The notes under the pieces are model-generated. The model worked only from the letters and a program-made list of their open reading frames with translations. It made no database searches and was not told the DNA's origin. Positions 1-64,000 of a stretch of 64,000 nt of DNA are shown piece by piece. Source of the stretch: Gammaproteobacteria bacterium (GTDB lineage Bacteria; Pseudomonadota; Gammaproteobacteria; GCA-001735895); NCBI GenBank assembly GCA_050298595.1, contig JBNKUM010000101.1, positions 1 to 64,000 of the forward strand, read 5' to 3'. The translations under genes and the position numbers were made by a program. Position 1 is the first letter of the stretch. Each line of letters begins with the position of its first letter.

Positions 1-185
1 CTGCATATGGAGAGCAGGCTAAATCATTAGGGCTGAGTTTAATCTTGTTTGGTGTTTATGTGGCTCTGATTGTGCCTAAGCATATGTCGAGAAAAAATAT
101 TAGAAAATTTGTGGTTCTTTTTCAAAAGATTATAGTAATTATCGCTTTAATAATATTTTTTGGTAGTTTTGCTCTTACATCTTAA
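1..185 (+). CDS. 3' end of small hydrophobic (membrane) protein, probable integron gene cassette ORF (partial)
   Basis: Frame 3 is open from the window edge (AYGEQAKSLGLSLILFGVYVALIV...IIVIIALIIFFGSFALTS*) with two hydrophobic stretches; AT-rich; followed by an attC site. Confidence 0.55.
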   Translation, partial: AYGEQAKSLGLSLILFGVYVALIVPKHMSRKNIRKFVVLFQKIIVIIALIIFFGSFALTS

Positions 186-265
186 AATGTTAGTGATAAA
201 TTAATTTCGTTATTTGGCATCCTAAATATTAGTGTAGGTAGAATGAGTTTTATATACAAAGAGAA

Positions 266-353
266 TTCTAACAAGCACTTTAAAACGGAGCCGCGGCACC
301 AAGGTGCCGCTCCATCAACACTGTGGCGCGGTCCGTTTAAGTGAGCGTTAGAC
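266..353 (+). mobile_element. Integron attC recombination site (88 bp)
   Basis: Inverse core TTCTAAC (266-272) and core GTTAGAC (347-353, GTTRRRY). Inner arms CACTTTAAAACGGA / TCCGTTTAAGTG pair with extra unpaired bases; GC-rich central hairpin GCGGCACC-AA-GGTGCCGC. Confidence 0.8.
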
Positions 354-729
354 GGATAGTCCTATTTGAAGACGTTTCCGACAGAACAGCGGGCCATATT
401 TACGCCCGTGAGTGTTGTTTTATTAGTTAAAGGGGACGGAGGGATTAAAATTTGACCAGATACAGCAATATTCAATATGTGGGTGCATATTTGTTTTCTA
501 AAAGTTAATGTCCAGCTTCAGGTTAATGGCTTTCCAACCTTGTTAGCAGAAGTCAATGATGAGTGGGAACGGTTACCACATAGCCCGTATTCTAAACAGC
601 CTGAGGAGTGAAAAAGTTTTTTAAAGTCGCTTCTCTAATTTAGGCGTAATAATATGATTTTTGTTATCTTTTGAGGCTGTAAAAGCGTCTATAATCCCAT
701 TTCTTAAATTTTACTTATGGACAGTTAAC

Positions 730-1128
730 ATGACGAACTATGCATTTTCGACCCAACTTCAACAACCGATCGACGAAGCGATTGAAACCCTTAAAGCGAC
801 CCTGATGAACCATCATCTGGGGATTGTTAGCGATGTTAATGTTGCAGGTATTGTTAAAAATAAACTGGATCAGGACATGACCGCTTACCGCATACTGGGC
901 GCCTGTAACCCTAAGATGGCAAAAACTATGATTGATGCAGTACCCCAGGCTGGCGCTTTATTACCCTGCACAATCGTCGCCAGAGAAGAGGGTGCAAGTA
1001 CGGTGTTTGATTTTATGGATCCTGTTACTGTGTTAGCGCTGGCTGATAATGAAGTCATGAACCAGGTTGCTGCCGAAGCGAAAGAAAAGTTACAGTCTGT
1101 CATCAGCGATCTGGAAAAAATAAGCTGA
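730..1128 (+). CDS. DUF302 domain protein
   Basis: Motifs YRILGACNP and GALLPC; ATG at 730 preferred over TTG at 661. Confidence 0.85.
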   Translation: MTNYAFSTQLQQPIDEAIETLKATLMNHHLGIVSDVNVAGIVKNKLDQDMTAYRILGACNPKMAKTMIDAVPQAGALLPCTIVAREEGASTVFDFMDPVTVLALADNEVMNQVAAEAKEKLQSVISDLEKIS

Positions 1129-1148
1129 AACAACACGACTTCACAGCC

Positions 1149-1186
1149 AGCACAAACCCTGTTTAATTACTGAGAGGGTTTGTGCT
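1149..1186 (+). terminator. Stem-loop after DUF302 gene, probable terminator
   Basis: AGCACAAACCCT...AGGGTTTGTGCT 12-bp inverted repeat; weak U tract. Confidence 0.5.
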
Positions 1187-1387
1187 ATAGCAAGAAATCA
1201 GGGGGGGGGGATATTTATGCACAAGTTTTTTCCGCAAGTGTGGCATCTAATACCCATGAGCTTCGAATGTCAGCCTCCTGTTTTATATGCAGTTGAGCAC
1301 AGTGTTTATGACCATTTGGCTGCCAGTATCTAAAGCAGACACATCATCCATCGGTAGTGGTAACATGACTGAGAATTTACTGGGCCC

Positions 1388-4249
1388 TTGATGATGAATA
1401 AACAAAGCTCTGATGCCACTGCTGATGACATTACCGAAAAACTGCTGAATCAGGTTCAGCAGATGGCTATCAAGCTGCAGCCACGTCTGACAGCTGCACA
1501 GCGTATCTCGCTGGATAGTCGGCTAGACCAGGATCTGGGTTTTGATAGCCTGGGCCGGGTTGAACTTATTTCTCAACTGGAAAAAACTTTTCAGGTTCAT
1601 CTTTCTGAACAAGTCTTTAGCGCTGCAGAAACTCCCCGTGACCTGTTGCGCGCCTTACTTACGGCACAACATGCGAGCCCTGAGCAACTGCAACGAGTCG
1701 AGCTGCAACAAAGCGATATTAGCGAATCACCGGAACAGGTCCAGACCCTGCTTGAGATGCTTGACTGGCATGTCGCACGCCATCCAGATTATCCACACAT
1801 CCGTCTGCTTCAGGATGATGCAGAAGATGAAATCATCAGCTATGCTGACCTGCAACATCATGCTCAACAGGTCGCGACCAGCCTGCAACATCAGGGTTTG
1901 ATGCAGGGCGATACGGTGGCGTTGATGCTGCCAACCGGAGCCGATTATTTTTTTAGTTTTTTTGCAGTACTTTACGCCGGTGGCATCCCGGTTCCTATCT
2001 ATCCACCGGCTCGTCCTTCTCAGCTTGAAGACCATATGCGCCGTCAGGCGAGTATTCTGGATAACGCGGGTTGTCGTTTTCTGATCACCGTGACAGAGGC
2101 CAGATCGCTAGCCGGAATGCTGAAAGCGCAGGTGGATTCATTACAGGCAGTATTAACGCTGGATGTGCTGCTCAAACCCAGTGGTGCCTATAGCCGACCA
2201 ACGATCAAAGCCACCGATACCGCTTTTATCCAGTACACCTCAGGCAGTACCGGTAATCCGAAGGGCGTCGTGCTTAGCCATGCAAATCTATTGACCAATA
2301 TCCGGGTTGATGGTCATTCTATCGAAGCAACCAGTGATGATGTATTTATCAGCTGGTTGCCGCTTTATCACGATATGGGACTGATCGGTGCATGGCTGGG
2401 TAGCCTGTATTTTGCTGCTCAACTGGTGATCATGTCTCCTCTGACTTTTCTCGCACGTCCGGCGCGCTGGTTACATGCGTTGCATCGTTATGGTGGCACG
2501 CTTTCGGCAGCGCCCAATTTTGCTTATGAACTCTGTATTAATCGCATCAAGGATGATGAACTTGAAGGTCTGGATCTGTCGCGCTGGCGCATTGCCATGA
2601 ATGGTGCCGAAGCGGTCAGCCCTGAAACCATCAGGCGCTTTACAGAACGTTTTGCCCCCTTTGGGTTTAGGCCTGAGACCATGTTTCCGGTGTATGGCCT
2701 GGCTGAATGTACTGTGGGGCTGAGTTTTCCTGCACTGCACGAGAAACCCCGAATTGATCATGTCAGGCGCGACGAATTTTCTTTAACTGGTCGCGCCATA
2801 GTAGCCGACGAGGATGATGAGCATGCACTTTGTTTTGTCGGCTGCGGCCATGCCCTTGCTGGTCATCAAATGCGTATCGTCGATACCTCATCACAGGAAT
2901 TGCCAGAAAGGCTGCAGGGCCATCTGCAATTTCGTGGGCCATCAACAACCTCTGGTTATTACCACAATATGCAAGCCACGGAACAGCTGTTTGATGGAGA
3001 CTGGGCCAGATCTGGAGATCTGGCTTATGTGGCGGAAGGCGAGTTGTTTATTACCGGGCGCATCAAGGATGTGATTATACGTGCTGGGCGCAATATCTAC
3101 CCGCATGAACTGGAGCAGGCGGTGGGTGAAATAGAAGGTATGCGCAAGGGGCGGGTGGCCGTATTTGCCACAGTCGATGAGCAGTTGAAGACCGAGCAAC
3201 TGGTGGTGCTGGCAGAGACGCGCGAGACCGATACCCTGGCGCGTCAGGCTTTGCAGCAACGTATCAATGAATTAACCAGTGAACTCACCGGAGTGGTAGC
3301 CGATGATATCGTGCTTGCAGCGCCTGGCAGTGTGCTAAAAACCTCCAGTGGCAAGATCCGTCGGGCAGCCTGTCGCGAACTGTACGAGCAGGGGCGTATT
3401 GGTGAATCTGCGCATTCAGTATGGCTGCAGCTTGCGCGACTTTATCTGGCGGCATTACCCAAACAGTTACATAGCCTGATGTTTCGAATAAAGGATATGG
3501 CCTATGCCGTTTATGCTCAGATGGTGTTCCGTGTGCTGGCATTCTGGCTGGCACTAGGCGTGTTGCTGATACCGGTATCACGCATTCGTTGGGGACTATT
3601 AAGGCCTGTCTCCAGACTGTTTGCCTGGTTGACCGCGACCCGATTGCAGGTGGTCGGTAAAGACAATCTACTACCTGAAGGGCAGAACTGTATTTATGTG
3701 GTCAACCATTCGAGTTATCTTGACTCTTACGCGATCAGTGCTGCATTGCCGAGACAGTTTCGTTTTGTTGCCAAGGCTGAGTTGTCTCGTGACTGGCTAC
3801 CGCGCACTTTTCTCGCTGCAATCGGAACTCTGTTTGTAGAACGCTTTGATCGAGCGGCTGGGGTTGAGGCAGTAAATACTATTCAACAGGCCGCCTTAGC
3901 CGGCAACTCCCTGCTGTTTTTTCCTGAGGGTACCTTCAGTTATGCCCCTGGCCTGCGCCCATTCCATATGGGGGCATTCCTTGCCTCGGTCAACAGTGGA
4001 TTACCGGTGGTGCCGGTAGCTATCCGAGGTACCCGATTAATCCTGCCGGGGGATAGCTGGTTTGCCCATCGTGGTGAAATCTGTGTGACCATAGGCGCAG
4101 CAATAGATCCTGAGCTATTGCGTGCTGAGGGTGAAAGTGACTGGGAACTCGCGCTTAAAATCAAGGAGTTGGCACGTGATGAAATCTTACGCCATTGTGG
4201 CGAAGCAGATATGGGGCATGAACAGGTGTTTCCTCCGGCTAAGACCTGA
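1388..4249 (+). CDS. Acyl-carrier domain + fatty acyl-AMP ligase + PlsC-type acyltransferase fusion
   Basis: N-terminal LGFDSL phosphopantetheine site; YTSGSTGNPKG, SWLPLYHDMGLIG, YGLAE and KTSSGK adenylation motifs; C-terminal NHSSYLD and FFPEGT acyltransferase motifs. Confidence 0.9.
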   Translation: MMMNKQSSDATADDITEKLLNQVQQMAIKLQPRLTAAQRISLDSRLDQDLGFDSLGRVELISQLEKTFQVHLSEQVFSAAETPRDLLRALLTAQHASPEQLQRVELQQSDISESPEQVQTLLEMLDWHVARHPDYPHIRLLQDDAEDEIISYADLQHHAQQVATSLQHQGLMQGDTVALMLPTGADYFFSFFAVLYAGGIPVPIYPPARPSQLEDHMRRQASILDNAGCRFLITVTEARSLAGMLKAQVDSLQAVLTLDVLLKPSGAYSRPTIKATDTAFIQYTSGSTGNPKGVVLSHANLLTNIRVDGHSIEATSDDVFISWLPLYHDMGLIGAWLGSLYFAAQLVIMSPLTFLARPARWLHALHRYGGTLSAAPNFAYELCINRIKDDELEGLDLSRWRIAMNGAEAVSPETIRRFTERFAPFGFRPETMFPVYGLAECTVGLSFPALHEKPRIDHVRRDEFSLTGRAIVADEDDEHALCFVGCGHALAGHQMRIVDTSSQELPERLQGHLQFRGPSTTSGYYHNMQATEQLFDGDWARSGDLAYVAEGELFITGRIKDVIIRAGRNIYPHELEQAVGEIEGMRKGRVAVFATVDEQLKTEQLVVLAETRETDTLARQALQQRINELTSELTGVVADDIVLAAPGSVLKTSSGKIRRAACRELYEQGRIGESAHSVWLQLARLYLAALPKQLHSLMFRIKDMAYAVYAQMVFRVLAFWLALGVLLIPVSRIRWGLLRPVSRLFAWLTATRLQVVGKDNLLPEGQNCIYVVNHSSYLDSYAISAALPRQFRFVAKAELSRDWLPRTFLAAIGTLFVERFDRAAGVEAVNTIQQAALAGNSLLFFPEGTFSYAPGLRPFHMGAFLASVNSGLPVVPVAIRGTRLILPGDSWFAHRGEICVTIGAAIDPELLRAEGESDWELALKIKELARDEILRHCGEADMGHEQVFPPAKT

Positions 4250-4258
4250 GCAAAAATA

Positions 4259-4888
4259 TCAGGTCAAATAGGGATTAGTAGTTCTCTCTATACCTACGCT
4301 CGTCATGGGGCCATGACCACTTATTAGCTGAACTTCATCAGGCAGGGTTAAAATCTGTAGATTGATCGAATCGATCAAGGTCTGGTGATCGCCCCTTGGG
4401 AAGTCAGTGCGGCCGATGGAGCCCTTAAAGATCACATCGCCAACTATCGCAAGCTGGTTTGCAGGATGATAGAAGATGACATGACCCGGTGTATGACCGG
4501 GGCAGTGGCGTACCTGCAGGGTTTCTTCACCGATATTCACCGTATCATCCTGTGTCAGCCAGCGATCTGGTTTGAATTGTTCTGCGGGTGGAAACCCAAA
4601 CATCTTAGCCTGTTCAGGCAGGCCATCAATCCAGAACTGATCTTCCGGTTGCGGCCCTTCGATAGATAGCTTTTGTTCTCGTGCCAGTTGACCGGCAGCT
4701 CCGGCATGATCGATATGTGCATGGGTGATGAGGATTTTTTCCAGAGTCAGGCCCTGTTTTTCTATTTCAAACAGAATGCGCTCGATATCACCACCGGGGT
4801 CAACCACAGCGGCTTTGCCGGTTTTTTCGCAGGATACTAAGGTACAGTTTTGCTGGAAATTGGTTACTGGAATGATGGTGAATTTCAT
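4259..4888 (-). CDS. gloC: MBL-fold metallohydrolase (GloC/YcbL-like glyoxalase II)
   Basis: THAHIDH, PGHTPGH, GSIGRTD and SGHG motifs. Confidence 0.8.
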   Translation of the reverse strand: MKFTIIPVTNFQQNCTLVSCEKTGKAAVVDPGGDIERILFEIEKQGLTLEKILITHAHIDHAGAAGQLAREQKLSIEGPQPEDQFWIDGLPEQAKMFGFPPAEQFKPDRWLTQDDTVNIGEETLQVRHCPGHTPGHVIFYHPANQLAIVGDVIFKGSIGRTDFPRGDHQTLIDSINLQILTLPDEVQLISGHGPMTSVGIERTTNPYLT

Positions 4889-5167
4889 GCAGATGGTTTC
4901 CTAAAGCTAAAAGAAATAAATCGGCGCATATGCTACTAATCATTCCAAAATGTATCCACCGCTTTAGCTAACTGTATAGGTATGTGACTGTTGTTAGCGG
5001 AAGTGGGATAACATTTCGTATCGAAAAAGCAGGCTTAAATTGAGCTTAGATATACTTACCCATAGATTTTCCTGAATTCAAATCTGGTTGGGCTAACATT
5101 AAGCTAGCTGCTGAATTATTTTGCGGGGCATTACGGAAATTAAATTCATTTAACAGGGGATCAGAAA

Positions 5168-6484
5168 ATGTCTATTCAAGCTGCAATGAATCGATGGTGG
5201 GTCGTATTTGGCGCTGTACTTATTCAACTATGTCTGGGAGCAATATATGCCTGGTCGGTTTTTACTCCGGCATTAAAGGCGGCAGGCTGGAGTAAACTGG
5301 ATACTCAGATCGTTTTTGCTGTTGGACTGCTCAGTTTTGCTGTGGTTATGGTATTTGCCGGACGCAAATTAAAGCAGTGGGGACCTAACAAACTTGCTGT
5401 TATCAGTGGACTAACCTTAGGTGCCGGTTACATATTGGCAGGTCTCGGAGGAAGTACAGATTTCTGGGCAGTCTGTATAGGTATAGGTCTGATAGGCGGA
5501 GCCGGAATCGGTCTGGGTTATGTGGTTCCCATCGCTGTCGGTATGCGCTGGTTCCCCGACCATAAGGGAATGATCACAGGGCTTGCGGTAGCTGGTTTTG
5601 GTTTCGGTGCGATGGGCTGGGTGAAACTGGCGGGAAACTGGGGTGAGTTGATATCAACATTTGGTCTATCGCAGACATTCATAAGTTATGGCATCTGTTT
5701 TGCTGCTTTTATCCTTATCGGGAGTATCTGGATGAAAATGCCACCCTCGGGCTGGATGCCTGAAGGTTTCGAAATGCCTCAGCAAAAAGCCGGTTCTGGT
5801 GGAGAGGATTTCACTCCACTCGAGGTACTATTAACGCCTCAGTTTCATCTTATTTTTCTGACTTTTGCCGTAAGTGCAGGGGCTGGCCTTATGTCTATTG
5901 GCCTGATGAAGCTCTATCCAATGGAAGCGCTACAACTGAGTGGCTATAGCAGCATTGAAGCCAGTGCCATTGCCGGGACGGCGATGGCGGTATTCTTCAG
6001 TCTTGCCAATGGTATAGGTCGTATTGTGTGGGGGACTCTAAGCGATAAGCTGGGACGCAAAAAGGCTGTTGTCTATATGGCCGGAAGTCAGGGTTTGATC
6101 CTGCTAGCCTTTACTTCGATGGCTGGTAATGAATACCTGCTATATCTGGGTGCAACACTAATTGGGTTCAATTTTGGCGGTAACTTCGCTTTGTTTCCGG
6201 CACTTACTGCCGACGAGTTTGGTAATGGCACCGTGGGGCAAAATTACCCCTTTGTATTTCTATCCTATGGAGTTGGTGGGGTCATCTTTCCTGTTCTGGG
6301 TGGGGTATTAGGTGATCTGGGCAATTTTCCGTTGGCGTTTTCCATTTGTGGCGTGGCTTGTCTGATTGGTGCTGTGGCATCTGCGCTGGTCTTTCCACCC
6401 CATCATAATGAAGCGATACATCACTTTAGCGTGCACGGTTTTCTGCACCAGGGGCATTTTTTTGAAGATGAGCAGAAAGAATAA
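5168..6484 (+). CDS. MFS transporter, oxalate/formate antiporter (OFA) family
   Basis: About 12 TM segments; IQLCLGAIYAWSVF, RWFPDHKG and GRIVWGTLSDKLGR motifs. Confidence 0.85.
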   Translation: MSIQAAMNRWWVVFGAVLIQLCLGAIYAWSVFTPALKAAGWSKLDTQIVFAVGLLSFAVVMVFAGRKLKQWGPNKLAVISGLTLGAGYILAGLGGSTDFWAVCIGIGLIGGAGIGLGYVVPIAVGMRWFPDHKGMITGLAVAGFGFGAMGWVKLAGNWGELISTFGLSQTFISYGICFAAFILIGSIWMKMPPSGWMPEGFEMPQQKAGSGGEDFTPLEVLLTPQFHLIFLTFAVSAGAGLMSIGLMKLYPMEALQLSGYSSIEASAIAGTAMAVFFSLANGIGRIVWGTLSDKLGRKKAVVYMAGSQGLILLAFTSMAGNEYLLYLGATLIGFNFGGNFALFPALTADEFGNGTVGQNYPFVFLSYGVGGVIFPVLGGVLGDLGNFPLAFSICGVACLIGAVASALVFPPHHNEAIHHFSVHGFLHQGHFFEDEQKE

Positions 6485-6518
6485 TTAAGGAAATAGCTTT
6501 TTCGTAAAGCTACTTAAA

Positions 6519-7379
6519 CTATTCTTTTTCCTGGCGCTGGGTAACGAGCAGGTTAATTAATGCTAGCACCGAGGTAGATACAATTAGCATAAAAGCTATC
6601 GCGTTGATGAGTGGTGAACTACCATCTCTGACCTGTAGATAAAGGGATACCGGTAGCGTTGTGTCAGATCCTATCAAAAACAGGGTGGTATTAAAGTTTT
6701 CAAAGCTCATTAAAAAAGCCACAGATCCAGAACCAATTAACGCAGGTTTGAGAAAAGGCAATGTAATCAGTCGGATCACTTCGGGGCGAGTTGCCCCCAG
6801 ATTAAGTGCGGCTTCTTCAAGACTGATGTCAAATTTTTTAAGTCGTGCTGAAACCACCAGCATGACAAAAGTGGAGATAAATGACATCTGACCTAATACC
6901 ACCAGCCAGAAGCTGGGTCGTAAAATTTCTACGTCGATTCCCCAGTTATCTTCAAAGTATAAGCCGGCTGTATTGCTGGCTAGCAATAGTGAAATACCCA
7001 GAATGACACCAGGGATTACCAAAGGGGTCAGGGACAGAAAGTACAATCCCTGCTTGAAAGGGAAGCGTTCCTGTTCAAATAAAAACGCTGCCATGGTGCC
7101 CAGAATTAAGGACAAGGTTGAAACTGCGAGAGCAGTCTGCAGACTGATCCAGATGGCATTTAGATTACGTTCATCGTGGAACACGCCAGTACGGTGGTCT
7201 AGATCAGCGATGAACCAGTCCAGAGTAAATCCCTGCCAGGGCAGGCCAGGAAAATTTGAATCATTAAACGCCAGCACGCAGGTTACCAGTAGCGGTGAAA
7301 ACAGGAAGGTGTAAAACAGAAAAATATATAGCGCATAGCTATAGCGATAGGTTTTGCCAGTAGGTAAGGTACGAATCAA
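6519..7379 (-). CDS. Polyamine-type ABC transporter permease (PotC-like)
   Basis: EAA motif LEEAALNLGA; last gene of the ABC operon. Confidence 0.85.
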   Translation of the reverse strand: MIRTLPTGKTYRYSYALYIFLFYTFLFSPLLVTCVLAFNDSNFPGLPWQGFTLDWFIADLDHRTGVFHDERNLNAIWISLQTALAVSTLSLILGTMAAFLFEQERFPFKQGLYFLSLTPLVIPGVILGISLLLASNTAGLYFEDNWGIDVEILRPSFWLVVLGQMSFISTFVMLVVSARLKKFDISLEEAALNLGATRPEVIRLITLPFLKPALIGSGSVAFLMSFENFNTTLFLIGSDTTLPVSLYLQVRDGSSPLINAIAFMLIVSTSVLALINLLVTQRQEKE

Positions 7380-8233
7380 TTGAGTGCCCTCGACAAATCC
7401 TGACCTGTCAGTTTCAACCCGGCCCAGATAATCAGCGTTGATAATAGCAGCAGTAGAAATCCAAATGCAGCACCCTGATTCCAGTTAAAGCTGGCAATAA
7501 ATTCGTTATAAATCTGCTCGGTAAACCACAATGAGTTTTTACCGCCCATCAGGTTAGGGGTTAGATAATTACCCAGAGTGAGCATGAAAACCACGATGGA
7601 GCCCGAAGTGATACCCGGCATGGAATAGGGAATAATGATTTTAAAGAATATCACCGGCTTACTTGCCCCCAGGTCATAGGCGGCTTCGATGAGGCTGTCA
7701 TCCAGCCCTTGCAGCGATGAAATCAGCGGCACGACCATGAATAGCATGGAGGTATATACTAGTCCCATTACCATGCTGATGTCGTTGTAAAGCATTTCGA
7801 CAGGTACATCGATGATGCCGAGTTGTAACAGGAAATGATTAAATACACCGGTCTCGCGCAGCAGTATCATCCAGCCATAGATACGTACCAGTTCGCTGAC
7901 CCAGAATGGTACCAGTAACAGGATGGTAAAAAATACGCTGTACCGGAGAGACAATACCTTGGTGATATAAAAAGCTACCGGAAAGGTGATGATGAAGGTG
8001 AGTACTGTGGTCAAAATCGCATAGATGGCGGTACGTACAAATGTCATCCAGTATATTTTTTCTTCAAAAAACGCCCGATAATTGACCAATGACCACACAG
8101 TGCTTCCATCATCACCATCGGTCTGTAGCGAGATGAGAAAAAGGTCGATGTGCGGGATGACAATTAATAGCAGCAGCCACAGCAGTACCGGTACCAGAAA
8201 AAAATAAAGGGTTAATCTTCCAGCGTAGGGCAT
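7376..8233 (-). CDS. Polyamine-type ABC transporter permease (PotB-like)
   Basis: PFWVSELVRIYGW and LIEAAYDLGA motifs. Confidence 0.85.
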   Translation of the reverse strand: MPYAGRLTLYFFLVPVLLWLLLLIVIPHIDLFLISLQTDGDDGSTVWSLVNYRAFFEEKIYWMTFVRTAIYAILTTVLTFIITFPVAFYITKVLSLRYSVFFTILLLVPFWVSELVRIYGWMILLRETGVFNHFLLQLGIIDVPVEMLYNDISMVMGLVYTSMLFMVVPLISSLQGLDDSLIEAAYDLGASKPVIFFKIIIPYSMPGITSGSIVVFMLTLGNYLTPNLMGGKNSLWFTEQIYNEFIASFNWNQGAAFGFLLLLLSTLIIWAGLKLTGQDLSRALN

Positions 8234-8246
8234 GATGAGTTAACCA

Positions 8247-9314
8247 CTAATAGCAGGTGCAGGCATCATAAAATACGCCCACATCCAGTCGGTCACCTGC
8301 TCGGATATGATCGAAACGTTTATCCTGGGGCAGGGCGGCCATGATTTCATGGGGTGTATTGTCTATTGATGCCAGTAGTTTGGTGTTGGCACCATCAAAC
8401 AGTACGTTTTTAACCAGCACTGAAAAACGGTTAATCTGTTCGCTGGTTTCCGGGTTAATCACTATGGATTCAGGTCGGATATAGAGTTGACAATCGGTTC
8501 CCTCAGCCAGATCTGTCATGGCTCTCGCATTCAACTCAAGATTATCATCTATCCTGACCTTGAAAGGTTCACTGCCTGAAACGCGTGCATCGAAGGCATT
8601 ATTCTCACCGATGAAACTGGCAACAAATCCGCTATTGGGGTGTGTGTACAGATTTCTGGGGGTATCTATCTGCTCAAAGGATCCTTTGTTCATTACCGCT
8701 ACCTGATCACTCATGACCAGTGCTTCGGATTGGTCATGTGTGATATAGACAAAGGTTGTGCCGACTTCCTGTTGCAGCTTTTTTAGTTCGATTTTCATCT
8801 GCTCACGCAGCTTTAAATCGAGCGCCCCTAAGGGTTCATCCAGCAACAGAATGGATGGGTCGAGTACCAGAGCTCGCGCAATAGCAACGCGCTGTCTCTG
8901 GCCGCCAGACAATTGGCTGATTTTCTTATCAGCCTGTTCTGGTAAACCCACTCGCTCCAGCATTGAGATGACCTTACGGTTGATTTCAGCCGAAGGCATC
9001 TTGCGACGCCTCAGGCCGAAAGCGATATTCTCTTTCACATCCATCATCGGAAATAACGACAGGTGCTGAAAGATCAGGTTAACCGGTCTCAGGTTGGGCG
9101 GAATCCCTAATACGGACTTATCCCGAATCCGGATATCACCATCACTGGGTTCGAGAAAGCCTGAAATCATTCTGAGCAGAGTGGTTTTACCACAGCCAGA
9201 CGGCCCCAGAATAGAAAAGAAGCTACCCTGTTCAACTTTGAACGAGACTTTATCTACCGCACGAAAACCGCTAAAGTCCCTGATCAGCTTATCAACCTCA
9301 AGATCATAATTCAT
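8247..9314 (-). CDS. Polyamine-type ABC transporter ATP-binding subunit (PotA-like)
   Basis: GPSGCGKT, LSGGQRQR, LLLDEPLGALD; C-terminal TOBE-like region. Confidence 0.9.
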   Translation of the reverse strand: MNYDLEVDKLIRDFSGFRAVDKVSFKVEQGSFFSILGPSGCGKTTLLRMISGFLEPSDGDIRIRDKSVLGIPPNLRPVNLIFQHLSLFPMMDVKENIAFGLRRRKMPSAEINRKVISMLERVGLPEQADKKISQLSGGQRQRVAIARALVLDPSILLLDEPLGALDLKLREQMKIELKKLQQEVGTTFVYITHDQSEALVMSDQVAVMNKGSFEQIDTPRNLYTHPNSGFVASFIGENNAFDARVSGSEPFKVRIDDNLELNARAMTDLAEGTDCQLYIRPESIVINPETSEQINRFSVLVKNVLFDGANTKLLASIDNTPHEIMAALPQDKRFDHIRAGDRLDVGVFYDACTCY

Positions 9315-9352
9315 AATAAAACCTTTAGTTACTACTGGCCGGGACTGTATGC

Positions 9353-10411
9353 CTAATTTGCAGCTTTCACTTTATCCAGAATCTTGCCTTCGATAGATTC
9401 CAGTTTTGCTGGTACAGGTGGATACCACTTGATGTTATCGATATCAGCCGCTGTGAATGAGCGATCAAAATTAGCGCGAATTGCTGGCTCAAGGAACTCA
9501 CCTGCACCCTTAGATGCTGTGCCGTATTTTTCCTGATTGGTGAAGTAAGCAGCATTTTCAGGTTCTAGCATGAAGTTGATCCATTTATAGGCACCATCAA
9601 CATTTTTGGCTTTGGCAGGAATGGCAAAGGTATCGATCCAGCCCAGAGCACCACTCTTGGGTGCAACAAAGTCAATGTCAGGATTCTGCTCGTGAAGTTT
9701 CCAGCCTCCGTTATCCCAGGCCATGGCTACGTTGACTTCGCCATTACGCATCAGCTCAAGCAGCGCATCACCATTGGCCCAGTAGTTTTTCACCAGATGT
9801 TTGGCGGCTATCAGATCTTCTCCAATGCCATCCATCAGGTTCTGGTAAGCGGCTTCATTAGCATACTTGGCAAATGGATCGTCACCCTTGGCAAACGCCA
9901 TTGCGATCAGAGTAGGACGCTTTAAGCGGTAACTGATACGACCCTTGTAGCGAGTGTCCATGAGTGCATCGTAGTCTTTCGCATCAGGCGCTGCTTTTGT
10001 ATTAACAACCAGACCTGAGGTGCCGTAGCAGAATGGTACTGCGTATGAATCAGCGCCTACTTTGGTATTATTTTGCACAGCCTTTAGCATCGATGCGATG
10101 ATCTGGTCTGATTTTATTTTTGAATAATCCATCGGTTGATAGATCTTGTATTGCGCCTGTACTGACGAGATTCGATCTTGCGATGGTTGCGCCAGATCAA
10201 ATCCACTACCACGGGTAGCTCGCAGCTTGGCGATCATTTCTTCGTTGTTGGAGTATGTCAGCTCGACATTAATTCCAGTCTGTTGTTCAAACTTCTCTAC
10301 TAATGCTTTAGGGGCGTAGCCTTTCCAGGTCAGGATTTTAAGAGTCTCTGCGGATACGCTACTGGCTGTTAATGCCAGAACGGCAGCGGTGATGATTCCT
10401 GTGATTTTCAT
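9353..10411 (-). CDS. Polyamine-type ABC transporter substrate-binding protein (PotD/PotF-like)
   Basis: Signal peptide; TWKGY, SNNEEMIAKL and WIDTFAIP motifs. Confidence 0.85.
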   Translation of the reverse strand: MKITGIITAAVLALTASSVSAETLKILTWKGYAPKALVEKFEQQTGINVELTYSNNEEMIAKLRATRGSGFDLAQPSQDRISSVQAQYKIYQPMDYSKIKSDQIIASMLKAVQNNTKVGADSYAVPFCYGTSGLVVNTKAAPDAKDYDALMDTRYKGRISYRLKRPTLIAMAFAKGDDPFAKYANEAAYQNLMDGIGEDLIAAKHLVKNYWANGDALLELMRNGEVNVAMAWDNGGWKLHEQNPDIDFVAPKSGALGWIDTFAIPAKAKNVDGAYKWINFMLEPENAAYFTNQEKYGTASKGAGEFLEPAIRANFDRSFTAADIDNIKWYPPVPAKLESIEGKILDKVKAAN

Positions 10412-10561
10412 TTTTATCTCTCCTCATTGTTAAAAATTTGACACTATATATGCTCCAAGTGTCAAACATGTTACAGCGTGCTGAAATATTATGAAACCAG
10501 ATTCATTGGTTAAAAATTGTTAAGCTAGCTGTATTCAGAATTTTTTCGTGTCAACTTTATA

Positions 10562-10705
10562 TTGAAAAAGCTCGACCCCGAATTAGAGATCTGGCTGGAT
10601 AATTATAATCAGTTATGGGAGGAACTTGAATATAACGATTTTATCTACACGCCACAAAATGCACGTGAAGGTCTGTCTAAACTAACGCTAAAACTTGTGA
10701 CGAAT
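10562..10705 (+). pseudogene. N-terminal remnant of an alpha/beta-hydrolase (esterase)-like gene
   Basis: MKKLDPELEIWLDNYNQL...TPQNAREGLSKLT resembles the cap of HSL-type esterases; the ORF then runs into the antisense of the next gene with no catalytic domain. Confidence 0.4.
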
Positions 10706-10795
10706 TCCTTTGAATATGCAGGACATAGTGCCAAAACAATGCGATTTAATGTATCAGCATATTGTCGGTTTTTTAAACGATTAAATGCCCTGTAT

Positions 10796-11299
10796 TTATT
10801 CAACCTCACGCTCAAACTCTGTTTTATGGCATTTCGGGCAGGGAGGAATCCGAGTATTTTTGGTGATTTTCATTTCCTGTCCACAGTCAAGGCAACGTAG
10901 CGTTCCAGGCCCACAGATTTCACCGGTTCTGTATAGTGTGTTATTTTGCCCCTCCTTAAATACATGAAAATCTAGCCAGTTTTTATCCGCAGCCTGGGCC
11001 AGGAAATCGGCAAACTTATCTTCTACCTGTTTGATATCAAACTTTAGCCACTGATTGAGCTCATGTCCTTCAGCCTGCATATATTCTTTTGCATGTGCAA
11101 TATCGCGTTTGATATTGGTGCTTACTGAGCGGATTTCATCCTGAGTGAGCGCATACAGTTGTTTGCTCATCTTCTCGGCATTGCTAATCATCTCATCCAG
11201 CGTAGGAGCCATCTTTTCTTCAGCTTTTATGATAGTGGCGTGTAGCTCATCGACCATGTGATTAAAAGCCTGTAGCAGTTTGTCTTTTGGATCAGTCAT
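10796..11299 (-). CDS. Zinc-ribbon-containing protein (DUF1451-like)
   Basis: Helical N-terminus plus YRTGE..GPGTLRCLDCG...IPPCPKC. Confidence 0.85.
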   Translation of the reverse strand: MTDPKDKLLQAFNHMVDELHATIIKAEEKMAPTLDEMISNAEKMSKQLYALTQDEIRSVSTNIKRDIAHAKEYMQAEGHELNQWLKFDIKQVEDKFADFLAQAADKNWLDFHVFKEGQNNTLYRTGEICGPGTLRCLDCGQEMKITKNTRIPPCPKCHKTEFEREVE

Positions 11300-11524
11300 T
11301 GTCCTTCTCCTATATTTTTTATATCTAGTGGTTAATATAGTGCGCTAATCAGTATTCACCAAATCTATTTCGTTCAAAGTTTTTGACTTATTGATGGCGA
11401 ATTGACAAGTTATTGAAGAGGGGCTGGGTTTATAGATATTGGGCGAAGGATTATCTGGCCTGCAGGTGATGACCTACAGACCTGATAAAAGTACTGCTTA
11501 ATTGGCTGTGGGGATAGCCTGAAA

Positions 11525-12247
11525 TCAGGTAATATTATCGATCTGATTTTTCATGTCTTTGTAAGTGGTGTGACGAAAATCTTCGCCATGAACTAGAAAT
11601 AGTACGTATTCACAGATATTTCTTGAATGATCGCCCATACGTTCCAGTGCCCTGGCACACCAGGTCACACGTAATACGTTTTTAATATGACGCGGGTTTT
11701 CCATCATTCGGGTGATGAGTTGACGCATTAAGGAATCGTATTCGGTATTCACTTTTTTGTCTTTCTTGATGGTTTTTAATGCTGATTCTGCATCCATACG
11801 TGCAAACGAATTAAGCGCGTTATTCAACATGGCGCTCACCAGTTCGCCCAGATGTTCCAGTTTGGCGTATTCCATAGAAGTCGAGCCCTCATCAATCAAT
11901 TCCAGTTCAAACTTTCCCAGCTTTTCGGCCAGGTCACCAATACGTTCCAGGTCGTTGATGATTTTTATAATGGTGATAACCAGGCGCAGGTCGGTGGCGG
12001 CAGGCTGTCGCCGTGCCAGCACCTGCAGGCATTCCCGGTCAATCTCAACCTCCATGGCATTGATTTTATAATCATCTTCTGCAACCTGTTGCGCAATCGC
12101 AGAGTCCGATTCTATAACCGCTTTGATGCCGTTACCGACCTGGGTTTCGACCAATCCACCCATAGTGAGAACTTTATTCCTCAGACCTTCAAGTTCGTTA
12201 TCGAAGCGTTTTGATATATGTCCGCTCATTGGTGATTCGCTATGCAT
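11525..12247 (-). CDS. phoU: Phosphate signalling protein PhoU
   Basis: ARRQPAATDLR, DLERIGD and LERMGDH motifs; follows pstB. Confidence 0.95.
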   Translation of the reverse strand: MHSESPMSGHISKRFDNELEGLRNKVLTMGGLVETQVGNGIKAVIESDSAIAQQVAEDDYKINAMEVEIDRECLQVLARRQPAATDLRLVITIIKIINDLERIGDLAEKLGKFELELIDEGSTSMEYAKLEHLGELVSAMLNNALNSFARMDAESALKTIKKDKKVNTEYDSLMRQLITRMMENPRHIKNVLRVTWCARALERMGDHSRNICEYVLFLVHGEDFRHTTYKDMKNQIDNIT

Positions 12248-12252
12248 GATGA

Positions 12253-13152
12253 TTATCCAAATTTTCCTGTGATGTAATTTTCAGTCAGTTTATGACGGGG
12301 TCTGGTAAAAATCTGACTGGTTTCTCCGACCTCAATCAGGTTGCCCAGATGAAAGTAAGCAGTACGTTGAGAAACTCGCGCAGCCTGTTGCATGGAGTGA
12401 GTAACTATGGCAATAGTGTAATTTTCGCGTAATTCATCGATTAACTCTTCAATGATAGCTGTAGCAATCGGATCCAGAGCTGAAGCGGGTTCATCCATCA
12501 AAATGACTTCAGGACTGACCGCTATGGTTCGAGCTATACAAAGACGCTGTTGCTGGCCACCGGATAAACCGGTGCCGGGGGATTGCAGGCGATCCTTTAC
12601 TTCGTTAAACAGACCGGCTTTTTCCAGGCTGGTGATGACGATTTCATCCAGTTCGACATTACTTCTTGCTAGTCCATGTAGACGAGGTCCATAGGCAACA
12701 TTATCGTAAATGGATTTTGGGAAAGGGTTGGGTTTCTGAAACACCATCCCAACTCGGGCGCGTAATAACACGGGATCCATTGTTTTCGCATAGATATCTT
12801 CTCCATCCAGTGTGAGCTGACCTTCTACCCGACAGATGGGAATAGTGTCATTCATACGGTTGAGTGATCTAAGATAGGTTGATTTACCGCAGCCAGAAGG
12901 TCCAATCAGTGCAATCACTTCATTTTGAGCTATATCCAGAGAGGCATTGAAGATAGCCTGTTTTTCACCGTAGAAAACATTCACGTTACGCGTGGAGAAT
13001 TTTGAGTTCTGCAGGATGTTTTCACCTATGGTGCCTTCAAAGGCGATATCCTGGTTCTCATCAATAGCTTTTCTGGGTTGTTCATCTATTGGGGTAGACA
13101 TATCGTTCGCTCGAAAGGGCTGAGAATTGAGTCTTCTAGTATCTGTATTCAT
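12253..13152 (-). CDS. pstB: Phosphate ABC transporter ATPase PstB
   Basis: [43 protein letters not shown]. Confidence 0.95.
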
Positions 13153-13160
13153 GTTAATGA

Positions 13161-14426
13161 TTACCAGTGAATTTCAAAACGTTTACGTAAATAGATGGCA
13201 ATGGCATTCATCACTCCAAGAAATACCAGGAGAACAAGAATAGTAGCCGCTGTTAATGCTGTGAATGCGCGTTCTGGACTATCTGACCATAAATAAATTT
13301 GTACGGGTAATACAGTGGCTGAATCAAAAATGCCGCCAGGTATATCGACTATAAAAGCAACCATACCAATCATCAGCAGTGGTGCTGTTTCGCCTAGCGC
13401 CTGTGCCATTCCGATAATGGCACCGGTAAGGATGCCGGGCATTGCCAAGGGCAGGGCGTGGTGAAATACCGTTTGCATATGAGAAGCTCCGAGACCCAGA
13501 GCCGCCTCCTTTATGGATGGAGGTACCGATTTGAGTGCGGCTCGACTGGAAATAATGATGGTGGGCAAGGTCATTAAGGATAGCACCAGACCACCGACCA
13601 GAGGTGCGGAGCGGGGCATGCCAAAAAAGTTGATAAATACGGCCAGACCCAGCAGGCCAAATACTATTGAAGGTACTGCAGCCAGGTTATTGATATTAAT
13701 CTCAATAAAATCGGTATAGCGATTTTGCGGAGCAAATTCTTCCAGATAAACTGCAGCGGCGATACCCACTGGAAGAGAAATCATTAATGTAACCAGTATG
13801 GTCCAGAATGAACCCAGCAAAGCACCCTTGATACCGGCCTGTTCTGGTTCTCGTGAGTCACTCGCGTTGAAGAAATTGGTATTAAAGCTGGTACGAATAT
13901 GCCCTTGCTGTTCTAGCTTGTGAATAAAATTTATCTGTAAATCATCGACTCGACTGGTCGTTGTTTTTAGCTTGTAAAAGGTGTCAATATCATCATCGGC
14001 TTTTAGCCAGATCGTTAAGGGGGTGTTTCCGATTAACTCGGGATGAGCCAGGACTTTTTCGCGTAAATTGAATTCAGCACCGCTTGAAACGAGGCTGTAT
14101 AGTTGCTTTTTTTCTTTACGTTTCTTGACTTCAGGGAAGCTGGTAAGCAGCGATTTCTTGATCAGGCCTGAATAGTTGATGTTAGTCAATGTTTCCTGAT
14201 CCAGTTGAGCATCGGCAGGAATTTCCAGTGTTGTTCTGTCCATTGGGATATTAAGCTGGATTTCAGTTGCATGAAATGCAGGCAGGGCTTTGGCGATTAT
14301 GTCGAGCAGTAGCATTGCCAGAAAAACAAAGCCGGTTAATACAGCCATCTTTCCATACAGCTGGAAACGACGCTCCCTGGCATAACGCTTCTTAAGCCCT
14401 TTTTCTACGATTTGAGTATTATTCAT
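13161..14426 (-). CDS. pstA: Phosphate ABC transporter permease PstA
   Basis: [14 protein letters not shown] and GETAPLL motifs; start moved to the ATG at 14426 that overlaps the pstC stop. Confidence 0.93.
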
Positions 14427-15789
14427 ATTGCTCTCGATATTTTCTGACGATATGCAGTGCAACAATGTTGAGTAACAGCGTGGTAACAAATAACAACAGA
14501 CCCAGTGCAAAGGCAGCCAGTGTTTTAGGACTGTCGAATTCCTGATCACCGGTGAGCAGGGTCACAATCTGAACAGTAACCGTGGTCACGGCTTCCAACG
14601 GGTTGACTGTCAGTTTGGCTGACAGGCCGGCGGCCATAACCACGATCATGGTTTCACCGATGGCACGTGATGCGGCCAGCAAAATCCCACCTACTATACC
14701 GGGCAACGCAGCCGGGATTACCACTTGCTTTATGGTTTCTGACTTAGTTGCACCCAGACCCAGCGAGCCTTCTCGCATGGCTCTGGGTACCGCAGTGATG
14801 ACATCGTCAGATAAAGAGGATACGAAAGGAATGATCATTACACCCATGACGATACCTGCAGCCAGAGCACTTTCAGAGGCAACATTAAGTCCTATCGATC
14901 CCCCAACATCTCTGATAAAAGGAGCAACGGTCAATGCGGCAAAGAAGCCATAGACGACGGTTGGGATGCCCGCAAGAATTTCCAGCACAGGCTTGGCGAA
15001 ATTGCGAAATTTTGGGCTCGCATACTCTGACAGATATATGGCAGAAAGCAGGCCAACAGGAACGGCTATGAGCATGGCTATAGCCGAAATTAATAGCGTT
15101 CCAACAAACAGTGGAATGGCACCAAAGGATCCGGAAGAACCCACCTGATCGGAACGTATGGCTGTTTGTGGACTCCAGCTTGTACCAAACATAAAATCGA
15201 AAATGGAGACGGCATCAAAGAATCTGAGGGCTTCAAATAGCACCGAAAATACAATTCCCACTGTGGTGACGATGGCTACCCCCGAACAGGCGATGAGGAA
15301 TATTTTAATAATTCTTTCGACACCTACCCGAGCATTGAAACGTGTCAGCTGTTTGGTGAAGGTTAAAATCAGACCTGATAAGCCAAGCACGATCACCAGT
15401 GCAGAGATTAGCCAGGAACTGCTGCTCTCAACCTCCTGATGTCGCTGTATGGCCTTTATGACCAGCGGATCATCAGAATCTACCTGATTCTTGATGGCCA
15501 GGTTGATATTGTTCAGGTAAAGCTCGATAGAGTCTGCCGATGTGGCTTTAATATCTGCAGGCAGTATTTGCATTAATTCGTTCTGTATATAAGCAGGTTT
15601 GATCGTCATCCAGGCTAGCAGGATGATCAGGGCAGGGATGCCACTCCACATGGCGACCAGGGCTCCATAATGTGAAGGTAAGGCCTTCAGGCGTTTGTCT
15701 TTACCGGCGGCAAAGGCGCGCTGTTTACCACTGAAGAATGAGATCAGGGTTAATCCGGCAATGATAAAGAACAGTGATGAGATATTCAT
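14419..15789 (-). CDS. pstC: Phosphate ABC transporter permease PstC
   Basis: LAGIPTVVYG and SRAIGETMIV motifs. Confidence 0.93.
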   Translation of the reverse strand: MNISSLFFIIAGLTLISFFSGKQRAFAAGKDKRLKALPSHYGALVAMWSGIPALIILLAWMTIKPAYIQNELMQILPADIKATSADSIELYLNNINLAIKNQVDSDDPLVIKAIQRHQEVESSSSWLISALVIVLGLSGLILTFTKQLTRFNARVGVERIIKIFLIACSGVAIVTTVGIVFSVLFEALRFFDAVSIFDFMFGTSWSPQTAIRSDQVGSSGSFGAIPLFVGTLLISAIAMLIAVPVGLLSAIYLSEYASPKFRNFAKPVLEILAGIPTVVYGFFAALTVAPFIRDVGGSIGLNVASESALAAGIVMGVMIIPFVSSLSDDVITAVPRAMREGSLGLGATKSETIKQVVIPAALPGIVGGILLAASRAIGETMIVVMAAGLSAKLTVNPLEAVTTVTVQIVTLLTGDQEFDSPKTLAAFALGLLLFVTTLLLNIVALHIVRKYREQYE

Positions 15790-15913
15790 TGGCTATATCT
15801 GCTTCGGGTGGAGTTTATGCGCGGGAATGGTAACGCTTTGTTACCGACTAGACCAGAAAATTACGGCCCCTACGCGGTAGGAGCCTCATCTCTTGTCTAG
15901 ACTGAAACCCTGC

Positions 15914-16954
15914 TTATTTCATTGAGAGTTTCTTGCCGTTTTTGATGTTGCTGCGCAGAGTGTTCAGTTCGCTGGAGCTCAAAGGAATCAGGCCTTTGTC
16001 GACCAGGTAACCTTCCTCACCCATCGCTCCATTACTGGTGAATTCGCCCAGGTATTGTTTCATGCCAGGAATGGACTTTACGTGTGCATTCTTAACATAG
16101 AAGAATAGAGGGCGTGAGATAGGGTATGAGCCATCGGCGATGGTATCAAACTCAGGAGCAGTACCTTCGATCTTTGAACCCTGTACCTTGTCATCATTCT
16201 GTTCAAGGAATGAGAAACCGAAGATACCCAGTGCATTCGTATTGTTATCCAGTTTTTGTACGATCAGGTTATCGTTTTCGCCAGCTTCGATGTATGGTCC
16301 ATCTTCACGAACTGTGTGACAGGCAGCTTTATAAGCATTTTTGTCTTTCTTCTTCATTGCTTTGATGAAATCGAATTTTTTACAGCCACCTTCCATTGCC
16401 AGTTCAGCGAACGCATCGCGAGTACCAGAAGTAGGAGGAGGTCCTAAAACTTCGATTTTGTTATTTGGCAGAGCAGGGTTAACCTGTTTCCAGGTTGTAT
16501 AAGGGTTGCTTACCAGAGTGTGGCTGCCGTCAGGGTTAGGCACATTTTTGGCTAATGCAAGATACAGGTCTTTACGAGTTAGAGAAAAGCGAGTGGCTTT
16601 CTTCGAGTTCGCAACCGCAATACCGTCATAACCGATTTTAACTTCAGTAATATCAGTGACGCCGTTTTTCATGCATTTTTCAAATTCTGACTTTTTGATG
16701 GCGCGAGAAGCGTTAGTAATATCTGGAGTATCCAGACCAGCGCCAGCGCAGAATAACTTCATACCACCGCCAGAACCGGTAGATTCAATCTTGGGAGTAT
16801 TGTAAGAAGTCTTTTTACCGAATTTTTCAGCAACAACCGTTGCGAAAGGATAAACGGTGGAAGAACCGACAATGCTGATGGTGTCGCGGCCAGCAGCTTG
16901 TGCATTGGCCATTAATCCGATAGAGATGGCCGTTGCCAAAACAATCTTTTTCAT
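15914..16954 (-). CDS. pstS: Phosphate-binding protein PstS
   Basis: Signal peptide; GSSTVYP, TGSGGG, SGTRDAF and YPISRPLFFY motifs. Confidence 0.93.
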   Translation of the reverse strand: MKKIVLATAISIGLMANAQAAGRDTISIVGSSTVYPFATVVAEKFGKKTSYNTPKIESTGSGGGMKLFCAGAGLDTPDITNASRAIKKSEFEKCMKNGVTDITEVKIGYDGIAVANSKKATRFSLTRKDLYLALAKNVPNPDGSHTLVSNPYTTWKQVNPALPNNKIEVLGPPPTSGTRDAFAELAMEGGCKKFDFIKAMKKKDKNAYKAACHTVREDGPYIEAGENDNLIVQKLDNNTNALGIFGFSFLEQNDDKVQGSKIEGTAPEFDTIADGSYPISRPLFFYVKNAHVKSIPGMKQYLGEFTSNGAMGEEGYLVDKGLIPLSSSELNTLRSNIKNGKKLSMK

Positions 16955-17016
16955 AGTAACTCCTATAGAGTGATTTATTGGGTAATTTCAACTGTTGCGG
17001 AGTATGAGGAAGAATT

Positions 17017-17034
17017 ATGACAGAAATATGACAA
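17017..17034 (-). promoter_or_regulatory. Pho box upstream of pstS
   Basis: Minus strand TTGTCAT-ATTT-CTGTCAT, with a CATACT -10-like hexamer 10 bp downstream. Confidence 0.85.
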
Positions 17035-17112
17035 AAAAAGTGGCAGACAAATTCATTTTAACATAGCCTTGCAGCCCATTATTTCCTAAGTCATCGTGTG
17101 GTTTCTAAAAAT

Positions 17113-18681
17113 ATGGATCTGAATAATATCAGTCAAATTGAGCAGGCGACTCAACCCAATCAAAGTGAGTTATTTCGCCTTGGTATAGGTTTTCTCTTCG
17201 TTATTTTGATCATGATGTATACCGGGGCTTCATTTACCGATGTGCCGGGTGGGTATATGTTGACCATAGCTGCAATGATCGGTGGTTATATGGCGATGAA
17301 TATCGGGGCTAATGACGTTGCCAATAACGTTGGCCCTGCGGTGGGTTCCCAGGCTCTCACGCTGGCAGGAGCTATTACCATTGCGGCAATCTTCGAAGCT
17401 GCCGGGGCTCTCATTGCTGGAGGTGATGTCGTCAGTACTATAAAAAAGGGCATCATTGACCCAGCACTGATTAATGATAGCGATATCTTTATCTGGGTGA
17501 TGACAGCGGCTTTACTGGCTGGTGCTGTATGGTTGAATATCGCAACTGCTGTTGGTGCTCCTGTTTCTACTACTCATTCGATTGTTGGTGGTGTATTAGG
17601 CGCAGGTATTGCGGCTGGTGGCCTGGGCATCGCTAACTGGGGCAAGATGGGTATGATTGCGGCAAGCTGGGTCATATCGCCTGTGCTGGGCGGCATTATT
17701 GCGGCACTTTTCCTTTATGCGATCAAGCGTTTAATTACCTATCGTTCAGATATGAACTCCGCTGCGAGGGTCTGGGTGCCATTTTTAGTGAGCATTATGG
17801 CCTGGGCCTTTTCTACTTACCTGATTCTTAAGGGCATTAAAAAAATCATCAAACTGGATTTTATGTCAGCAGCAGGGCTGGGCTTAATTGCCGCTATAGT
17901 AATTTATTTGATAACGAAGCCATTGATTAACAGCCTGTCGGTAAGATTATCTAATGACAAAGAGAGTGTAAACCGCCTGTTTACTGTACCCCTGATTTTT
18001 GCAGCGGCATTACTCAGTTTTGCGCATGGGGCTAATGATGTGGCCAATGCGGTCGGTCCGCTGGCGGCAATCAATGATGCAATTTTGAATGGCGGGATTG
18101 CGACTAAAGCCTCTATACCTTTCTGGGTGATGATGGTGGGTGCTATCGGTATAGCCATTGGTCTTGCTCTGTATGGACCAAAATTGATTAAAACGGTGGG
18201 CAGTGAGATTACTGAACTGGATCAGATGCGAGCATTTTCTATTGCCATGGCAGCAGCTATCACAGTTATTCTGGCCAGTCAGCTGGGACTACCGGTCAGT
18301 TCAACGCATATTGCAGTGGGTGCAGTGTTTGGGGTGGGCTTCCTGCGCGAATATCTGAAAGCCAGTTATGCTCGTATGGTGCATGAGATTATCGAACACC
18401 ACTCGGGTAAGGAACAAGGTGTGGTAGAGGATTTTCTGCACCAGTTCCGCAGCGCAAGCGTTGATCAGAAAGGCAAGATGATCAAACAGTTAAAAAAGCA
18501 TTCGGCAAAAGCCGAGTTAACCAAGAAAGAGCGTAAGTCACTGGCTCGTATCTATCACAAGGAGCTGGTTAAACGCTCTGCACTAATGAAAATAGTCGCT
18601 GCCTGGGTCATCACTGTACCGGCTTCAGGATTTATGGCTGCGGTGATCTACTTCACCATCCGGGGTATGTTGTTGCCTTAA
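17113..18681 (+). CDS. Inorganic phosphate transporter, PiT family
   Basis: Two GANDVAN signatures and PVSTTH / PVSSTH motifs. Confidence 0.92.
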   Translation: MDLNNISQIEQATQPNQSELFRLGIGFLFVILIMMYTGASFTDVPGGYMLTIAAMIGGYMAMNIGANDVANNVGPAVGSQALTLAGAITIAAIFEAAGALIAGGDVVSTIKKGIIDPALINDSDIFIWVMTAALLAGAVWLNIATAVGAPVSTTHSIVGGVLGAGIAAGGLGIANWGKMGMIAASWVISPVLGGIIAALFLYAIKRLITYRSDMNSAARVWVPFLVSIMAWAFSTYLILKGIKKIIKLDFMSAAGLGLIAAIVIYLITKPLINSLSVRLSNDKESVNRLFTVPLIFAAALLSFAHGANDVANAVGPLAAINDAILNGGIATKASIPFWVMMVGAIGIAIGLALYGPKLIKTVGSEITELDQMRAFSIAMAAAITVILASQLGLPVSSTHIAVGAVFGVGFLREYLKASYARMVHEIIEHHSGKEQGVVEDFLHQFRSASVDQKGKMIKQLKKHSAKAELTKKERKSLARIYHKELVKRSALMKIVAAWVITVPASGFMAAVIYFTIRGMLLP

Positions 18682-18687
18682 ACCAGG

Positions 18688-20037
18688 TTAAAGCTCCTGG
18701 TAAGATGCCAGATCAAACACGTTGGCGTTGTTCTCGGTTTGTGAATGCACAGCCCGGTAGCTGGGGAAGGTGACCGAAAATGTACTTCCTTTACCCAGAT
18801 GACTTTTTATACTCAGTGTTCCACCGTGCTTAACAACAGCCTGTTCCACTATGGCCAGTCCCAAGCCTGATCCAGAGGTTTGATCTGCTGTGGTATGGCT
18901 GCCGCGAAAGTAACGTTCGGTTATTCTGGGTAAGTCTTTTGGGTCAATTCCTGGACCATTGTCGGTTACAGAAAATACATATTCACCGACAGAGTTACTC
19001 TTCCAGCTGATCTTTATTTTAGAGTTTTCTGCTACCCCATATTTATTAGCATTTTCTATCAGATTGATACAGATACCCTCAATTTCAGATTTTACCCCCC
19101 TCAAAATTATGCTGTCGTCTATGTCACAGACGATATTGTCCTGAGCACAGTTAAGACCGACCGAAACCATGGCAGTAGTCATCACCTGAGCAATGGGTAT
19201 TGCATCACCTTCACTGGGTTGTAGTTTGTAGCTTTCTACCTGAGATAATAATAATAAATCCTGGATCAGGTCTCGCATACGGCGTGATTGCTTCAGGGCG
19301 ACCTGGACAGATTTTTTACCAGACTGGCTAAGTCCGCTTTCGTTTTCCAGCATTTCCAGGTGTCCACTGATGGTAGTCAAGGGAGTTTTAAGTTCATGTG
19401 AGGCATTGGCTACGAAGTTTTTCAGGCCTTCCTGTAGCTGTTTCTGGTCACTGATATTTCGAGCTGTGAGTAATCTCTGGTTATGACCAAATCGAACGAT
19501 CTTTATCTGTAGTGTAGTGTTGTTGTGTATAGGAGAATCAATCTCCAGATAATCCTTATTATCTGGAGCAATCAGGTAGCGTAGAAATTTAGGATGACGA
19601 AACAGATTGGTTATTCTTTGCCCATAATCAGAGCGGGGGTTGATACCCAGTAAGTATTTGGCTGGCTCGTTACTCCACTCAATTTCAAGTTGCTGATTGA
19701 GTAGAATGGTAGCATCGGGCAGGGCGGAGATATTACGATTTAAACGCCGCAGGATTTCTTTGGTGCGTTTTTTTCGTTTGTTATTGATTTTCTGTTGATG
19801 ATACAGGTGGCGGATGATGTCCCCCATAAATCCGCTGTCATCATACACTTCGCTGGCTTTAGTGCCGCGTGAAAGCCACTGTTCTAGCCGGGCTAAACGA
19901 TAGTAAAGCCAGAGAATATAAGACATAAATACCGTAATCGCGGACAAAACCCAATGCTCGAAAATAATACCGCTTAAAACCAGTATGATTAGTGAAGCAA
20001 TGATGTAGTGACTTTCTTTTTGCCAGATTTTTAGCAT
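18688..20037 (-). CDS. phoR: Phosphate regulon sensor kinase PhoR
   Basis: PAS-like region, FVANASHELKTPLT H-box, GSGLGLAIV G-box; downstream of phoB. Confidence 0.92.
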   Translation of the reverse strand: MLKIWQKESHYIIASLIILVLSGIIFEHWVLSAITVFMSYILWLYYRLARLEQWLSRGTKASEVYDDSGFMGDIIRHLYHQQKINNKRKKRTKEILRRLNRNISALPDATILLNQQLEIEWSNEPAKYLLGINPRSDYGQRITNLFRHPKFLRYLIAPDNKDYLEIDSPIHNNTTLQIKIVRFGHNQRLLTARNISDQKQLQEGLKNFVANASHELKTPLTTISGHLEMLENESGLSQSGKKSVQVALKQSRRMRDLIQDLLLLSQVESYKLQPSEGDAIPIAQVMTTAMVSVGLNCAQDNIVCDIDDSIILRGVKSEIEGICINLIENANKYGVAENSKIKISWKSNSVGEYVFSVTDNGPGIDPKDLPRITERYFRGSHTTADQTSGSGLGLAIVEQAVVKHGGTLSIKSHLGKGSTFSVTFPSYRAVHSQTENNANVFDLASYQEL

Positions 20038-20051
20038 TTGATCATTTTATA

Positions 20052-20747
20052 TTATTTAGCATTCGGCCTGGCAGAAAATCGATAACCCTCACCACGCACA
20101 GTAAGGACTAATTTCTCCAGTTTAAACTTTTTTAGAATCTTGCGTAACCTGAGTATATGTACATCTACTGTACGATCTCCAAGATAGGTATTGATACCCC
20201 ATACAGCGTCCAGAATTCGATCTCGAGTAAATACCTTGCCCTCGTTTACGATGAAGAATTTGAGAAGCTTAAATTCGGTTTTAGTGAGTTCAACCAGTTG
20301 ATCATTGATGATGACTTCGTGAGTTTCTGTATTCAGTGTAATTGGGCCAGCCTGCAGGCAACTGCTGGTTTCTTCATAGGTAGCAGGGCGCCGTAACAGG
20401 GCCTTTACTCGGGCATGTAACTCCCTTAACGACAGAGGTTTTGTCATGTAATCATCGGCACCGGACTCCAGGCCTGTGATCTTGTCGGATTCTTCAGAAC
20501 GTGCGGTGAGCATCAATGCCGGGATATCCTTGAGCTGTTCCTGACGTCTTACCCATCGAATGAGTTCTATCCCTGAGCTATCAGGCAACATCCAGTCTAC
20601 GATGAGACAATCGGGTTTGAGTTCACTGATTGTTTTTTTAGCGCTTTTGACATCGACACTTCCATACACCTGGTAATTGACCTGAGACAGCGACTGGCAA
20701 ATCATGTCGCGAATGTCCTGATCGTCTTCGATGACTAATATATTCAT
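20052..20747 (-). CDS. phoB: Response regulator PhoB
   Basis: REC domain (DWMLP) and OmpR-type winged helix (RTVDVHILRLRK, TVRGEGY). Confidence 0.9.
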   Translation of the reverse strand: MNILVIEDDQDIRDMICQSLSQVNYQVYGSVDVKSAKKTISELKPDCLIVDWMLPDSSGIELIRWVRRQEQLKDIPALMLTARSEESDKITGLESGADDYMTKPLSLRELHARVKALLRRPATYEETSSCLQAGPITLNTETHEVIINDQLVELTKTEFKLLKFFIVNEGKVFTRDRILDAVWGINTYLGDRTVDVHILRLRKILKKFKLEKLVLTVRGEGYRFSARPNAK

Positions 20748-20784
20748 TGATGCTTATTCCTGAAAAATTTCATGTAAGCGGTAT

Positions 20785-20813
20785 ATGACAATTATGTAAC
20801 AGTTTGATGACAA
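20785..20813 (-). promoter_or_regulatory. Pho boxes upstream of phoB (three half-sites)
   Basis: Minus strand TTGTCAT, CTGTTAC and TTGTCAT at 11-bp periodicity. Confidence 0.8.
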
Positions 20814-20945
20814 AATTCTGTTTGTGTCACTAATGTTAAGCCAGCCAGGATTCGTTTGTGACGGGTTTCAGTTTAGCCGAAATGAGGGATGAATTCAGGG
20901 AAATAGCCAGTGTACGGAGCACTGACTATTTTTAAGGTTTAAGCG

Positions 20946-22559
20946 CTAAAATTTAAAACGATTGATTAATTTATCGAGGTCGTGCGCCAGTTGAACGATT
21001 CCTTCACCCTGACTTGAAGTGATTTCAGCGTCTTTACTGGTGCTTTCTGACAGATTGCTGATATTCTCAATGCTGTCCTGAACTGTATGTGTAATTTCAC
21101 TTTGTTCACGCACGGTCTGATTCATTTTTTCATTCATACCATGAATGGCAGATACACGTTGAGCAATTAATTTGAGACTGTTATCTGCCATTTCAACTTC
21201 AACCTTACGCTGCTCAGCCTGTTCTTTGGCCTGTGACATGACTTCTACGGCCTGTTTGGCGCCAGCCTGTAGTTGATCGATAATACGTTCAATTTCCTGG
21301 GTAGATTCATGTGAACGGGTGGCTAGTGTCCTGACTTCATCGGCTACTACAGCAAATCCTCGACCCTGTTCGCCAGCACGAGCAGCCTCAATGGCGGCAT
21401 TTAACGCCAGCAGATTTGTTTGCTCTGCAATTCCCTTGATGACATCCAGTACCGAACCTACGCCTTCGCTTTGTTGATCGAGCGACTGAATAACCTGAGA
21501 TGCATTTTCGATGCTGTCGACCAGTTTTAGTATGCCTTCAATGGCTTTATTCGTAGTAGTAGTTCCTTCGTGAGCATCGGCATCAGCCTGACTGGATGCA
21601 TCGGCTACGTTTACGGCAGTGACAGCCAGTCCATCGGCGGACTGCTCTAGTATAGTAATTGAAGTTGCTACAGATTCGGTTTCCTTGCGCTGTTGATTGG
21701 CGGCATTTACGGTTTTTTCAGCAGAGGTCGATATGGAAGAAGAGCTTTGATTGAGCTGTTTAACAGCCATGCTGACCTGTCCAAGACTATCGGAGAAATG
21801 GGACAATAACAGGTTAAAGGCTTTTGCGACCTGGCCTATCTCATCTTCCTTTTCGATGTCTATAGTCTGGGTTAGATCCTGTTTGTCAGCATTTTCAGTC
21901 ATGATATTGCGAATCTTGAGCAGAGGGTTAAGTACCACAGAACCGATGTACCAGGTAATGATGATAAGGCCGACGAACATAACTGCGATGTTGATTCCGG
22001 ATAGCGTCAGCATATTAGTATCGATGAGCTTGTCGAGGTGTTCAAGAGAATAGTCAACTCGAACAGTGCCGAGCAAGGTGCCTGGTTCGGTGACATGGCA
22101 GAGCAGGCAGTTTGTGCCCTTGTAGTTATCAGATGATCGCATTGGGACGATGACAGTAACGGTACGGCCTTTGGCATTTTCACCTTTAACAACGATTTCT
22201 TCCTTGCTTTTTAATCCCTGGCGATCCAGATCATCCTCGATCACCTGTTCTGGATTTCCATTCCCAAAAATTTTGCTTACAGCCTCACCGCGAATTATTT
22301 TTACTGCCAGAATACCCTCGGTTTCCAGCAGTTTTTCTCGTAATATCGATCTTTGTGGCATAGTGCCTGACAACATCATGGTGTTGACATTATCAAAGTA
22401 GGTTCGTGTGATCTGTTCGGTTTTATCTACCGCTAGATCCATCACCATTTCTCGCTCGTTGATAGTGGTGATAGTAGTAGTGATGACAATTAAAAGTACA
22501 AATACTATGGTTAATGAGGCTAGGATTTTATTCTTGAGGCTTTTAGCAAAGAAATTCAT
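20946..22559 (-). CDS. Methyl-accepting chemotaxis protein with periplasmic CxxCH (c-type heme) sensor domain
   Basis: Two TM segments, periplasmic CLLCH, HAMP, and [34 protein letters not shown]; start at 22559 fits the sigma28 promoter. Confidence 0.9.
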
Positions 22560-22589
22560 GGTCAGGCCGGGTAACTGTTTATGAAAGCT

Positions 22590-22616
22590 ATATCGGTGTA
22601 TTGTATACAATCTTTA
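22590..22616 (-). promoter_or_regulatory. Sigma28 (FliA)-type promoter for the MCP gene
   Basis: Minus strand TAAAGATT-N11-ACCGATAT versus consensus TAAAGTTT-N11-GCCGATAA. Confidence 0.75.
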
Positions 22617-22699
22617 GTTGATATTTATGAAATAATCCAAACCTCTCTCACAATTGTAAAAATACGACTGTTGGGGTTGATCTATATCATCCATTGATG

Positions 22700-23370
22700 A
22701 GGGATTTTATATTTTGATAGCCAGTCATTAAATTGTTCCAGGGGCATTGGACTGGCAATACCGTAGGCCTGGATTGGTACAGTTCAAAGCTGCCAGTTTG
22801 ATACCGTGCTTAATGGTTTTCACTCCTTCAACAATATTCAAATCATCCAGATTGATTAACATATCTCGAACAAAAGACTGGTCAATTTTAATTGTGTGTA
22901 CTGGCAGCTTGCGTAGATTGGTGAGTGAGGAATAACCGGTATTTTAGTCATCCAGCGCGAAGCTGAGATTGAATTGTTTCAATTTTTCGATAACGCCAAT
23001 TATTTTATCAATATCTACAACATCACTTTCGAGAATCTCAAGCTCAATGACTCCTGGTTTTAGCTGTCTGTGTTGCAGTGCCTTAATTAGAGTTTTTAAA
23101 AATGCTCTTACTGATCCCGGCAAAGTATTCCTGATCGATATCCGGCTTGGTGGATATGACCGCAGCCAATCCCTGTACCAGTTGAATATTGCTATTAATG
23201 ACGCCTTCAATCTGTGTTTGTAGTGTTGTTAATTGATTTTGTGTTTCGCTGCGTTGATGATTGATTTTCTGTTGCAGGAAATTGACTTCAATGAAATAGT
23301 CAAAGCTTGTAATCAGTATTAAAACATTACCAAGCAGGTACCAGAATGAGGGTTTTAATAGTGCAAGCAT
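22700..23370 (-). pseudogene. Internally deleted sensor (CHASE-like N-terminus)/EAL phosphodiesterase pseudogene
   Basis: TM plus CHASE-like start (23083-23370) joined to EAL pieces IELEILES, FALDD*, TGYSSLTNLRKLPVHTIKIDQSFVRDML and IVEGV, with stops and frameshifts. Confidence 0.75.
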
Positions 23371-23500
23371 ATGCCCATTTTTTTACTGAAATAATTTGAT
23401 AGGTATTCATTACATGAATATCCTGATTGTTGTAGATGCAAAGTATATTTTACGAATGATGCCTGTTTATGATGTTATCAGGGCAAACATCGATTTAGCT

Positions 23501-26500
23501 TTAAGCAGGTGAATGATGCTTTACTTTCCCCAACAACCTGTAGTCATCCAGTATGCAGTAGATTGATGGCACCAGAAACAGCGCTATAACCGTTGCTGAA
23601 GTTAAACCAAAAGCCAGGCTGGCGGCCAGCGGAATGAGTATCTGCGCCTGAAGACTGGTTTCAAGTAGCAGGGGTGCTAAACCAGCAATGGTAGTGATTG
23701 AGGTCAGTAGAATGGGTCTAAATCGGGATCTTCCAGCTTCGCGTGAAGCCTGTTGTACAGGGGTTCCTTTTTCTCTCTCCTCACGGATGAATACCACCAG
23801 GAGTATGGAATCATTAACAACCACACCAAACAGGGAAGCCATACCAATGATGCTCGGCATGGTTAAATCCAGTCCCAATGCCATATGACCAAAGATCACA
23901 CCGATTAATGCGGTTGGAATGACCATCATAACTGTCAGGGGTGCCATATAGCCCCTGAATTGAAAAGCCAGCAGAATGTATAAGCCAATCATGCCCAGAC
24001 CGACATTCTTTACGATTGAAGCACCTGTCTTGGAGGATTTTTCGCTTTCACCCTGTGTATCAATCATGATGTCTGGAAATTGCTGACGGATTTTCGGGAA
24101 GATATCTGTTTCGGCCAGTTTGAGCATTTCCTGGGCATTTGCCAGGTTTCGTTGGACATCACCAAGTACCGTTACTGTACGTTGTCTATCTACCCGGTTG
24201 ATACGCGCCCAGCCTCTATCTTCTTCAATATGAGCAACATTGGTGAGCGGAATCTGATCGCCACTGACAGTACTGATGGTGAATTGCTGAAGGTCATCGA
24301 TATCCTGACGATCAGCGGCAGCAAGTCTTAGATCTATCTCGTAAGTCTCAGCGCCTACCGGAAATTCATCGATTTTAATGCCCTGGTAAGCGGCACTGAC
24401 CTGTGCCGAGATACGATTTGCTGTTATTCCCAGTATGCCTGCAGAATCCAGCAGACTGATTTTAAGTTCACGTTTTCCGGGGCGTAAATCATCGCTGATA
24501 TCGACCACACCAACATAACCATTAAACCAGTTCTGCATCATTTGAGATGCGGACTTTAATTGCTCCAGATCACTACCTCTGAGTCTGACTTCTATGGCCC
24601 GCCCACCAGGGCCAATGGTCGGTTCAGTAAATTTCAGAGAGATAAGGTCTGGCTGCTTGCCAACAGCTTCACGCCACTCGTTCCTAAAGGTCTCGAGTCT
24701 GGTTTTACGGGTCTCCGTAGACAACAGGTCTACGATGACACGAGCAACGTGAGGTCCTGTCTCGTAGGCATCCGGATTCTGATTGAAGATGACCGTCATA
24801 TTGTTGATCAGACTTTGTTCGCGGGGTTGTAGAGGCGTATATTTATCATTAAGGGCATAGGCAGCCTGCTCAATCTTTTCAACCAGAGACTTTGTTTTCT
24901 CCAAAGGCGTACCCTGGGGCAGTAATATGCGTGCTTCAATAATATTGCCTTCAATGGACGGAAATCCAACAAACTTTAGTTTTCCACCAGCTGGCATGGC
25001 AATCGCCAGGATGATGAGCATGATGGTGATACCAAGCGTCAGATAACGGTAGTCAATCGCCTTGTCCAGTGCCGGGCCGAACCAGTTGTCACGGAAATGA
25101 TTAAAGCTATTCTCAAACCAGCTACGAAACTTTCCGGGATCTCGGTTTTCCATATGATCTAGACTGTGACCGAGGTGGTTTGGTAGGATCAGGAATGCTT
25201 CCAGCAAGCTTACTGTGAGTACAATAATCAATACAATGGGGATAAATCTGAGAATTTGTCCCATATCGCCAGTGATGAAAACAAGTGAGCCGAAGATCAT
25301 AATAGTAGTGGCAAAAGAAGATAATATGCCGGGTAGTACCTGGGTGACCCCGGAGACGGCTGCATGCAAAGCTCGTTCTCCTTTATCCAGCCTTGATGCT
25401 ATGTTTTCTGCGATGACGATAGCATCATCCATTAACAGGCCGACACCTATCAATAGACCGACTAAAGAGATCATATTGATCGTTATGCCAAGCAGTGGCA
25501 TTACAAACAGTGCCCCGAGAAAAGAAATGGGCAGGCCCATTGTGACCCAGAAACTATAGCGGATACTAAAGAACAGCCACAGCATCAGGAACACCATAAT
25601 CAAGCCCTGAACACCGTTGATAAGAATCATATCCAGCCTGTCCTGAACAATGGAAGCTCCGTCCTGCGTTAAGGTCAGTTTAACGTTTTCTGGCAACTTG
25701 CTGTTTTCCATGGCAACGAAATCCTTAACATCCTGTAAAGATCTGAGAATATCCTGCTCGGGCGTTTTAGTAATGTTAAGAATGGCCGCTCGCTGGCGAT
25801 TAAATAAAATCATATTTTCTTCGCGATCAAAGCGATCAGTGATGCTGGCGATATCCTTTAAATGAATGGTGGCACCATTTTTGGCGGAGATCACAACCAG
25901 GTTACCAATCTGCTCAACGTTTTTGCGTTGATCATCGATACGCAAAAGGATGTCTTCCTCCGGTCCTTCCAGGCGACCGGCCGGAATTCCGATACTCTGG
26001 TTCATTAACGTGGTGGCTATATCTGAAAGTGATAACCCGAATTGACGTAAACGGTTTGCTGCAATCTCAATACGAATCTGGTGGTCTGAAAAACCGTCAA
26101 TGTTGACATTTGCAATATCGGCTTTGGCCAGCAGACGTAATTTAACATCCTCTGCATAGGCTTTAAGCTGTACAGGATCTTCGGGGCCGGTGATCGCAAT
26201 AGATACAACCGAGTCGGTTCGACCTGACTCTTCAATAACCGGAGCTTCTACCTGTTCGGGAAAGTCGTTGATAGCATCGATAGCAGCATTCACATCGTCC
26301 AGAAAGCGAGCCATATCGCTGCCTTCAGTCATCTCAGCTGTTGCTTTACCCACACCCTCTGAGGAATCACAGGTCATTTCATCCAGATCAGAAAGACTTT
26401 CCAGTGCATCTTCAATGCGTCTACAAATGGCGTCTTCAACTTCTAATGCAGTAGAGCCAGGATAAATGACCGTAATAGTGACCTTGGCATTCTTGATACG

Positions 26501-26608
26501 AGGGAAGGTTTCTCGTTGCAGATTGGGCAAACTGACAAGACCGAGCAGAATAATCGCCAGCATAGTCAGGTTCGCAGCGGTAGGGTGATCGGCAAACCAC
26601 TTTAACAT
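23501..26608 (-). CDS. RND efflux transporter permease (AcrB/AcrD/AcrF family)
   Basis: 1035 aa; GLLMDDAIVIAENI, GVVVNDSILLV and RFRPILLTSITT motifs. Confidence 0.92.
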   Translation of the reverse strand: MLKWFADHPTAANLTMLAIILLGLVSLPNLQRETFPRIKNAKVTITVIYPGSTALEVEDAICRRIEDALESLSDLDEMTCDSSEGVGKATAEMTEGSDMARFLDDVNAAIDAINDFPEQVEAPVIEESGRTDSVVSIAITGPEDPVQLKAYAEDVKLRLLAKADIANVNIDGFSDHQIRIEIAANRLRQFGLSLSDIATTLMNQSIGIPAGRLEGPEEDILLRIDDQRKNVEQIGNLVVISAKNGATIHLKDIASITDRFDREENMILFNRQRAAILNITKTPEQDILRSLQDVKDFVAMENSKLPENVKLTLTQDGASIVQDRLDMILINGVQGLIMVFLMLWLFFSIRYSFWVTMGLPISFLGALFVMPLLGITINMISLVGLLIGVGLLMDDAIVIAENIASRLDKGERALHAAVSGVTQVLPGILSSFATTIMIFGSLVFITGDMGQILRFIPIVLIIVLTVSLLEAFLILPNHLGHSLDHMENRDPGKFRSWFENSFNHFRDNWFGPALDKAIDYRYLTLGITIMLIILAIAMPAGGKLKFVGFPSIEGNIIEARILLPQGTPLEKTKSLVEKIEQAAYALNDKYTPLQPREQSLINNMTVIFNQNPDAYETGPHVARVIVDLLSTETRKTRLETFRNEWREAVGKQPDLISLKFTEPTIGPGGRAIEVRLRGSDLEQLKSASQMMQNWFNGYVGVVDISDDLRPGKRELKISLLDSAGILGITANRISAQVSAAYQGIKIDEFPVGAETYEIDLRLAAADRQDIDDLQQFTISTVSGDQIPLTNVAHIEEDRGWARINRVDRQRTVTVLGDVQRNLANAQEMLKLAETDIFPKIRQQFPDIMIDTQGESEKSSKTGASIVKNVGLGMIGLYILLAFQFRGYMAPLTVMMVIPTALIGVIFGHMALGLDLTMPSIIGMASLFGVVVNDSILLVVFIREEREKGTPVQQASREAGRSRFRPILLTSITTIAGLAPLLLETSLQAQILIPLAASLAFGLTSATVIALFLVPSIYCILDDYRLLGKVKHHSPA

Positions 26609-26611
26609 GAT

Positions 26612-27895
26612 TTAATTTCCTGCTGCTGTATCTGATACGGGGTCGAGCAACATGCCCGATACTGCAGGAATGATATCGCTCAATACCAGTTGCTCACCGG
26701 CTTTTATACCGGTCTGAATGATGCTGAACTGTTGCTGGTTGTATAGCGTTTTAACCGAGCGGATCTGCAATTGTTTATTACTGTCCATGATATATGCACG
26801 TCCGTTTCTCAATGCACTACGAGGCACTACAATAGAGTCAGGTTGAACTTGTCCGGCTATGCTAACTTCAACCAGCATACCCTTGGAAAGTGGTGGACGT
26901 TTACCTGGAATAACCTGTTTCAATGGATCATCGATGGCAACGACTAAGCCTATGGTGCGGGTTTGGCTGTCTACACTATCGGTAATTCGTACAAAGCGAG
27001 CTTCCCATTCTGCGGGCTGGTCATTGCCTAGATCCATGCTAACAGTAGGTTTGAAACCGGCAATCTGGCTGATATTGTTATTTAGCTTGAGCATGTCGAT
27101 AGCTACAGCCTGGCCATTAGCAAACAGGTTTTTTATTGAAGACATGGCAATTTGTGCTGTGACCTCAACTCTGTCTATCGAGTCACCGGAAAACATATGC
27201 TCTCCTTTGGATACATACTGATTGGCTTCAATTTTTAAGCCACTGACGCGTAAATTGAAAGGGGCCTGAATTATCGTGTTGTCCAGATCACGTTGCGCCT
27301 GATCGATCTTGACCTGAAGTAATTTGCGATTGCTGGGGAACAGTGCGAGAGTGTTTTTATAATTCTGTACCGAAGTACGCGAATTCAATAGTGTACGTTC
27401 TGCACTGTCGGTATCACTTTGCGAAATGCTGCCTTTTTTCACCAGCTGTTTTAGACGGTTGAATTCCTTTTCAGCCAGTGCCAGATTGCGCTGTTCTATA
27501 TCCAGCAGAGCCACTGCATTCTTTTGCTGGACCTCCAGTTCTGCCAGTTGGGCCTGAGCCTGGGCCAGATTAAGCTGGTAGTCGACTGGGTCAATTTGTA
27601 GCAGGATTTCTCCCTGCTGAATTATTTCGCCATCATTTAGCTTCTCATGCATAGATGCTATGCGTCCTGATACCTGTGCTATAGCTTTCCACACCTGTGC
27701 AGGCTGTACTTCTCCAAACCCGTGTACTACCGGGATAAAATCCTGTGCTTCAATCAACATAGTACGCACCTTGAGGGCCTCTATATTGCCATCAGTTTTA
27801 CTCGGTGTTTGTTGACCACTTTTAAGCAATATAAAAATAACAACAGCAATAATGACTGGCGGCAGGAGTAACAGCTTTTTTGATAGTTTTTGCAT
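26612..27895 (-). CDS. RND efflux periplasmic adaptor (membrane fusion protein)
   Basis: N-terminal anchor, lipoyl/hairpin pattern (AQVSGRI, IQAPF), VDSQTRT; adjacent to the RND permease. Confidence 0.9.
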   Translation of the reverse strand: MQKLSKKLLLLPPVIIAVVIFILLKSGQQTPSKTDGNIEALKVRTMLIEAQDFIPVVHGFGEVQPAQVWKAIAQVSGRIASMHEKLNDGEIIQQGEILLQIDPVDYQLNLAQAQAQLAELEVQQKNAVALLDIEQRNLALAEKEFNRLKQLVKKGSISQSDTDSAERTLLNSRTSVQNYKNTLALFPSNRKLLQVKIDQAQRDLDNTIIQAPFNLRVSGLKIEANQYVSKGEHMFSGDSIDRVEVTAQIAMSSIKNLFANGQAVAIDMLKLNNNISQIAGFKPTVSMDLGNDQPAEWEARFVRITDSVDSQTRTIGLVVAIDDPLKQVIPGKRPPLSKGMLVEVSIAGQVQPDSIVVPRSALRNGRAYIMDSNKQLQIRSVKTLYNQQQFSIIQTGIKAGEQLVLSDIIPAVSGMLLDPVSDTAAGN

Positions 27896-28038
27896 AATGA
27901 ATAACTGGCTGGACTAAGAGCTAGATTGTATGGTTTTTTTTCGCTTTGTAACTTTTTGTAAATGCCCAGGGTGCTAGCGGCTAAGTGGCTATGGGGTGAA
28001 CACCCGGATTGTTACCCGGGTGTTTTAATAGTGTATAG

Positions 28039-28497
28039 CTATTTACCCAGGCGGGTTTTTACGTGTTGTAAGTAGATAGATTTGTGAACATCACCCAGGC
28101 TGAGCATGCCCAGTAATCGGTCACCGACTGCTACCGGTATACGTCTGAATTTATTGCCAACCATACGTGCTGCAGCTTTCAGTATCTCCATATCGGGGGG
28201 CACGGTAATGACTGATTTACTCATCAACGAATCTACCCTCATACCTACTACTGTGGAATATTGTCCCAACGCTTCGGTCATATCGATATGAGACAGGCCT
28301 TCCATCATATCTTCAACTTTGGGGAACATAGGGCCAAGCACGTCGCGTTCGGAAATAAAGCCCACTAACCAGTTATCGTCCTCAACTACCGGGATACCAC
28401 TGAGTCGGTAGAGACACATCATGCTGACAACTTCGGCCATAGGTGTGTCAGCTGTAACCGTCTTCAACGATGTACTCATAATGTCTTTAACCAGCAT
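28039..28497 (-). CDS. CBS-domain pair protein
   Basis: VKDIMS, SGIPVV..LVGFISERD, RRIPVA..LLGMLSLGD. Confidence 0.9.
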   Translation of the reverse strand: MLVKDIMSTSLKTVTADTPMAEVVSMMCLYRLSGIPVVEDDNWLVGFISERDVLGPMFPKVEDMMEGLSHIDMTEALGQYSTVVGMRVDSLMSKSVITVPPDMEILKAAARMVGNKFRRIPVAVGDRLLGMLSLGDVHKSIYLQHVKTRLGK

Positions 28498-28729
28498 AGT
28501 AACTCCTTTGTGTTATTGTTATAAAAATGAAACTACCTAACTGTTATACCAGCCATACTGATCAGGGTCAAAATAACATTTGGAAATACAGGGTTATCAA
28601 TAGGAGGATAAGTTTTTTTATGGCATATGGAGCCTTTTCGACACAGATTATCCCGTCCCAGCTTACTGTGTTTACTGATATTGATCAGGTAAGCTGAGAT
28701 GTTTTATATGAAGCCTCAGGAATCACACT

Positions 28730-29170
28730 ATGCAGACTCAGCTACTCATCGACGCAGTCGAATCTGGCCAGATATTACTCGATGCCAGTATGGCTAATCG
28801 TCATGGTTTAATTTCTGGCGCAACGGGTACTGGGAAAACGGTCACCCTACAAATACTTGCTGAAGGATTTTCGCGTATCGGTGTGCCAGTGTTAGTGACC
28901 GATATTAAAGGTTGATCTGTCAGGGCTCTCGCAAGCGGGTAAGCCGCATAAAAAGGTCGATGAACGAGACTGCTGGAATTGAATGAGACCCAGACGGGTA
29001 TCATGTATGCATGCTTTGATCTGGCCGATATCATGATTACTGATTTCTCCGGATGGGGGTTGATCAATATCCTGGACGCTACTCGCTTAAGTTCGATATC
29101 TCCGGGGTTGATGCAGTAACCCGTAAAGACCTGATTCAACGTTCGCCATTATATGCTCGGTGGGTAGTAC
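28730..29170 (+). pseudogene. Decayed DUF853 (YjgR/HerA-like) ATPase pseudogene
   Basis: [21 protein letters not shown]...TDIKG* followed by out-of-frame pieces (LLELNETQTGIMYACFDLAD; GLINILDA); most of a roughly 500-aa gene is missing. Confidence 0.75.
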
Positions 29171-29373
29171 ATTAGGTCGACGCATAGTGAGAGGAATACC
29201 AGGCTCTTTATTGGGTAAATAATTCTGTTTTGCTGCATATTCTCGCGGTTTAATAATTAAAGTAGATCTATGTCAATTAGCGCATAGAAAAGGCCAAAAA
29301 AAAATAAGATGCTTCGCTAAATATCAGGCGAGTTTATGCTATTATCAGTACCACCTATTAGGTTTCTAGAACA

Positions 29374-31131
29374 ATGACTAATAATAAAGCCAAAAGCGTA
29401 CAAAAATTTGTGTCAGAGTGCATAGGTAAGCAACCTGATACCTCTCTTTTATTGCAGTATCTGATTGCCATCCAGCATCAGTACTTATACATTCCTTCCG
29501 CAGCTATCCTGCAACTCACTCAGCAGCTGTCTACCACTGAGGCCCATATAAAGTCGGTGGTCGATTTTTACAGTTTCCTCAATCTGCAATCGCCAGGATC
29601 CTATCAATTGCTATTTAGCGACAATATTACGGATCGCTTTTCAGGCAATGTAGGATATCTGGAACAGATGAAGAGCGCCCTGTCAGATCAGAATGTCACA
29701 CTTGGGTTGACCTCCTGTACTGGCTTATGCGACCAGGGCCCAGGTTTACTGGTGAACGGTCATGCTATTAATCATCTGGATAGTAAAAGGGCCGATGCGA
29801 TTGTCCAATTGATCCGGCAAAATAAACCAGTATCAGAATGGCCACAGGAGTGGTTTGAGATAGAAGACAATATTCAGCGTAAAGACATACAACTCTCCGC
29901 TGATTACCTGGCTGGTGAGGGGCTTAAGGCTGTAGTTGAGGGTAGAGAAACTCAGTTTTTACAGCAACTTGAGCTTTCGGGTCTTCGTGGACGCGGTGGA
30001 GCGGGGTTTTTAACCGCAAAAAAATGGCAGTTTTGCAAAGATTCACAGGCAGATATGCATTATGTGATTTGTAATGCTGATGAAGGGGAGCCGGGTACAT
30101 TTAAAGATCGGGTTTTATTAAATACCTATGCCGATGCAGTCATAGAGGGCATGACTATTTGTGCCAAAGTCATTGGTGCCAGTAAGGGATTTATTTATCT
30201 GCGCGGAGAATATAGGTTTTTACTGGATAAACTCAATGCCGTGCTGCAGCAACGCAGACAGCAGGGACTGTTGGGGGAAAATATCCTCGGGCAGGCTGGG
30301 TTTGATTTTGATATTGATATCCATTTAGGTGCTGGAGCCTATGTCTGTGGAGAGGAATCGGCACTGATTGAATCGCTGGAAGGGAAACGGGGGAACCCTC
30401 GTGTTAAACCTCCTTTTCCAGTGCAGCACGGTTATATGAATCAACCTACCGTAGTGAATAATGTAGAAACCTTTTATTCGGTGAATTTCATTGCTGCTCA
30501 GGGTGCTGAAATCTTTTCTCAGGCCGGTACCGAGCAATCCAGAGGCACACGATTACTCAGTATCAGCGGTGATTGCAGCACGCCGGGTATCTATGAATAT
30601 CCCTTCGGTGTCAGTCTGCAGCAGATACTCAAGGATTGTGGGGCTGAGAATGCACAAGCGGTGCAAATGGCGGGTGCGGCCGGGAATCTGGTACTGGCAA
30701 GGGATTTTGACCGCGTAATGAGTTTTGAAGACCTGGCGACCGGAGGTTCTTTTATGGTGTTAGGGCCAGAGCGTAATCTACTGGAGATACTGAACAATTT
30801 TGCCCGCTTCTTCGTACATGAAAGCTGTGGTTTCTGTACCCCCTGTCGGGTTGGAACGAGCCTGATAGCAGAAATCATCGATGACTTTGCTAATGGAAAT
30901 GGCTCTAGTACGGCTTTGAATCAACTTTCTGAAGTTAGTAGTTTAATGCTGAGAAGCTCATTCTGTGGTCTGGGTTGTAGTGCACCTCACGCTTTTGTTG
31001 ATGCAATGCGCGATTGTCCAGAGCTATTCGAAGCTCAGATGGCAACGGGTGATGACCCGGTGTTTGATCTGGAAAAAGAGGTCACTGAGTACGATCAACT
31101 GATTAAAACTTCAGCGCAGGAGGTTAGCTAA
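29374..31131 (+). CDS. hoxF: NAD-reducing [NiFe]-hydrogenase diaphorase subunit HoxF
   Basis: NuoE-like N-terminus fused to NuoF motifs GLRGRGGAGF, CNADEGEPGTFKDR, YVCGEESAL and HESCGFCTPCRVG. Confidence 0.92.
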   Translation: MTNNKAKSVQKFVSECIGKQPDTSLLLQYLIAIQHQYLYIPSAAILQLTQQLSTTEAHIKSVVDFYSFLNLQSPGSYQLLFSDNITDRFSGNVGYLEQMKSALSDQNVTLGLTSCTGLCDQGPGLLVNGHAINHLDSKRADAIVQLIRQNKPVSEWPQEWFEIEDNIQRKDIQLSADYLAGEGLKAVVEGRETQFLQQLELSGLRGRGGAGFLTAKKWQFCKDSQADMHYVICNADEGEPGTFKDRVLLNTYADAVIEGMTICAKVIGASKGFIYLRGEYRFLLDKLNAVLQQRRQQGLLGENILGQAGFDFDIDIHLGAGAYVCGEESALIESLEGKRGNPRVKPPFPVQHGYMNQPTVVNNVETFYSVNFIAAQGAEIFSQAGTEQSRGTRLLSISGDCSTPGIYEYPFGVSLQQILKDCGAENAQAVQMAGAAGNLVLARDFDRVMSFEDLATGGSFMVLGPERNLLEILNNFARFFVHESCGFCTPCRVGTSLIAEIIDDFANGNGSSTALNQLSEVSSLMLRSSFCGLGCSAPHAFVDAMRDCPELFEAQMATGDDPVFDLEKEVTEYDQLIKTSAQEVS

Positions 31132-31826
31132 TGTCGCAATTCTATATTGATGGTCAAACTGTACCATTTACCCCTGGGCAAACCATCATGCAGGCTGCGC
31201 TGGAGGCTGAGATCTATATCCCGCACCTATGCTTTCATCCTGAATTTCACCCGCACGGTAGTTGCCGGGTGTGCCTGGTTGAGATTGATAAACGCATGTT
31301 TGCAGCCTGTACCTATCCAGCACAGGAGGGGATAGAAGTTTCAAATATCACTCCGGCAGTTCAAAAATGGCGGCAGGAAGTGCTTGAAATGCTGTTCGTT
31401 GAAGGTAACCATGTATGTCCTTCCTGCGAGAAAAGTGGATCCTGTAACCTGCAGTCAGTCGCTGAGTTCTGCGGTATGTTGACACCGCCCTTTCGTTTTC
31501 AGTATCCGAATCGACAGGTCGATGCTAGCCATCCGGATTTTATGCTGGATTACAACCGATGCATTTTTTGTGAGTTATGTGTGAGAGCAAGTCGCGATGT
31601 GGATGGAAAATCTATTTTTTCAATCGCAGGAAGAGGGCATAAGGTACACCTACAGATAGATGCTGATGAAAGTCTGTTGGGAAATAGCAGCTTTGAAAAA
31701 ACAGACCGCGCCGCCACCATCTGTCCGGTGGGTGTGTTTTTACCCAAGGGCAAAGGATTCGATGCGGCTATAGGACATCGGTTATATGACATAGAAACCA
31801 TAGATCAGCAGCAGGTGAAAAAGTGA
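31131..31826 (+). CDS. hoxU: Diaphorase Fe-S subunit HoxU
   Basis: IPHLC, GSCRVC, HVCPSCEKSGSC, RCIFCELCVR and CPVG. Confidence 0.92.
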   Translation: MSQFYIDGQTVPFTPGQTIMQAALEAEIYIPHLCFHPEFHPHGSCRVCLVEIDKRMFAACTYPAQEGIEVSNITPAVQKWRQEVLEMLFVEGNHVCPSCEKSGSCNLQSVAEFCGMLTPPFRFQYPNRQVDASHPDFMLDYNRCIFCELCVRASRDVDGKSIFSIAGRGHKVHLQIDADESLLGNSSFEKTDRAATICPVGVFLPKGKGFDAAIGHRLYDIETIDQQQVKK

Positions 31827-32362
31827 GCGATAAAATTAGAATTGCGACAACTTCACTGGCAGGCTGTTTCGGCTGCCATATGTCGATACTGGATATCGAT
31901 GAAAAAATCATCGATCTGGTTGAGCTGGTTGAATTTAGCCGATCGCCACTGACCGATTTTAAACATGTTGAAAATTGCGATATAGGCATTATCGAAGGCG
32001 CGGTAGCAAACTCGGAAAATGTAGAAGTACTGCGTGAGTTTCGTAAACAGTGCAAGATTATTATAGCGATAGGTGCCTGTGCATTAAATGGTGGCATACC
32101 CGCAATGCGTAATCATTATACGGTTGATGATATCTTCCAGGAATCTTACGTGAATGGCATAGGCCTGGATCATGCGCATATACCTAATGATCCAGAGTTA
32201 CCTAAAATATTGAATAAAGTGCACCCGATACAGGAAGTGGTTAAGGTAGATTATGTGTTGCCCGGCTGTCCTCCCCCAGCTGAACTGATCTGGGAAGTAT
32301 TAAGCGCTTTAATCCAGGGCAGGGAGCCTGTAATTACTCAGGAGATTCTGCAATATGACTAG
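31823..32362 (+). CDS. hoxY: Hydrogenase small subunit HoxY
   Basis: LAGCFGCHMS, GACA and LPGCPP motifs. Confidence 0.93.
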   Translation: MSDKIRIATTSLAGCFGCHMSILDIDEKIIDLVELVEFSRSPLTDFKHVENCDIGIIEGAVANSENVEVLREFRKQCKIIIAIGACALNGGIPAMRNHYTVDDIFQESYVNGIGLDHAHIPNDPELPKILNKVHPIQEVVKVDYVLPGCPPPAELIWEVLSALIQGREPVITQEILQYD

Positions 32363-33794
32363 AATAGCGATAGACCCCATCAGCCGAGTTGAAGGCCATG
32401 GAAAAATTACGCTTCAACAGGATGAGAATAATCATATCACTCAGGCACGTTTACATATTGTCGAGTTCCGAGGCTTTGAGAAATTTGTCCAGGGACGTCC
32501 CTATCAGGAAGTCCCAGTGCTGGTTCAACGACTATGTGGCATCTGTCCGGTCAGTCATCACCTGGCTGCAGCCAAGGCCTGTGATCAGTTGACAGGTGTC
32601 AAGCAGCTCACACCAACGGCAGAGAAAATGCGTCGTCTAATGCATTTCGGCCAGACCTTGCAATCGCATGCCCTGCATTTCTTTCATCTTTCATCTCCCG
32701 ATCTATTATTTGGTTACGATGATGAGGTCAGTCACCGCAATGTCATCGGCGTTATTCAGGAAAATCCTGAACTGGCTAAACAGGGTGTTTTATTGCGAAA
32801 GTATGGGCAGGAAATTATTCGCATCACTTCTGGCAAAAGAATTCATGGTACCGGTGCAATCCCAGGAGGTATCAATAAAAATCTGAGTATTGAAGAACGC
32901 GATTATCTACAGAAAGATATCGATCAAATGATCCAGTGGGTAATTTCTGCGGTTGAGTTATTTAAAAAAGTCTTTTATCAGCAGCGCGACTATCAGGAAT
33001 CCTTTGCCGCTATAGAAAGCAGTATGCTGAGCCTGATACGTAAAGATGGCGCACTGGAAATATACGATGGTGGTTTGCGCGCAAGATATGCGGATGGTTC
33101 TCAGATATTTGATCATTACGATGATGCTCATTATCTGGATGTCATCAATGAGCATATTGAATCCTGGAGTTATATGAAGTTTCCATTCTTTAAATCGATA
33201 GGGTTTGAACAGGGCTGGTATCGAGTGGGTCCATTAGCTCGTATGAATAATTGTGATTTCATCGATACGCCTCTGGCTGAACAGCAACGTGTTGAATTCA
33301 AGTCCCTGAATGGCGGCAAACCTGTTCAATTCTCTTTAGCCTATCATTGGGCACGTTTAATTGAGTTATTACATTGCGCTGAATCGATCAAATTACTATT
33401 GTCCGATAGTGATTTACAGGGTGATAATCTCGTCGTTAAGGGTGAGATGCAATCTCGTGGTTTCGGTATTATTGAAGCACCTCGTGGCACCTTGCTGCAT
33501 CATTATGAAATCAATGAAGATGGCTTGATTGAAAAAGCCAACCTGATCGTATCCACCACGCATAATAATCGAGCGATGAATGAATCTATACGGCATGTTG
33601 CAAATCAATATCTGAATGGCAATGAGATCACTGAACCCCTGCTCAATCAACTTGAGGTTGCGGTACGTGCCTACGATCCCTGTTTATCCTGCGCCACCCA
33701 TGCGCTGGGAAAAATGCCCCTGCAGGTGACTCTACTGGATCATCAGGGTAATACGCTAGCGGTCAGAGAAAAATCATCCGGCGATGTCTCTTAA
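32355..33794 (+). CDS. hoxH: [NiFe]-hydrogenase large subunit HoxH (group 3d)
   Basis: RVEGHGK, L1 QRLCGICPVSH, L2 AYDPCLSCATH and a cleavable C-terminal extension. Confidence 0.95.
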   Translation: MTRIAIDPISRVEGHGKITLQQDENNHITQARLHIVEFRGFEKFVQGRPYQEVPVLVQRLCGICPVSHHLAAAKACDQLTGVKQLTPTAEKMRRLMHFGQTLQSHALHFFHLSSPDLLFGYDDEVSHRNVIGVIQENPELAKQGVLLRKYGQEIIRITSGKRIHGTGAIPGGINKNLSIEERDYLQKDIDQMIQWVISAVELFKKVFYQQRDYQESFAAIESSMLSLIRKDGALEIYDGGLRARYADGSQIFDHYDDAHYLDVINEHIESWSYMKFPFFKSIGFEQGWYRVGPLARMNNCDFIDTPLAEQQRVEFKSLNGGKPVQFSLAYHWARLIELLHCAESIKLLLSDSDLQGDNLVVKGEMQSRGFGIIEAPRGTLLHHYEINEDGLIEKANLIVSTTHNNRAMNESIRHVANQYLNGNEITEPLLNQLEVAVRAYDPCLSCATHALGKMPLQVTLLDHQGNTLAVREKSSGDVS

Positions 33795-34272
33795 ACCGGT
33801 CTTGATATTTGCCTATGGTAATATCTCGCGTGGAGATGATGCACTAGCGCCCCTGTTGATTGAACAGCTGCAAGATGCTGATCTTGAAACTGTGTGTGGT
33901 CATCCGGTCAAATATCTTTGCGACTATCATATCCATGTAGAACATATACTGGATTTACAGGGTTGTGAAAGAGTGCTGTTGATAGATGCGCATCAATCAC
34001 TCAGCCAGCCATATTCATTCGAGTTAGTCCAGCCAAAAAGAGAAACCAGCTATACCACGCATGGGATTTCACCACCCACTTTATTGAGTACCTATGAGAA
34101 TACTCTAAGCGATCAGGCTCCATCAAGTTATCTGTTGGCGGTTCAGGGGCATGAGTTTAATCTGGGTGAGGGTTTATCGTCATCGGCACAGAATAGCCTG
34201 AATCAGGCTTTCGACTTCACTCTAAGTATCCTGCAACAGGATGATTTTCAATACTGGGATAAGGCGGTATAG
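33784..34272 (+). CDS. hoxW: Hydrogenase maturation protease HoxW
   Basis: YGNISRGDD, VLLIDA and TTHGISP; directly after hoxH. Confidence 0.88.
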   Translation: MSLKPVLIFAYGNISRGDDALAPLLIEQLQDADLETVCGHPVKYLCDYHIHVEHILDLQGCERVLLIDAHQSLSQPYSFELVQPKRETSYTTHGISPPTLLSTYENTLSDQAPSSYLLAVQGHEFNLGEGLSSSAQNSLNQAFDFTLSILQQDDFQYWDKAV

Positions 34273-34464
34273 TTTTTTACCAGACTTCTATTAGTGAATG
34301 TGGCACTGAAAATTATTTTGAATCTATTGGTATGGTTCGTTTTATATCAACTATTATTATGAAGTTGTCTATTCACACGGTTTTGCCCCGGAAAAACTTG
34401 TTTTACGCGTTAGTATTATTTTAGGGGTGTTTTTGAGTTTTTCATTAGCCTGGGAGGCAGTAAA

Positions 34465-35211
34465 ATGATTTATTTAATAAATAAAACAACCCTTCTCATT
34501 CTCATATTTTTCCTTTTAGCAGGTCTTAGCTTATCGAGTCAGGCACAGCCCGATGTGTTTATCTTTAATACCAGTACCGGAGCACCCTATTCAACGGTAG
34601 ATCATACAGGGTTTCAGGATCTTATTGTCGAAGAGGTATTTCGCCGTATTGGATTAAAAGGCAAGGTTGTAAAGTACGATGCATCAGCTCGTGCATTAAC
34701 CAATGCGAATGATAATCTGGATCAGGGTGTTGCAATGCGCATCAGAGGGCTGGAAAAAAAATACCCAAACCTGGTTAGAATAGACGAAACTCTAATCGAT
34801 AATGACTTTGTTGCCTATTCAAAAAATATAGATTTAATCACCGATGGTTGGGACAGTCTAAAGCCATTTTCAGTTGTCTATATTAATGGTTGGGTGATTT
34901 TCGATCGTAATCTGGACCCGGAGCAGAATCTTCGCAAGGTTAAAAAACCACAGCAAATGTTTTCTATGCTTGAGAAAAACAGGGTTGATCTGGTGTTATA
35001 TGAACGCTGGCAAGGTCTACAGGATGCAAAAGATTCTGGTATGCAGGTCACTGTACATGAGCCACCGCTAGCAACTGTGAAAATGTTTATGTACATCCAT
35101 AAGGATTATGCCAATCTTGCTCCAAAATTGGCGAAGGCTCTTTTGCAGATGAAACAAGATGGAAGCTACCAGGCGATATATGATCGTACCTTAAAGGTGC
35201 TGCTACACTGA
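34465..35211 (+). CDS. Periplasmic substrate-binding protein (family 3-like), probable sensory partner of the downstream enzyme
   Basis: Signal peptide; MLEKNRVDL and MKQDGSYQAI motifs; no transporter genes adjacent. Confidence 0.75.
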   Translation: MIYLINKTTLLILIFFLLAGLSLSSQAQPDVFIFNTSTGAPYSTVDHTGFQDLIVEEVFRRIGLKGKVVKYDASARALTNANDNLDQGVAMRIRGLEKKYPNLVRIDETLIDNDFVAYSKNIDLITDGWDSLKPFSVVYINGWVIFDRNLDPEQNLRKVKKPQQMFSMLEKNRVDLVLYERWQGLQDAKDSGMQVTVHEPPLATVKMFMYIHKDYANLAPKLAKALLQMKQDGSYQAIYDRTLKVLLH

Positions 35212-35243
35212 TATTTCCTGTAGATAGAAGGGTATCGTTTTTT

Positions 35244-37982
35244 ATGCCAAATAGAATTGCAAGGAAGCTTATTATAGTACTGATTCTTTTCAGCTCTGTG
35301 ATAACCCTGATTATCACTGTTTTACAGTTGTACTTTGAATATGAGGATGAGATCGCCGCTGTAAACGCACACTTCGTTCAGGTTGAACGCAGCTACCTCA
35401 AAAGTATTTCAGAAAATATCTGGGAAGAGGATCCTGAACGCCTTGTTCTTCTCATCAATGGTATAGCGGAGTTTCCGGGTATTGAGTTCGTCAGGGTAAG
35501 AGACAGCGACGGAAAAACCTTAGCTAGCGTTGGGCATAGTTTAGTCCGCCAGTCGATTAAGAAAAACTATTTACTAAATTATACTTTCCGGGGTGCTGAG
35601 AGATTGATCGGGGATCTGGAAGTCGTCGCAAGCCTGTCAGCTATCTATCAGCAACTTTTCAAACGTTTTGGCATTATTCTAGCTTCAAATGCTATTAAAA
35701 CCTTGTTGATTTCAACCTTTTTATTCGCTGTCATTAACTGGTTGCTTACCAGTCAACTTGATTCGATGACTCGCTTTACAAAGAGTATGGATCTTTCTAA
35801 ACCGATGCCTCCACTGCAATTAAAAAGAGGTGTTTTCAGTGGTCGGCATGATGAAGTTGATCAGTTAGCCGACGCTCTCAATTATATGCAGAAAACCCTA
35901 TCTGACACGTTTAGTTCGCTAAAGGAAAGTGAGCAGCGTTTTCGCCAGTTAGCCGAGAATATTAACGAGGTATTCTGGTTAGGTTCTCCCGACTGGAATA
36001 AGGTTTATTATTTAAGCCCGGCATTTGAAAAATTATGGGGAATGAGATGCGAAGATATTTATGAAAGCCCGAAACGATGGATGGATTCAGTCCATGCAGA
36101 CGATAGAGAACAACTGCTAGCTGACATCCCCGGCAAGATAGAGGATATCGAAGATATTATCGACTTTAAGGCGTATCGCGTAAAACAGAAAGATGGACTA
36201 ATACGCTGGATAAAGGCGAGGGCCTACCCGATCCGTGATGGTAGTGGGCAGATAATTCGTATTGCTGGAATTGCAGAAGATATCACTGAAAGTAAACAGG
36301 CTGAAGAAGAGCTCAGAAAACTATCGCGTGCAATAGAATCCAGCTCTTCTGCAATATTCATTACTAACAAACAGGGTACCATAGAATATGTAAATCCCCG
36401 GTTTAGCGATCAAACTGGTTATAGCAAAGAGGTGGCAATTGGGAAAGCTGCTGATTTTTTGCGTTCAAGCAACGCGAAGGATTCTATCTTTGATGATTTA
36501 TGGCAAGCCATTGCCTCTGGAGAAGACTGGAGAGGAGAACTGGATAATCAAACCAGAAATGGTATGCACTTTCGAGCAAGAGTTTCAATTTCAGCGGTCA
36601 AGGATGCTCTTGGTGAAACTACTCACTTTATCGGCATTCAGGACGATGTGACTCATGAATATCTATTGACAGAGCAGCTCAACTATCAGGCCACTCATGA
36701 TGCCTTAACCGGGCTTTATAATCGAATCGAATTTGAACGAAGGTCAGAACAGTTATTTGCCAGCAGCCGAGGAAATGAGGTAGAGCATGCATTGTGTTTT
36801 ATGGATCTTGACCAGTTCAAGCTGATCAACGATACCTGTGGCCATATTGCCGGTGATGAATTATTACGTCAATTAAGCCGTGTGTTGCAGGGGGCTGTTA
36901 GACAAAATGATACCCTGGCCCGGCTAGGTGGAGATGAGTTTGGTGTTTTGATGGAACACTGTTCGCTGGATCAGGCGCATCGGGTTGCTGAATCTCTGCT
37001 CAAGAGTATCCAGGAATACCAGTTTGTATGGGAAGGGAAATATTTTCATGTCGGTGTGAGTATTGGCCTGGTTGCTATAACCCACCAAACCACTAGTTTG
37101 AGTGAGTTACTCAAACAGGCTGATGCAGCCTGCTATATGGCGAAAGACTTGGGGCGTAATCGTATTCATGAATATCACATTGAGGATAGCGGGCTAGCCC
37201 AGCGTCAGGGAGAAATGTTATGGGTAAACCGTATTAGTCAGGCGCTGGAAGAAAACCGCTTATGTTTATATGCACAGCCCATAGTGCCTTTAGATCATTC
37301 AACACAAGAACATTATGAACTGCTGGTCAGAATGGTGGAAGAGGACGGTACGATTATACAGCCGGGAGATTTTTTACCTGCGGCTGAACGATATGATCTG
37401 ATATCAAAAATTGATGAGTGGGTCATGAACAATGCATTTAAATTATTATCCACTCATGTCGAGTTTGTTGATCAAATTGACTTTATTTGTATTAATCTTT
37501 CTGGAGCATCACTAACCAGTGGGGCTTTTCTAGATTCAATCTTTATGAATCTAAATAAGGCAGGCTTTACGCCTGACAAGATATGTTTTGAAGTCACCGA
37601 GACGGTAGCCATATCGAACTTAAGTGCTGCAATAACCTTTATCAGGCTGCTTAAAGATACCGGCTTTCGCTTTGCACTAGATGACTTTGGTAGCGGCCTG
37701 TCATCGTTTGGATATTTAAAAAACCTGCCGGTAGATTTTCTTAAAATTGATGGTATGTTTGTCAAGGACATCGTGGATGACCCTATCGATTATGCAATGG
37801 TAAAATCGATCAATGAAATTGGTCAGGTAATGGGTATGCAGACTATTGCTGAGTTTGTTGAGAATGATGAAATTATGCAAAAGTTAAGACTCATCGGAGT
37901 AGACTTTGCTCAGGGATATGGAGTTGGAAAACCGCAACCACTTGAAGAACTCATTAAAAATTCTCAGACTACAGGCAGCTAA
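35244..37982 (+). CDS. Membrane-anchored PAS/PAS-GGDEF-EAL diguanylate cyclase/phosphodiesterase
   Basis: Two TM segments, HAMP-like region, two PAS domains, ARLGGDEF, ELLVRM and DDFGSGLSS. Confidence 0.92.
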   Translation: MPNRIARKLIIVLILFSSVITLIITVLQLYFEYEDEIAAVNAHFVQVERSYLKSISENIWEEDPERLVLLINGIAEFPGIEFVRVRDSDGKTLASVGHSLVRQSIKKNYLLNYTFRGAERLIGDLEVVASLSAIYQQLFKRFGIILASNAIKTLLISTFLFAVINWLLTSQLDSMTRFTKSMDLSKPMPPLQLKRGVFSGRHDEVDQLADALNYMQKTLSDTFSSLKESEQRFRQLAENINEVFWLGSPDWNKVYYLSPAFEKLWGMRCEDIYESPKRWMDSVHADDREQLLADIPGKIEDIEDIIDFKAYRVKQKDGLIRWIKARAYPIRDGSGQIIRIAGIAEDITESKQAEEELRKLSRAIESSSSAIFITNKQGTIEYVNPRFSDQTGYSKEVAIGKAADFLRSSNAKDSIFDDLWQAIASGEDWRGELDNQTRNGMHFRARVSISAVKDALGETTHFIGIQDDVTHEYLLTEQLNYQATHDALTGLYNRIEFERRSEQLFASSRGNEVEHALCFMDLDQFKLINDTCGHIAGDELLRQLSRVLQGAVRQNDTLARLGGDEFGVLMEHCSLDQAHRVAESLLKSIQEYQFVWEGKYFHVGVSIGLVAITHQTTSLSELLKQADAACYMAKDLGRNRIHEYHIEDSGLAQRQGEMLWVNRISQALEENRLCLYAQPIVPLDHSTQEHYELLVRMVEEDGTIIQPGDFLPAAERYDLISKIDEWVMNNAFKLLSTHVEFVDQIDFICINLSGASLTSGAFLDSIFMNLNKAGFTPDKICFEVTETVAISNLSAAITFIRLLKDTGFRFALDDFGSGLSSFGYLKNLPVDFLKIDGMFVKDIVDDPIDYAMVKSINEIGQVMGMQTIAEFVENDEIMQKLRLIGVDFAQGYGVGKPQPLEELIKNSQTTGS

Positions 37983-37985
37983 ACT

Positions 37986-38456
37986 ATGCATGCTTCAGAC
38001 GTGATGGACCCTAATCCATCAACATTAAAACCAGACGATAGCATTGAATATGCAGTTAAATTCATCAGGGATAAACGCTACCGTAGTTTGCCCATAATTG
38101 ATGATAATGGGTGTTATATAGGCATGTTTGGTGTTAATTGCCTGATTAAGCAGGTCATCCCAAAAGCCGTGTTTATGCATCGTGGGCTAGAAAATGTCAG
38201 CTTTATCCATGAGTCTCTGGATGACCTGTATGATCGTTTTGCAGCTGTAAAGGATGAGCCTATTATAAAGTGCATTAGCATGGATATAAAATCGCTTAGC
38301 CCGGACACGCCGCTTACTGAAACCTTACTGCAATTATACAATACACAACTCAGTATTCCTGTGGTTGAACCAGGTAGTAATAAGTTATTGGGTATGATTT
38401 CCTACTGGGATGTAGAGCATAGAATACTTCAGGCTGGATTAAAAAGGCATGACTGA
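37986..38456 (+). CDS. CBS-domain protein
   Basis: ASDVMD, RSLPII and IPVVE..LLGMISYWD; overlaps the downstream transporter start. Confidence 0.85.
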   Translation: MHASDVMDPNPSTLKPDDSIEYAVKFIRDKRYRSLPIIDDNGCYIGMFGVNCLIKQVIPKAVFMHRGLENVSFIHESLDDLYDRFAAVKDEPIIKCISMDIKSLSPDTPLTETLLQLYNTQLSIPVVEPGSNKLLGMISYWDVEHRILQAGLKRHD

Positions 38457-39786
38457 CCTTAATGCAACTGATGTGATTTTTGGTCTATCTCCAGTCTGGG
38501 TAGCGAGTAGTATCTTTGTGCTGAGTTATATCATGATAGTGACTGAGCGACTCAACCGAGCTGTCATCTCCATGTTTGGTGCTGCTATCATGATTGTTAG
38601 TGGCGTATTAAACCAGCAGGCTGCTTTACAGGGTGTGGACTTTAATACGATAGGCCTGCTCACTGGTATGATGATAATTGTTGCCGTTACTCGTGATTCG
38701 GGCGTGTTTCAGTACCTGGCCATTCGTGCGGTTAAGTTGGTCAAAGGCAAGCCATGGGGCATTCTGGTAATGCTGATGATAATTACCGCATTATTATCAG
38801 CATTACTGGACAATGTGACTACTGTACTTTTGATAGCACCAGTAACCCTGCTGATTACCGATACGCTCAAATTAAATGCCTATCCCTATCTATTCGCCGA
38901 AATTTTTGCTTCAAACATCGGGGGTACAGCTACCCTGATCGGAGATCCACCTAATATCATGATCGGATCGGCAACCGGTCTTGGATATAACGACTTTCTA
39001 TTCAACCTGGCTCCAATCTCCATTTTTATCTTGCTGTTGACTATGTTGCCGATTTATTTCATCTGGGGCAGGCACTTAACTACTACACCAGAATTAATCA
39101 AAAAGGTCATGTTATACAGAGAAAATGATGCAATAAAAGATGTTGTATTGTTGAAAAAATCATTGTTTGTACTGACTCTGGTGATGATGGGCTTTATTTT
39201 GGGGCATGATTATGGTTTACATGCAGCAACGATTGCAATGTTAGGAGCAGCATTGTTGTTAACGCTTAACTGTCTACCACACAATGCCGAAACACAGACG
39301 GAAATGGTCACAGAGTCTCTTAATGAGATAGAGTGGGTGACCATCTTCTTTTTCATCGGCCTGTTTATTCTGGTTTATGGTCTCGAAATAACCGGCCTAT
39401 TGGAGATGCTGGCCCATCAGGTTATGGGGCTGACGGGTGGTGATATCACCGTCACAGCTCTATCAATCTTATTTGTCTCGGCTACGGCTTCGGCAATAAT
39501 CGATAATATCCCTTTCGTAGCGACCATGATCCCGTTAATCAAAAATATGGCTGCTGGTTTAGGGGGCACAGAAGAATTAGTGCCACTCTGGTGGTCACTG
39601 GCTTTGGGTTCCTGTCTGGGGGGGAATGGTAGCCTGGTAGGGGCCAGTGCCAACTTGATCGTTGCAGGTTTTGCAGAACGCTCGGGGCAGCCCATCAAGT
39701 TTTTGCCTTTCATGCTGATTGCATTTCCGATGATGCTGCTATCTGTACTTATCAGTAGTGTGTACGTTTACCTGCGCTATCTGTAA
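38449..39786 (+). CDS. ArsB/NhaD-family ion transporter
   Basis: SALLDNVTT, ASNIGGTATLIGDPPN, IIDNIP and GGNGSLVGASAN. Confidence 0.88.
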   Translation: MTDLNATDVIFGLSPVWVASSIFVLSYIMIVTERLNRAVISMFGAAIMIVSGVLNQQAALQGVDFNTIGLLTGMMIIVAVTRDSGVFQYLAIRAVKLVKGKPWGILVMLMIITALLSALLDNVTTVLLIAPVTLLITDTLKLNAYPYLFAEIFASNIGGTATLIGDPPNIMIGSATGLGYNDFLFNLAPISIFILLLTMLPIYFIWGRHLTTTPELIKKVMLYRENDAIKDVVLLKKSLFVLTLVMMGFILGHDYGLHAATIAMLGAALLLTLNCLPHNAETQTEMVTESLNEIEWVTIFFFIGLFILVYGLEITGLLEMLAHQVMGLTGGDITVTALSILFVSATASAIIDNIPFVATMIPLIKNMAAGLGGTEELVPLWWSLALGSCLGGNGSLVGASANLIVAGFAERSGQPIKFLPFMLIAFPMMLLSVLISSVYVYLRYL

Positions 39787-39797
39787 TCGTTACTCAT

Positions 39798-39826
39798 AAA
39801 AAAGGGGCGGTCCAGCCGCCCCTTTT
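39798..39826. terminator. Bidirectional intrinsic terminator
   Basis: AAAAAAGGGGCGG-tccag-CCGCCCCTTTT between convergent genes. Confidence 0.85.
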
Positions 39827-39848
39827 ATTGTGCTAATAAAAAGGTGAA

Positions 39849-42077
39849 TCAGCCGCGAGCAGAATCCAGCAAACTATTGAAGGTTTGACTAGGGCGCATG
39901 ATGGCTGACATTTTCGCTACATCAGCATGGTAGTAACCACCGATGTCAACCGGCTTACCCTGGACTTTAGTCAACTCATCCACAATGGCTTGTTCATTCT
40001 CTTCCAGTGCTTTCGCCAATGGTTTGAATTTCGCCTGTAGCTCTGCATCTTCAGTTTGTTCAGCAAGAGCCTGAGCCCAGTACATCGCCAGATAAAAATG
40101 ACTGCCACGATTATCCAGTTCTCCGGTTCTGCGAGAGGGGGACTTGTTATTCTCCAGCAGTTTACCCGTAGCACTATCTAAGGTATCAGCCAGAATTTTA
40201 GCCCGCGCATTGCCAGATTTAATATTGATATCTTCCAGAGATACGGCAAGAGCGAGGAATTCACCTAAGGAGTCCCAGCGTAAATGATTTTCCTCTACCA
40301 ACTGATCAACATGTTTAGGCGCGGATCCACCTGCACCGGTTTCAAACAGGCCGCCACCGGCCATTAAAGGAACTATCGACAGCATCTTGGCGCTGGTGCC
40401 CAGCTCCATAATTGGAAACAGGTCGGTGAGATAATCGCGCAGGATATTACCAGTAACAGAAATCGTATCCTTGCCACGGATAATGCGTTCCAGCGAGTAA
40501 CGCATGGCACGTAGGGTAGACATGATATGGATATCGGTTCCTGTCAGGTCGTGATCCTGCAGGTACAGCTTAACCTTTTTAATCAGTTCAGCATCGTGTG
40601 GGCGATACTCATCCAGCCAGAAAACGGTAGGTATGCCTGATTGCTTTGCACGAGTCACAGCCAGTTTGACCCAGTCCTGAATCGGCGCATCCTTGGTCTG
40701 ACACATGCGCCAGATATCGCCGGTTTCAACATTTTGTTCGATCAGGACCTTACCTTCATCATCTACTATACGAGCAACCCCATCAGCAGGAATTTCAAAG
40801 GTTTTATCGTGCGAGCCATACTCTTCTGCTTTTTGCGCCATGAGACCCACATTAGGTACTGTACCCATGGTGGTTGGGTCAAAAGCGCCATTGGTTTTAC
40901 AGAAGTTGATGATTTCCTGATAGATGCGCGCATAAGTGCTTTCTGGAATGACGGCCTTGGTATCTTTAAGTTTTCCATCCGGCCCCCACATCTGGCCTCC
41001 GTTACGGATCATGGCAGGCATAGAGGCATCAACGATCACGTCATTAGGTGCATGCAGGTTAGAGATACCTTTAACCGAGTCAACCATCGCCAGTTCTGGG
41101 CGTGACTGATAACAGGCATGGATATCTTTTTCAATTTCATCACGGAATGAGCGTGGCAGGTCTTCTATTTTTTCATACACGCTGCTAATGCCATTGTTCG
41201 GATTTACGCCCAGCTTATTGAAAAGATCGCCATATTTTGCGAACAGGTCTTTGTAAAATACCTTAACCGCATGGCCAAAAACGATAGGGTGGGAAACCTT
41301 CATCATGGTCGCTTTAACGTGTAGTGAAAACATCACGCCGGTTTCACGCGCGTCTTCAAGCTGTTCTTCGAAGAATTTTTGCAGGGCTTTGGCGCTCATG
41401 AACATGCTGTCGATGATTTCGCCTTTTAGCAGAGAGGTTTTTTCTTTTAGGACAATGACTTTGCCGTCTTTGGTTTCCAGCTCCATACGTACGTCACAGG
41501 CCTTATCCAGTGTCAGGCATTTTTCGCTGGAGTAAAAATCTCCGCCGCGCATATGTGCCACATGGGTACGTGAAGCAGGGCTCCATTTTTCCATAGAATG
41601 AGGGTTTTTACGTGCATAGCGCTTTACTGCAGGGGGCGCGCGACGATCAGAGTTGCCTTCGCGTAGCACCGGGTTAACAGCACTACCCAGAATCTTTGAA
41701 TAGCGCTGTCTGATGGTTTTTTCTTCATCTGAAGAAGGCTCTTCAGGAAAATCAGGGATATTAAAACCCTGAGACTGTAATTCGCTGATTGCATTGATCA
41801 ACTGGGGAATAGAAGCACTGATATTGGGTAGTTTGATGATATTGGTATCGGGCTCCTGGGTAAGTCTACCCAGTTCATCCAGGTCATCGGGCACTTTCTG
41901 ATCATCATCGAGATAGTCAGAGAATTCAGCCAGAATTCTTGCTGAAACCGAAATGTCTTTCGTCTCTAATTCAATATCAGCAGCTGAAGCAAAGGTTTCA
42001 ATGATGGGTAAAAAAGAGCGAGTCGCCAGCAGAGGGGCTTCGTCCGTTAGAGTATATATTATTTTCGAATTAGTCAT
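39849..42077 (-). CDS. icd: Monomeric NADP-dependent isocitrate dehydrogenase
   Basis: 742 aa; [37 protein letters not shown] and [10 protein letters not shown]. Confidence 0.96.
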
Positions 42078-42313
42078 ATAGAACCACTTTCATCCTGTTT
42101 ATAAATTGGGGATTTTTATGGCGGCTATTATGAGACAACAACTCAAATTGGTATAGACCATAATCTGATACTTAAATAAGTTGAAGCTATTAGTATGATT
42201 TATAAGGATATTATGAACATTTCTGCACAATTCATATTGGAATTCAGTGGGGTGATCGCACTATTTTTGGGCGTCTGCAAGCGTCTATTGCCTCCTATAA
42301 GCTGTGTAGGGTG

Positions 42314-42340
42314 GGACCTGAAGCATGCAGCTTCAGGTCC
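42314..42340. repeat. REP-like palindrome or terminator downstream of msrA
   Basis: GGACCTGAAGC-atgca-GCTTCAGGTCC perfect 11-bp stem, preceded by GTAG. Confidence 0.5.
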
Positions 42341-42373
42341 TGTAGAGGCATAAGGTCATTGATCAGAGGTGCT

Positions 42374-42988
42374 TTAAGATTTTCCCCAAAGCTCTTCAAC
42401 CCTGGCATCCCGGCCACAGGTAAAACGATAATACTTGTATCTGATAGGATTTTTCCTGTAGTAATCCTGATGATATTCTTCAGCAGGATAAAATGTAGAT
42501 GCTTTTATTAGTTCTATCTTTACTGGTTCTTTAAAAGGCTTGTTTTGAGTGATCTCCTGTAGAGATTCCTCAGCGATTTTACGCTGAGTCTCATTCTGAT
42601 AAAAAATTGCCGGGCGATACTGTGGGCCATGATCGCAGAATTGCCCCTTATCATCGGTTGGGTCAATATGATGGAAGAAGTAGTCGAGTATCTGTTTGTA
42701 TTCTAAACGGGCGGGGTCATACGAAATGATTGCCGATTCTATATGTCCTGTATTGCCTGCGCTGACCTGTTTATAGGATGGATTGTCAACGTGACCGCCG
42801 GTATATCCAGAGACCACTTCGATCACTCCGTCGAGTTTTTCAAAATCGGATTCAACACACCAGAAACAACCTCCCGCAAGAATAGCAGTCGCTTTTTCTG
42901 TCTCGGCATGCACTATTGAATGGTTCAGTGTTGTGCTTACCAGTAAAAGCATCATAGAGAGAAGGTTTTTAATTTTCATAGGCTTCAT
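42374..42988 (-). CDS. msrA: Peptide methionine sulfoxide reductase MsrA (exported)
   Basis: Signal peptide; AGGCFWC, SGYTGG and AEEYHQDYY. Confidence 0.95.
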   Translation of the reverse strand: MKPMKIKNLLSMMLLLVSTTLNHSIVHAETEKATAILAGGCFWCVESDFEKLDGVIEVVSGYTGGHVDNPSYKQVSAGNTGHIESAIISYDPARLEYKQILDYFFHHIDPTDDKGQFCDHGPQYRPAIFYQNETQRKIAEESLQEITQNKPFKEPVKIELIKASTFYPAEEYHQDYYRKNPIRYKYYRFTCGRDARVEELWGKS

Positions 42989-43039
42989 AATACTGCTAAA
43001 CAGGAGTCTATTTAGTATGTAATGGCTGAGTTAAGTTCA

Positions 43040-43726
43040 CTATTTGTTGCGATCAAACTCACCGTATTGTAGAAAGTACAGGGTTTGACGAATCACTTCA
43101 GGGTTTTTCATCATGAAGGTATGAGTGACGGGCAGGGTGATAAAATCTCTCATACCTTCTATTTGCGTACTTTTCACGCTCACTTTGCCGTCATTGGGGC
43201 CAGGGATCAAGTTGGATAGCAACAGGTTGATACTGCGTTTTCCAGCGATTACGCCAAGTTCAAAATTGACTGGCCCCATTTTTTTAGGCAGGTCCTGTTC
43301 TGTCGTCCCCAGTTCACGTCCAGCGGGGCCATTGAGAAATGTATAACCAGGAAAGTCTTTTAACTTATCCACGGCTTCGCTACCTTTATTGGGCGGTCCC
43401 AGCATAACAACTCGTTCCAATGCTGGAATTTTGTGGGTTTGGCAATAATGGCGAAGCAGAATGCCGCCTAGTGAATGGGTGACGAAATTGACCCTGTCAG
43501 ATGGTTTTAGATGGCAACGTTCCAGGCCCTGTTCAACGGCTATCAGTGCAAGTTTCTCTACAGGCAATTCTCGCGATGGATAGCCAACATTGATCACCTG
43601 ATAACCCTGTTTTTGCAACGCCTTTTCCATTGCCTGCATCGATTGAGGTGTACGCGCCAGTCCGTGCAGTAGTATGACGTATAGTGCGGGTTTATCTGCC
43701 GTATTCATAGTTCTATCAGGAGTCAC
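43040..43726 (-). CDS. Alpha/beta-fold esterase/lipase-like protein
   Basis: LHGL, THSLGG nucleophile elbow, NDGKV and HTFMM. Confidence 0.85.
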   Translation of the reverse strand: MTPDRTMNTADKPALYVILLHGLARTPQSMQAMEKALQKQGYQVINVGYPSRELPVEKLALIAVEQGLERCHLKPSDRVNFVTHSLGGILLRHYCQTHKIPALERVVMLGPPNKGSEAVDKLKDFPGYTFLNGPAGRELGTTEQDLPKKMGPVNFELGVIAGKRSINLLLSNLIPGPNDGKVSVKSTQIEGMRDFITLPVTHTFMMKNPEVIRQTLYFLQYGEFDRNK

Positions 43727-45146
43727 TTGCTAATGCCTGAGTCTGCCAGTGGCTGATAGAGTTAGCATAATACTTTATGACGGCTAAGGACTCAGGGTTA
43801 ACTCGATACTGTGCATTGTCGATATCAACAAACCCTCGGCCAGTTAACATATCCAGCGCCCGGGTCATCACATGTTCAAAGGTTACGATGGAGATATCTA
43901 TTGGCGCGCCGAGCTGCTCCAGTTGCTGCAAGCGCGTGAGTGCGCTAGCTTTTAATTCTAGCTCGCTGGGCCATTTTTCAGCATGATGCAGCAGGGTTTC
44001 ACACATCAGGGCTACCGGTAGAATCGGAATTACCTGAGCGATTTCATGCATTAGATTGTCTGTCAGATGTTTAATGCAGGTAAAACGCTGTGCTTCATCC
44101 AGTTGACTGAAATCGACAGACTGTTGCTGACAGTACTTTAAGGCAGACAGGGGTTTGCCAAAATTTACGCTGGCGTAACCAAAACGGTTCCAGCGAGATT
44201 TTCGATTCATAAGTAGTGTTTTTATGAAGAATTTGACACTGGTTTTAATTACAAACCATAGACTGCGTTGCTTCACATCGCTTTGCAGCCTGCGTATAAG
44301 GCTTTTATCTTCAATGACACGATCATAGTTGATGCCTACCGGGACAAATACAATATCGCGGTCAATGTCCGGGTGATAGTCACGTAGCATGTAATCCATG
44401 AAGCCCATTCTGGGCTCTCTCAATTTACCGTCGCGGGTTAATCCTCCTTCCAGAAACACCGCCTGAGTCACACCGGCTCGGGTCGACAGGTTGACGTATC
44501 TTTCGAGTACCCGCCGATACAGTGAATTGCGCGAATTACGCCGAACAAAAAAAGCCCCCATAGACTTGATCAGGGTTTGTAAAGGCCAGATTCTTGCCCA
44601 TTCACCCACAGCATAGGAGAGGGCTGTTTTTTCCGCAATCAGGAAAGAAACCAGTACATAGTCCATATTACTGCGGTGATTCATCACAAATACCACGCTG
44701 CTACCTTCAGGGATATTTTTCAGCTGATGGTCATCATAGAAGCCCACCCGAACACGATAAATCAACCGGCCAATCTTTTTTGCCAGCCAGTAACCCAGGC
44801 GAAAATAGATATAGGCGTTGAAAGAAGGCGCTATCTCTTCGGCGTAAAGCAACGCCTTGGCCTGAGCGACTTCCTTGGGCATGTTGTTTTGCTGAGCATA
44901 TTCCTTGATAGCTGCGATTACCTTATCATCGAAGATGAGTTGATCGATCAATGCCTGTTTGCGCGTTAGCTGAAAGGGGCGGATCTCAATATCCAGACGT
45001 GTATTAACCTCTTCAATGACTCGATTAACGCGTTTGCGCAGGTACCAGCGCATACCAGGTAACAGGACTCTATCCAGAATCAGGATGACGGCCAATAGTA
45101 ATAGAAGGGTAAAAAACCAGTAAGGAAGTGTGATTGAGTGTTCCAT
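43716..45146 (-). CDS. Glycerol-3-phosphate acyltransferase-like protein (PlsB-type)
   Basis: NHRSNMDY (HX4D), GAFFVRR and FLEGGLTRDG. Confidence 0.85.
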   Translation of the reverse strand: MEHSITLPYWFFTLLLLLAVILILDRVLLPGMRWYLRKRVNRVIEEVNTRLDIEIRPFQLTRKQALIDQLIFDDKVIAAIKEYAQQNNMPKEVAQAKALLYAEEIAPSFNAYIYFRLGYWLAKKIGRLIYRVRVGFYDDHQLKNIPEGSSVVFVMNHRSNMDYVLVSFLIAEKTALSYAVGEWARIWPLQTLIKSMGAFFVRRNSRNSLYRRVLERYVNLSTRAGVTQAVFLEGGLTRDGKLREPRMGFMDYMLRDYHPDIDRDIVFVPVGINYDRVIEDKSLIRRLQSDVKQRSLWFVIKTSVKFFIKTLLMNRKSRWNRFGYASVNFGKPLSALKYCQQQSVDFSQLDEAQRFTCIKHLTDNLMHEIAQVIPILPVALMCETLLHHAEKWPSELELKASALTRLQQLEQLGAPIDISIVTFEHVMTRALDMLTGRGFVDIDNAQYRVNPESLAVIKYYANSISHWQTQALASDS

Positions 45147-45205
45147 GTTAGTTTATTATTATTCAATTCTCTATAAAGTATCAGATTTAGTGTTGTAGAT
45201 AAAAC

Positions 45206-45907
45206 ATGAAACCCATATTGATTTTTACACATGCCGATTGTGAGCCGCCGGGTTATTTTACCGCGTTACTTGATTTGCTGAGCTTACCTTACCGGCAAAC
45301 CTGCCTGTTAGTGGGTAAATCTAGCGCTATTAACCCTAAAGACTATGCGGGTCTGGTTTTTATGGGTGGCCCTGGTGATGTCAATCATCCAGATGACTGG
45401 ATGATACTTGAAATCGCCATTATTCATCGCGCTTTGCAGCAGGATGTACCCGTGCTTGGTATCTGCCTGGGCGCACAGATGATGTGTCTGGCCATGGGTG
45501 GGCAGGTTAAGCAGGGTGATGCGGTAGAGGTTGGCTGGCATGAGGTTAGGCTGACAGAAGCAGGGCTTAGGCATCATTATTTTACCGGTATACCTGCCAG
45601 TTTTACGCCGTTCCACTGGCATGCTCACCACTGCATACCACCCAATGACGCAACCATTCTTGCACAAAGCGACTGTACCGGGAGTCAGGCCTTCGTACGA
45701 GGTAAACATCTGGCTATTCAGTTTCATCTGGAGATGGATGTAAACACTATTCAGGGTCTGATCACCAAATTCAGTAGCGATTTAAAAGGGGATTCTCCCT
45801 GTGTTCAAAAAAAGGAACAGATTCTTGATGATATCGAAAACCGTTGCCTGCAAAATTTTCGCATAGCCGACATTACGGTGGCGAAGTGGTTTAATTCGTT
45901 GTATTAG
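45206..45907 (+). CDS. Type 1 glutamine amidotransferase
   Basis: MGGP, LGICLGAQ and QFHLE catalytic-triad motifs. Confidence 0.9.
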   Translation: MKPILIFTHADCEPPGYFTALLDLLSLPYRQTCLLVGKSSAINPKDYAGLVFMGGPGDVNHPDDWMILEIAIIHRALQQDVPVLGICLGAQMMCLAMGGQVKQGDAVEVGWHEVRLTEAGLRHHYFTGIPASFTPFHWHAHHCIPPNDATILAQSDCTGSQAFVRGKHLAIQFHLEMDVNTIQGLITKFSSDLKGDSPCVQKKEQILDDIENRCLQNFRIADITVAKWFNSLY

Positions 45908-46671
45908 GGCCTGTTAACATTCAGTAATCCCAGGATACAGATCGTCAGTAATACCACTCCCAGAATCCGTTTGAAGCCCTCATCGTTAGTCAATAGATAC
46001 TCGTGTGTTTTTAATCCCATGACATGACCGATAGTTACTATCGGTACCAGGATTAAGGCGCTGGCAAATTGAAGGTCAACATTAAAAGCCGAGAATGTGC
46101 CAAGTTTAATGGCGACCAGGATAATCCATAATACAAACAAGGTATTACGCAGCTTTTCTCGGGCGATATGGTTCATGAATACCGCTACAATTAAAGGAGC
46201 ACCGGTTAAAGAAGTCCCTGACACATAACCCCCAATAACGAGTAGAACCTTGTCGCTCCAGCCGGATTGGCTGCGTATGCTCAGTCGGAATATCCATAAA
46301 ACTGAATAAAACAGGGTAATGCAATAGATGATGATTACCAGCCATTGATTGGGCAGGTTGAGCAGTCCAAAGACCCCCGCCAGTTTTGCGGGGAATATAT
46401 AGATGCTGGATTTTTTCAGGTAGTCCCAGTCGACATTTTTGATCCGGGTGAGCAGTGTCATGCTGGTGAATATGAGTAGATGTATACCAATAATGGGTAA
46501 CCAGAAAATGGGCCGATCATAAACCATTAACATCAGTGGCAGACCCAGTGCCGCACCACCAAACCCCAGGCCACTACGCACGAATCCCGACCAGATAAAT
46601 ATTAATGTAGTCAGAATCATCTGAGTGGTTGTAAATTCAAAGAATTGAGATTGCTGAAAAAAATCTAGCAT
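45904..46671 (-). CDS. TauE/SafE (sulfite exporter) family membrane protein
   Basis: SGFVRSGLGFGG and GYVSGTSLTGAP; ATG at 46671 preferred over the TTG extension. Confidence 0.85.
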   Translation of the reverse strand: MLDFFQQSQFFEFTTTQMILTTLIFIWSGFVRSGLGFGGAALGLPLMLMVYDRPIFWLPIIGIHLLIFTSMTLLTRIKNVDWDYLKKSSIYIFPAKLAGVFGLLNLPNQWLVIIIYCITLFYSVLWIFRLSIRSQSGWSDKVLLVIGGYVSGTSLTGAPLIVAVFMNHIAREKLRNTLFVLWIILVAIKLGTFSAFNVDLQFASALILVPIVTIGHVMGLKTHEYLLTNDEGFKRILGVVLLTICILGLLNVNRP

Positions 46672-46784
46672 GTAATAAAAAGCCTGTAGCAGGAAAAAGC
46701 CCGAATTAAAAACCGTCGCAGTATAACTGAAAATAAACTTTCCAAAAGCCAACTGATTCTGTGTCTTTGCGCTTAGTTTAAAGC

Positions 46785-46975
46785 TGTCCATAAAAATAGA
46801 TAGAACGGGAAGTCGCTGCAAAGCTTACCGTCTTCAATCCCGTACCGTCCCCCGCAACGGTAAATAGTTTAACAATCAAGAAACCACTGTTCATGAGTAT
46901 AGGAAGGTTAGATTGGGGGAACTTTATACAACTAACTTATGCAACGTAATCGACAGACTACAAGATTCGGCCTGA
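46785..46975 (+). ncRNA. Degenerate cobalamin riboswitch
   Basis: Ordered B12-element motifs: AACGGGAAG..TGCAAA (46804), AATCC, CCCCCGCAACGGTAA (46849), CCACTG (46884) and GGAAGG (46902); boundaries approximate. Confidence 0.65.
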
Positions 46976-46999
46976 ATCGCAAATAGTCTCAAGTGGTTT

Positions 47000-47203
47000 C
47001 TATTACGTGCATGCGATAATGAAGCCAATCACCCGCTGGTATTAATCCATGGCGTCAGGATGAGTCATGCTACTGATGGTAAATTTGATTTCGCCAACCT
47101 GAGAATGGAGTCGATATAAACTAGCGAGTTCTTAATGGGGCCGTAGCCAGCTTTCTATGGTGGTTATGCTGTTGCGGGAGTGATTTAATATTAGCACAAA
47201 AAA
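47000..47203 (+). pseudogene. TonB-dependent receptor (BtuB-like) plug-domain remnant
   Basis: NHPLVLIHGVRM...FDFANL..ESI*TSEFLMGP*PAFYGGYAVAGVI* matches the plug consensus NHTLVLIDGVR...IERIEILRGP.S.LYG..A.GGVINI, with three stops. Confidence 0.7.
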
Positions 47204-47278
47204 TGTGTGGTGATTTCTGCGGGTATATCGCAGGATTTTGGCGAATCAGCCTCAGGTATTATAGCTTGCTAGAAATGA

Positions 47279-47551
47279 TTAGCCGGTAATAAAAGAGCCT
47301 GGAACAGGCGTTTGAATTTCCTGATATTCAACTTTTGATACCTGAGCCATCTCAGGCCCATGATCTAACCATGTAAGTAGTTGTCTGACATTTTCTTCTG
47401 TACCACAGGCGAGAACCTCAACTCGTCCATCTGTCAGATTAATTGCATGTCCCGTTATACCCAGTTTTTGTGCTTGTTGCCGCGTAGACTGGCGAAAAAA
47501 TACACCCTGAACTCGGCCGGATACCATTACTTTCACACATATTTTATTCAT
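47279..47551 (-). CDS. Acylphosphatase
   Basis: VSGRVQGVFFR and NLTDGRVEV. Confidence 0.93.
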   Translation of the reverse strand: MNKICVKVMVSGRVQGVFFRQSTRQQAQKLGITGHAINLTDGRVEVLACGTEENVRQLLTWLDHGPEMAQVSKVEYQEIQTPVPGSFITG

Positions 47552-47844
47552 ATTCCAATTCTTATCGTAATTTTCTCTTTAATCAATTATTGCACTAAAA
47601 CATGTGTATCAATACTAAAAATTAGCCCAATTCTTAAGGGTAATCAGCTATAGTCCCGCCATGCAAAATACCTGTTTTTCTAAAATCTAGAAGCCTGTTA
47701 AGTTTAGGTGATCGTAGCGAGGGAATGACATTTTGAGACCAATATTTCGATCATTTGAGGCGAATAGTAAGCCTATTTAACGAAAATGATCGGATTGTTG
47801 GCCAAAATGCCTTTTCTACAGTAGATGCATCCTAAATCTGACAG

Positions 47845-47942
47845 GCTCATGGGTTGAACTAAATATTGTGGCCGAAGGTGTAGAGAATGAGCAGCAACTC
47901 AATCATCTGAGAGAACTAGCTGTGATGAATATCAGGGCTATA
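47845..47942 (+). pseudogene. C-terminal EAL-domain remnant
   Basis: IVAEGVENEQQLNHLREL then a frameshift to CDEYQGY; nothing upstream. Confidence 0.65.
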
Positions 47943-47949
47943 TGGGTCT

Positions 47950-48640
47950 TTATCCAGATAAACTGGCTTAATCAGGCCGCGGTAATCTGGTTTTTTTGTG
48001 CTTCCGAGGCCACTCAATGTACACCAAGCATGCAGCAAAAAATACCCACAGCATCACTAGCACCATGCACTTCTATGGATGGAACGCATGCTTGAGCGAA
48101 AGATACGCATAACTGATACCAGTACCATCGCCAATCTGGAATGTATCATCGCCTTTTTTGTATCCACTACTATACTGATTCTGGCAGGACTGGTAACCGT
48201 TCTGGTTCCTACTGAACAAGCCATTAATGAGATATCGGATATCCCTTTGCCAGTAATTCAACCACCGATGAATGAGAGATGAAGTTACTGTTACTGGTTA
48301 TTATCTTCAGCTATGTATTTTTCAAGTTTATCTGGAGTTTGCGACAATATGGTATTACCTCAATCATGATAAGTGGGTCACCAATGCCCGTAGACAATAT
48401 CAACGACCAGGCTCGAATCTCATTTGCTAAGCGAAATACCCGTATGTTATCGCTGGCAGCAAACAATCTTAACTCGGGATTAAGAACCTATTACTTCAGT
48501 CTCAGCGTACCTGGATGTTTATAAACCCCTGGATATTCATCTGCATTAGCGCGATGATTATCTGGTTGTTATACTGACGTGAATTCAAATCCAGAACTCT
48601 GGATGAATTAAGTGTCAGCAAGGCTGAACCTGAAAAATAG
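47950..48640 (+). pseudogene. Frameshifted DUF599-family membrane protein pseudogene
   Basis: Fragments WMERMLERKIRITDT..FFVSTTILILAG, FFKFIWSLRQY, NSGLRTYYFS and LY*REFKSR lie in different frames. Confidence 0.75.
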
Positions 48641-48695
48641 CTAAGCAGAATAGCTGTTTATTTGATAAAATCCTGCAGAAATAAAGCGTAAAAAA

Positions 48696-48772
48696 CGGGG
48701 TGTAGCTCAGTCTGGTAGAGCACTGTCTTCGGGAGGCAGGGGCCGGAGGTTCAAATCCTCTCACCCCGACCA
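48696..48772 (+). tRNA. tRNA-Pro (anticodon CGG)
   Basis: Acceptor stem CGGGGTG/CACCCCG, D-arm TAGCTCAGTCTGGTAGAGC, anticodon loop TTCGGGA, T-loop GGTTCAAATCC, encoded CCA. Confidence 0.97.
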
Positions 48773-48854
48773 GTTTAAAGAGCAAAGTAGTTTCAGTTAT
48801 ATCTAATCTAATCTAATCGAAGTCAAGATGAGAAGACGTGCCATGTAAGTTAGC

Positions 48855-49050
48855 TTCAGATCAATAGCTCAAGGATATACCCATAATAACAGGCACCACC
48901 AAGATCATTTAGCGATTACGATAAGAAGGGTGTAGAGAGAGATGGAGCGATGGCAAAAGCCTACCTTAGTGGGCTCTATAAAATTGAAGCAGGTTGGGGA
49001 GTATTTTAGGTGCAGCTATATAACGGTAAGTTGGGCTGTAAATGTTTATA
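48855..49050 (+). pseudogene. C-terminal remnant of a REP-associated (Y1) tyrosine transposase
   Basis: DQ*LKDIP / QAPPRSFSDY...ERDGAMAKAYLSGLY / LKQVGEYFRCSYITVSWAV, across frameshifts, matches the HTH tail of RAYT-like transposases. Confidence 0.6.
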
Positions 49051-49365
49051 ATACCTTACATTTAACTGTAATAAATAAGTATTGGGTCCCCAGAATCCTA
49101 CACCTTAAAAACATGAATTGATCAGAGTTCCCCTAATCAATAGTAAGTCTAATATCTGCCGACTGTACTCATTTAAGGTTTATTAATGATTGATTACCGA
49201 GTCATCCATATTCAGAAGTTGTCGGTCACTTAGGAGTCCTTGTGCCGCCATTTATTACAGGTCCCTGGGAGCTATAGAATCTTGACTGGATTTCAGAGAA
49301 TGATATTGGCAGATAGGTCTTTGTATACTTCTTTTACCCTCTATTGGTCATCTGAAGATCCATTT

Positions 49366-50625
49366 TTACAGTTCAGGTATTTTATCTAACCAGGCCTGAA
49401 AATATGTAGATCGAACTATATGATTTGTATTTTCAGGCCAACGTCGCAGAATTTCATGCTTAATTTGGTTTAGACGGTAGAGTGTTTCACGAGCCATGGA
49501 CTCCATTTCCATAAGTTCATCCCTTGAGTCTCCAAGTTGCTCAATTAGTGAGGGTGCCTCATCAGGTTTTATACCTGAGCTGGAAATTTGTAAACATAAA
49601 GCATTGATCTGATTTTGCGCGAACTTAAATGCGGCCGATTTTTGATCGACCTGACTGGAAACTGATTCATTAAAAAACTTATAAATATTTAAAATTACTG
49701 CCCAGTTATCGCGTAGTTGCTCTTTGTTTAATGTCTCCGTCGGACTGTCGAGGGTTTGCTGTTGTTTAAATAATGCGACCATTATCTTGATCAGCGACGC
49801 GTCCAACTTCCCTCTATTGGTTTTGATACTGATAATGAGTTGATTCCAATCAGGGGTGCTCTTACTTTGTTCAAGTAGAGCTACAGAAATGTCGGCAACG
49901 GCTAGAACTCTGCCATAGAGACTTAACTCGGAAATACCGCGGGGGTATCCTGAACCATCCAGCCTTTCATGATGCTCAAAAACAGCGAGTGATACTTCGG
50001 GTTTATATTCTGGGAACTCTTGCAGAATCAGATGAATTATTATGGGGTGTGAGTAGATCTGGCGCCTGAGCTCTGGCGTTAGCCGGGTTTGTCGATCTGT
50101 CAGTGTGGGGTCAATATGCATTTCTCCAAGGTCATGAAAAAGACCTGCAGTAGCTAATTTAATTAATTGATCTTCAGCCAGTGATTTTTCAGTACCGAGG
50201 AAGAGAGATGCCAGTGAGGTGCAGATTGAATGTCGAAACTTTTCTGGCGCCTGAGAACGAGTGATGGTCAACTTATTAGACATGGTACAATTTAATGGTA
50301 TTTTTTTGAAAATACGAACTGCAAGTTTTGGGTCACTTAATGTACGGGCAAAAAAACCAATGTTGAAATCGGAATCTATCAATTTCTCAAATTCTTCAAC
50401 GAGAGTGATATTAGATACGCTATTTTCAATTTTTAAACTGTTATCTATTGGTTTTAAAAGTTTATTTTTGAGAAGTTTCTGATACACGCTTTGGTTGATT
50501 TTCGCGCCGGAAGCTAACAGTTTTACTCCTCTTTCATTGTATATGTCTTCGGTCGTTGAAATATTTAAAGACTCTGATGCGCCTATCAGATTTTTGATGT
50601 AGTTATGACTATCCTGTTCGGACAT
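49366..50625 (-). CDS. HD-GYP domain c-di-nucleotide phosphodiesterase
   Basis: GLFHDLG, EHHERLDGSGYPRG and VLAVAD. Confidence 0.88.
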   Translation of the reverse strand: MSEQDSHNYIKNLIGASESLNISTTEDIYNERGVKLLASGAKINQSVYQKLLKNKLLKPIDNSLKIENSVSNITLVEEFEKLIDSDFNIGFFARTLSDPKLAVRIFKKIPLNCTMSNKLTITRSQAPEKFRHSICTSLASLFLGTEKSLAEDQLIKLATAGLFHDLGEMHIDPTLTDRQTRLTPELRRQIYSHPIIIHLILQEFPEYKPEVSLAVFEHHERLDGSGYPRGISELSLYGRVLAVADISVALLEQSKSTPDWNQLIISIKTNRGKLDASLIKIMVALFKQQQTLDSPTETLNKEQLRDNWAVILNIYKFFNESVSSQVDQKSAAFKFAQNQINALCLQISSSGIKPDEAPSLIEQLGDSRDELMEMESMARETLYRLNQIKHEILRRWPENTNHIVRSTYFQAWLDKIPEL

Positions 50626-51030
50626 TAGATTACCTGTATCACTAGTCGTAGTAATTATTCAATTATGGGTGGTCGGTAATACTAACTAGCCTAAAAAATA
50701 CTATAGTCTAAGTTCACGCCAAGAAATTTAATGTGACGAAGTGGCAATAGGAGAGCGATTTATAAGTATTTAAAAAGTATAATCCGCCATTTTATGCCTC
50801 CGCCTATCTCATTATAATTTTGCTATTTAAAGATGTCCATCTAATCAAAACTAACTAGATTCATGTGTCTCCCCTTATCTGTAGTTACCTACAAGCTATA
50901 GGGAATGACTCAGATGGGTCGTCCTGATCCAATACAGTTATTATCACGCGGAATATTTCAAATTTGATCTCTATTAAAAATGAATTCCATTATTGAATGC
51001 TCTTTATATTTAGCGCTAAATAATCACCAG

Positions 51031-54000
51031 CTAAATAGCTTCCAGTTTAGTAATAAGTGAGCGGAATGCCTCACAATGACCATCGATTAGCTCATAGGGA
51101 AACATAAAGACCGGATCAATATTTGGCACTGCTCTCTTTAGCTGAAAATAGTAATCGATAATCGCTTCACTTGAGTTGTTCTCTGCACCGAAACCAGCTA
51201 AATCCACTATTCCTATGGTTTTCCTGATATCCTTAGTAAAGGCGATCATGTCGACAACCTTCAAAGGGTCTCCAACGACAATGTCTGTACGAATATCTAT
51301 ACTTTGTGTCTGTATGCGCCTCAGAGCCTCCTTTGTTCCGCGTTGGCCTGAACTATTTAACGCAAACTTTAACAGGCTTAGAAATAGCGATACATTCTCA
51401 TCACTAACCGCACTTTGTTCTGAATCACTATTTTGCTGCTGTCGCAACAATGCTTGCGAAAGATAGTGGGTAATATTTGATCGCCTATGCTCTAACTGTT
51501 CAAAATTGCGGTGAAGAAAGTGAAAAGCTTTCTTTTTGGGCCTGCTCATGAGTACATTAAGCTCACCTTTGCGCTTGTCTTCATCGTCACCCTGCGAAAA
51601 TGCAGCGAGATTATAACGAGTGACATCCCATAGATAGAAGATATAATCTCGCTCCTTTCCTTGCAGTGCGGCGCCGGCTCCGTCAAGCAAAACTTCACCA
51701 CGTTTTAGCTTATTCAGAAGTTTGTCTTTTACGTGCTTGATATAGGGTTCATTTTTCATCAAAAAATAACATAGTGCGACATCGGTATCTATGTTGATCT
51801 TCTTGCCGCTAGTTGTTTCAATCTCTGCAATGGAGCGCTCTACGTAATCCATAAAGCGATCTATCATTTGTGTTTCGATGCCTTTAAATTTTCCGCTGGT
51901 TGCTTTTTTTGACGTTTCAACCTGAAACTCACTGGTATCCACCACTACAGGGCAGGGATGTTCCGGCAATCGCCACTGCATAACCTTCAGTTCATCCTCA
52001 TAAACATATTTATTCGAAAACTCTATAATCTCTGGTGGACAACGGTAGTGCTCATCTAGCATTACCGAAGCCTGCTTTATAGATTTAACTAAGGCAAATA
52101 TATGAGACCCGCCGCCTTTAAATCCGCGCGCTTGTGTAGATCTTAAGTGTTCGTCCAGTTCATGGTCTTTAAATAGATAGTCGTCAGTACTCGAATTCTT
52201 TTGTAATACGGTCTGTTTGTCATCACCGACAACCAGGAGTTTTTTTGCTCGAAAAAGCAATGACATGGCATCATCAACTCGACACTGTGTCGCTTCGTCA
52301 ATAATGACCAAATCGAAGGATTGTTCTTTACAGGGCAGCAAAAAAGGTACTACCTGTTTGCGTACAATCCAGATTGGAAATGTTTCGTAAAGAGCTTCTT
52401 TAAACTCATCAAAAACTGCTCCGCTTTTTGGTATCGAAGAAAATTGCTTTAGATCCTCTATTAGAGCCATGATTCGAGTCGAGGCATCGGTTCCGCTACT
52501 GTGCTTAGTTGTTGTAGCGTGTTGTGCTATTTCATGTAAACAAGCAACTAAACGCTCGTAAACTAATTGGTCTCGCTGCTCATACACCTTGGCTATTTTT
52601 TCCAGATCACTTTGAATTGAAGTGTGTGTGTTGCTTGCTGCACTGTTAAAATTTCTAGATACGCTGAAAAACAATGCCAGGGCCTGATTAGGACGATCAT
52701 TAAGCCGAATGGATTCGTGGATCTCTCTTAACAATTTCCATAAATCAGCTGAGCAGCTTTTGGAGAATTTCAGTATTTGGACCTGATTGTTCACCATCTC
52801 TAATAAAAGCTGAGCCTGCCTTTGCAGTTCACTGCGAAATCCTATGCGTAATTTCTGTTCTACGCGTGTTAAGACTCTCCTGGATTTTAGGAGCTGTTCT
52901 TCAAATACTGTTTCAAGGTGGCGAATCAATTCGTGTCGCATAGATGTTCCGAGTAATTCGAGAAAATCCTCTTTAGACTCGATCATAGATTTTGATAGTT
53001 TCGAGAGAATCGAAATATCACCTTTTAAGATTGAAATGTCTTCGTTTGTGCGAGATGGATCAGCGTTTACCGATGAAAGATTGAAGTAACTGTAACACTG
53101 CTCCATGTTAGCTTTAATGAGTTGTCTTCGGTTGTTGATAAAGTTAGAGATCAAGGTGCGATGTTTATTTTTAGAGTCGAGCAGTATTTCTAAAAACTCA
53201 ACTAGACTGGAAGTATTTGTCTGAAATTCATACTTGTGAGGCTCAATATTTTCAAAAGGTAGGTCACTGCCCATATGGAGAGACAGTTTATTATTAATAG
53301 TGGCGTCCAATTGAGCTAATTGTTGATCTAAAGTCTGAAGTTTTTTTTCAATGTTTTCACGGATGTTTATCGTACCCACGTTACTGGTTTTAAGGGGTTT
53401 AACCAGTTTATCGAGTACCTCAGTTAGATTGGTATTATTAACATCTATTTCATCAACTATTTTGATAGCGTTGAATAGCAGATCGTTATGACTCCTACCG
53501 CTAGAGTGTCCATTGCGCTCGCTCGAAAGATATTGCTGAATCTTTTCTACTAAAGCTTCTATTGCACCTTTTTGATCACTAACAATGAGTGCACGTTTTT
53601 TATTGCAAATACACTGAAGCAATAAATTCATTATTGTGTGTGTTTTGCCTGTACCCGGTGGCCCCTCAAGCAGCAGCAGGTCATGGCATTGAAGTCGTTC
53701 AAATAGTTTACGTGTGCTTTGCGGTAGTCTGCCGGGGACCCACGTCAGATCATCTAACCAGGTATCATTATGTGTCTTAGCTGTAAGTTCAGGTGTCAAA
53801 AATCTGCCTAATAAAGAATCGTAAAATCGATTCATCTTTTGATGGGCAATATGATGAATGCGATCAAGATCGTGTTCGAGCGCCTGATCGATCGGTGCTT
53901 GTAGCTTGGGGGCGCGATATAAATTAACACTGAACAAATCACATTCAACACCATTGAACTTAAGACCACCAAGTATTCCTCCTAAGCCATTTTCGTCGGC

Positions 54001-55284
54001 GTAGCCAAATAAAATCTCGCGTGTTCTATCAAAAATATCATCCTTGACAGGAAGATGTCGGGTCAGGCTGATGCGATCGTTGAGTTGATCAACACTAATA
54101 TGCTGTGCTAGTAAAGTATTGAAAAAATCGTCAATGGGGTCGATACCCGTCCGCTTATTAGAAAATTTTTCTACCAGATGAGCTAGTGCCAGGTGATTTA
54201 AATATATACGACCGTCTTCTGTAGATTCAAGATGTATGCCACGCCCAGACTCGCGAATGCGAATGCGTATATAGTAGAGTGGAAATTGAAAAGTTTTAAG
54301 TGTCTTTTTTATGGTAAACAAACTATCTACAATTTCAAAACCGAGGTAAAAATCGCTGGTTCGGTCGCCGATAAACTGGCTTCTAAACTCACTGGAACGC
54401 TGTGCATCTAGCTCGAAGTAAAATCGACCTTCATTAAAGGCTTTTATTTCCTGCGTTGTTAAGGGAATAGAATACTGTAATAAGGGCGCTTTACTTTTTG
54501 AGTCTTGTGAATTTTCACTTTCTTCCTTCAGGCCGAGTAGGACTTTCCTGTCACCAAAAATTTCAGCGTAATCAACTCTGATGTCTTTTTCATGAAAACG
54601 CTCTCCTAACTTGGGCTGATAGTAATCCCCTCCAGCCTTTGACTTAGTTGATGGGTTATTCTGGGGTGGCGAGGATGGTGCTTTACTGATTGCATTTTTT
54701 TCATTACTGGATAGCTTCTCGGCCAGGTTCGGGCGATAATTCGTAATCCTTTGCAGTACATCCTTGCGCAAAGAAAGATCGCTAGTAATACTTTTGCTAC
54801 CCTTCACAAAACTGAATTGAAATAACTTGTGATAGGAAATAATGCTTTCTAGAACGTCGTTAGGATGTGCAAGTGCGCTGTTATAAAGAAGTGCATCCAG
54901 GGCATTAAGACTGCGTCGGCCAACAGTGATGTAACCAGAAGACCCAGAACGTTGTTCAATATCCTGAATAATAAGATTATCCAAATCCATTCGTGATGAT
55001 TTAAAATAAAAGTATTCGTGATTGGAAAAATTTACAGATCGCTCAAGCGGCGTGAGTGATTTAGCCGTTTTCTGTTCAATATATATTTCCCTTACACAAG
55101 CGCGAAATTTACCAAACACAAAACGGGGAACAAAAATTTTTCGCTTTTCACTGGTGTTTTCCAGGGCATAGACATAAAAACCATGATCATTTTTTATACA
55201 ACTGATACGAAATATGTTTTTTCTGTCAGCGCGTTTAGTAAGACTCTTTGGTTTGGTTCTGTGCTTAAAAAGTTTATATATCAT
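51031..55284 (-). CDS. Large superfamily-1 (Upf1/DNA2-like, AAA_11/AAA_12) helicase
   Basis: EGPPGTGKT, IIDEATQ, VVGDDKQ, LDEHYRC, LQGKERD and LNVLMSRPK; long helical insert between motifs I and II; unassigned N- and C-terminal domains. Confidence 0.88.
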   Translation of the reverse strand: MIYKLFKHRTKPKSLTKRADRKNIFRISCIKNDHGFYVYALENTSEKRKIFVPRFVFGKFRACVREIYIEQKTAKSLTPLERSVNFSNHEYFYFKSSRMDLDNLIIQDIEQRSGSSGYITVGRRSLNALDALLYNSALAHPNDVLESIISYHKLFQFSFVKGSKSITSDLSLRKDVLQRITNYRPNLAEKLSSNEKNAISKAPSSPPQNNPSTKSKAGGDYYQPKLGERFHEKDIRVDYAEIFGDRKVLLGLKEESENSQDSKSKAPLLQYSIPLTTQEIKAFNEGRFYFELDAQRSSEFRSQFIGDRTSDFYLGFEIVDSLFTIKKTLKTFQFPLYYIRIRIRESGRGIHLESTEDGRIYLNHLALAHLVEKFSNKRTGIDPIDDFFNTLLAQHISVDQLNDRISLTRHLPVKDDIFDRTREILFGYADENGLGGILGGLKFNGVECDLFSVNLYRAPKLQAPIDQALEHDLDRIHHIAHQKMNRFYDSLLGRFLTPELTAKTHNDTWLDDLTWVPGRLPQSTRKLFERLQCHDLLLLEGPPGTGKTHTIMNLLLQCICNKKRALIVSDQKGAIEALVEKIQQYLSSERNGHSSGRSHNDLLFNAIKIVDEIDVNNTNLTEVLDKLVKPLKTSNVGTINIRENIEKKLQTLDQQLAQLDATINNKLSLHMGSDLPFENIEPHKYEFQTNTSSLVEFLEILLDSKNKHRTLISNFINNRRQLIKANMEQCYSYFNLSSVNADPSRTNEDISILKGDISILSKLSKSMIESKEDFLELLGTSMRHELIRHLETVFEEQLLKSRRVLTRVEQKLRIGFRSELQRQAQLLLEMVNNQVQILKFSKSCSADLWKLLREIHESIRLNDRPNQALALFFSVSRNFNSAASNTHTSIQSDLEKIAKVYEQRDQLVYERLVACLHEIAQHATTTKHSSGTDASTRIMALIEDLKQFSSIPKSGAVFDEFKEALYETFPIWIVRKQVVPFLLPCKEQSFDLVIIDEATQCRVDDAMSLLFRAKKLLVVGDDKQTVLQKNSSTDDYLFKDHELDEHLRSTQARGFKGGGSHIFALVKSIKQASVMLDEHYRCPPEIIEFSNKYVYEDELKVMQWRLPEHPCPVVVDTSEFQVETSKKATSGKFKGIETQMIDRFMDYVERSIAEIETTSGKKINIDTDVALCYFLMKNEPYIKHVKDKLLNKLKRGEVLLDGAGAALQGKERDYIFYLWDVTRYNLAAFSQGDDEDKRKGELNVLMSRPKKKAFHFLHRNFEQLEHRRSNITHYLSQALLRQQQNSDSEQSAVSDENVSLFLSLLKFALNSSGQRGTKEALRRIQTQSIDIRTDIVVGDPLKVVDMIAFTKDIRKTIGIVDLAGFGAENNSSEAIIDYYFQLKRAVPNIDPVFMFPYELIDGHCEAFRSLITKLEAI

Positions 55285-55929
55285 TTATCTAACCAGCAAA
55301 GAAACGCGTCGATTTCTAGCGCGTGCGTCCCTAAGTTCTTTACCTCGCATACCCTTGGTGTCTACCACAGGTCGCGTGTCGGCATAACCAATTACACGGA
55401 GTCTGTTTGAGGAAAACCCGAGATGCATTAAATGAAGAATGACGCTACTAGCGCGCTTACCGCTCAGGCTCCAATTGGTTACAGTTTCGCCATCGATTAT
55501 TCTGTAGTAGGCGACGTCATCGGTATGACCTTCGACATCTATAAGATAATCCGTAGCAAGGATTACTTTGAGTAATGGGTTGATGGTGTTAAGTACGTCG
55601 TTCTTAATTACTGATTTACCTTGATCAAAAAAAATGTTGGTATCCAGATCAAGGCGTACACCATCGCTATCCGAGTGAACTGATGCACCGGGCACACCCG
55701 GTTGTCCTTTAATGATTTTATCGAGTGATTCTGTCAACTCAGCTAATGTATCCTTATTACTGCCACTCATCGCACTTCTAATCATTTCGAACGAGCCTAC
55801 TTCTATATTACTCATAGTCAGTAGCATCACGAAAAATACACATAGAATTACCATTAAGTCGCCGAAGCTTATGTAAAAAGCATCTAGCCCCTCGTCGTGT
55901 TTTTCTGTTGTTAATTCGTCAAGATTCAT
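55285..55929 (-). CDS. MotB/PomB-like protein with OmpA-type peptidoglycan-binding domain
   Basis: TM FYISFGDLMVILCVFFVMLL with the conserved Asp; plug-like helix; VEGHTD, NWSLSGKRASSV, GYADTRP and RNRRV. Confidence 0.9.
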   Translation of the reverse strand: MNLDELTTEKHDEGLDAFYISFGDLMVILCVFFVMLLTMSNIEVGSFEMIRSAMSGSNKDTLAELTESLDKIIKGQPGVPGASVHSDSDGVRLDLDTNIFFDQGKSVIKNDVLNTINPLLKVILATDYLIDVEGHTDDVAYYRIIDGETVTNWSLSGKRASSVILHLMHLGFSSNRLRVIGYADTRPVVDTKGMRGKELRDARARNRRVSLLVR

Positions 55930-56732
55930 TTAGCAGATTCCAGTTTGACATTCATTGTCACTGGATTTAGACGCCTGTTTTCTCTTTGTAAAAGGATATT
56001 AACTCGATTCATGAGCAACTTATGCGTTTCGACATAAAGTGTATTGTGATTTTCTAAACGACCGGCAAGTGGAGTAAATATCAGGGAGCCCAGGATCGAG
56101 CCGAAGGCAGTCGTCATCAGTGCCAGTGACATGGCGGGGCCTATCATTGACGGATCATTTAAGGACTGCAAAACTTCAATCAAACCAATGACTGTACCAA
56201 GAAGGCCTAAGGACGGAGCAATTTTTGCTCCTTTGTTTAGTAAAGAGACTGTGACTTTTTGTGTTAAATAAATACTAGCGACTTTATTTGCGATTAATTC
56301 CTCAATTTCTTCATAGAATAATTTTTCTTTTGCCATATGTACAATGTCATTGAGCAATTCGCCAGTAATCTCATCACCTGTGCGTAAACTAAATATGCTA
56401 TCTCCTGTAATAATAATTTCATCTAGCTCGTTAATCTGTGCAGTCACCGCATTGATTGGATTAATAAAAATAGAGCGAAAAGTGTGAGTTATTACCTGTA
56501 AAAATACGGCAAAATTAAACTGAAAAAGAAGGCACGCGAAGGTTCCGCCTAATACAAAGAAAAAGCTACGCAAATCTTTATATAATATCTCACTAGCTTG
56601 ACCGTTTTCGGCACTGAATCCCACAGCAGTCATAAGCGCCGCTATAAGCAGACAGGTGCTAACTAAAACCGATATAGGATCAATAATGTTTTTAGGTGGA
56701 GATAGATATTTATTTTCTTTCAGGCCATTCAT
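55926..56732 (-). CDS. MotA/PomA-like ion-channel subunit
   Basis: Four hydrophobic segments; VLGGT, APSLGLLGTVIGL and DPSMIGPAMSLALMTTAFG. Confidence 0.9.
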   Translation of the reverse strand: MNGLKENKYLSPPKNIIDPISVLVSTCLLIAALMTAVGFSAENGQASEILYKDLRSFFFVLGGTFACLLFQFNFAVFLQVITHTFRSIFINPINAVTAQINELDEIIITGDSIFSLRTGDEITGELLNDIVHMAKEKLFYEEIEELIANKVASIYLTQKVTVSLLNKGAKIAPSLGLLGTVIGLIEVLQSLNDPSMIGPAMSLALMTTAFGSILGSLIFTPLAGRLENHNTLYVETHKLLMNRVNILLQRENRRLNPVTMNVKLESAK

Positions 56733-56757
56733 ACAAGCTTCTCACAGTCGTTCTTTT

Positions 56758-57867
56758 TTAATCAGTAGATGTTGGTTTATCAATATTCGCCAGCTGATTT
56801 CGTCCTATGTCATATACCACTAGCTGCTCTTGTATTCCTCTTTTGTAGACACTCGTATCAGTACCGGGAAGCACAGAAAATCGGACGATGTAACCATCTA
56901 CTACGGATATCAGTATTTTCATTCCTCGCCGCAAGGATTTAATAGTTGCCTGCTCCATTGGATTGACGGCCATTATTTGAAAATCGTTTCGCTTTGAGTC
57001 ACGAGCCTTAAAAGTATCGTCCTCAACATAAAGAAGATCTGCTGTTCTTTTTTCCAGGTTTGCCATTTCAGCGTTGTCAAAAAATAATATACCAATTGGG
57101 ATGTTATCGTCTTCATCAAAGGTAATAAGACAACGTGATTTAAAACTCGGAACACGATCAAGCATGTGGGTTGGAATATCAATTAATTTTTTTAGTGATT
57201 TAACCTTTACGATACGCCGTTTTAGATCAACGTGTTCTACGCGACATATTTTAGTATTCGCCGGAAGCAAATCCGATGAGTTATTAGCAATCGCAGCCTG
57301 GCTGGCAGCCATTTTTTCGGCAATAAGCTGGTCAGTCAACAGACTTACCTGTTGCATTAGGGATTTGTTTTCAGAGGTAAGTTTCTCTACTACTTTCGCT
57401 AATGATTTATTCGATTTTAATTCTTCACTATGCCCCTTTTGCAGAAGTTCAGGGCCATATTTTTGCGATTGATGCCTGGCGATTTCGTTGTAAAAGCTTT
57501 GCAGGATGGTCCCGATACGATTTTTTTCAGGCAATTCGAAGCGGACACATGGCAAATATTCACTCACGTCTAATTCAGTCGAATTAGATGACGGATTTTC
57601 GGTGGCTTTTGCACGAATTGAGAACACAAAACTATCCAGGCAAGATAAAATATTTTCCAGATTTGCTACAAAGCCATGGGCTTCAAGTACAGTGCATATC
57701 GTTGTGACAGGATTTGAAAATAAGACTTTATCAATGGTTACGTAGAAAAACTTCTGATTTGTTTCATATTCCACGGCTGATAGATCGAGATTGAGTGACG
57801 CCTTACTTAGATTCGCCTCACTTGATTGCGATATGACTGTTAGTTTCTCTTTATCAAAAAAGACCAT
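56758..57867 (-). CDS. Hypothetical protein with central coiled coil and beta-rich C-terminal domains
   Basis: 369-aa ORF heading the operon; heptad stretch ELKSNKSLAKVVEKLTSENKSLMQQVSLLTDQL; no TM segment or signal peptide seen. Confidence 0.75.
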   Translation of the reverse strand: MVFFDKEKLTVISQSSEANLSKASLNLDLSAVEYETNQKFFYVTIDKVLFSNPVTTICTVLEAHGFVANLENILSCLDSFVFSIRAKATENPSSNSTELDVSEYLPCVRFELPEKNRIGTILQSFYNEIARHQSQKYGPELLQKGHSEELKSNKSLAKVVEKLTSENKSLMQQVSLLTDQLIAEKMAASQAAIANNSSDLLPANTKICRVEHVDLKRRIVKVKSLKKLIDIPTHMLDRVPSFKSRCLITFDEDDNIPIGILFFDNAEMANLEKRTADLLYVEDDTFKARDSKRNDFQIMAVNPMEQATIKSLRRGMKILISVVDGYIVRFSVLPGTDTSVYKRGIQEQLVVYDIGRNQLANIDKPTSTD

Positions 57868-58355
57868 TGTTTAATTCTTGCTCATTTTAGCTATGAAAAA
57901 ATTATGAAATCCATTTATCTCACTTTCACTTGCGTTAATATTTGCAGCCGCGCTTTATAATTTTGTCAAATGATCTCGTCATAGCACGTATCACAGAACA
58001 GCTGCAACAAACAGTCTTAAAACTATCGGCGAAGCATCAGTAAATCAAGAGAATCGAGTGTCCTGTGAGAAATTTTGCAAAATATGTCATCTACCAAAGT
58101 AATTATTTCAATCTCAAAAGATCTTTGGTAGCTGTCTTAAAAACGGTTAGTTAGATTAAATGCGACTTCATTTTATGGAAAAGATAGCGCCTCAGCTTCT
58201 TGAATAACAATAAACTAAAAATTATATTGTATTGTTGTAATCATTCTTATTGCCTTTCACGAATTGTTTGCTGGAACTGCGTTTTAGTGTAGTAGTTTTT
58301 TGTCTACTGAGGATCAGTTCTCTTTATTAATTTAAAAAATACAAACAAAATACGT

Positions 58356-58399
58356 AGAGGACTGCGCGGATAGCGACGTAACGATCAGCGTAGTCCTCT
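58356..58399. repeat. GTAG-initiated REP-like hairpin
   Basis: AGAGGACTGCGC...GCGTAGTCCTCT 12-bp stem with one G:T pair. Confidence 0.45.
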
Positions 58400-58724
58400 G
58401 GGTATTTTGTCTTAGAGTTGCTATGTCTGTATTACCTCGCCTTGCCGAGGCCTATGAGAGAAGCCCTTAGCGAAACATTATTATCTGTGCGGACAAACAC
58501 CGCCAGTGCTATGGCAGCAAATCCGCAACAGGAGTGTAAGAGATGTACTGTATTGACAAAGTTAAACGTATGCCAGAAGGCGAGCGTCAGGCTTGTCAAA
58601 TCTTTTGCCTGCCTGAGCGATCTACGGCTCTTGCAAAAATCAGGTTTCTGATAATTATATTAATTGTTATGAATGGCATGTTCGATCGGGGGTGTCTGTA
58701 GACAATAGCAGATGGAGTGTCTAA

Positions 58725-58994
58725 ATGATTTCGTATAATACCAGGTCACATCCCCGCTTATATTATTTAAACTTTGATTTCCAACTGATTTACATATTAA
58801 GTGGCTGTGGCGAGGATAATGTAGTACCCAGCGACACTGATCCGGCACCGATCCCAACAGGAGTTCCAACACTGACCAATCAGCTGCCGAGGGCCCGGAT
58901 CACTGCACACGGGAACTCCATCTCTGGACAGATGGTCACCCTGTATGGCTTCTTCTCTGAGTTGTCGCGGTTGAACCATGAAAATCCAGAATAA
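58725..58994 (+). pseudogene. Truncated lipoprotein with the start of a PKD/Ig-like domain
   Basis: Lipobox LSGC, Pro/Thr linker, then NQLPRARI...SGQMVTLYG before similarity breaks off. Confidence 0.45.
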
Positions 58995-59280
58995 TATTTT
59001 TGGTTACTCTGACTGGAAGTGGAACAGGCCATCTAATGCCTGGTATTCAATCTATGTTTGGGATCATTATGCCTATACTTTGGATTCCGATTCAGAAAGT
59101 ACTTGCTAAGTAATAAGACTTTGATACAGGTCAGTGTGTTTTGATGCCAGATTTGGATGATGTTTAGTTTTTGAGATTTGAGTGGAAGATTTGAGCAGGT
59201 GTCCTGTCAAGTTTAGTGGTGTAGTTTGTGAGTGGGCGGTTTGGTGGCTTACTTAGTTTTTTAGCGCTTAGTTATCCAGG

Positions 59281-60654
59281 GTGATAAATATGTTTAAGAA
59301 TTATTTGTTAATTTATGAACTTAAAGGCTTTACTCCTAAGTTCAGTATTCAGTTTAAATTCATTTTTGCCACTCTACTAGGTGGATTTCTAATTTACGGT
59401 AAAGCCGTTGCGGATTGGGAGACAGTTATCGATGGCGATTCGTTCAACAGTTACCAAAATTTTGAGTCAACCTGGAATTATCAATACCCCTGGGGGTCGG
59501 ACCATAACGGCACCGCCAGAATGTATGGTAGTTCATCCGATCACAATCACACTTACCTGAATAATGGCACCCTTACACTAAAAGCATCAAAAATCAGCTG
59601 GAACGAAGGAAACAGCGGCTCTGACCCTTATTTGCCTATTCACTACCACTCAGGTGCCGTTCACGCAAAGCACAAAGTTGTAATCAACGATAAATATCCC
59701 AACTATGAAATCAAAGCACGCATACAGGCGCCATCATCTCGAGGTACCTGGCCTGCCTTCTGGATGGCGGGTGTGGATAGCTGGCCACCCGAAAGCGACA
59801 TCATGGAATTCAAAGGGAGTAATGAGAACTGGCAGAACACCTATACTGGTAGCTGGCAGAATAAAAAGACCCGCGTTTCGAACCCAGGAAACTGGCATAC
59901 GTATCGTATATGGATGAGCAAGAAAAATGATACAGATGTTAATATTCACTATTACATTGATGGCCAGTGGCAGGCTCAACACGTCGCTAATTTCGTCAAT
60001 AAACCCATGTGGATAATTCTCAATCTACAAATGGAAGGCTCATCTGGTAATCCAGGCCCGAATAGCGATACCCACATGCTCGTGGATTGGGTATATGTCG
60101 GTCGTAGCGTGCAAGAGAGTGCTTCGCTATCTGACTACGCTTTCTGTGCTAACGAGTGGGAAACCTGTGTTTTTTCAGGCACCCGAGACGTAGCATACGG
60201 CGCAGATGGAAAGTTTTATCATCAAACTGCAACCAACAGTATCAGCTGTAATAACGAAACGTTTGGGGATCCTATTCGCGGTACCAGAAAAGCATGCTAC
60301 GTTTCCATGACTCCCTCTTACAAATCCATGTCGTTATCCGATGTGTCTACACCCAACAAATTAAGTTGTACTACAGGTAGTATTGATAGCTGGGAGAACG
60401 GATTTATACTAAATAACTTTACTGTCACCAATAACAGTGACGCCATTGTTAGAAATTGGTCAGCCGATCTAGTATTTGGTCGTTCCGTAACAATTACCAA
60501 TGCCTGGGGAGTCACTATATCAGGTACAGGAGACAAACTAACCGGAACCAATGTTGACTACAATGGTTATCTTGAACCTGGGCAAAGTGCAACCTTTAGC
60601 ATGCAGGGTATATCGAGCTCATCAGTCGACATGCCAGCCTGCAGCGCTGAATAG
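59281..60654 (+). CDS. Secreted GH16 glycoside hydrolase (endo-beta-1,3-galactanase-like) with a small Cys module and C-terminal CBM2
   Basis: YPWGSDHNG, WPAFWM and catalytic ESDIME (ExDxxE); module C..E..TC.FSG...YGADG...C.N..FGDP....KAC; CBM2 pattern (SWENGF, VTNNS, W, ITNAW, YNGYLEPGQS). Confidence 0.85.
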   Translation: MINMFKNYLLIYELKGFTPKFSIQFKFIFATLLGGFLIYGKAVADWETVIDGDSFNSYQNFESTWNYQYPWGSDHNGTARMYGSSSDHNHTYLNNGTLTLKASKISWNEGNSGSDPYLPIHYHSGAVHAKHKVVINDKYPNYEIKARIQAPSSRGTWPAFWMAGVDSWPPESDIMEFKGSNENWQNTYTGSWQNKKTRVSNPGNWHTYRIWMSKKNDTDVNIHYYIDGQWQAQHVANFVNKPMWIILNLQMEGSSGNPGPNSDTHMLVDWVYVGRSVQESASLSDYAFCANEWETCVFSGTRDVAYGADGKFYHQTATNSISCNNETFGDPIRGTRKACYVSMTPSYKSMSLSDVSTPNKLSCTTGSIDSWENGFILNNFTVTNNSDAIVRNWSADLVFGRSVTITNAWGVTISGTGDKLTGTNVDYNGYLEPGQSATFSMQGISSSSVDMPACSAE

Positions 60655-60759
60655 TTAGTCACCTTGACAGCCCCAAAGCAACCAATTTATTACAATCCAT
60701 TCTGGAGACAGAAATGGGCTAATAGTAACTATTGATCCGGCGATGCACCGTCCTTTCAA

Positions 60760-61191
60760 CCTGGAATCCGCAGTTGGACGAGTTGAAGTGCGTTTGAAGT
60801 GGTATAGATCAAGGCGTGACGACGCGGAATAGCCAGCTATTCCAGGGAGTTACAAAGCTTCCGCATCCTGCTCACGCCCCTTACCTATGTCCCTATAGGC
60901 AACGTGTCCCTATAGGCAACGTAGAGATACGCCGCCTCAAACGTGCAATTAAGCTCGTAGTGGGATTCACCTGCTGGGTTTTCAGGATGGCTGCTGTTAT
61001 TTCGCGAATGCATGGACGTAGGTGGTAGGGCGAAGCACGACTCCAGGGAGGGAGGAGGTAGGGCGAAGCAGGATGCCTGAGCCGAGGAAGCCAGAGCTGA
61101 TGCATAGGAGCGTGAATAGATAAACCGACTGTTATGCCCTACGAAACAGTGGGTTACCATCCAACCCGGGCGGTCAACTGCGGAATCTTGG
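60760..61191. mobile_element. Non-autonomous MITE-like element (432 bp)
   Basis: 17-bp terminal inverted repeats CCTGGAATCCGCAGTTG / CAACTGCGGAATCTTGG (14/17) flanked by a TTCAA direct repeat (60755-60759 and 61192-61196); no transposase. Confidence 0.7.
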
Positions 61192-61299
61192 TTCAAAGTG
61201 CAACCTTGCGGGGATGGAAAGACGGGCCTCCCTCCGCTCCCACAGTTTCGTTATCACAGGTGCAATATCTGGCTGTCCTAAAATGTGTTTTCAACCACA

Positions 61300-62070
61300 T
61301 CAATGCAGTGTTTTGCGGGCATTTACAATCGCTGATCCAGTTATTGACGTATCATGTACGTTCCACAGCCCCACTTCCAGAGAGTAAGGAGCAGCAAGTT
61401 TTGCATCCTCCAAACGCTTTGCGTTTTTATGGTAGACCCTGATACTTTGAAGGTCAGGACGTATCGCATTTTTAGCAATACTTCTGTAGTCTGGATTAAG
61501 CACCGTTAAGTGTTCATTATAATTCCAATCATAACGATCTAAAGCTTTGCATTGCCACAGCTCAAATTTAACATCAACAGAATCGCCTTTTCTTGCGCCC
61601 ATTACTGTCACGTTACTTTGTAGCTGAAATCCTCGTAGAGAAGTAAATAAATCACGTTCCTGATCACTTCCTCTAAGCTGAATTTGTGCAATCTCGGTTA
61701 TCGTTCCTCCAATTTCTACAAGGCTGTGGTAAGTCATGGAAATCTTTCCTGCGCCATTCCACCGACCGTCTTGTAGACGAGGAACGAGACCTGCCCACTT
61801 TTCTTCCTTTCCTATACGGGCTTTTTCCTCACTTAAAAATACTCGACGGTGATAACTCTCCGCAGCCTTTACTTTTTTGTGATTTATTAGATAAAGAGGT
61901 GCAGCAAATTGTATCAATGCCTTAGGGTCACGATTGTTGATATATGCTTGTAAAAATTTCGAAGAGAGAGGTACGTTGCCATTTAATTTCCGCTCTCCAA
62001 CCTTTGCAGCAAGCCGTTTATACCAAGCTGCCACTTCGGTTACACTGTAATTTGCCAATATATCACTCAT
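61300..62070 (-). CDS. Hypothetical basic protein
   Basis: 256-aa ORF with RBS; 12 bp downstream of the lipoprotein gene; contains DRYDWN. Confidence 0.7.
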   Translation of the reverse strand: MSDILANYSVTEVAAWYKRLAAKVGERKLNGNVPLSSKFLQAYINNRDPKALIQFAAPLYLINHKKVKAAESYHRRVFLSEEKARIGKEEKWAGLVPRLQDGRWNGAGKISMTYHSLVEIGGTITEIAQIQLRGSDQERDLFTSLRGFQLQSNVTVMGARKGDSVDVKFELWQCKALDRYDWNYNEHLTVLNPDYRSIAKNAIRPDLQSIRVYHKNAKRLEDAKLAAPYSLEVGLWNVHDTSITGSAIVNARKTLH

Positions 62071-62082
62071 CTCTAGTCCTCC

Positions 62083-62646
62083 CTATTTATCAATTATGGA
62101 ATTATAAGCCTGGTGTAGACGAGTGCTAACCTCTAATACATCGAAAGTTGCAGCCTCTCCCTTGGCACCGCCTTGCATTATGTGAACATTAATGTCAAAG
62201 CGCTCATCTTTAGTTGTAGAAACTAAACCAAAGCTACTTCCTCCAGGACCAAAAAACGGTGTTGTAGTTTGTGAGCGGGAGCCCACATTTGGGAACCTCT
62301 TGGCTCGTTCAGCCAAAGGTGTTAAGAGCATTGAGCGTTCATATTCAGGGATATCTAAGAGTGTCCCTGCTGGGCCAACTTCAACCGCAACAGATAGGAT
62401 GTAATCAGGATCGCTGGCAGGAGGCTGATAGACGAATATATAAACTATTTTAGATCCTTCCAAATTAGTTGAAAGCTCACCAGACCCAATGATGGATTGA
62501 AAAAAATTTTTTGTAATAACTTTATTCCAAAGACTAACTTCTTCCGAATCGAAATTTTCACTGGAATTGCTCATCGCACATGATGACAGCATCAACAACA
62601 AAACCGTTACTTTGACAACCGATGATGTGATTTTGAAAAAATACAT
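62083..62646 (-). CDS. Hypothetical lipoprotein
   Basis: AAGGAGG RBS; hydrophobic signal with LSSC lipobox. Confidence 0.7.
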   Translation of the reverse strand: MYFFKITSSVVKVTVLLLMLSSCAMSNSSENFDSEEVSLWNKVITKNFFQSIIGSGELSTNLEGSKIVYIFVYQPPASDPDYILSVAVEVGPAGTLLDIPEYERSMLLTPLAERAKRFPNVGSRSQTTTPFFGPGGSSFGLVSTTKDERFDINVHIMQGGAKGEAATFDVLEVSTRLHQAYNSIIDK

Positions 62647-62704
62647 TTATAGTTCCTCCTTACATTATGCACTTCGTGTTCCGACTGAATAGCGATTTGA
62701 GCCT

Positions 62705-63427
62705 AATGAGTCTTTTATTAACTATTTTCCTGATATCCGACTCGTCAATCGAAATGCAGAGCATATCGTTCAATGGCTCACGTTTACTGGTCACAGCTCT
62801 AAACTGACTGACTGGCAATTTCGTCAACAGGTGGATGCCCTGAGATTGCTGTTTTCTCATTACTTGAAACAAGCCTGGGCCACGGATTTCGATTGGACCT
62901 TCTGGTTGAGAGGCGCTATTCGACTTGAAGACAACCATGCCTCGATAGCCTGAACCTATGAAATGATTGAAAAAGCCGTAGATGGCCCTGAAGGCTACTT
63001 TGCGCAAACATTTCCAGACATTTTCAGGCAATTTTTGGTAGCCGTTCGAGTTCCAGACTACGTTGCCAATACTGAAAAAAGTTATCTTGGTTGGATTAAT
63101 CGCTTCCTTCGTTATCATAATGGGTGTCATCCTTTCAAATTAGCCGAGCCCGAGGTAGCTGCCTTTTTAGAACATTTGGTGTTAAAACGCAAGGTTTCGG
63201 GATCAACCCAATCTCAAGCACTCAATGCAATTGTTTTCTTTTTTAACAAAGTTATCGAAAGACCGCCAGGTCAAATTGAAAGCTATCAACGCCCCAATCT
63301 TCCAAAAAGAATCCCTACAGTACTAAACCCAGAAGATATCGCTCCTTTATTTGCCTATATATCGGGATTAAATGGCTTGATGATTAAACTGATGTACGGC
63401 ACTGGAATGAGGGTCATTGCTAATTAA
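62705..63427 (+). pseudogene. Integron-integrase (IntI-like, N-terminally extended type) pseudogene
   Basis: DWQFRQQVDALRLLF...DFDWTFW...HASIA*TYEM with an in-frame TGA at 62951; then TEKSYLGWINRF, VAAFLEHL..KRKVSGSTQSQALNA, IPTVL and LMYGTGMRV, ending before the catalytic C-terminal half. Confidence 0.8.
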
Positions 63428-63786
63428 AGACCCACCAATTGAAAAGCAAATTAATCTTAAGCTATTCAGCTACGGCTTCAGTCAAAAGATAGTGGTGTTA
63501 AGAAGAAATCCCTGATTTGTTTATCTGTATTGTGTTGTGTTCATTGAATGGTTTCTCAAGACAAAATGACCCTGCAACCTGTGATACAAGGTTGGAGCTT
63601 GAAAGAATTTTCAGGGGAGGAGTTATTTATCAGGAAAAATTTCAGCGCAACGTTTCACACCGTGCACCCAGTTTTTTCAGTTATTTTTCACTGTTGAGGT
63701 CAGTTTAGTAATTACTGCGATCTGACCCCGTTTTTCCACAATATTGCTTTTCAGTCCTGGCCATCGTGGAGAAGAACAAACTGCAA

Positions 63787-64000
63787 TTACATGTCAGCAG
63801 TATATCCATGCCGGTGAAAAAAACGTTGTAACTCCTGTGGTTTGGGGGCTACCCCGGTAAATGTTTTGACATATTCGGCAATACGCTTCATGCGCACAGC
63901 AAGGGGTTCTCTGGTTTGCATGGAGATATATCCAATCTGCACCAGGTAGATGGTACGGGCATGGACACCCGCCTCCATCTCACCATAGCCATAGCGTGTA
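63787..64000 (-). CDS. C-terminal part of a TetR/AcrR-family regulator (partial)
   Basis: Open to the window edge: RYGYGEMEAGVHARTIYLVQIGYISM...RIAEYVKTFTG resembles a TetR C-terminal domain; HTH not in window. Confidence 0.6.
   Translation of the reverse strand, partial: TRYGYGEMEAGVHARTIYLVQIGYISMQTREPLAVRMKRIAEYVKTFTGVAPKPQELQRFFHRHGYTADM

Follow-up and report, generated by a model that had tools for sequence, protein, structure and literature searches.

A four-gene cassette of marine bacteria that links a flagellar-stator-type ion motor with an SF1 helicase and may act in defence against phages

In this work, we have used computational approaches to analyse a stretch of 64,000 nucleotides (hereafter the window; contig JBNKUM010000101.1 of GenBank assembly GCA_050298595.1) from a gammaproteobacterium. 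Our results show that it carries a tightly packed, evolutionarily conserved unit of four genes, coding for a protein of an unnamed family, the two subunits of a MotA/MotB-type motor and a large SF1 helicase. The observations are best explained if this cassette is an accessory, self-contained module that moves horizontally. By analogy with the Zorya systems, whose design principle it would follow with unrelated soluble parts, we propose that it most likely serves to defend the cell against phages or other invading nucleic acid, a reading to which we give a probability of about 0.5.

The open reading frames of the window place the four genes on the minus strand, all in the same orientation, between positions 57867 and 51031 (Table 1). 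Genes 1 and 2 are separated by a gap of 25 bp, the stop codon of gene 2 and the start codon of gene 3 share a 4-bp ATGA overlap (gct aaA TGA atc), and the helicase gene begins immediately after the stop codon of gene 3, with 0 bp between them (aga taa / atg ata). An earlier note on this DNA, made from the sequence, had described a coupled operon with these junctions and protein lengths, and the coordinates, strand and lengths all agree with it; the motifs that it quoted (FGDL in MotB, the GKT of the Walker A box and DEATQ in the helicase) are present in the translations. The sigma-70-like promoter match found upstream of gene 1 is weak, since the scan as a whole did not rise above shuffled sequences (17 matches found, 21.7 expected).

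Table 1. Features of the cassette and its surroundings, as positions in the window
Feature	Position	Strand	Basis
tRNA-Pro(cgg), at the edge of the region variable among congeners	48696..48772	plus	tRNA call
419-aa HD-GYP-type (HD_5) protein, neighbour outside the cassette, 405 bp downstream	49366..50625	minus	HD_5 2.6e-17
Gene 4: SF1 helicase (Upf1-like, AAA_11/AAA_12), 1417 aa	55284-51031	minus	ORF call + Pfam
Small conserved C-terminal domain, helicase residues ~1325-1417	51034..51312	minus	homologue conservation
SF1 motor core, helicase residues ~527-1250	51535..53706	minus	Pfam + motif conservation
Predicted PUR-alpha-like (Whirly-class) domain, helicase residues 9-142	54859..55260	minus	predicted fold
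Gene 3: MotB-type B subunit, 214 aa	55929-55285	minus	ORF call + Pfam
Gene 2: MotA/PomA-type A subunit, 268 aa	56732-55926	minus	ORF call + Pfam
Gene 1: 369 aa, no named family	57867-56758	minus	ORF call
Sigma-70-like promoter match, 34 nt upstream of gene 1	57901..57929	minus	9/12 positions

The arrangement is conserved in other genomes. In all 23 related genome loci that reach past gene 1, MotA and MotB come next, and the helicase follows in all 20 that reach past MotB. One further locus (G021) ended after MotB; the next position on the same contig holds a 1449-aa open frame that matches the N-terminal domain of the helicase. Two divergent metagenome loci have downstream sequence, and the order is preserved in both: in L049 genes 1 to 4 are 30, 46, 52 and 37% identical to those of the window, and in L052 the first two are 27 and 42% identical before the contig ends. 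Of 61 genomes, two contain gene 1, and these are also the two in which the helicase N-terminal domain was found. Since every related locus long enough holds the same genes in the same order, as the synteny check proposed in the earlier note looked for, the arrangement is far beyond chance.

The cassette is at the same time rare and patchy. It is carried by 1 of 60 relatives (0/13 congeners, 1/36 family members) and was not found in a sample of 399 further genomes of the class, and a search by two peptide patterns among 185,579 species genomes gave 25 loci. The carriers are marine bacteria, and across several of their orders the helicase remains 51–59% identical over ~1400 residues. At the 10 loci whose surroundings were read by Pfam, the flanks are different in every case. 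In the window, the cassette lies in the AT-richer region after tRNA-Pro to which the earlier note had assigned it, with a GC content of 0.385–0.402 across 50–58 kb against 0.406–0.524 in the remainder. This region differs between congeners: when 16 window genes were tested in two of them, only the DUF599 gene upstream of the tRNA-Pro matched. After this tRNA-Pro, congeners carry its 3' end copied in tandem, which points to integration having occurred there repeatedly. The HD_5 neighbour had no tblastn match in 26 related loci or 7 metagenome loci.

In another reading, the cassette would be carried by a mobile element to the benefit of that element, through exclusion of competitors, addiction or maintenance, and would not provide general host immunity. 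This would account for a compact, self-contained cassette with a different location in every genome, for the lower GC of a variable, tRNA-adjacent region and for the repeated tRNA-Pro ends in the congeners. Against it, no integrase, transposase or conjugation gene was found beside the cassette in the window or, by Pfam, around the 10 loci, the stretch 48600–59400 showed no att-like repeat of the tRNA-Pro end, and a search with gene 1 through 72,556 plasmids and 50,697 phage records gave no match. We consider this explanation improbable.

What kind of motor do genes 2 and 3 encode? The gene 2 product matches MotA_ExbB (PF01618, 4.5e-19), and has four transmembrane (TM) helices, a cytoplasmic domain of roughly 100 aa and an N-terminal extension of ~20 aa that is specific to the family. 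A phmmer search of the PDB returned flagellar MotA/PomA chains at 3.7e-19 to 7e-7, whereas chains of ZorA, ExbB and TolQ were absent from the matches at E<=1, and no PADLOC model, those for ZorA included, matched at E<=0.01. The compact, tail-less, PomA-like A subunit of the earlier note is thus borne out at 268 aa. The gene 3 product consists of a TM helix with Asp24 (FGD24L), a plug, a short linker and an OmpA-like peptidoglycan-binding domain (MotB_plug 6.5e-9, OmpA 9.8e-12), and its PDB matches are MotB/PomB, around 1e-12. PADLOC matched it weakly to ZorB (1.3e-14); flagellar models score higher (MotD, 1.5e-30). Gene 3 is the best conserved of the cassette genes (63–72% identity, 52% in the divergent locus L049), and Asp24 and the plug are conserved in the cassette, as are the TM3/TM4 prolines of its MotAs. 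These are features of the flagellar ion transporters ('FIT' class), for which an A subunit of four TM helices, with TM2 and TM3 separated by a cytoplasmic domain and with prolines in TM3/TM4, and a B subunit with the Asp, the plug and an OmpA-like domain, have been described (PMC12505986). By sequence, the motor is of flagellar type and not ZorA-like.

Do these proteins then form an extra flagellar stator pair, such as MotCD, MotPS or LafTU, that simply lies beside unrelated genes? The best matches of both subunits to flagellar MotA/PomA and MotB/PomB, the plug, Asp and OmpA domain, and the presence of FliG in 7 of 10 carrier genomes would fit this. However, the scores fall far under every stator equivalog cut-off of NCBIfam (for gene 2, MotP 97.3 bits against 394 and PomA 84.3 bits against 341; for gene 3, MotD 106.7 bits against 283), and the B subunit, at 214 aa, is shorter than the 250–320 aa MotB/PomB chains in the PDB. 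In the tree, a branch separates the cassette MotAs from the flagellar stators; the former make up a group of their own and do not fall within the groups of flagellar stators from the same genomes, and ZorA is placed apart from both on a very long branch. The charged residues RK...LE of the rotor-facing cytoplasmic loop have a role in the contact with FliG. At this site all eight flagellar stators aligned read R(K/R)..L..L(E/M), whereas all 18 cassette MotAs read (T/K/S/E)(G/S/N)..(I/F/L)..(L/M)R. The source genome encodes elsewhere a canonical PomA (356.6 bits, cut-off 341), a second stator and FliG. FliG_C had no match in 3 of the 10 carriers, namely one isolate (Microbulbifer rhizosphaerae) and two metagenome-assembled genomes of unknown completeness; in M. 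rhizosphaerae, the best match of PomA type is the MotA of the cassette. In the window, a search for flagellar structural genes found none in the 34 ORFs of 110 aa or more that lie in 1–43.8 kb (NCBIfam, E<=1e-30), where the only related match is one chemoreceptor, and none in the 12 ORFs flanking the cassette (Pfam), as the earlier note had stated. The cassette motor always occurs together with gene 1 and the helicase, and this synteny is kept down to 30% identity. We therefore regard an extra stator as highly improbable; the comparisons place the motor in the flagellar-stator lineage and outside flagellar service, and the tree agrees with the orphan motor of the earlier note.

The gene 4 product belongs to the helicase superfamily to which the earlier note had assigned it, that is SF1 with a DEATQ box, a family used by other defence systems (AAA_11 3.7e-15, AAA_12 4.1e-6). 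It has 240 homologues, nearly all of 1370–1500 aa among the matches listed. Its catalytic residues are intact: G546-K547-T548 of the Walker A box and D996-E-A-T-Q1000, between which the core carries a ~260-residue insertion, are invariant at all positions but T999 in 47 homologues of 38–72% identity, and so are the later SF1 helicase motifs. The best profile matches are all defence helicases, PDC-S37 (6.9e-23, 78 bits, best stretch 983–1101 of the query against 931–1041 of the 1550 model positions), MkoC (1.4e-20), MkoA, Hhe (57 bits, cut-off 2000), ProA (71 bits, cut-off 1500) and PLuB. Gene 4 shares with these proteins the superfamily and a large multidomain format, but the profiles align to it over the helicase core only and none matches over its full length. 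We know of no PUR-like N-terminal domain and no obligatory motor partner in the Hhe, Mokosh, PDC-S37, ProA and PLuB systems.

Outside the core, two domains were characterized. The N-terminus is predicted to fold as a PUR-alpha-like domain: in the AF2 model (pLDDT ~90 over residues 11–155), two beta-beta-beta-beta-alpha repeats pack into one domain, which superposes on repeats I–II of Pur-alpha. The match to Drosophila Pur-alpha 3k44 has Z 13.4 and rmsd 3.0 over 127 residues (VIA-align), with the next unrelated rows at Z ~5, and Foldseek also returned repeats I–II of Pur-alpha/PURA (E 3.5e-5, probability 1.0). The likeness is one of fold, with 9–18% identity and no sequence-level match, and here the domain is fused to a bacterial SF1 helicase; in Pur-alpha this fold binds single-stranded nucleic acid. 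The small C-terminal domain has invariant residues D1345, D1361, Y1378, F1380, R1384 and E1398, and may have an endonuclease fold of the REase_MTES_1575/DUF559 type, which we offer as a lead only. In a language-model search of the ESM Atlas, the nearest named clusters were all MTES_1575/DUF559, at 0.89, which is below the reliability mark of 0.9 for this tool, and in the cluster at rank 30 AAA_12 was present in 21% of the members. Compared with Pfam PF18741/PF04480, 0 of 18 members were detected at E<=5, and the PDB gave no sequence match. Some Upf1-like defence helicases carry a C-terminal domain of the MTES_1575/DUF559 type, which in gene 4 is a candidate.

The gene 1 product is a cytoplasmic protein of an unnamed family, with no match in Pfam, PADLOC or NCBIfam. 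It has 180 homologues at 50–78% identity, and the wider family comprises 131 cluster representatives (E<=1e-3), most of them of ~350–390 aa, with identities down to ~20%. The motifs NLENIL(S/A)CLD and FYxEIxxYE are conserved in its N-terminal alpha/beta domain, after which comes a coiled coil at residues ~149–195. Residues ~199–335 look like two small OB-like beta-barrels, a fold that is a lead only: the AF2 model is of low confidence (pLDDT 60), its best Foldseek match is the coiled-coil and OB interdomain of Mpa (E 2.8e-4, with a low TM score), and residues 199–266 match OB and cold-shock folds at Z 6–8 (VIA). The predicted PUR-alpha-like domain, the candidate nuclease-like C-terminus of the helicase and the coiled coil with putative OB-like barrels of gene 1 are new findings of this analysis.

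Is the cassette found among defence genes? The earlier note had placed the question of defence islands among its checks. Strong PADLOC neighbours occur in 3 of 20 related loci, NERD+UvrD in L021 (3e-37), STK_OB in L028 (1.8e-78) and MzaA in L023 (1.8e-76), while the flanks at the remaining loci hold metabolic or housekeeping genes and the cassette of the window has no PADLOC match in its flanks. Because this raw count has no baseline, enrichment near defence genes is not demonstrated, and the association is weak.

A second explanation is that the cassette is a cellular machine powered by protons or sodium and dedicated to the uptake, export, repair or survey of DNA or RNA, in which the motor would give force or localisation to the helicase and which would not be immune in function. 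The four proteins show unusually high conservation and little variation in length, and purifying selection of this strength is seen more typically in cellular machines than in immune genes, which evolve fast. The mostly housekeeping flanks and the absence of matches in plasmid or phage records point the same way, and the predicted PUR-like domain and OB-like barrels would suit the handling of a substrate. On the other hand, the distribution reported above is extremely patchy for such a machine, no conserved uptake or secretion partner genes adjoin the cassette, and the nearest profiles of the helicase are those of defence helicases. On balance, we find the cellular machine somewhat unlikely and prefer the defence module.

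In Zorya, the ZorAB motor is paired with soluble effectors that act on nucleic acid (PMC11890865). The cassette resembles Zorya types I–III (ZorAB with ZorC/D, ZorE or ZorF/G) in that a MotAB-superfamily ion motor of the 5:2 type and soluble proteins that would act on nucleic acid share one operon; the B subunit of the cassette would bind peptidoglycan, as that of Zorya does, and type I has a helicase-domain effector, ZorD, where the cassette has gene 4. The TM Asp and peptidoglycan-binding domain of ZorB are found in gene 3, but they are common to all MotB proteins. The A subunits differ: gene 2 is tail-less at 268 aa, whereas the ZorA1 model (PDLC00605) has 700 positions and the ZorA ORFs that it found, in 2 of 151 genomes, have 677 aa; in the genome studied here this model gave 0 matches at 1e-20. 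Neither gene 1 nor gene 4 had a PADLOC match to ZorC, D, E, F or G. The term 'Zorya-like' used in the earlier note holds, therefore, as an analogy of design and fails as a statement of family membership. By the same analogy, the separate coiled-coil protein of gene 1 may stand in place of the ZorA tail.

No complete known defence system was matched in PADLOC-DB v2.0.0 (2023), as the earlier note had expected, and its view that the arrangement is not one already described agrees with the literature searched. A full-text search found no description of a cassette of MotAB and an SF1 helicase, and 'Zorya-like', 'ZorAB-like' and 'type IV Zorya' were not found among the matches listed. The single match to 'Zorya IV' was an unrelated chemistry paper. 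In the searched text of the stator-evolution paper PMC12505986 and of the 5:2-motor review PMC9389320, the word 'helicase' occurs 0 times. The system might still have been catalogued, for instance as a recent DefenseFinder or PADLOC candidate or as an entry in a supplementary table, given that the PADLOC release dates from 2023 and that many candidate systems appear in supplements alone. This is distinctly unlikely, since neither gene 1 nor MotA had a PADLOC model at E<=0.01, the search found no such cassette, and the databases name its proteins only 'hypothetical' or 'AAA domain-containing'.

How could the module work? The analysis establishes which domains the proteins have, that the catalytic residues are intact, that synteny is strict, that the cassette is rare and patchy and that its motor is non-flagellar, while the trigger, the coupling, the target and the role in defence are inferred. 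In the defence reading, genes 2 and 3 would form a peptidoglycan-anchored, ion-driven motor of the MotA5B2 type, derived from the stator lineage and out of flagellar service, gene 4 an ATP-dependent SF1 helicase with a PUR-like N-terminus and a small, possibly endonuclease-like C-terminus, and gene 1 a coiled-coil protein with OB-like barrels. At rest, the motor would stay plugged and inactive in the inner membrane. When the envelope is disturbed, MotB would bind peptidoglycan and the ion channel would open, and the resulting rotation or conformational change of the MotA cytoplasmic domain would be relayed to the gene 1 protein. As the fastest-evolving protein of the cassette, the latter is likely to be the adaptor or specificity part; it would recruit or release the helicase at the entry site, where the helicase would bind, unwind and perhaps cut the foreign nucleic acid.

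We tentatively suggest, at rather less than even odds, that evolution, in an event separate from that of Zorya, turned a stator unit of the flagellar lineage into the membrane sensor or engine of a machine for nucleic-acid surveillance. The soluble parts of this machine would be an SF1 helicase with a PUR domain and a cryptic nuclease-like end, and a coiled-coil/OB adaptor, the latter in place of the ZorA tail. If this is true, the cassette would represent a second, convergent origin of ion-motor-coupled immunity and, because its motor is so close to PomAB/MotAB, the way in which a 5:2 motor signals to its partner in the cytoplasm could be studied with the tools of flagellar biology.

Our analyses show that genes 1 to 4 make up what we can state with high confidence to be a real, conserved, accessory and non-flagellar module. 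The earlier note had described four co-oriented, tightly coupled genes, and the ORF coordinates bear this out: a 25-bp gap lies between genes 1 and 2, genes 2 and 3 share an ATGA start/stop overlap, and the stop codon of gene 3 is followed at once by the ATG of gene 4. The motifs that it had listed were all located in the proteins (FGD24L in MotB, GKT and DEATQ in the helicase). The AT-richer region that it had placed beyond the tRNA-Pro was confirmed, with a GC content of 0.385–0.402 over 50–58 kb against 0.406–0.524 in other parts of the window, and family scans of the other ORFs agreed with it that there are no flagellar structural genes in the window. Elsewhere the window codes for housekeeping functions: Pst/PhoBRU, isocitrate dehydrogenase, polyamine transport and RND efflux, a single chemoreceptor, and a NiFe hydrogenase, whose four-gene cluster resembles the NAD-linked bidirectional type. 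A promoter and terminator scan at the cassette gave a count not above that of shuffles. The downstream HD-GYP gene was considered as a fifth member and rejected, since none of 33 related loci had a match to it; neither it nor the PAS-GGDEF-EAL gene is linked to the cassette in other genomes.

Coordinates of the cassette, of its surroundings and of features in related loci
Sequence	Feature	Coordinates	Strand	Description
Window	Gene 1 ORF	57867-56758	minus	369 aa; no Pfam, PADLOC or NCBIfam match
Window	Gene 2 ORF	56732-55926	minus	268 aa; MotA_ExbB 4.5e-19
Window	Gene 3 ORF	55929-55285	minus	214 aa; MotB_plug + OmpA
Window	Gene 4 ORF	55284-51031	minus	1417 aa; AAA_11/AAA_12
Window	Helicase residues 157-197	54694-54816		FQFSFVKGSKSITS.L.LRKDVLQ
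Window	tRNA-Pro(cgg)	48696-48772
Window	DUF599 ORF	48279-48524		81 aa; matches profile positions 108-180 of 211
Window	~165-bp repeat	47687-47853		between acylphosphatase gene and DUF599 ORF
Window	69-nt relic	61028-61096		~12 kb from tRNA; without tRNA end
Window	NiFe hydrogenase-like cluster	29374-33791		NuoF-like, HoxU-like, small and large subunits
Window	PAS-GGDEF-EAL protein	35244-37979
Window	HD-GYP-type protein	49366-50625
L011 (Exilibacterium)	OmpA-domain protein	17064-18605		514 aa; also DUF4398
L012 (Exilibacterium)	OmpA-domain protein	17106-18536		477 aa
L021	Defence neighbour (PADLOC)			NERD+UvrD
L023	Defence neighbours (PADLOC)			MzaA and DRT-associated protein
L028 (Pseudohongiella)	Defence neighbour (PADLOC)	1136-2197		STK_OB kinase
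L028 (Pseudohongiella)	ZorB/OmpA-like C-terminus (3.5e-19)	7503-9338	opposite to gene 1	612 aa; ~660 bp upstream of gene 1
G010:C108 (L064, congener)	Tandem ~170-nt units after tRNA-Pro	14900-15300		each closing with a copy of the tRNA 3'-end

Synteny in other genomes, which the earlier note had named as a check, was borne out. A scan of 185,579 species (one genome each) found 25 loci, among whose carriers are Exilibacterium, Teredinibacter, Pleionea, Microbulbifer, Pseudohongiella, Kangiellaceae and three MAGs labelled otherwise. Gene 1 is followed by MotA and MotB in 23/23 loci extending beyond gene 1, and the helicase comes after MotB, with order and strand unchanged, in all 20 that extend beyond MotB. 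Identities across the related loci are 50–59% for gene 1, 58–67% for MotA, 63–72% for MotB and 51–59% for the helicase, so that MotB is the most and gene 1 the least conserved member. The locus taken from one relative (G021) was cut off behind MotB, and in the position next to MotB the same contig has an open frame of 1449 aa that matches the helicase N-terminal domain. Gene 1 has 180 homologues of 50–78% identity, mainly in marine Gammaproteobacteria. When 1.84 billion cluster representatives were searched with a profile, its family reached 131 representatives at E<=1e-3, most of about 350–390 aa and down to about 20% identity. Two divergent metagenome loci also retain the gene order, one (L049) with identities of 30/46/52/37% for genes 1 to 4 and the other (L052) with 27/42% before its contig ends. 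Directly after the helicase, both Exilibacterium loci carry a co-oriented OmpA-domain protein, which may be a lineage-specific fifth gene.

Is the motor a flagellar one? At the sequence level the A subunit belongs to the flagellar type of stator. In phmmer searches of the PDB it matched MotA/PomA chains only (3.7e-19 to 7e-7), with no ZorA, ExbB or TolQ among the matches even at E<=1; among NCBIfam models it scored best with MotP and PomA, far under the cut-off of either, and the PADLOC ZorA models gave no match. In the B subunit, which matches MotB/PomB best, a plug, Asp24 and an OmpA domain are present; such features are marks of the flagellar ('FIT') class according to PMC12505986.

Several observations nevertheless show that the cassette pair is not a working flagellar stator. 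Other contigs of its own genome code for a canonical PomA (356.6 bits, above cut-off), a second stator and FliG. No FliG_C match was obtained in 3 of 10 carrier genomes, a Microbulbifer rhizosphaerae isolate, whose best PomA-like sequence is that of the cassette MotA, and two others in which the absence is less certain because they are MAGs. A quick ML tree, built from 39 A subunits and not resolved in its deep topology, made the comparison that the earlier note had suggested: it puts the 23 cassette sequences on one side of a branch with a support of only 57, the eight flagellar stators in another group (support 88), ExbB/TolQ in a third (support 100) and ZorA on a very long branch. Finally, the loop motif R(K/R)..L..LE of the aligned flagellar stators, in what we take to be the FliG contact site, is replaced by (T/K)(G/S)..LR in 18/18 cassette MotAs, which are also extended by some 20 residues at the N-terminus and share a highly conserved cytoplasmic domain of their own type. 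The cytoplasmic face of the motor may therefore have been re-tuned for another partner.

At E<=1e-3 the helicase family counts 240 members; of the 120 listed, nearly all measure 1370–1500 aa, and some are labelled Bdellovibrionota or Oligoflexus. The SF1 motifs are all invariant in 47 homologues of 38–72% identity, and there are partial matches to the defence helicases PDC-S37, MkoC, MkoA, Hhe, ProA and PLuB. A profile of the N-terminal part retrieved only coiled-coil noise or nothing from the PDB. A model of the first 197 residues, built on a 44-row alignment, has a pLDDT of about 90 over residues 11–155. The structure aligner VIA placed Pur-alpha first (Z 13.4, rmsd 3.0, 127 residues aligned); next came a pair of cyanobacterial proteins of unknown function (Z about 10) and then single PUR repeats (Z about 5). 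Since a second aligner, Foldseek, also ranks Pur-alpha first (3.5e-5), the N-terminus is predicted to be a PUR/Whirly-class domain, a fold that in Pur-alpha binds single-stranded nucleic acid. Residues 157–197 rank with the best-conserved parts of the helicase, yet are disordered in the isolated N-terminal model, and may be a docking segment. The C-terminal ~95 residues hold invariant D1345, D1361, Y1378, F1380, R1384 and E1398 and found nothing among Pfam and PDB sequences; Atlas, a language-model cluster search, ranked REase_MTES_1575/DUF559 clusters first (score 0.89, a lead by the tool's own notes), and a likeness to that family is here only a lead. Two suspected resemblances, DUF4011 for residues 226–520 and PLD/HKD for the YHK...GSKS segment, were dropped for lack of Pfam support.

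The gene 1 protein could be an adaptor. Its model, of modest pLDDT (60), comprises an N-terminal alpha/beta domain with the motifs NLENIL(S/A)CLD and FYxEIxxYE, a coiled coil of 45 residues and a pair of small beta-barrels. Foldseek matched it best to Mpa, a proteasomal ATPase, in the interdomain made of a coiled coil plus OB (E about 3e-4, with a low TM). VIA aligned residues 199–266 with OB/cold-shock/S1-type barrels (Z 6–8) and residues 273–335 with an SSB-type OB (Z 5.7), scores of a size that is common. The profile met coiled-coil noise or nothing in the PDB, and Atlas gave no usable match. The RDSxR motif had suggested a PilZ-like protein, an idea rejected on the misfit of the second PilZ motif. 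The predicted complex of MotA, helicase residues 1–230 and the gene 1 protein scored 0.05 (mark 0.32), which bears neither way on contact.

What could such a module do in the cell? The earlier note had called it Zorya-like, which stands for the design, a peptidoglycan-binding ion motor with soluble nucleic-acid proteins, and fails for family membership: the ZorA-type tail and ZorC–G homologues are both absent, and the cassette is not a Zorya system. We place it with the motor-coupled nucleic-acid systems, and there is a fair chance that it is an independent invention. As a single reading, defence along Zorya-like lines fits best, and we give it a probability of about one half; the main rival, a non-immune nucleic-acid machine of the cell, we consider rather unlikely. 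Enrichment near defence islands was a further check proposed in the earlier note. PADLOC found strong defence neighbours in 3/20 loci, a raw count that is not an enrichment because it has no baseline, and matched none of the flank ORFs in the window. The 20 comprise ten loci also read with Pfam and ten further ones; L026 was excluded for an ORF layout like that of L033. Weaker matches in the flanks were of generic kinds, to OmpA domains, a kinase domain, a PLD domain and an oxidoreductase. Across the ten Pfam-read loci (113 ORFs) the flanks differ in each and are mainly metabolic or regulatory. The Pseudohongiella locus also has a protein with a ZorB/OmpA-like C-terminus upstream of gene 1. 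As the earlier note had supposed, the arrangement appears not to have been described: the full-text literature searched has no MotAB-plus-SF1-helicase cassette, though it could figure in supplementary lists of candidate systems, and the word 'helicase' is absent from PMC12505986 (stators) and from the 5:2-motor review PMC9389320.

The distribution is sporadic. Gene 1 occurs in 0/13 other genomes of the genus, in 1/36 of the family, in 0/24 further sampled class members and in 0/399 others drawn evenly from the class (one genome not scored), and the helicase N-domain profile matches exactly the 2/61 genomes that carry gene 1. Plasmid and phage collections gave no match to gene 1. Two congeners have the DUF599 gene and the tRNA-Pro in common with the window, and the other 15 window genes tested (the cassette and flanking genes on both sides) had no match in those stretches. 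A search of 48600–59400 for att-like repeats of the tRNA end found none; the 69-nt relic resembles the repeat unit after tRNA-Pro in a congener. Congeners G010 and G012 carry tandem units of about 170 nt behind this tRNA, each closing with a copy of the tRNA 3'-end, which suggests repeated integrations there. The DUF599 ORF just upstream of it, as called, is either truncated or has its true start further upstream. The ~165-bp repeat has copies of 85–91% identity on many contigs of its own genome and of congener G001, and resembles a dispersed element of the MITE or REP kind.

To our knowledge, 5:2 ion motors have few known jobs beyond flagella, Ton/Tol, gliding and Zorya, and it is an open question, for Zorya too, how such a motor passes its signal to a soluble effector in the cytoplasm. 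The cassette offers a minimal version of this, in which a compact stator very near the well-studied PomAB/MotAB is joined by a single adaptor-like protein and a single helicase, and shows that exaptation reached the flagellar branch of the motor family too. If it serves defence, it would be a new family, so far mostly of marine Gammaproteobacteria, with a new effector type in which a PUR domain is fused to an SF1 helicase. If it does not, the alternative of a nucleic-acid machine driven by protons or sodium would be even stranger.
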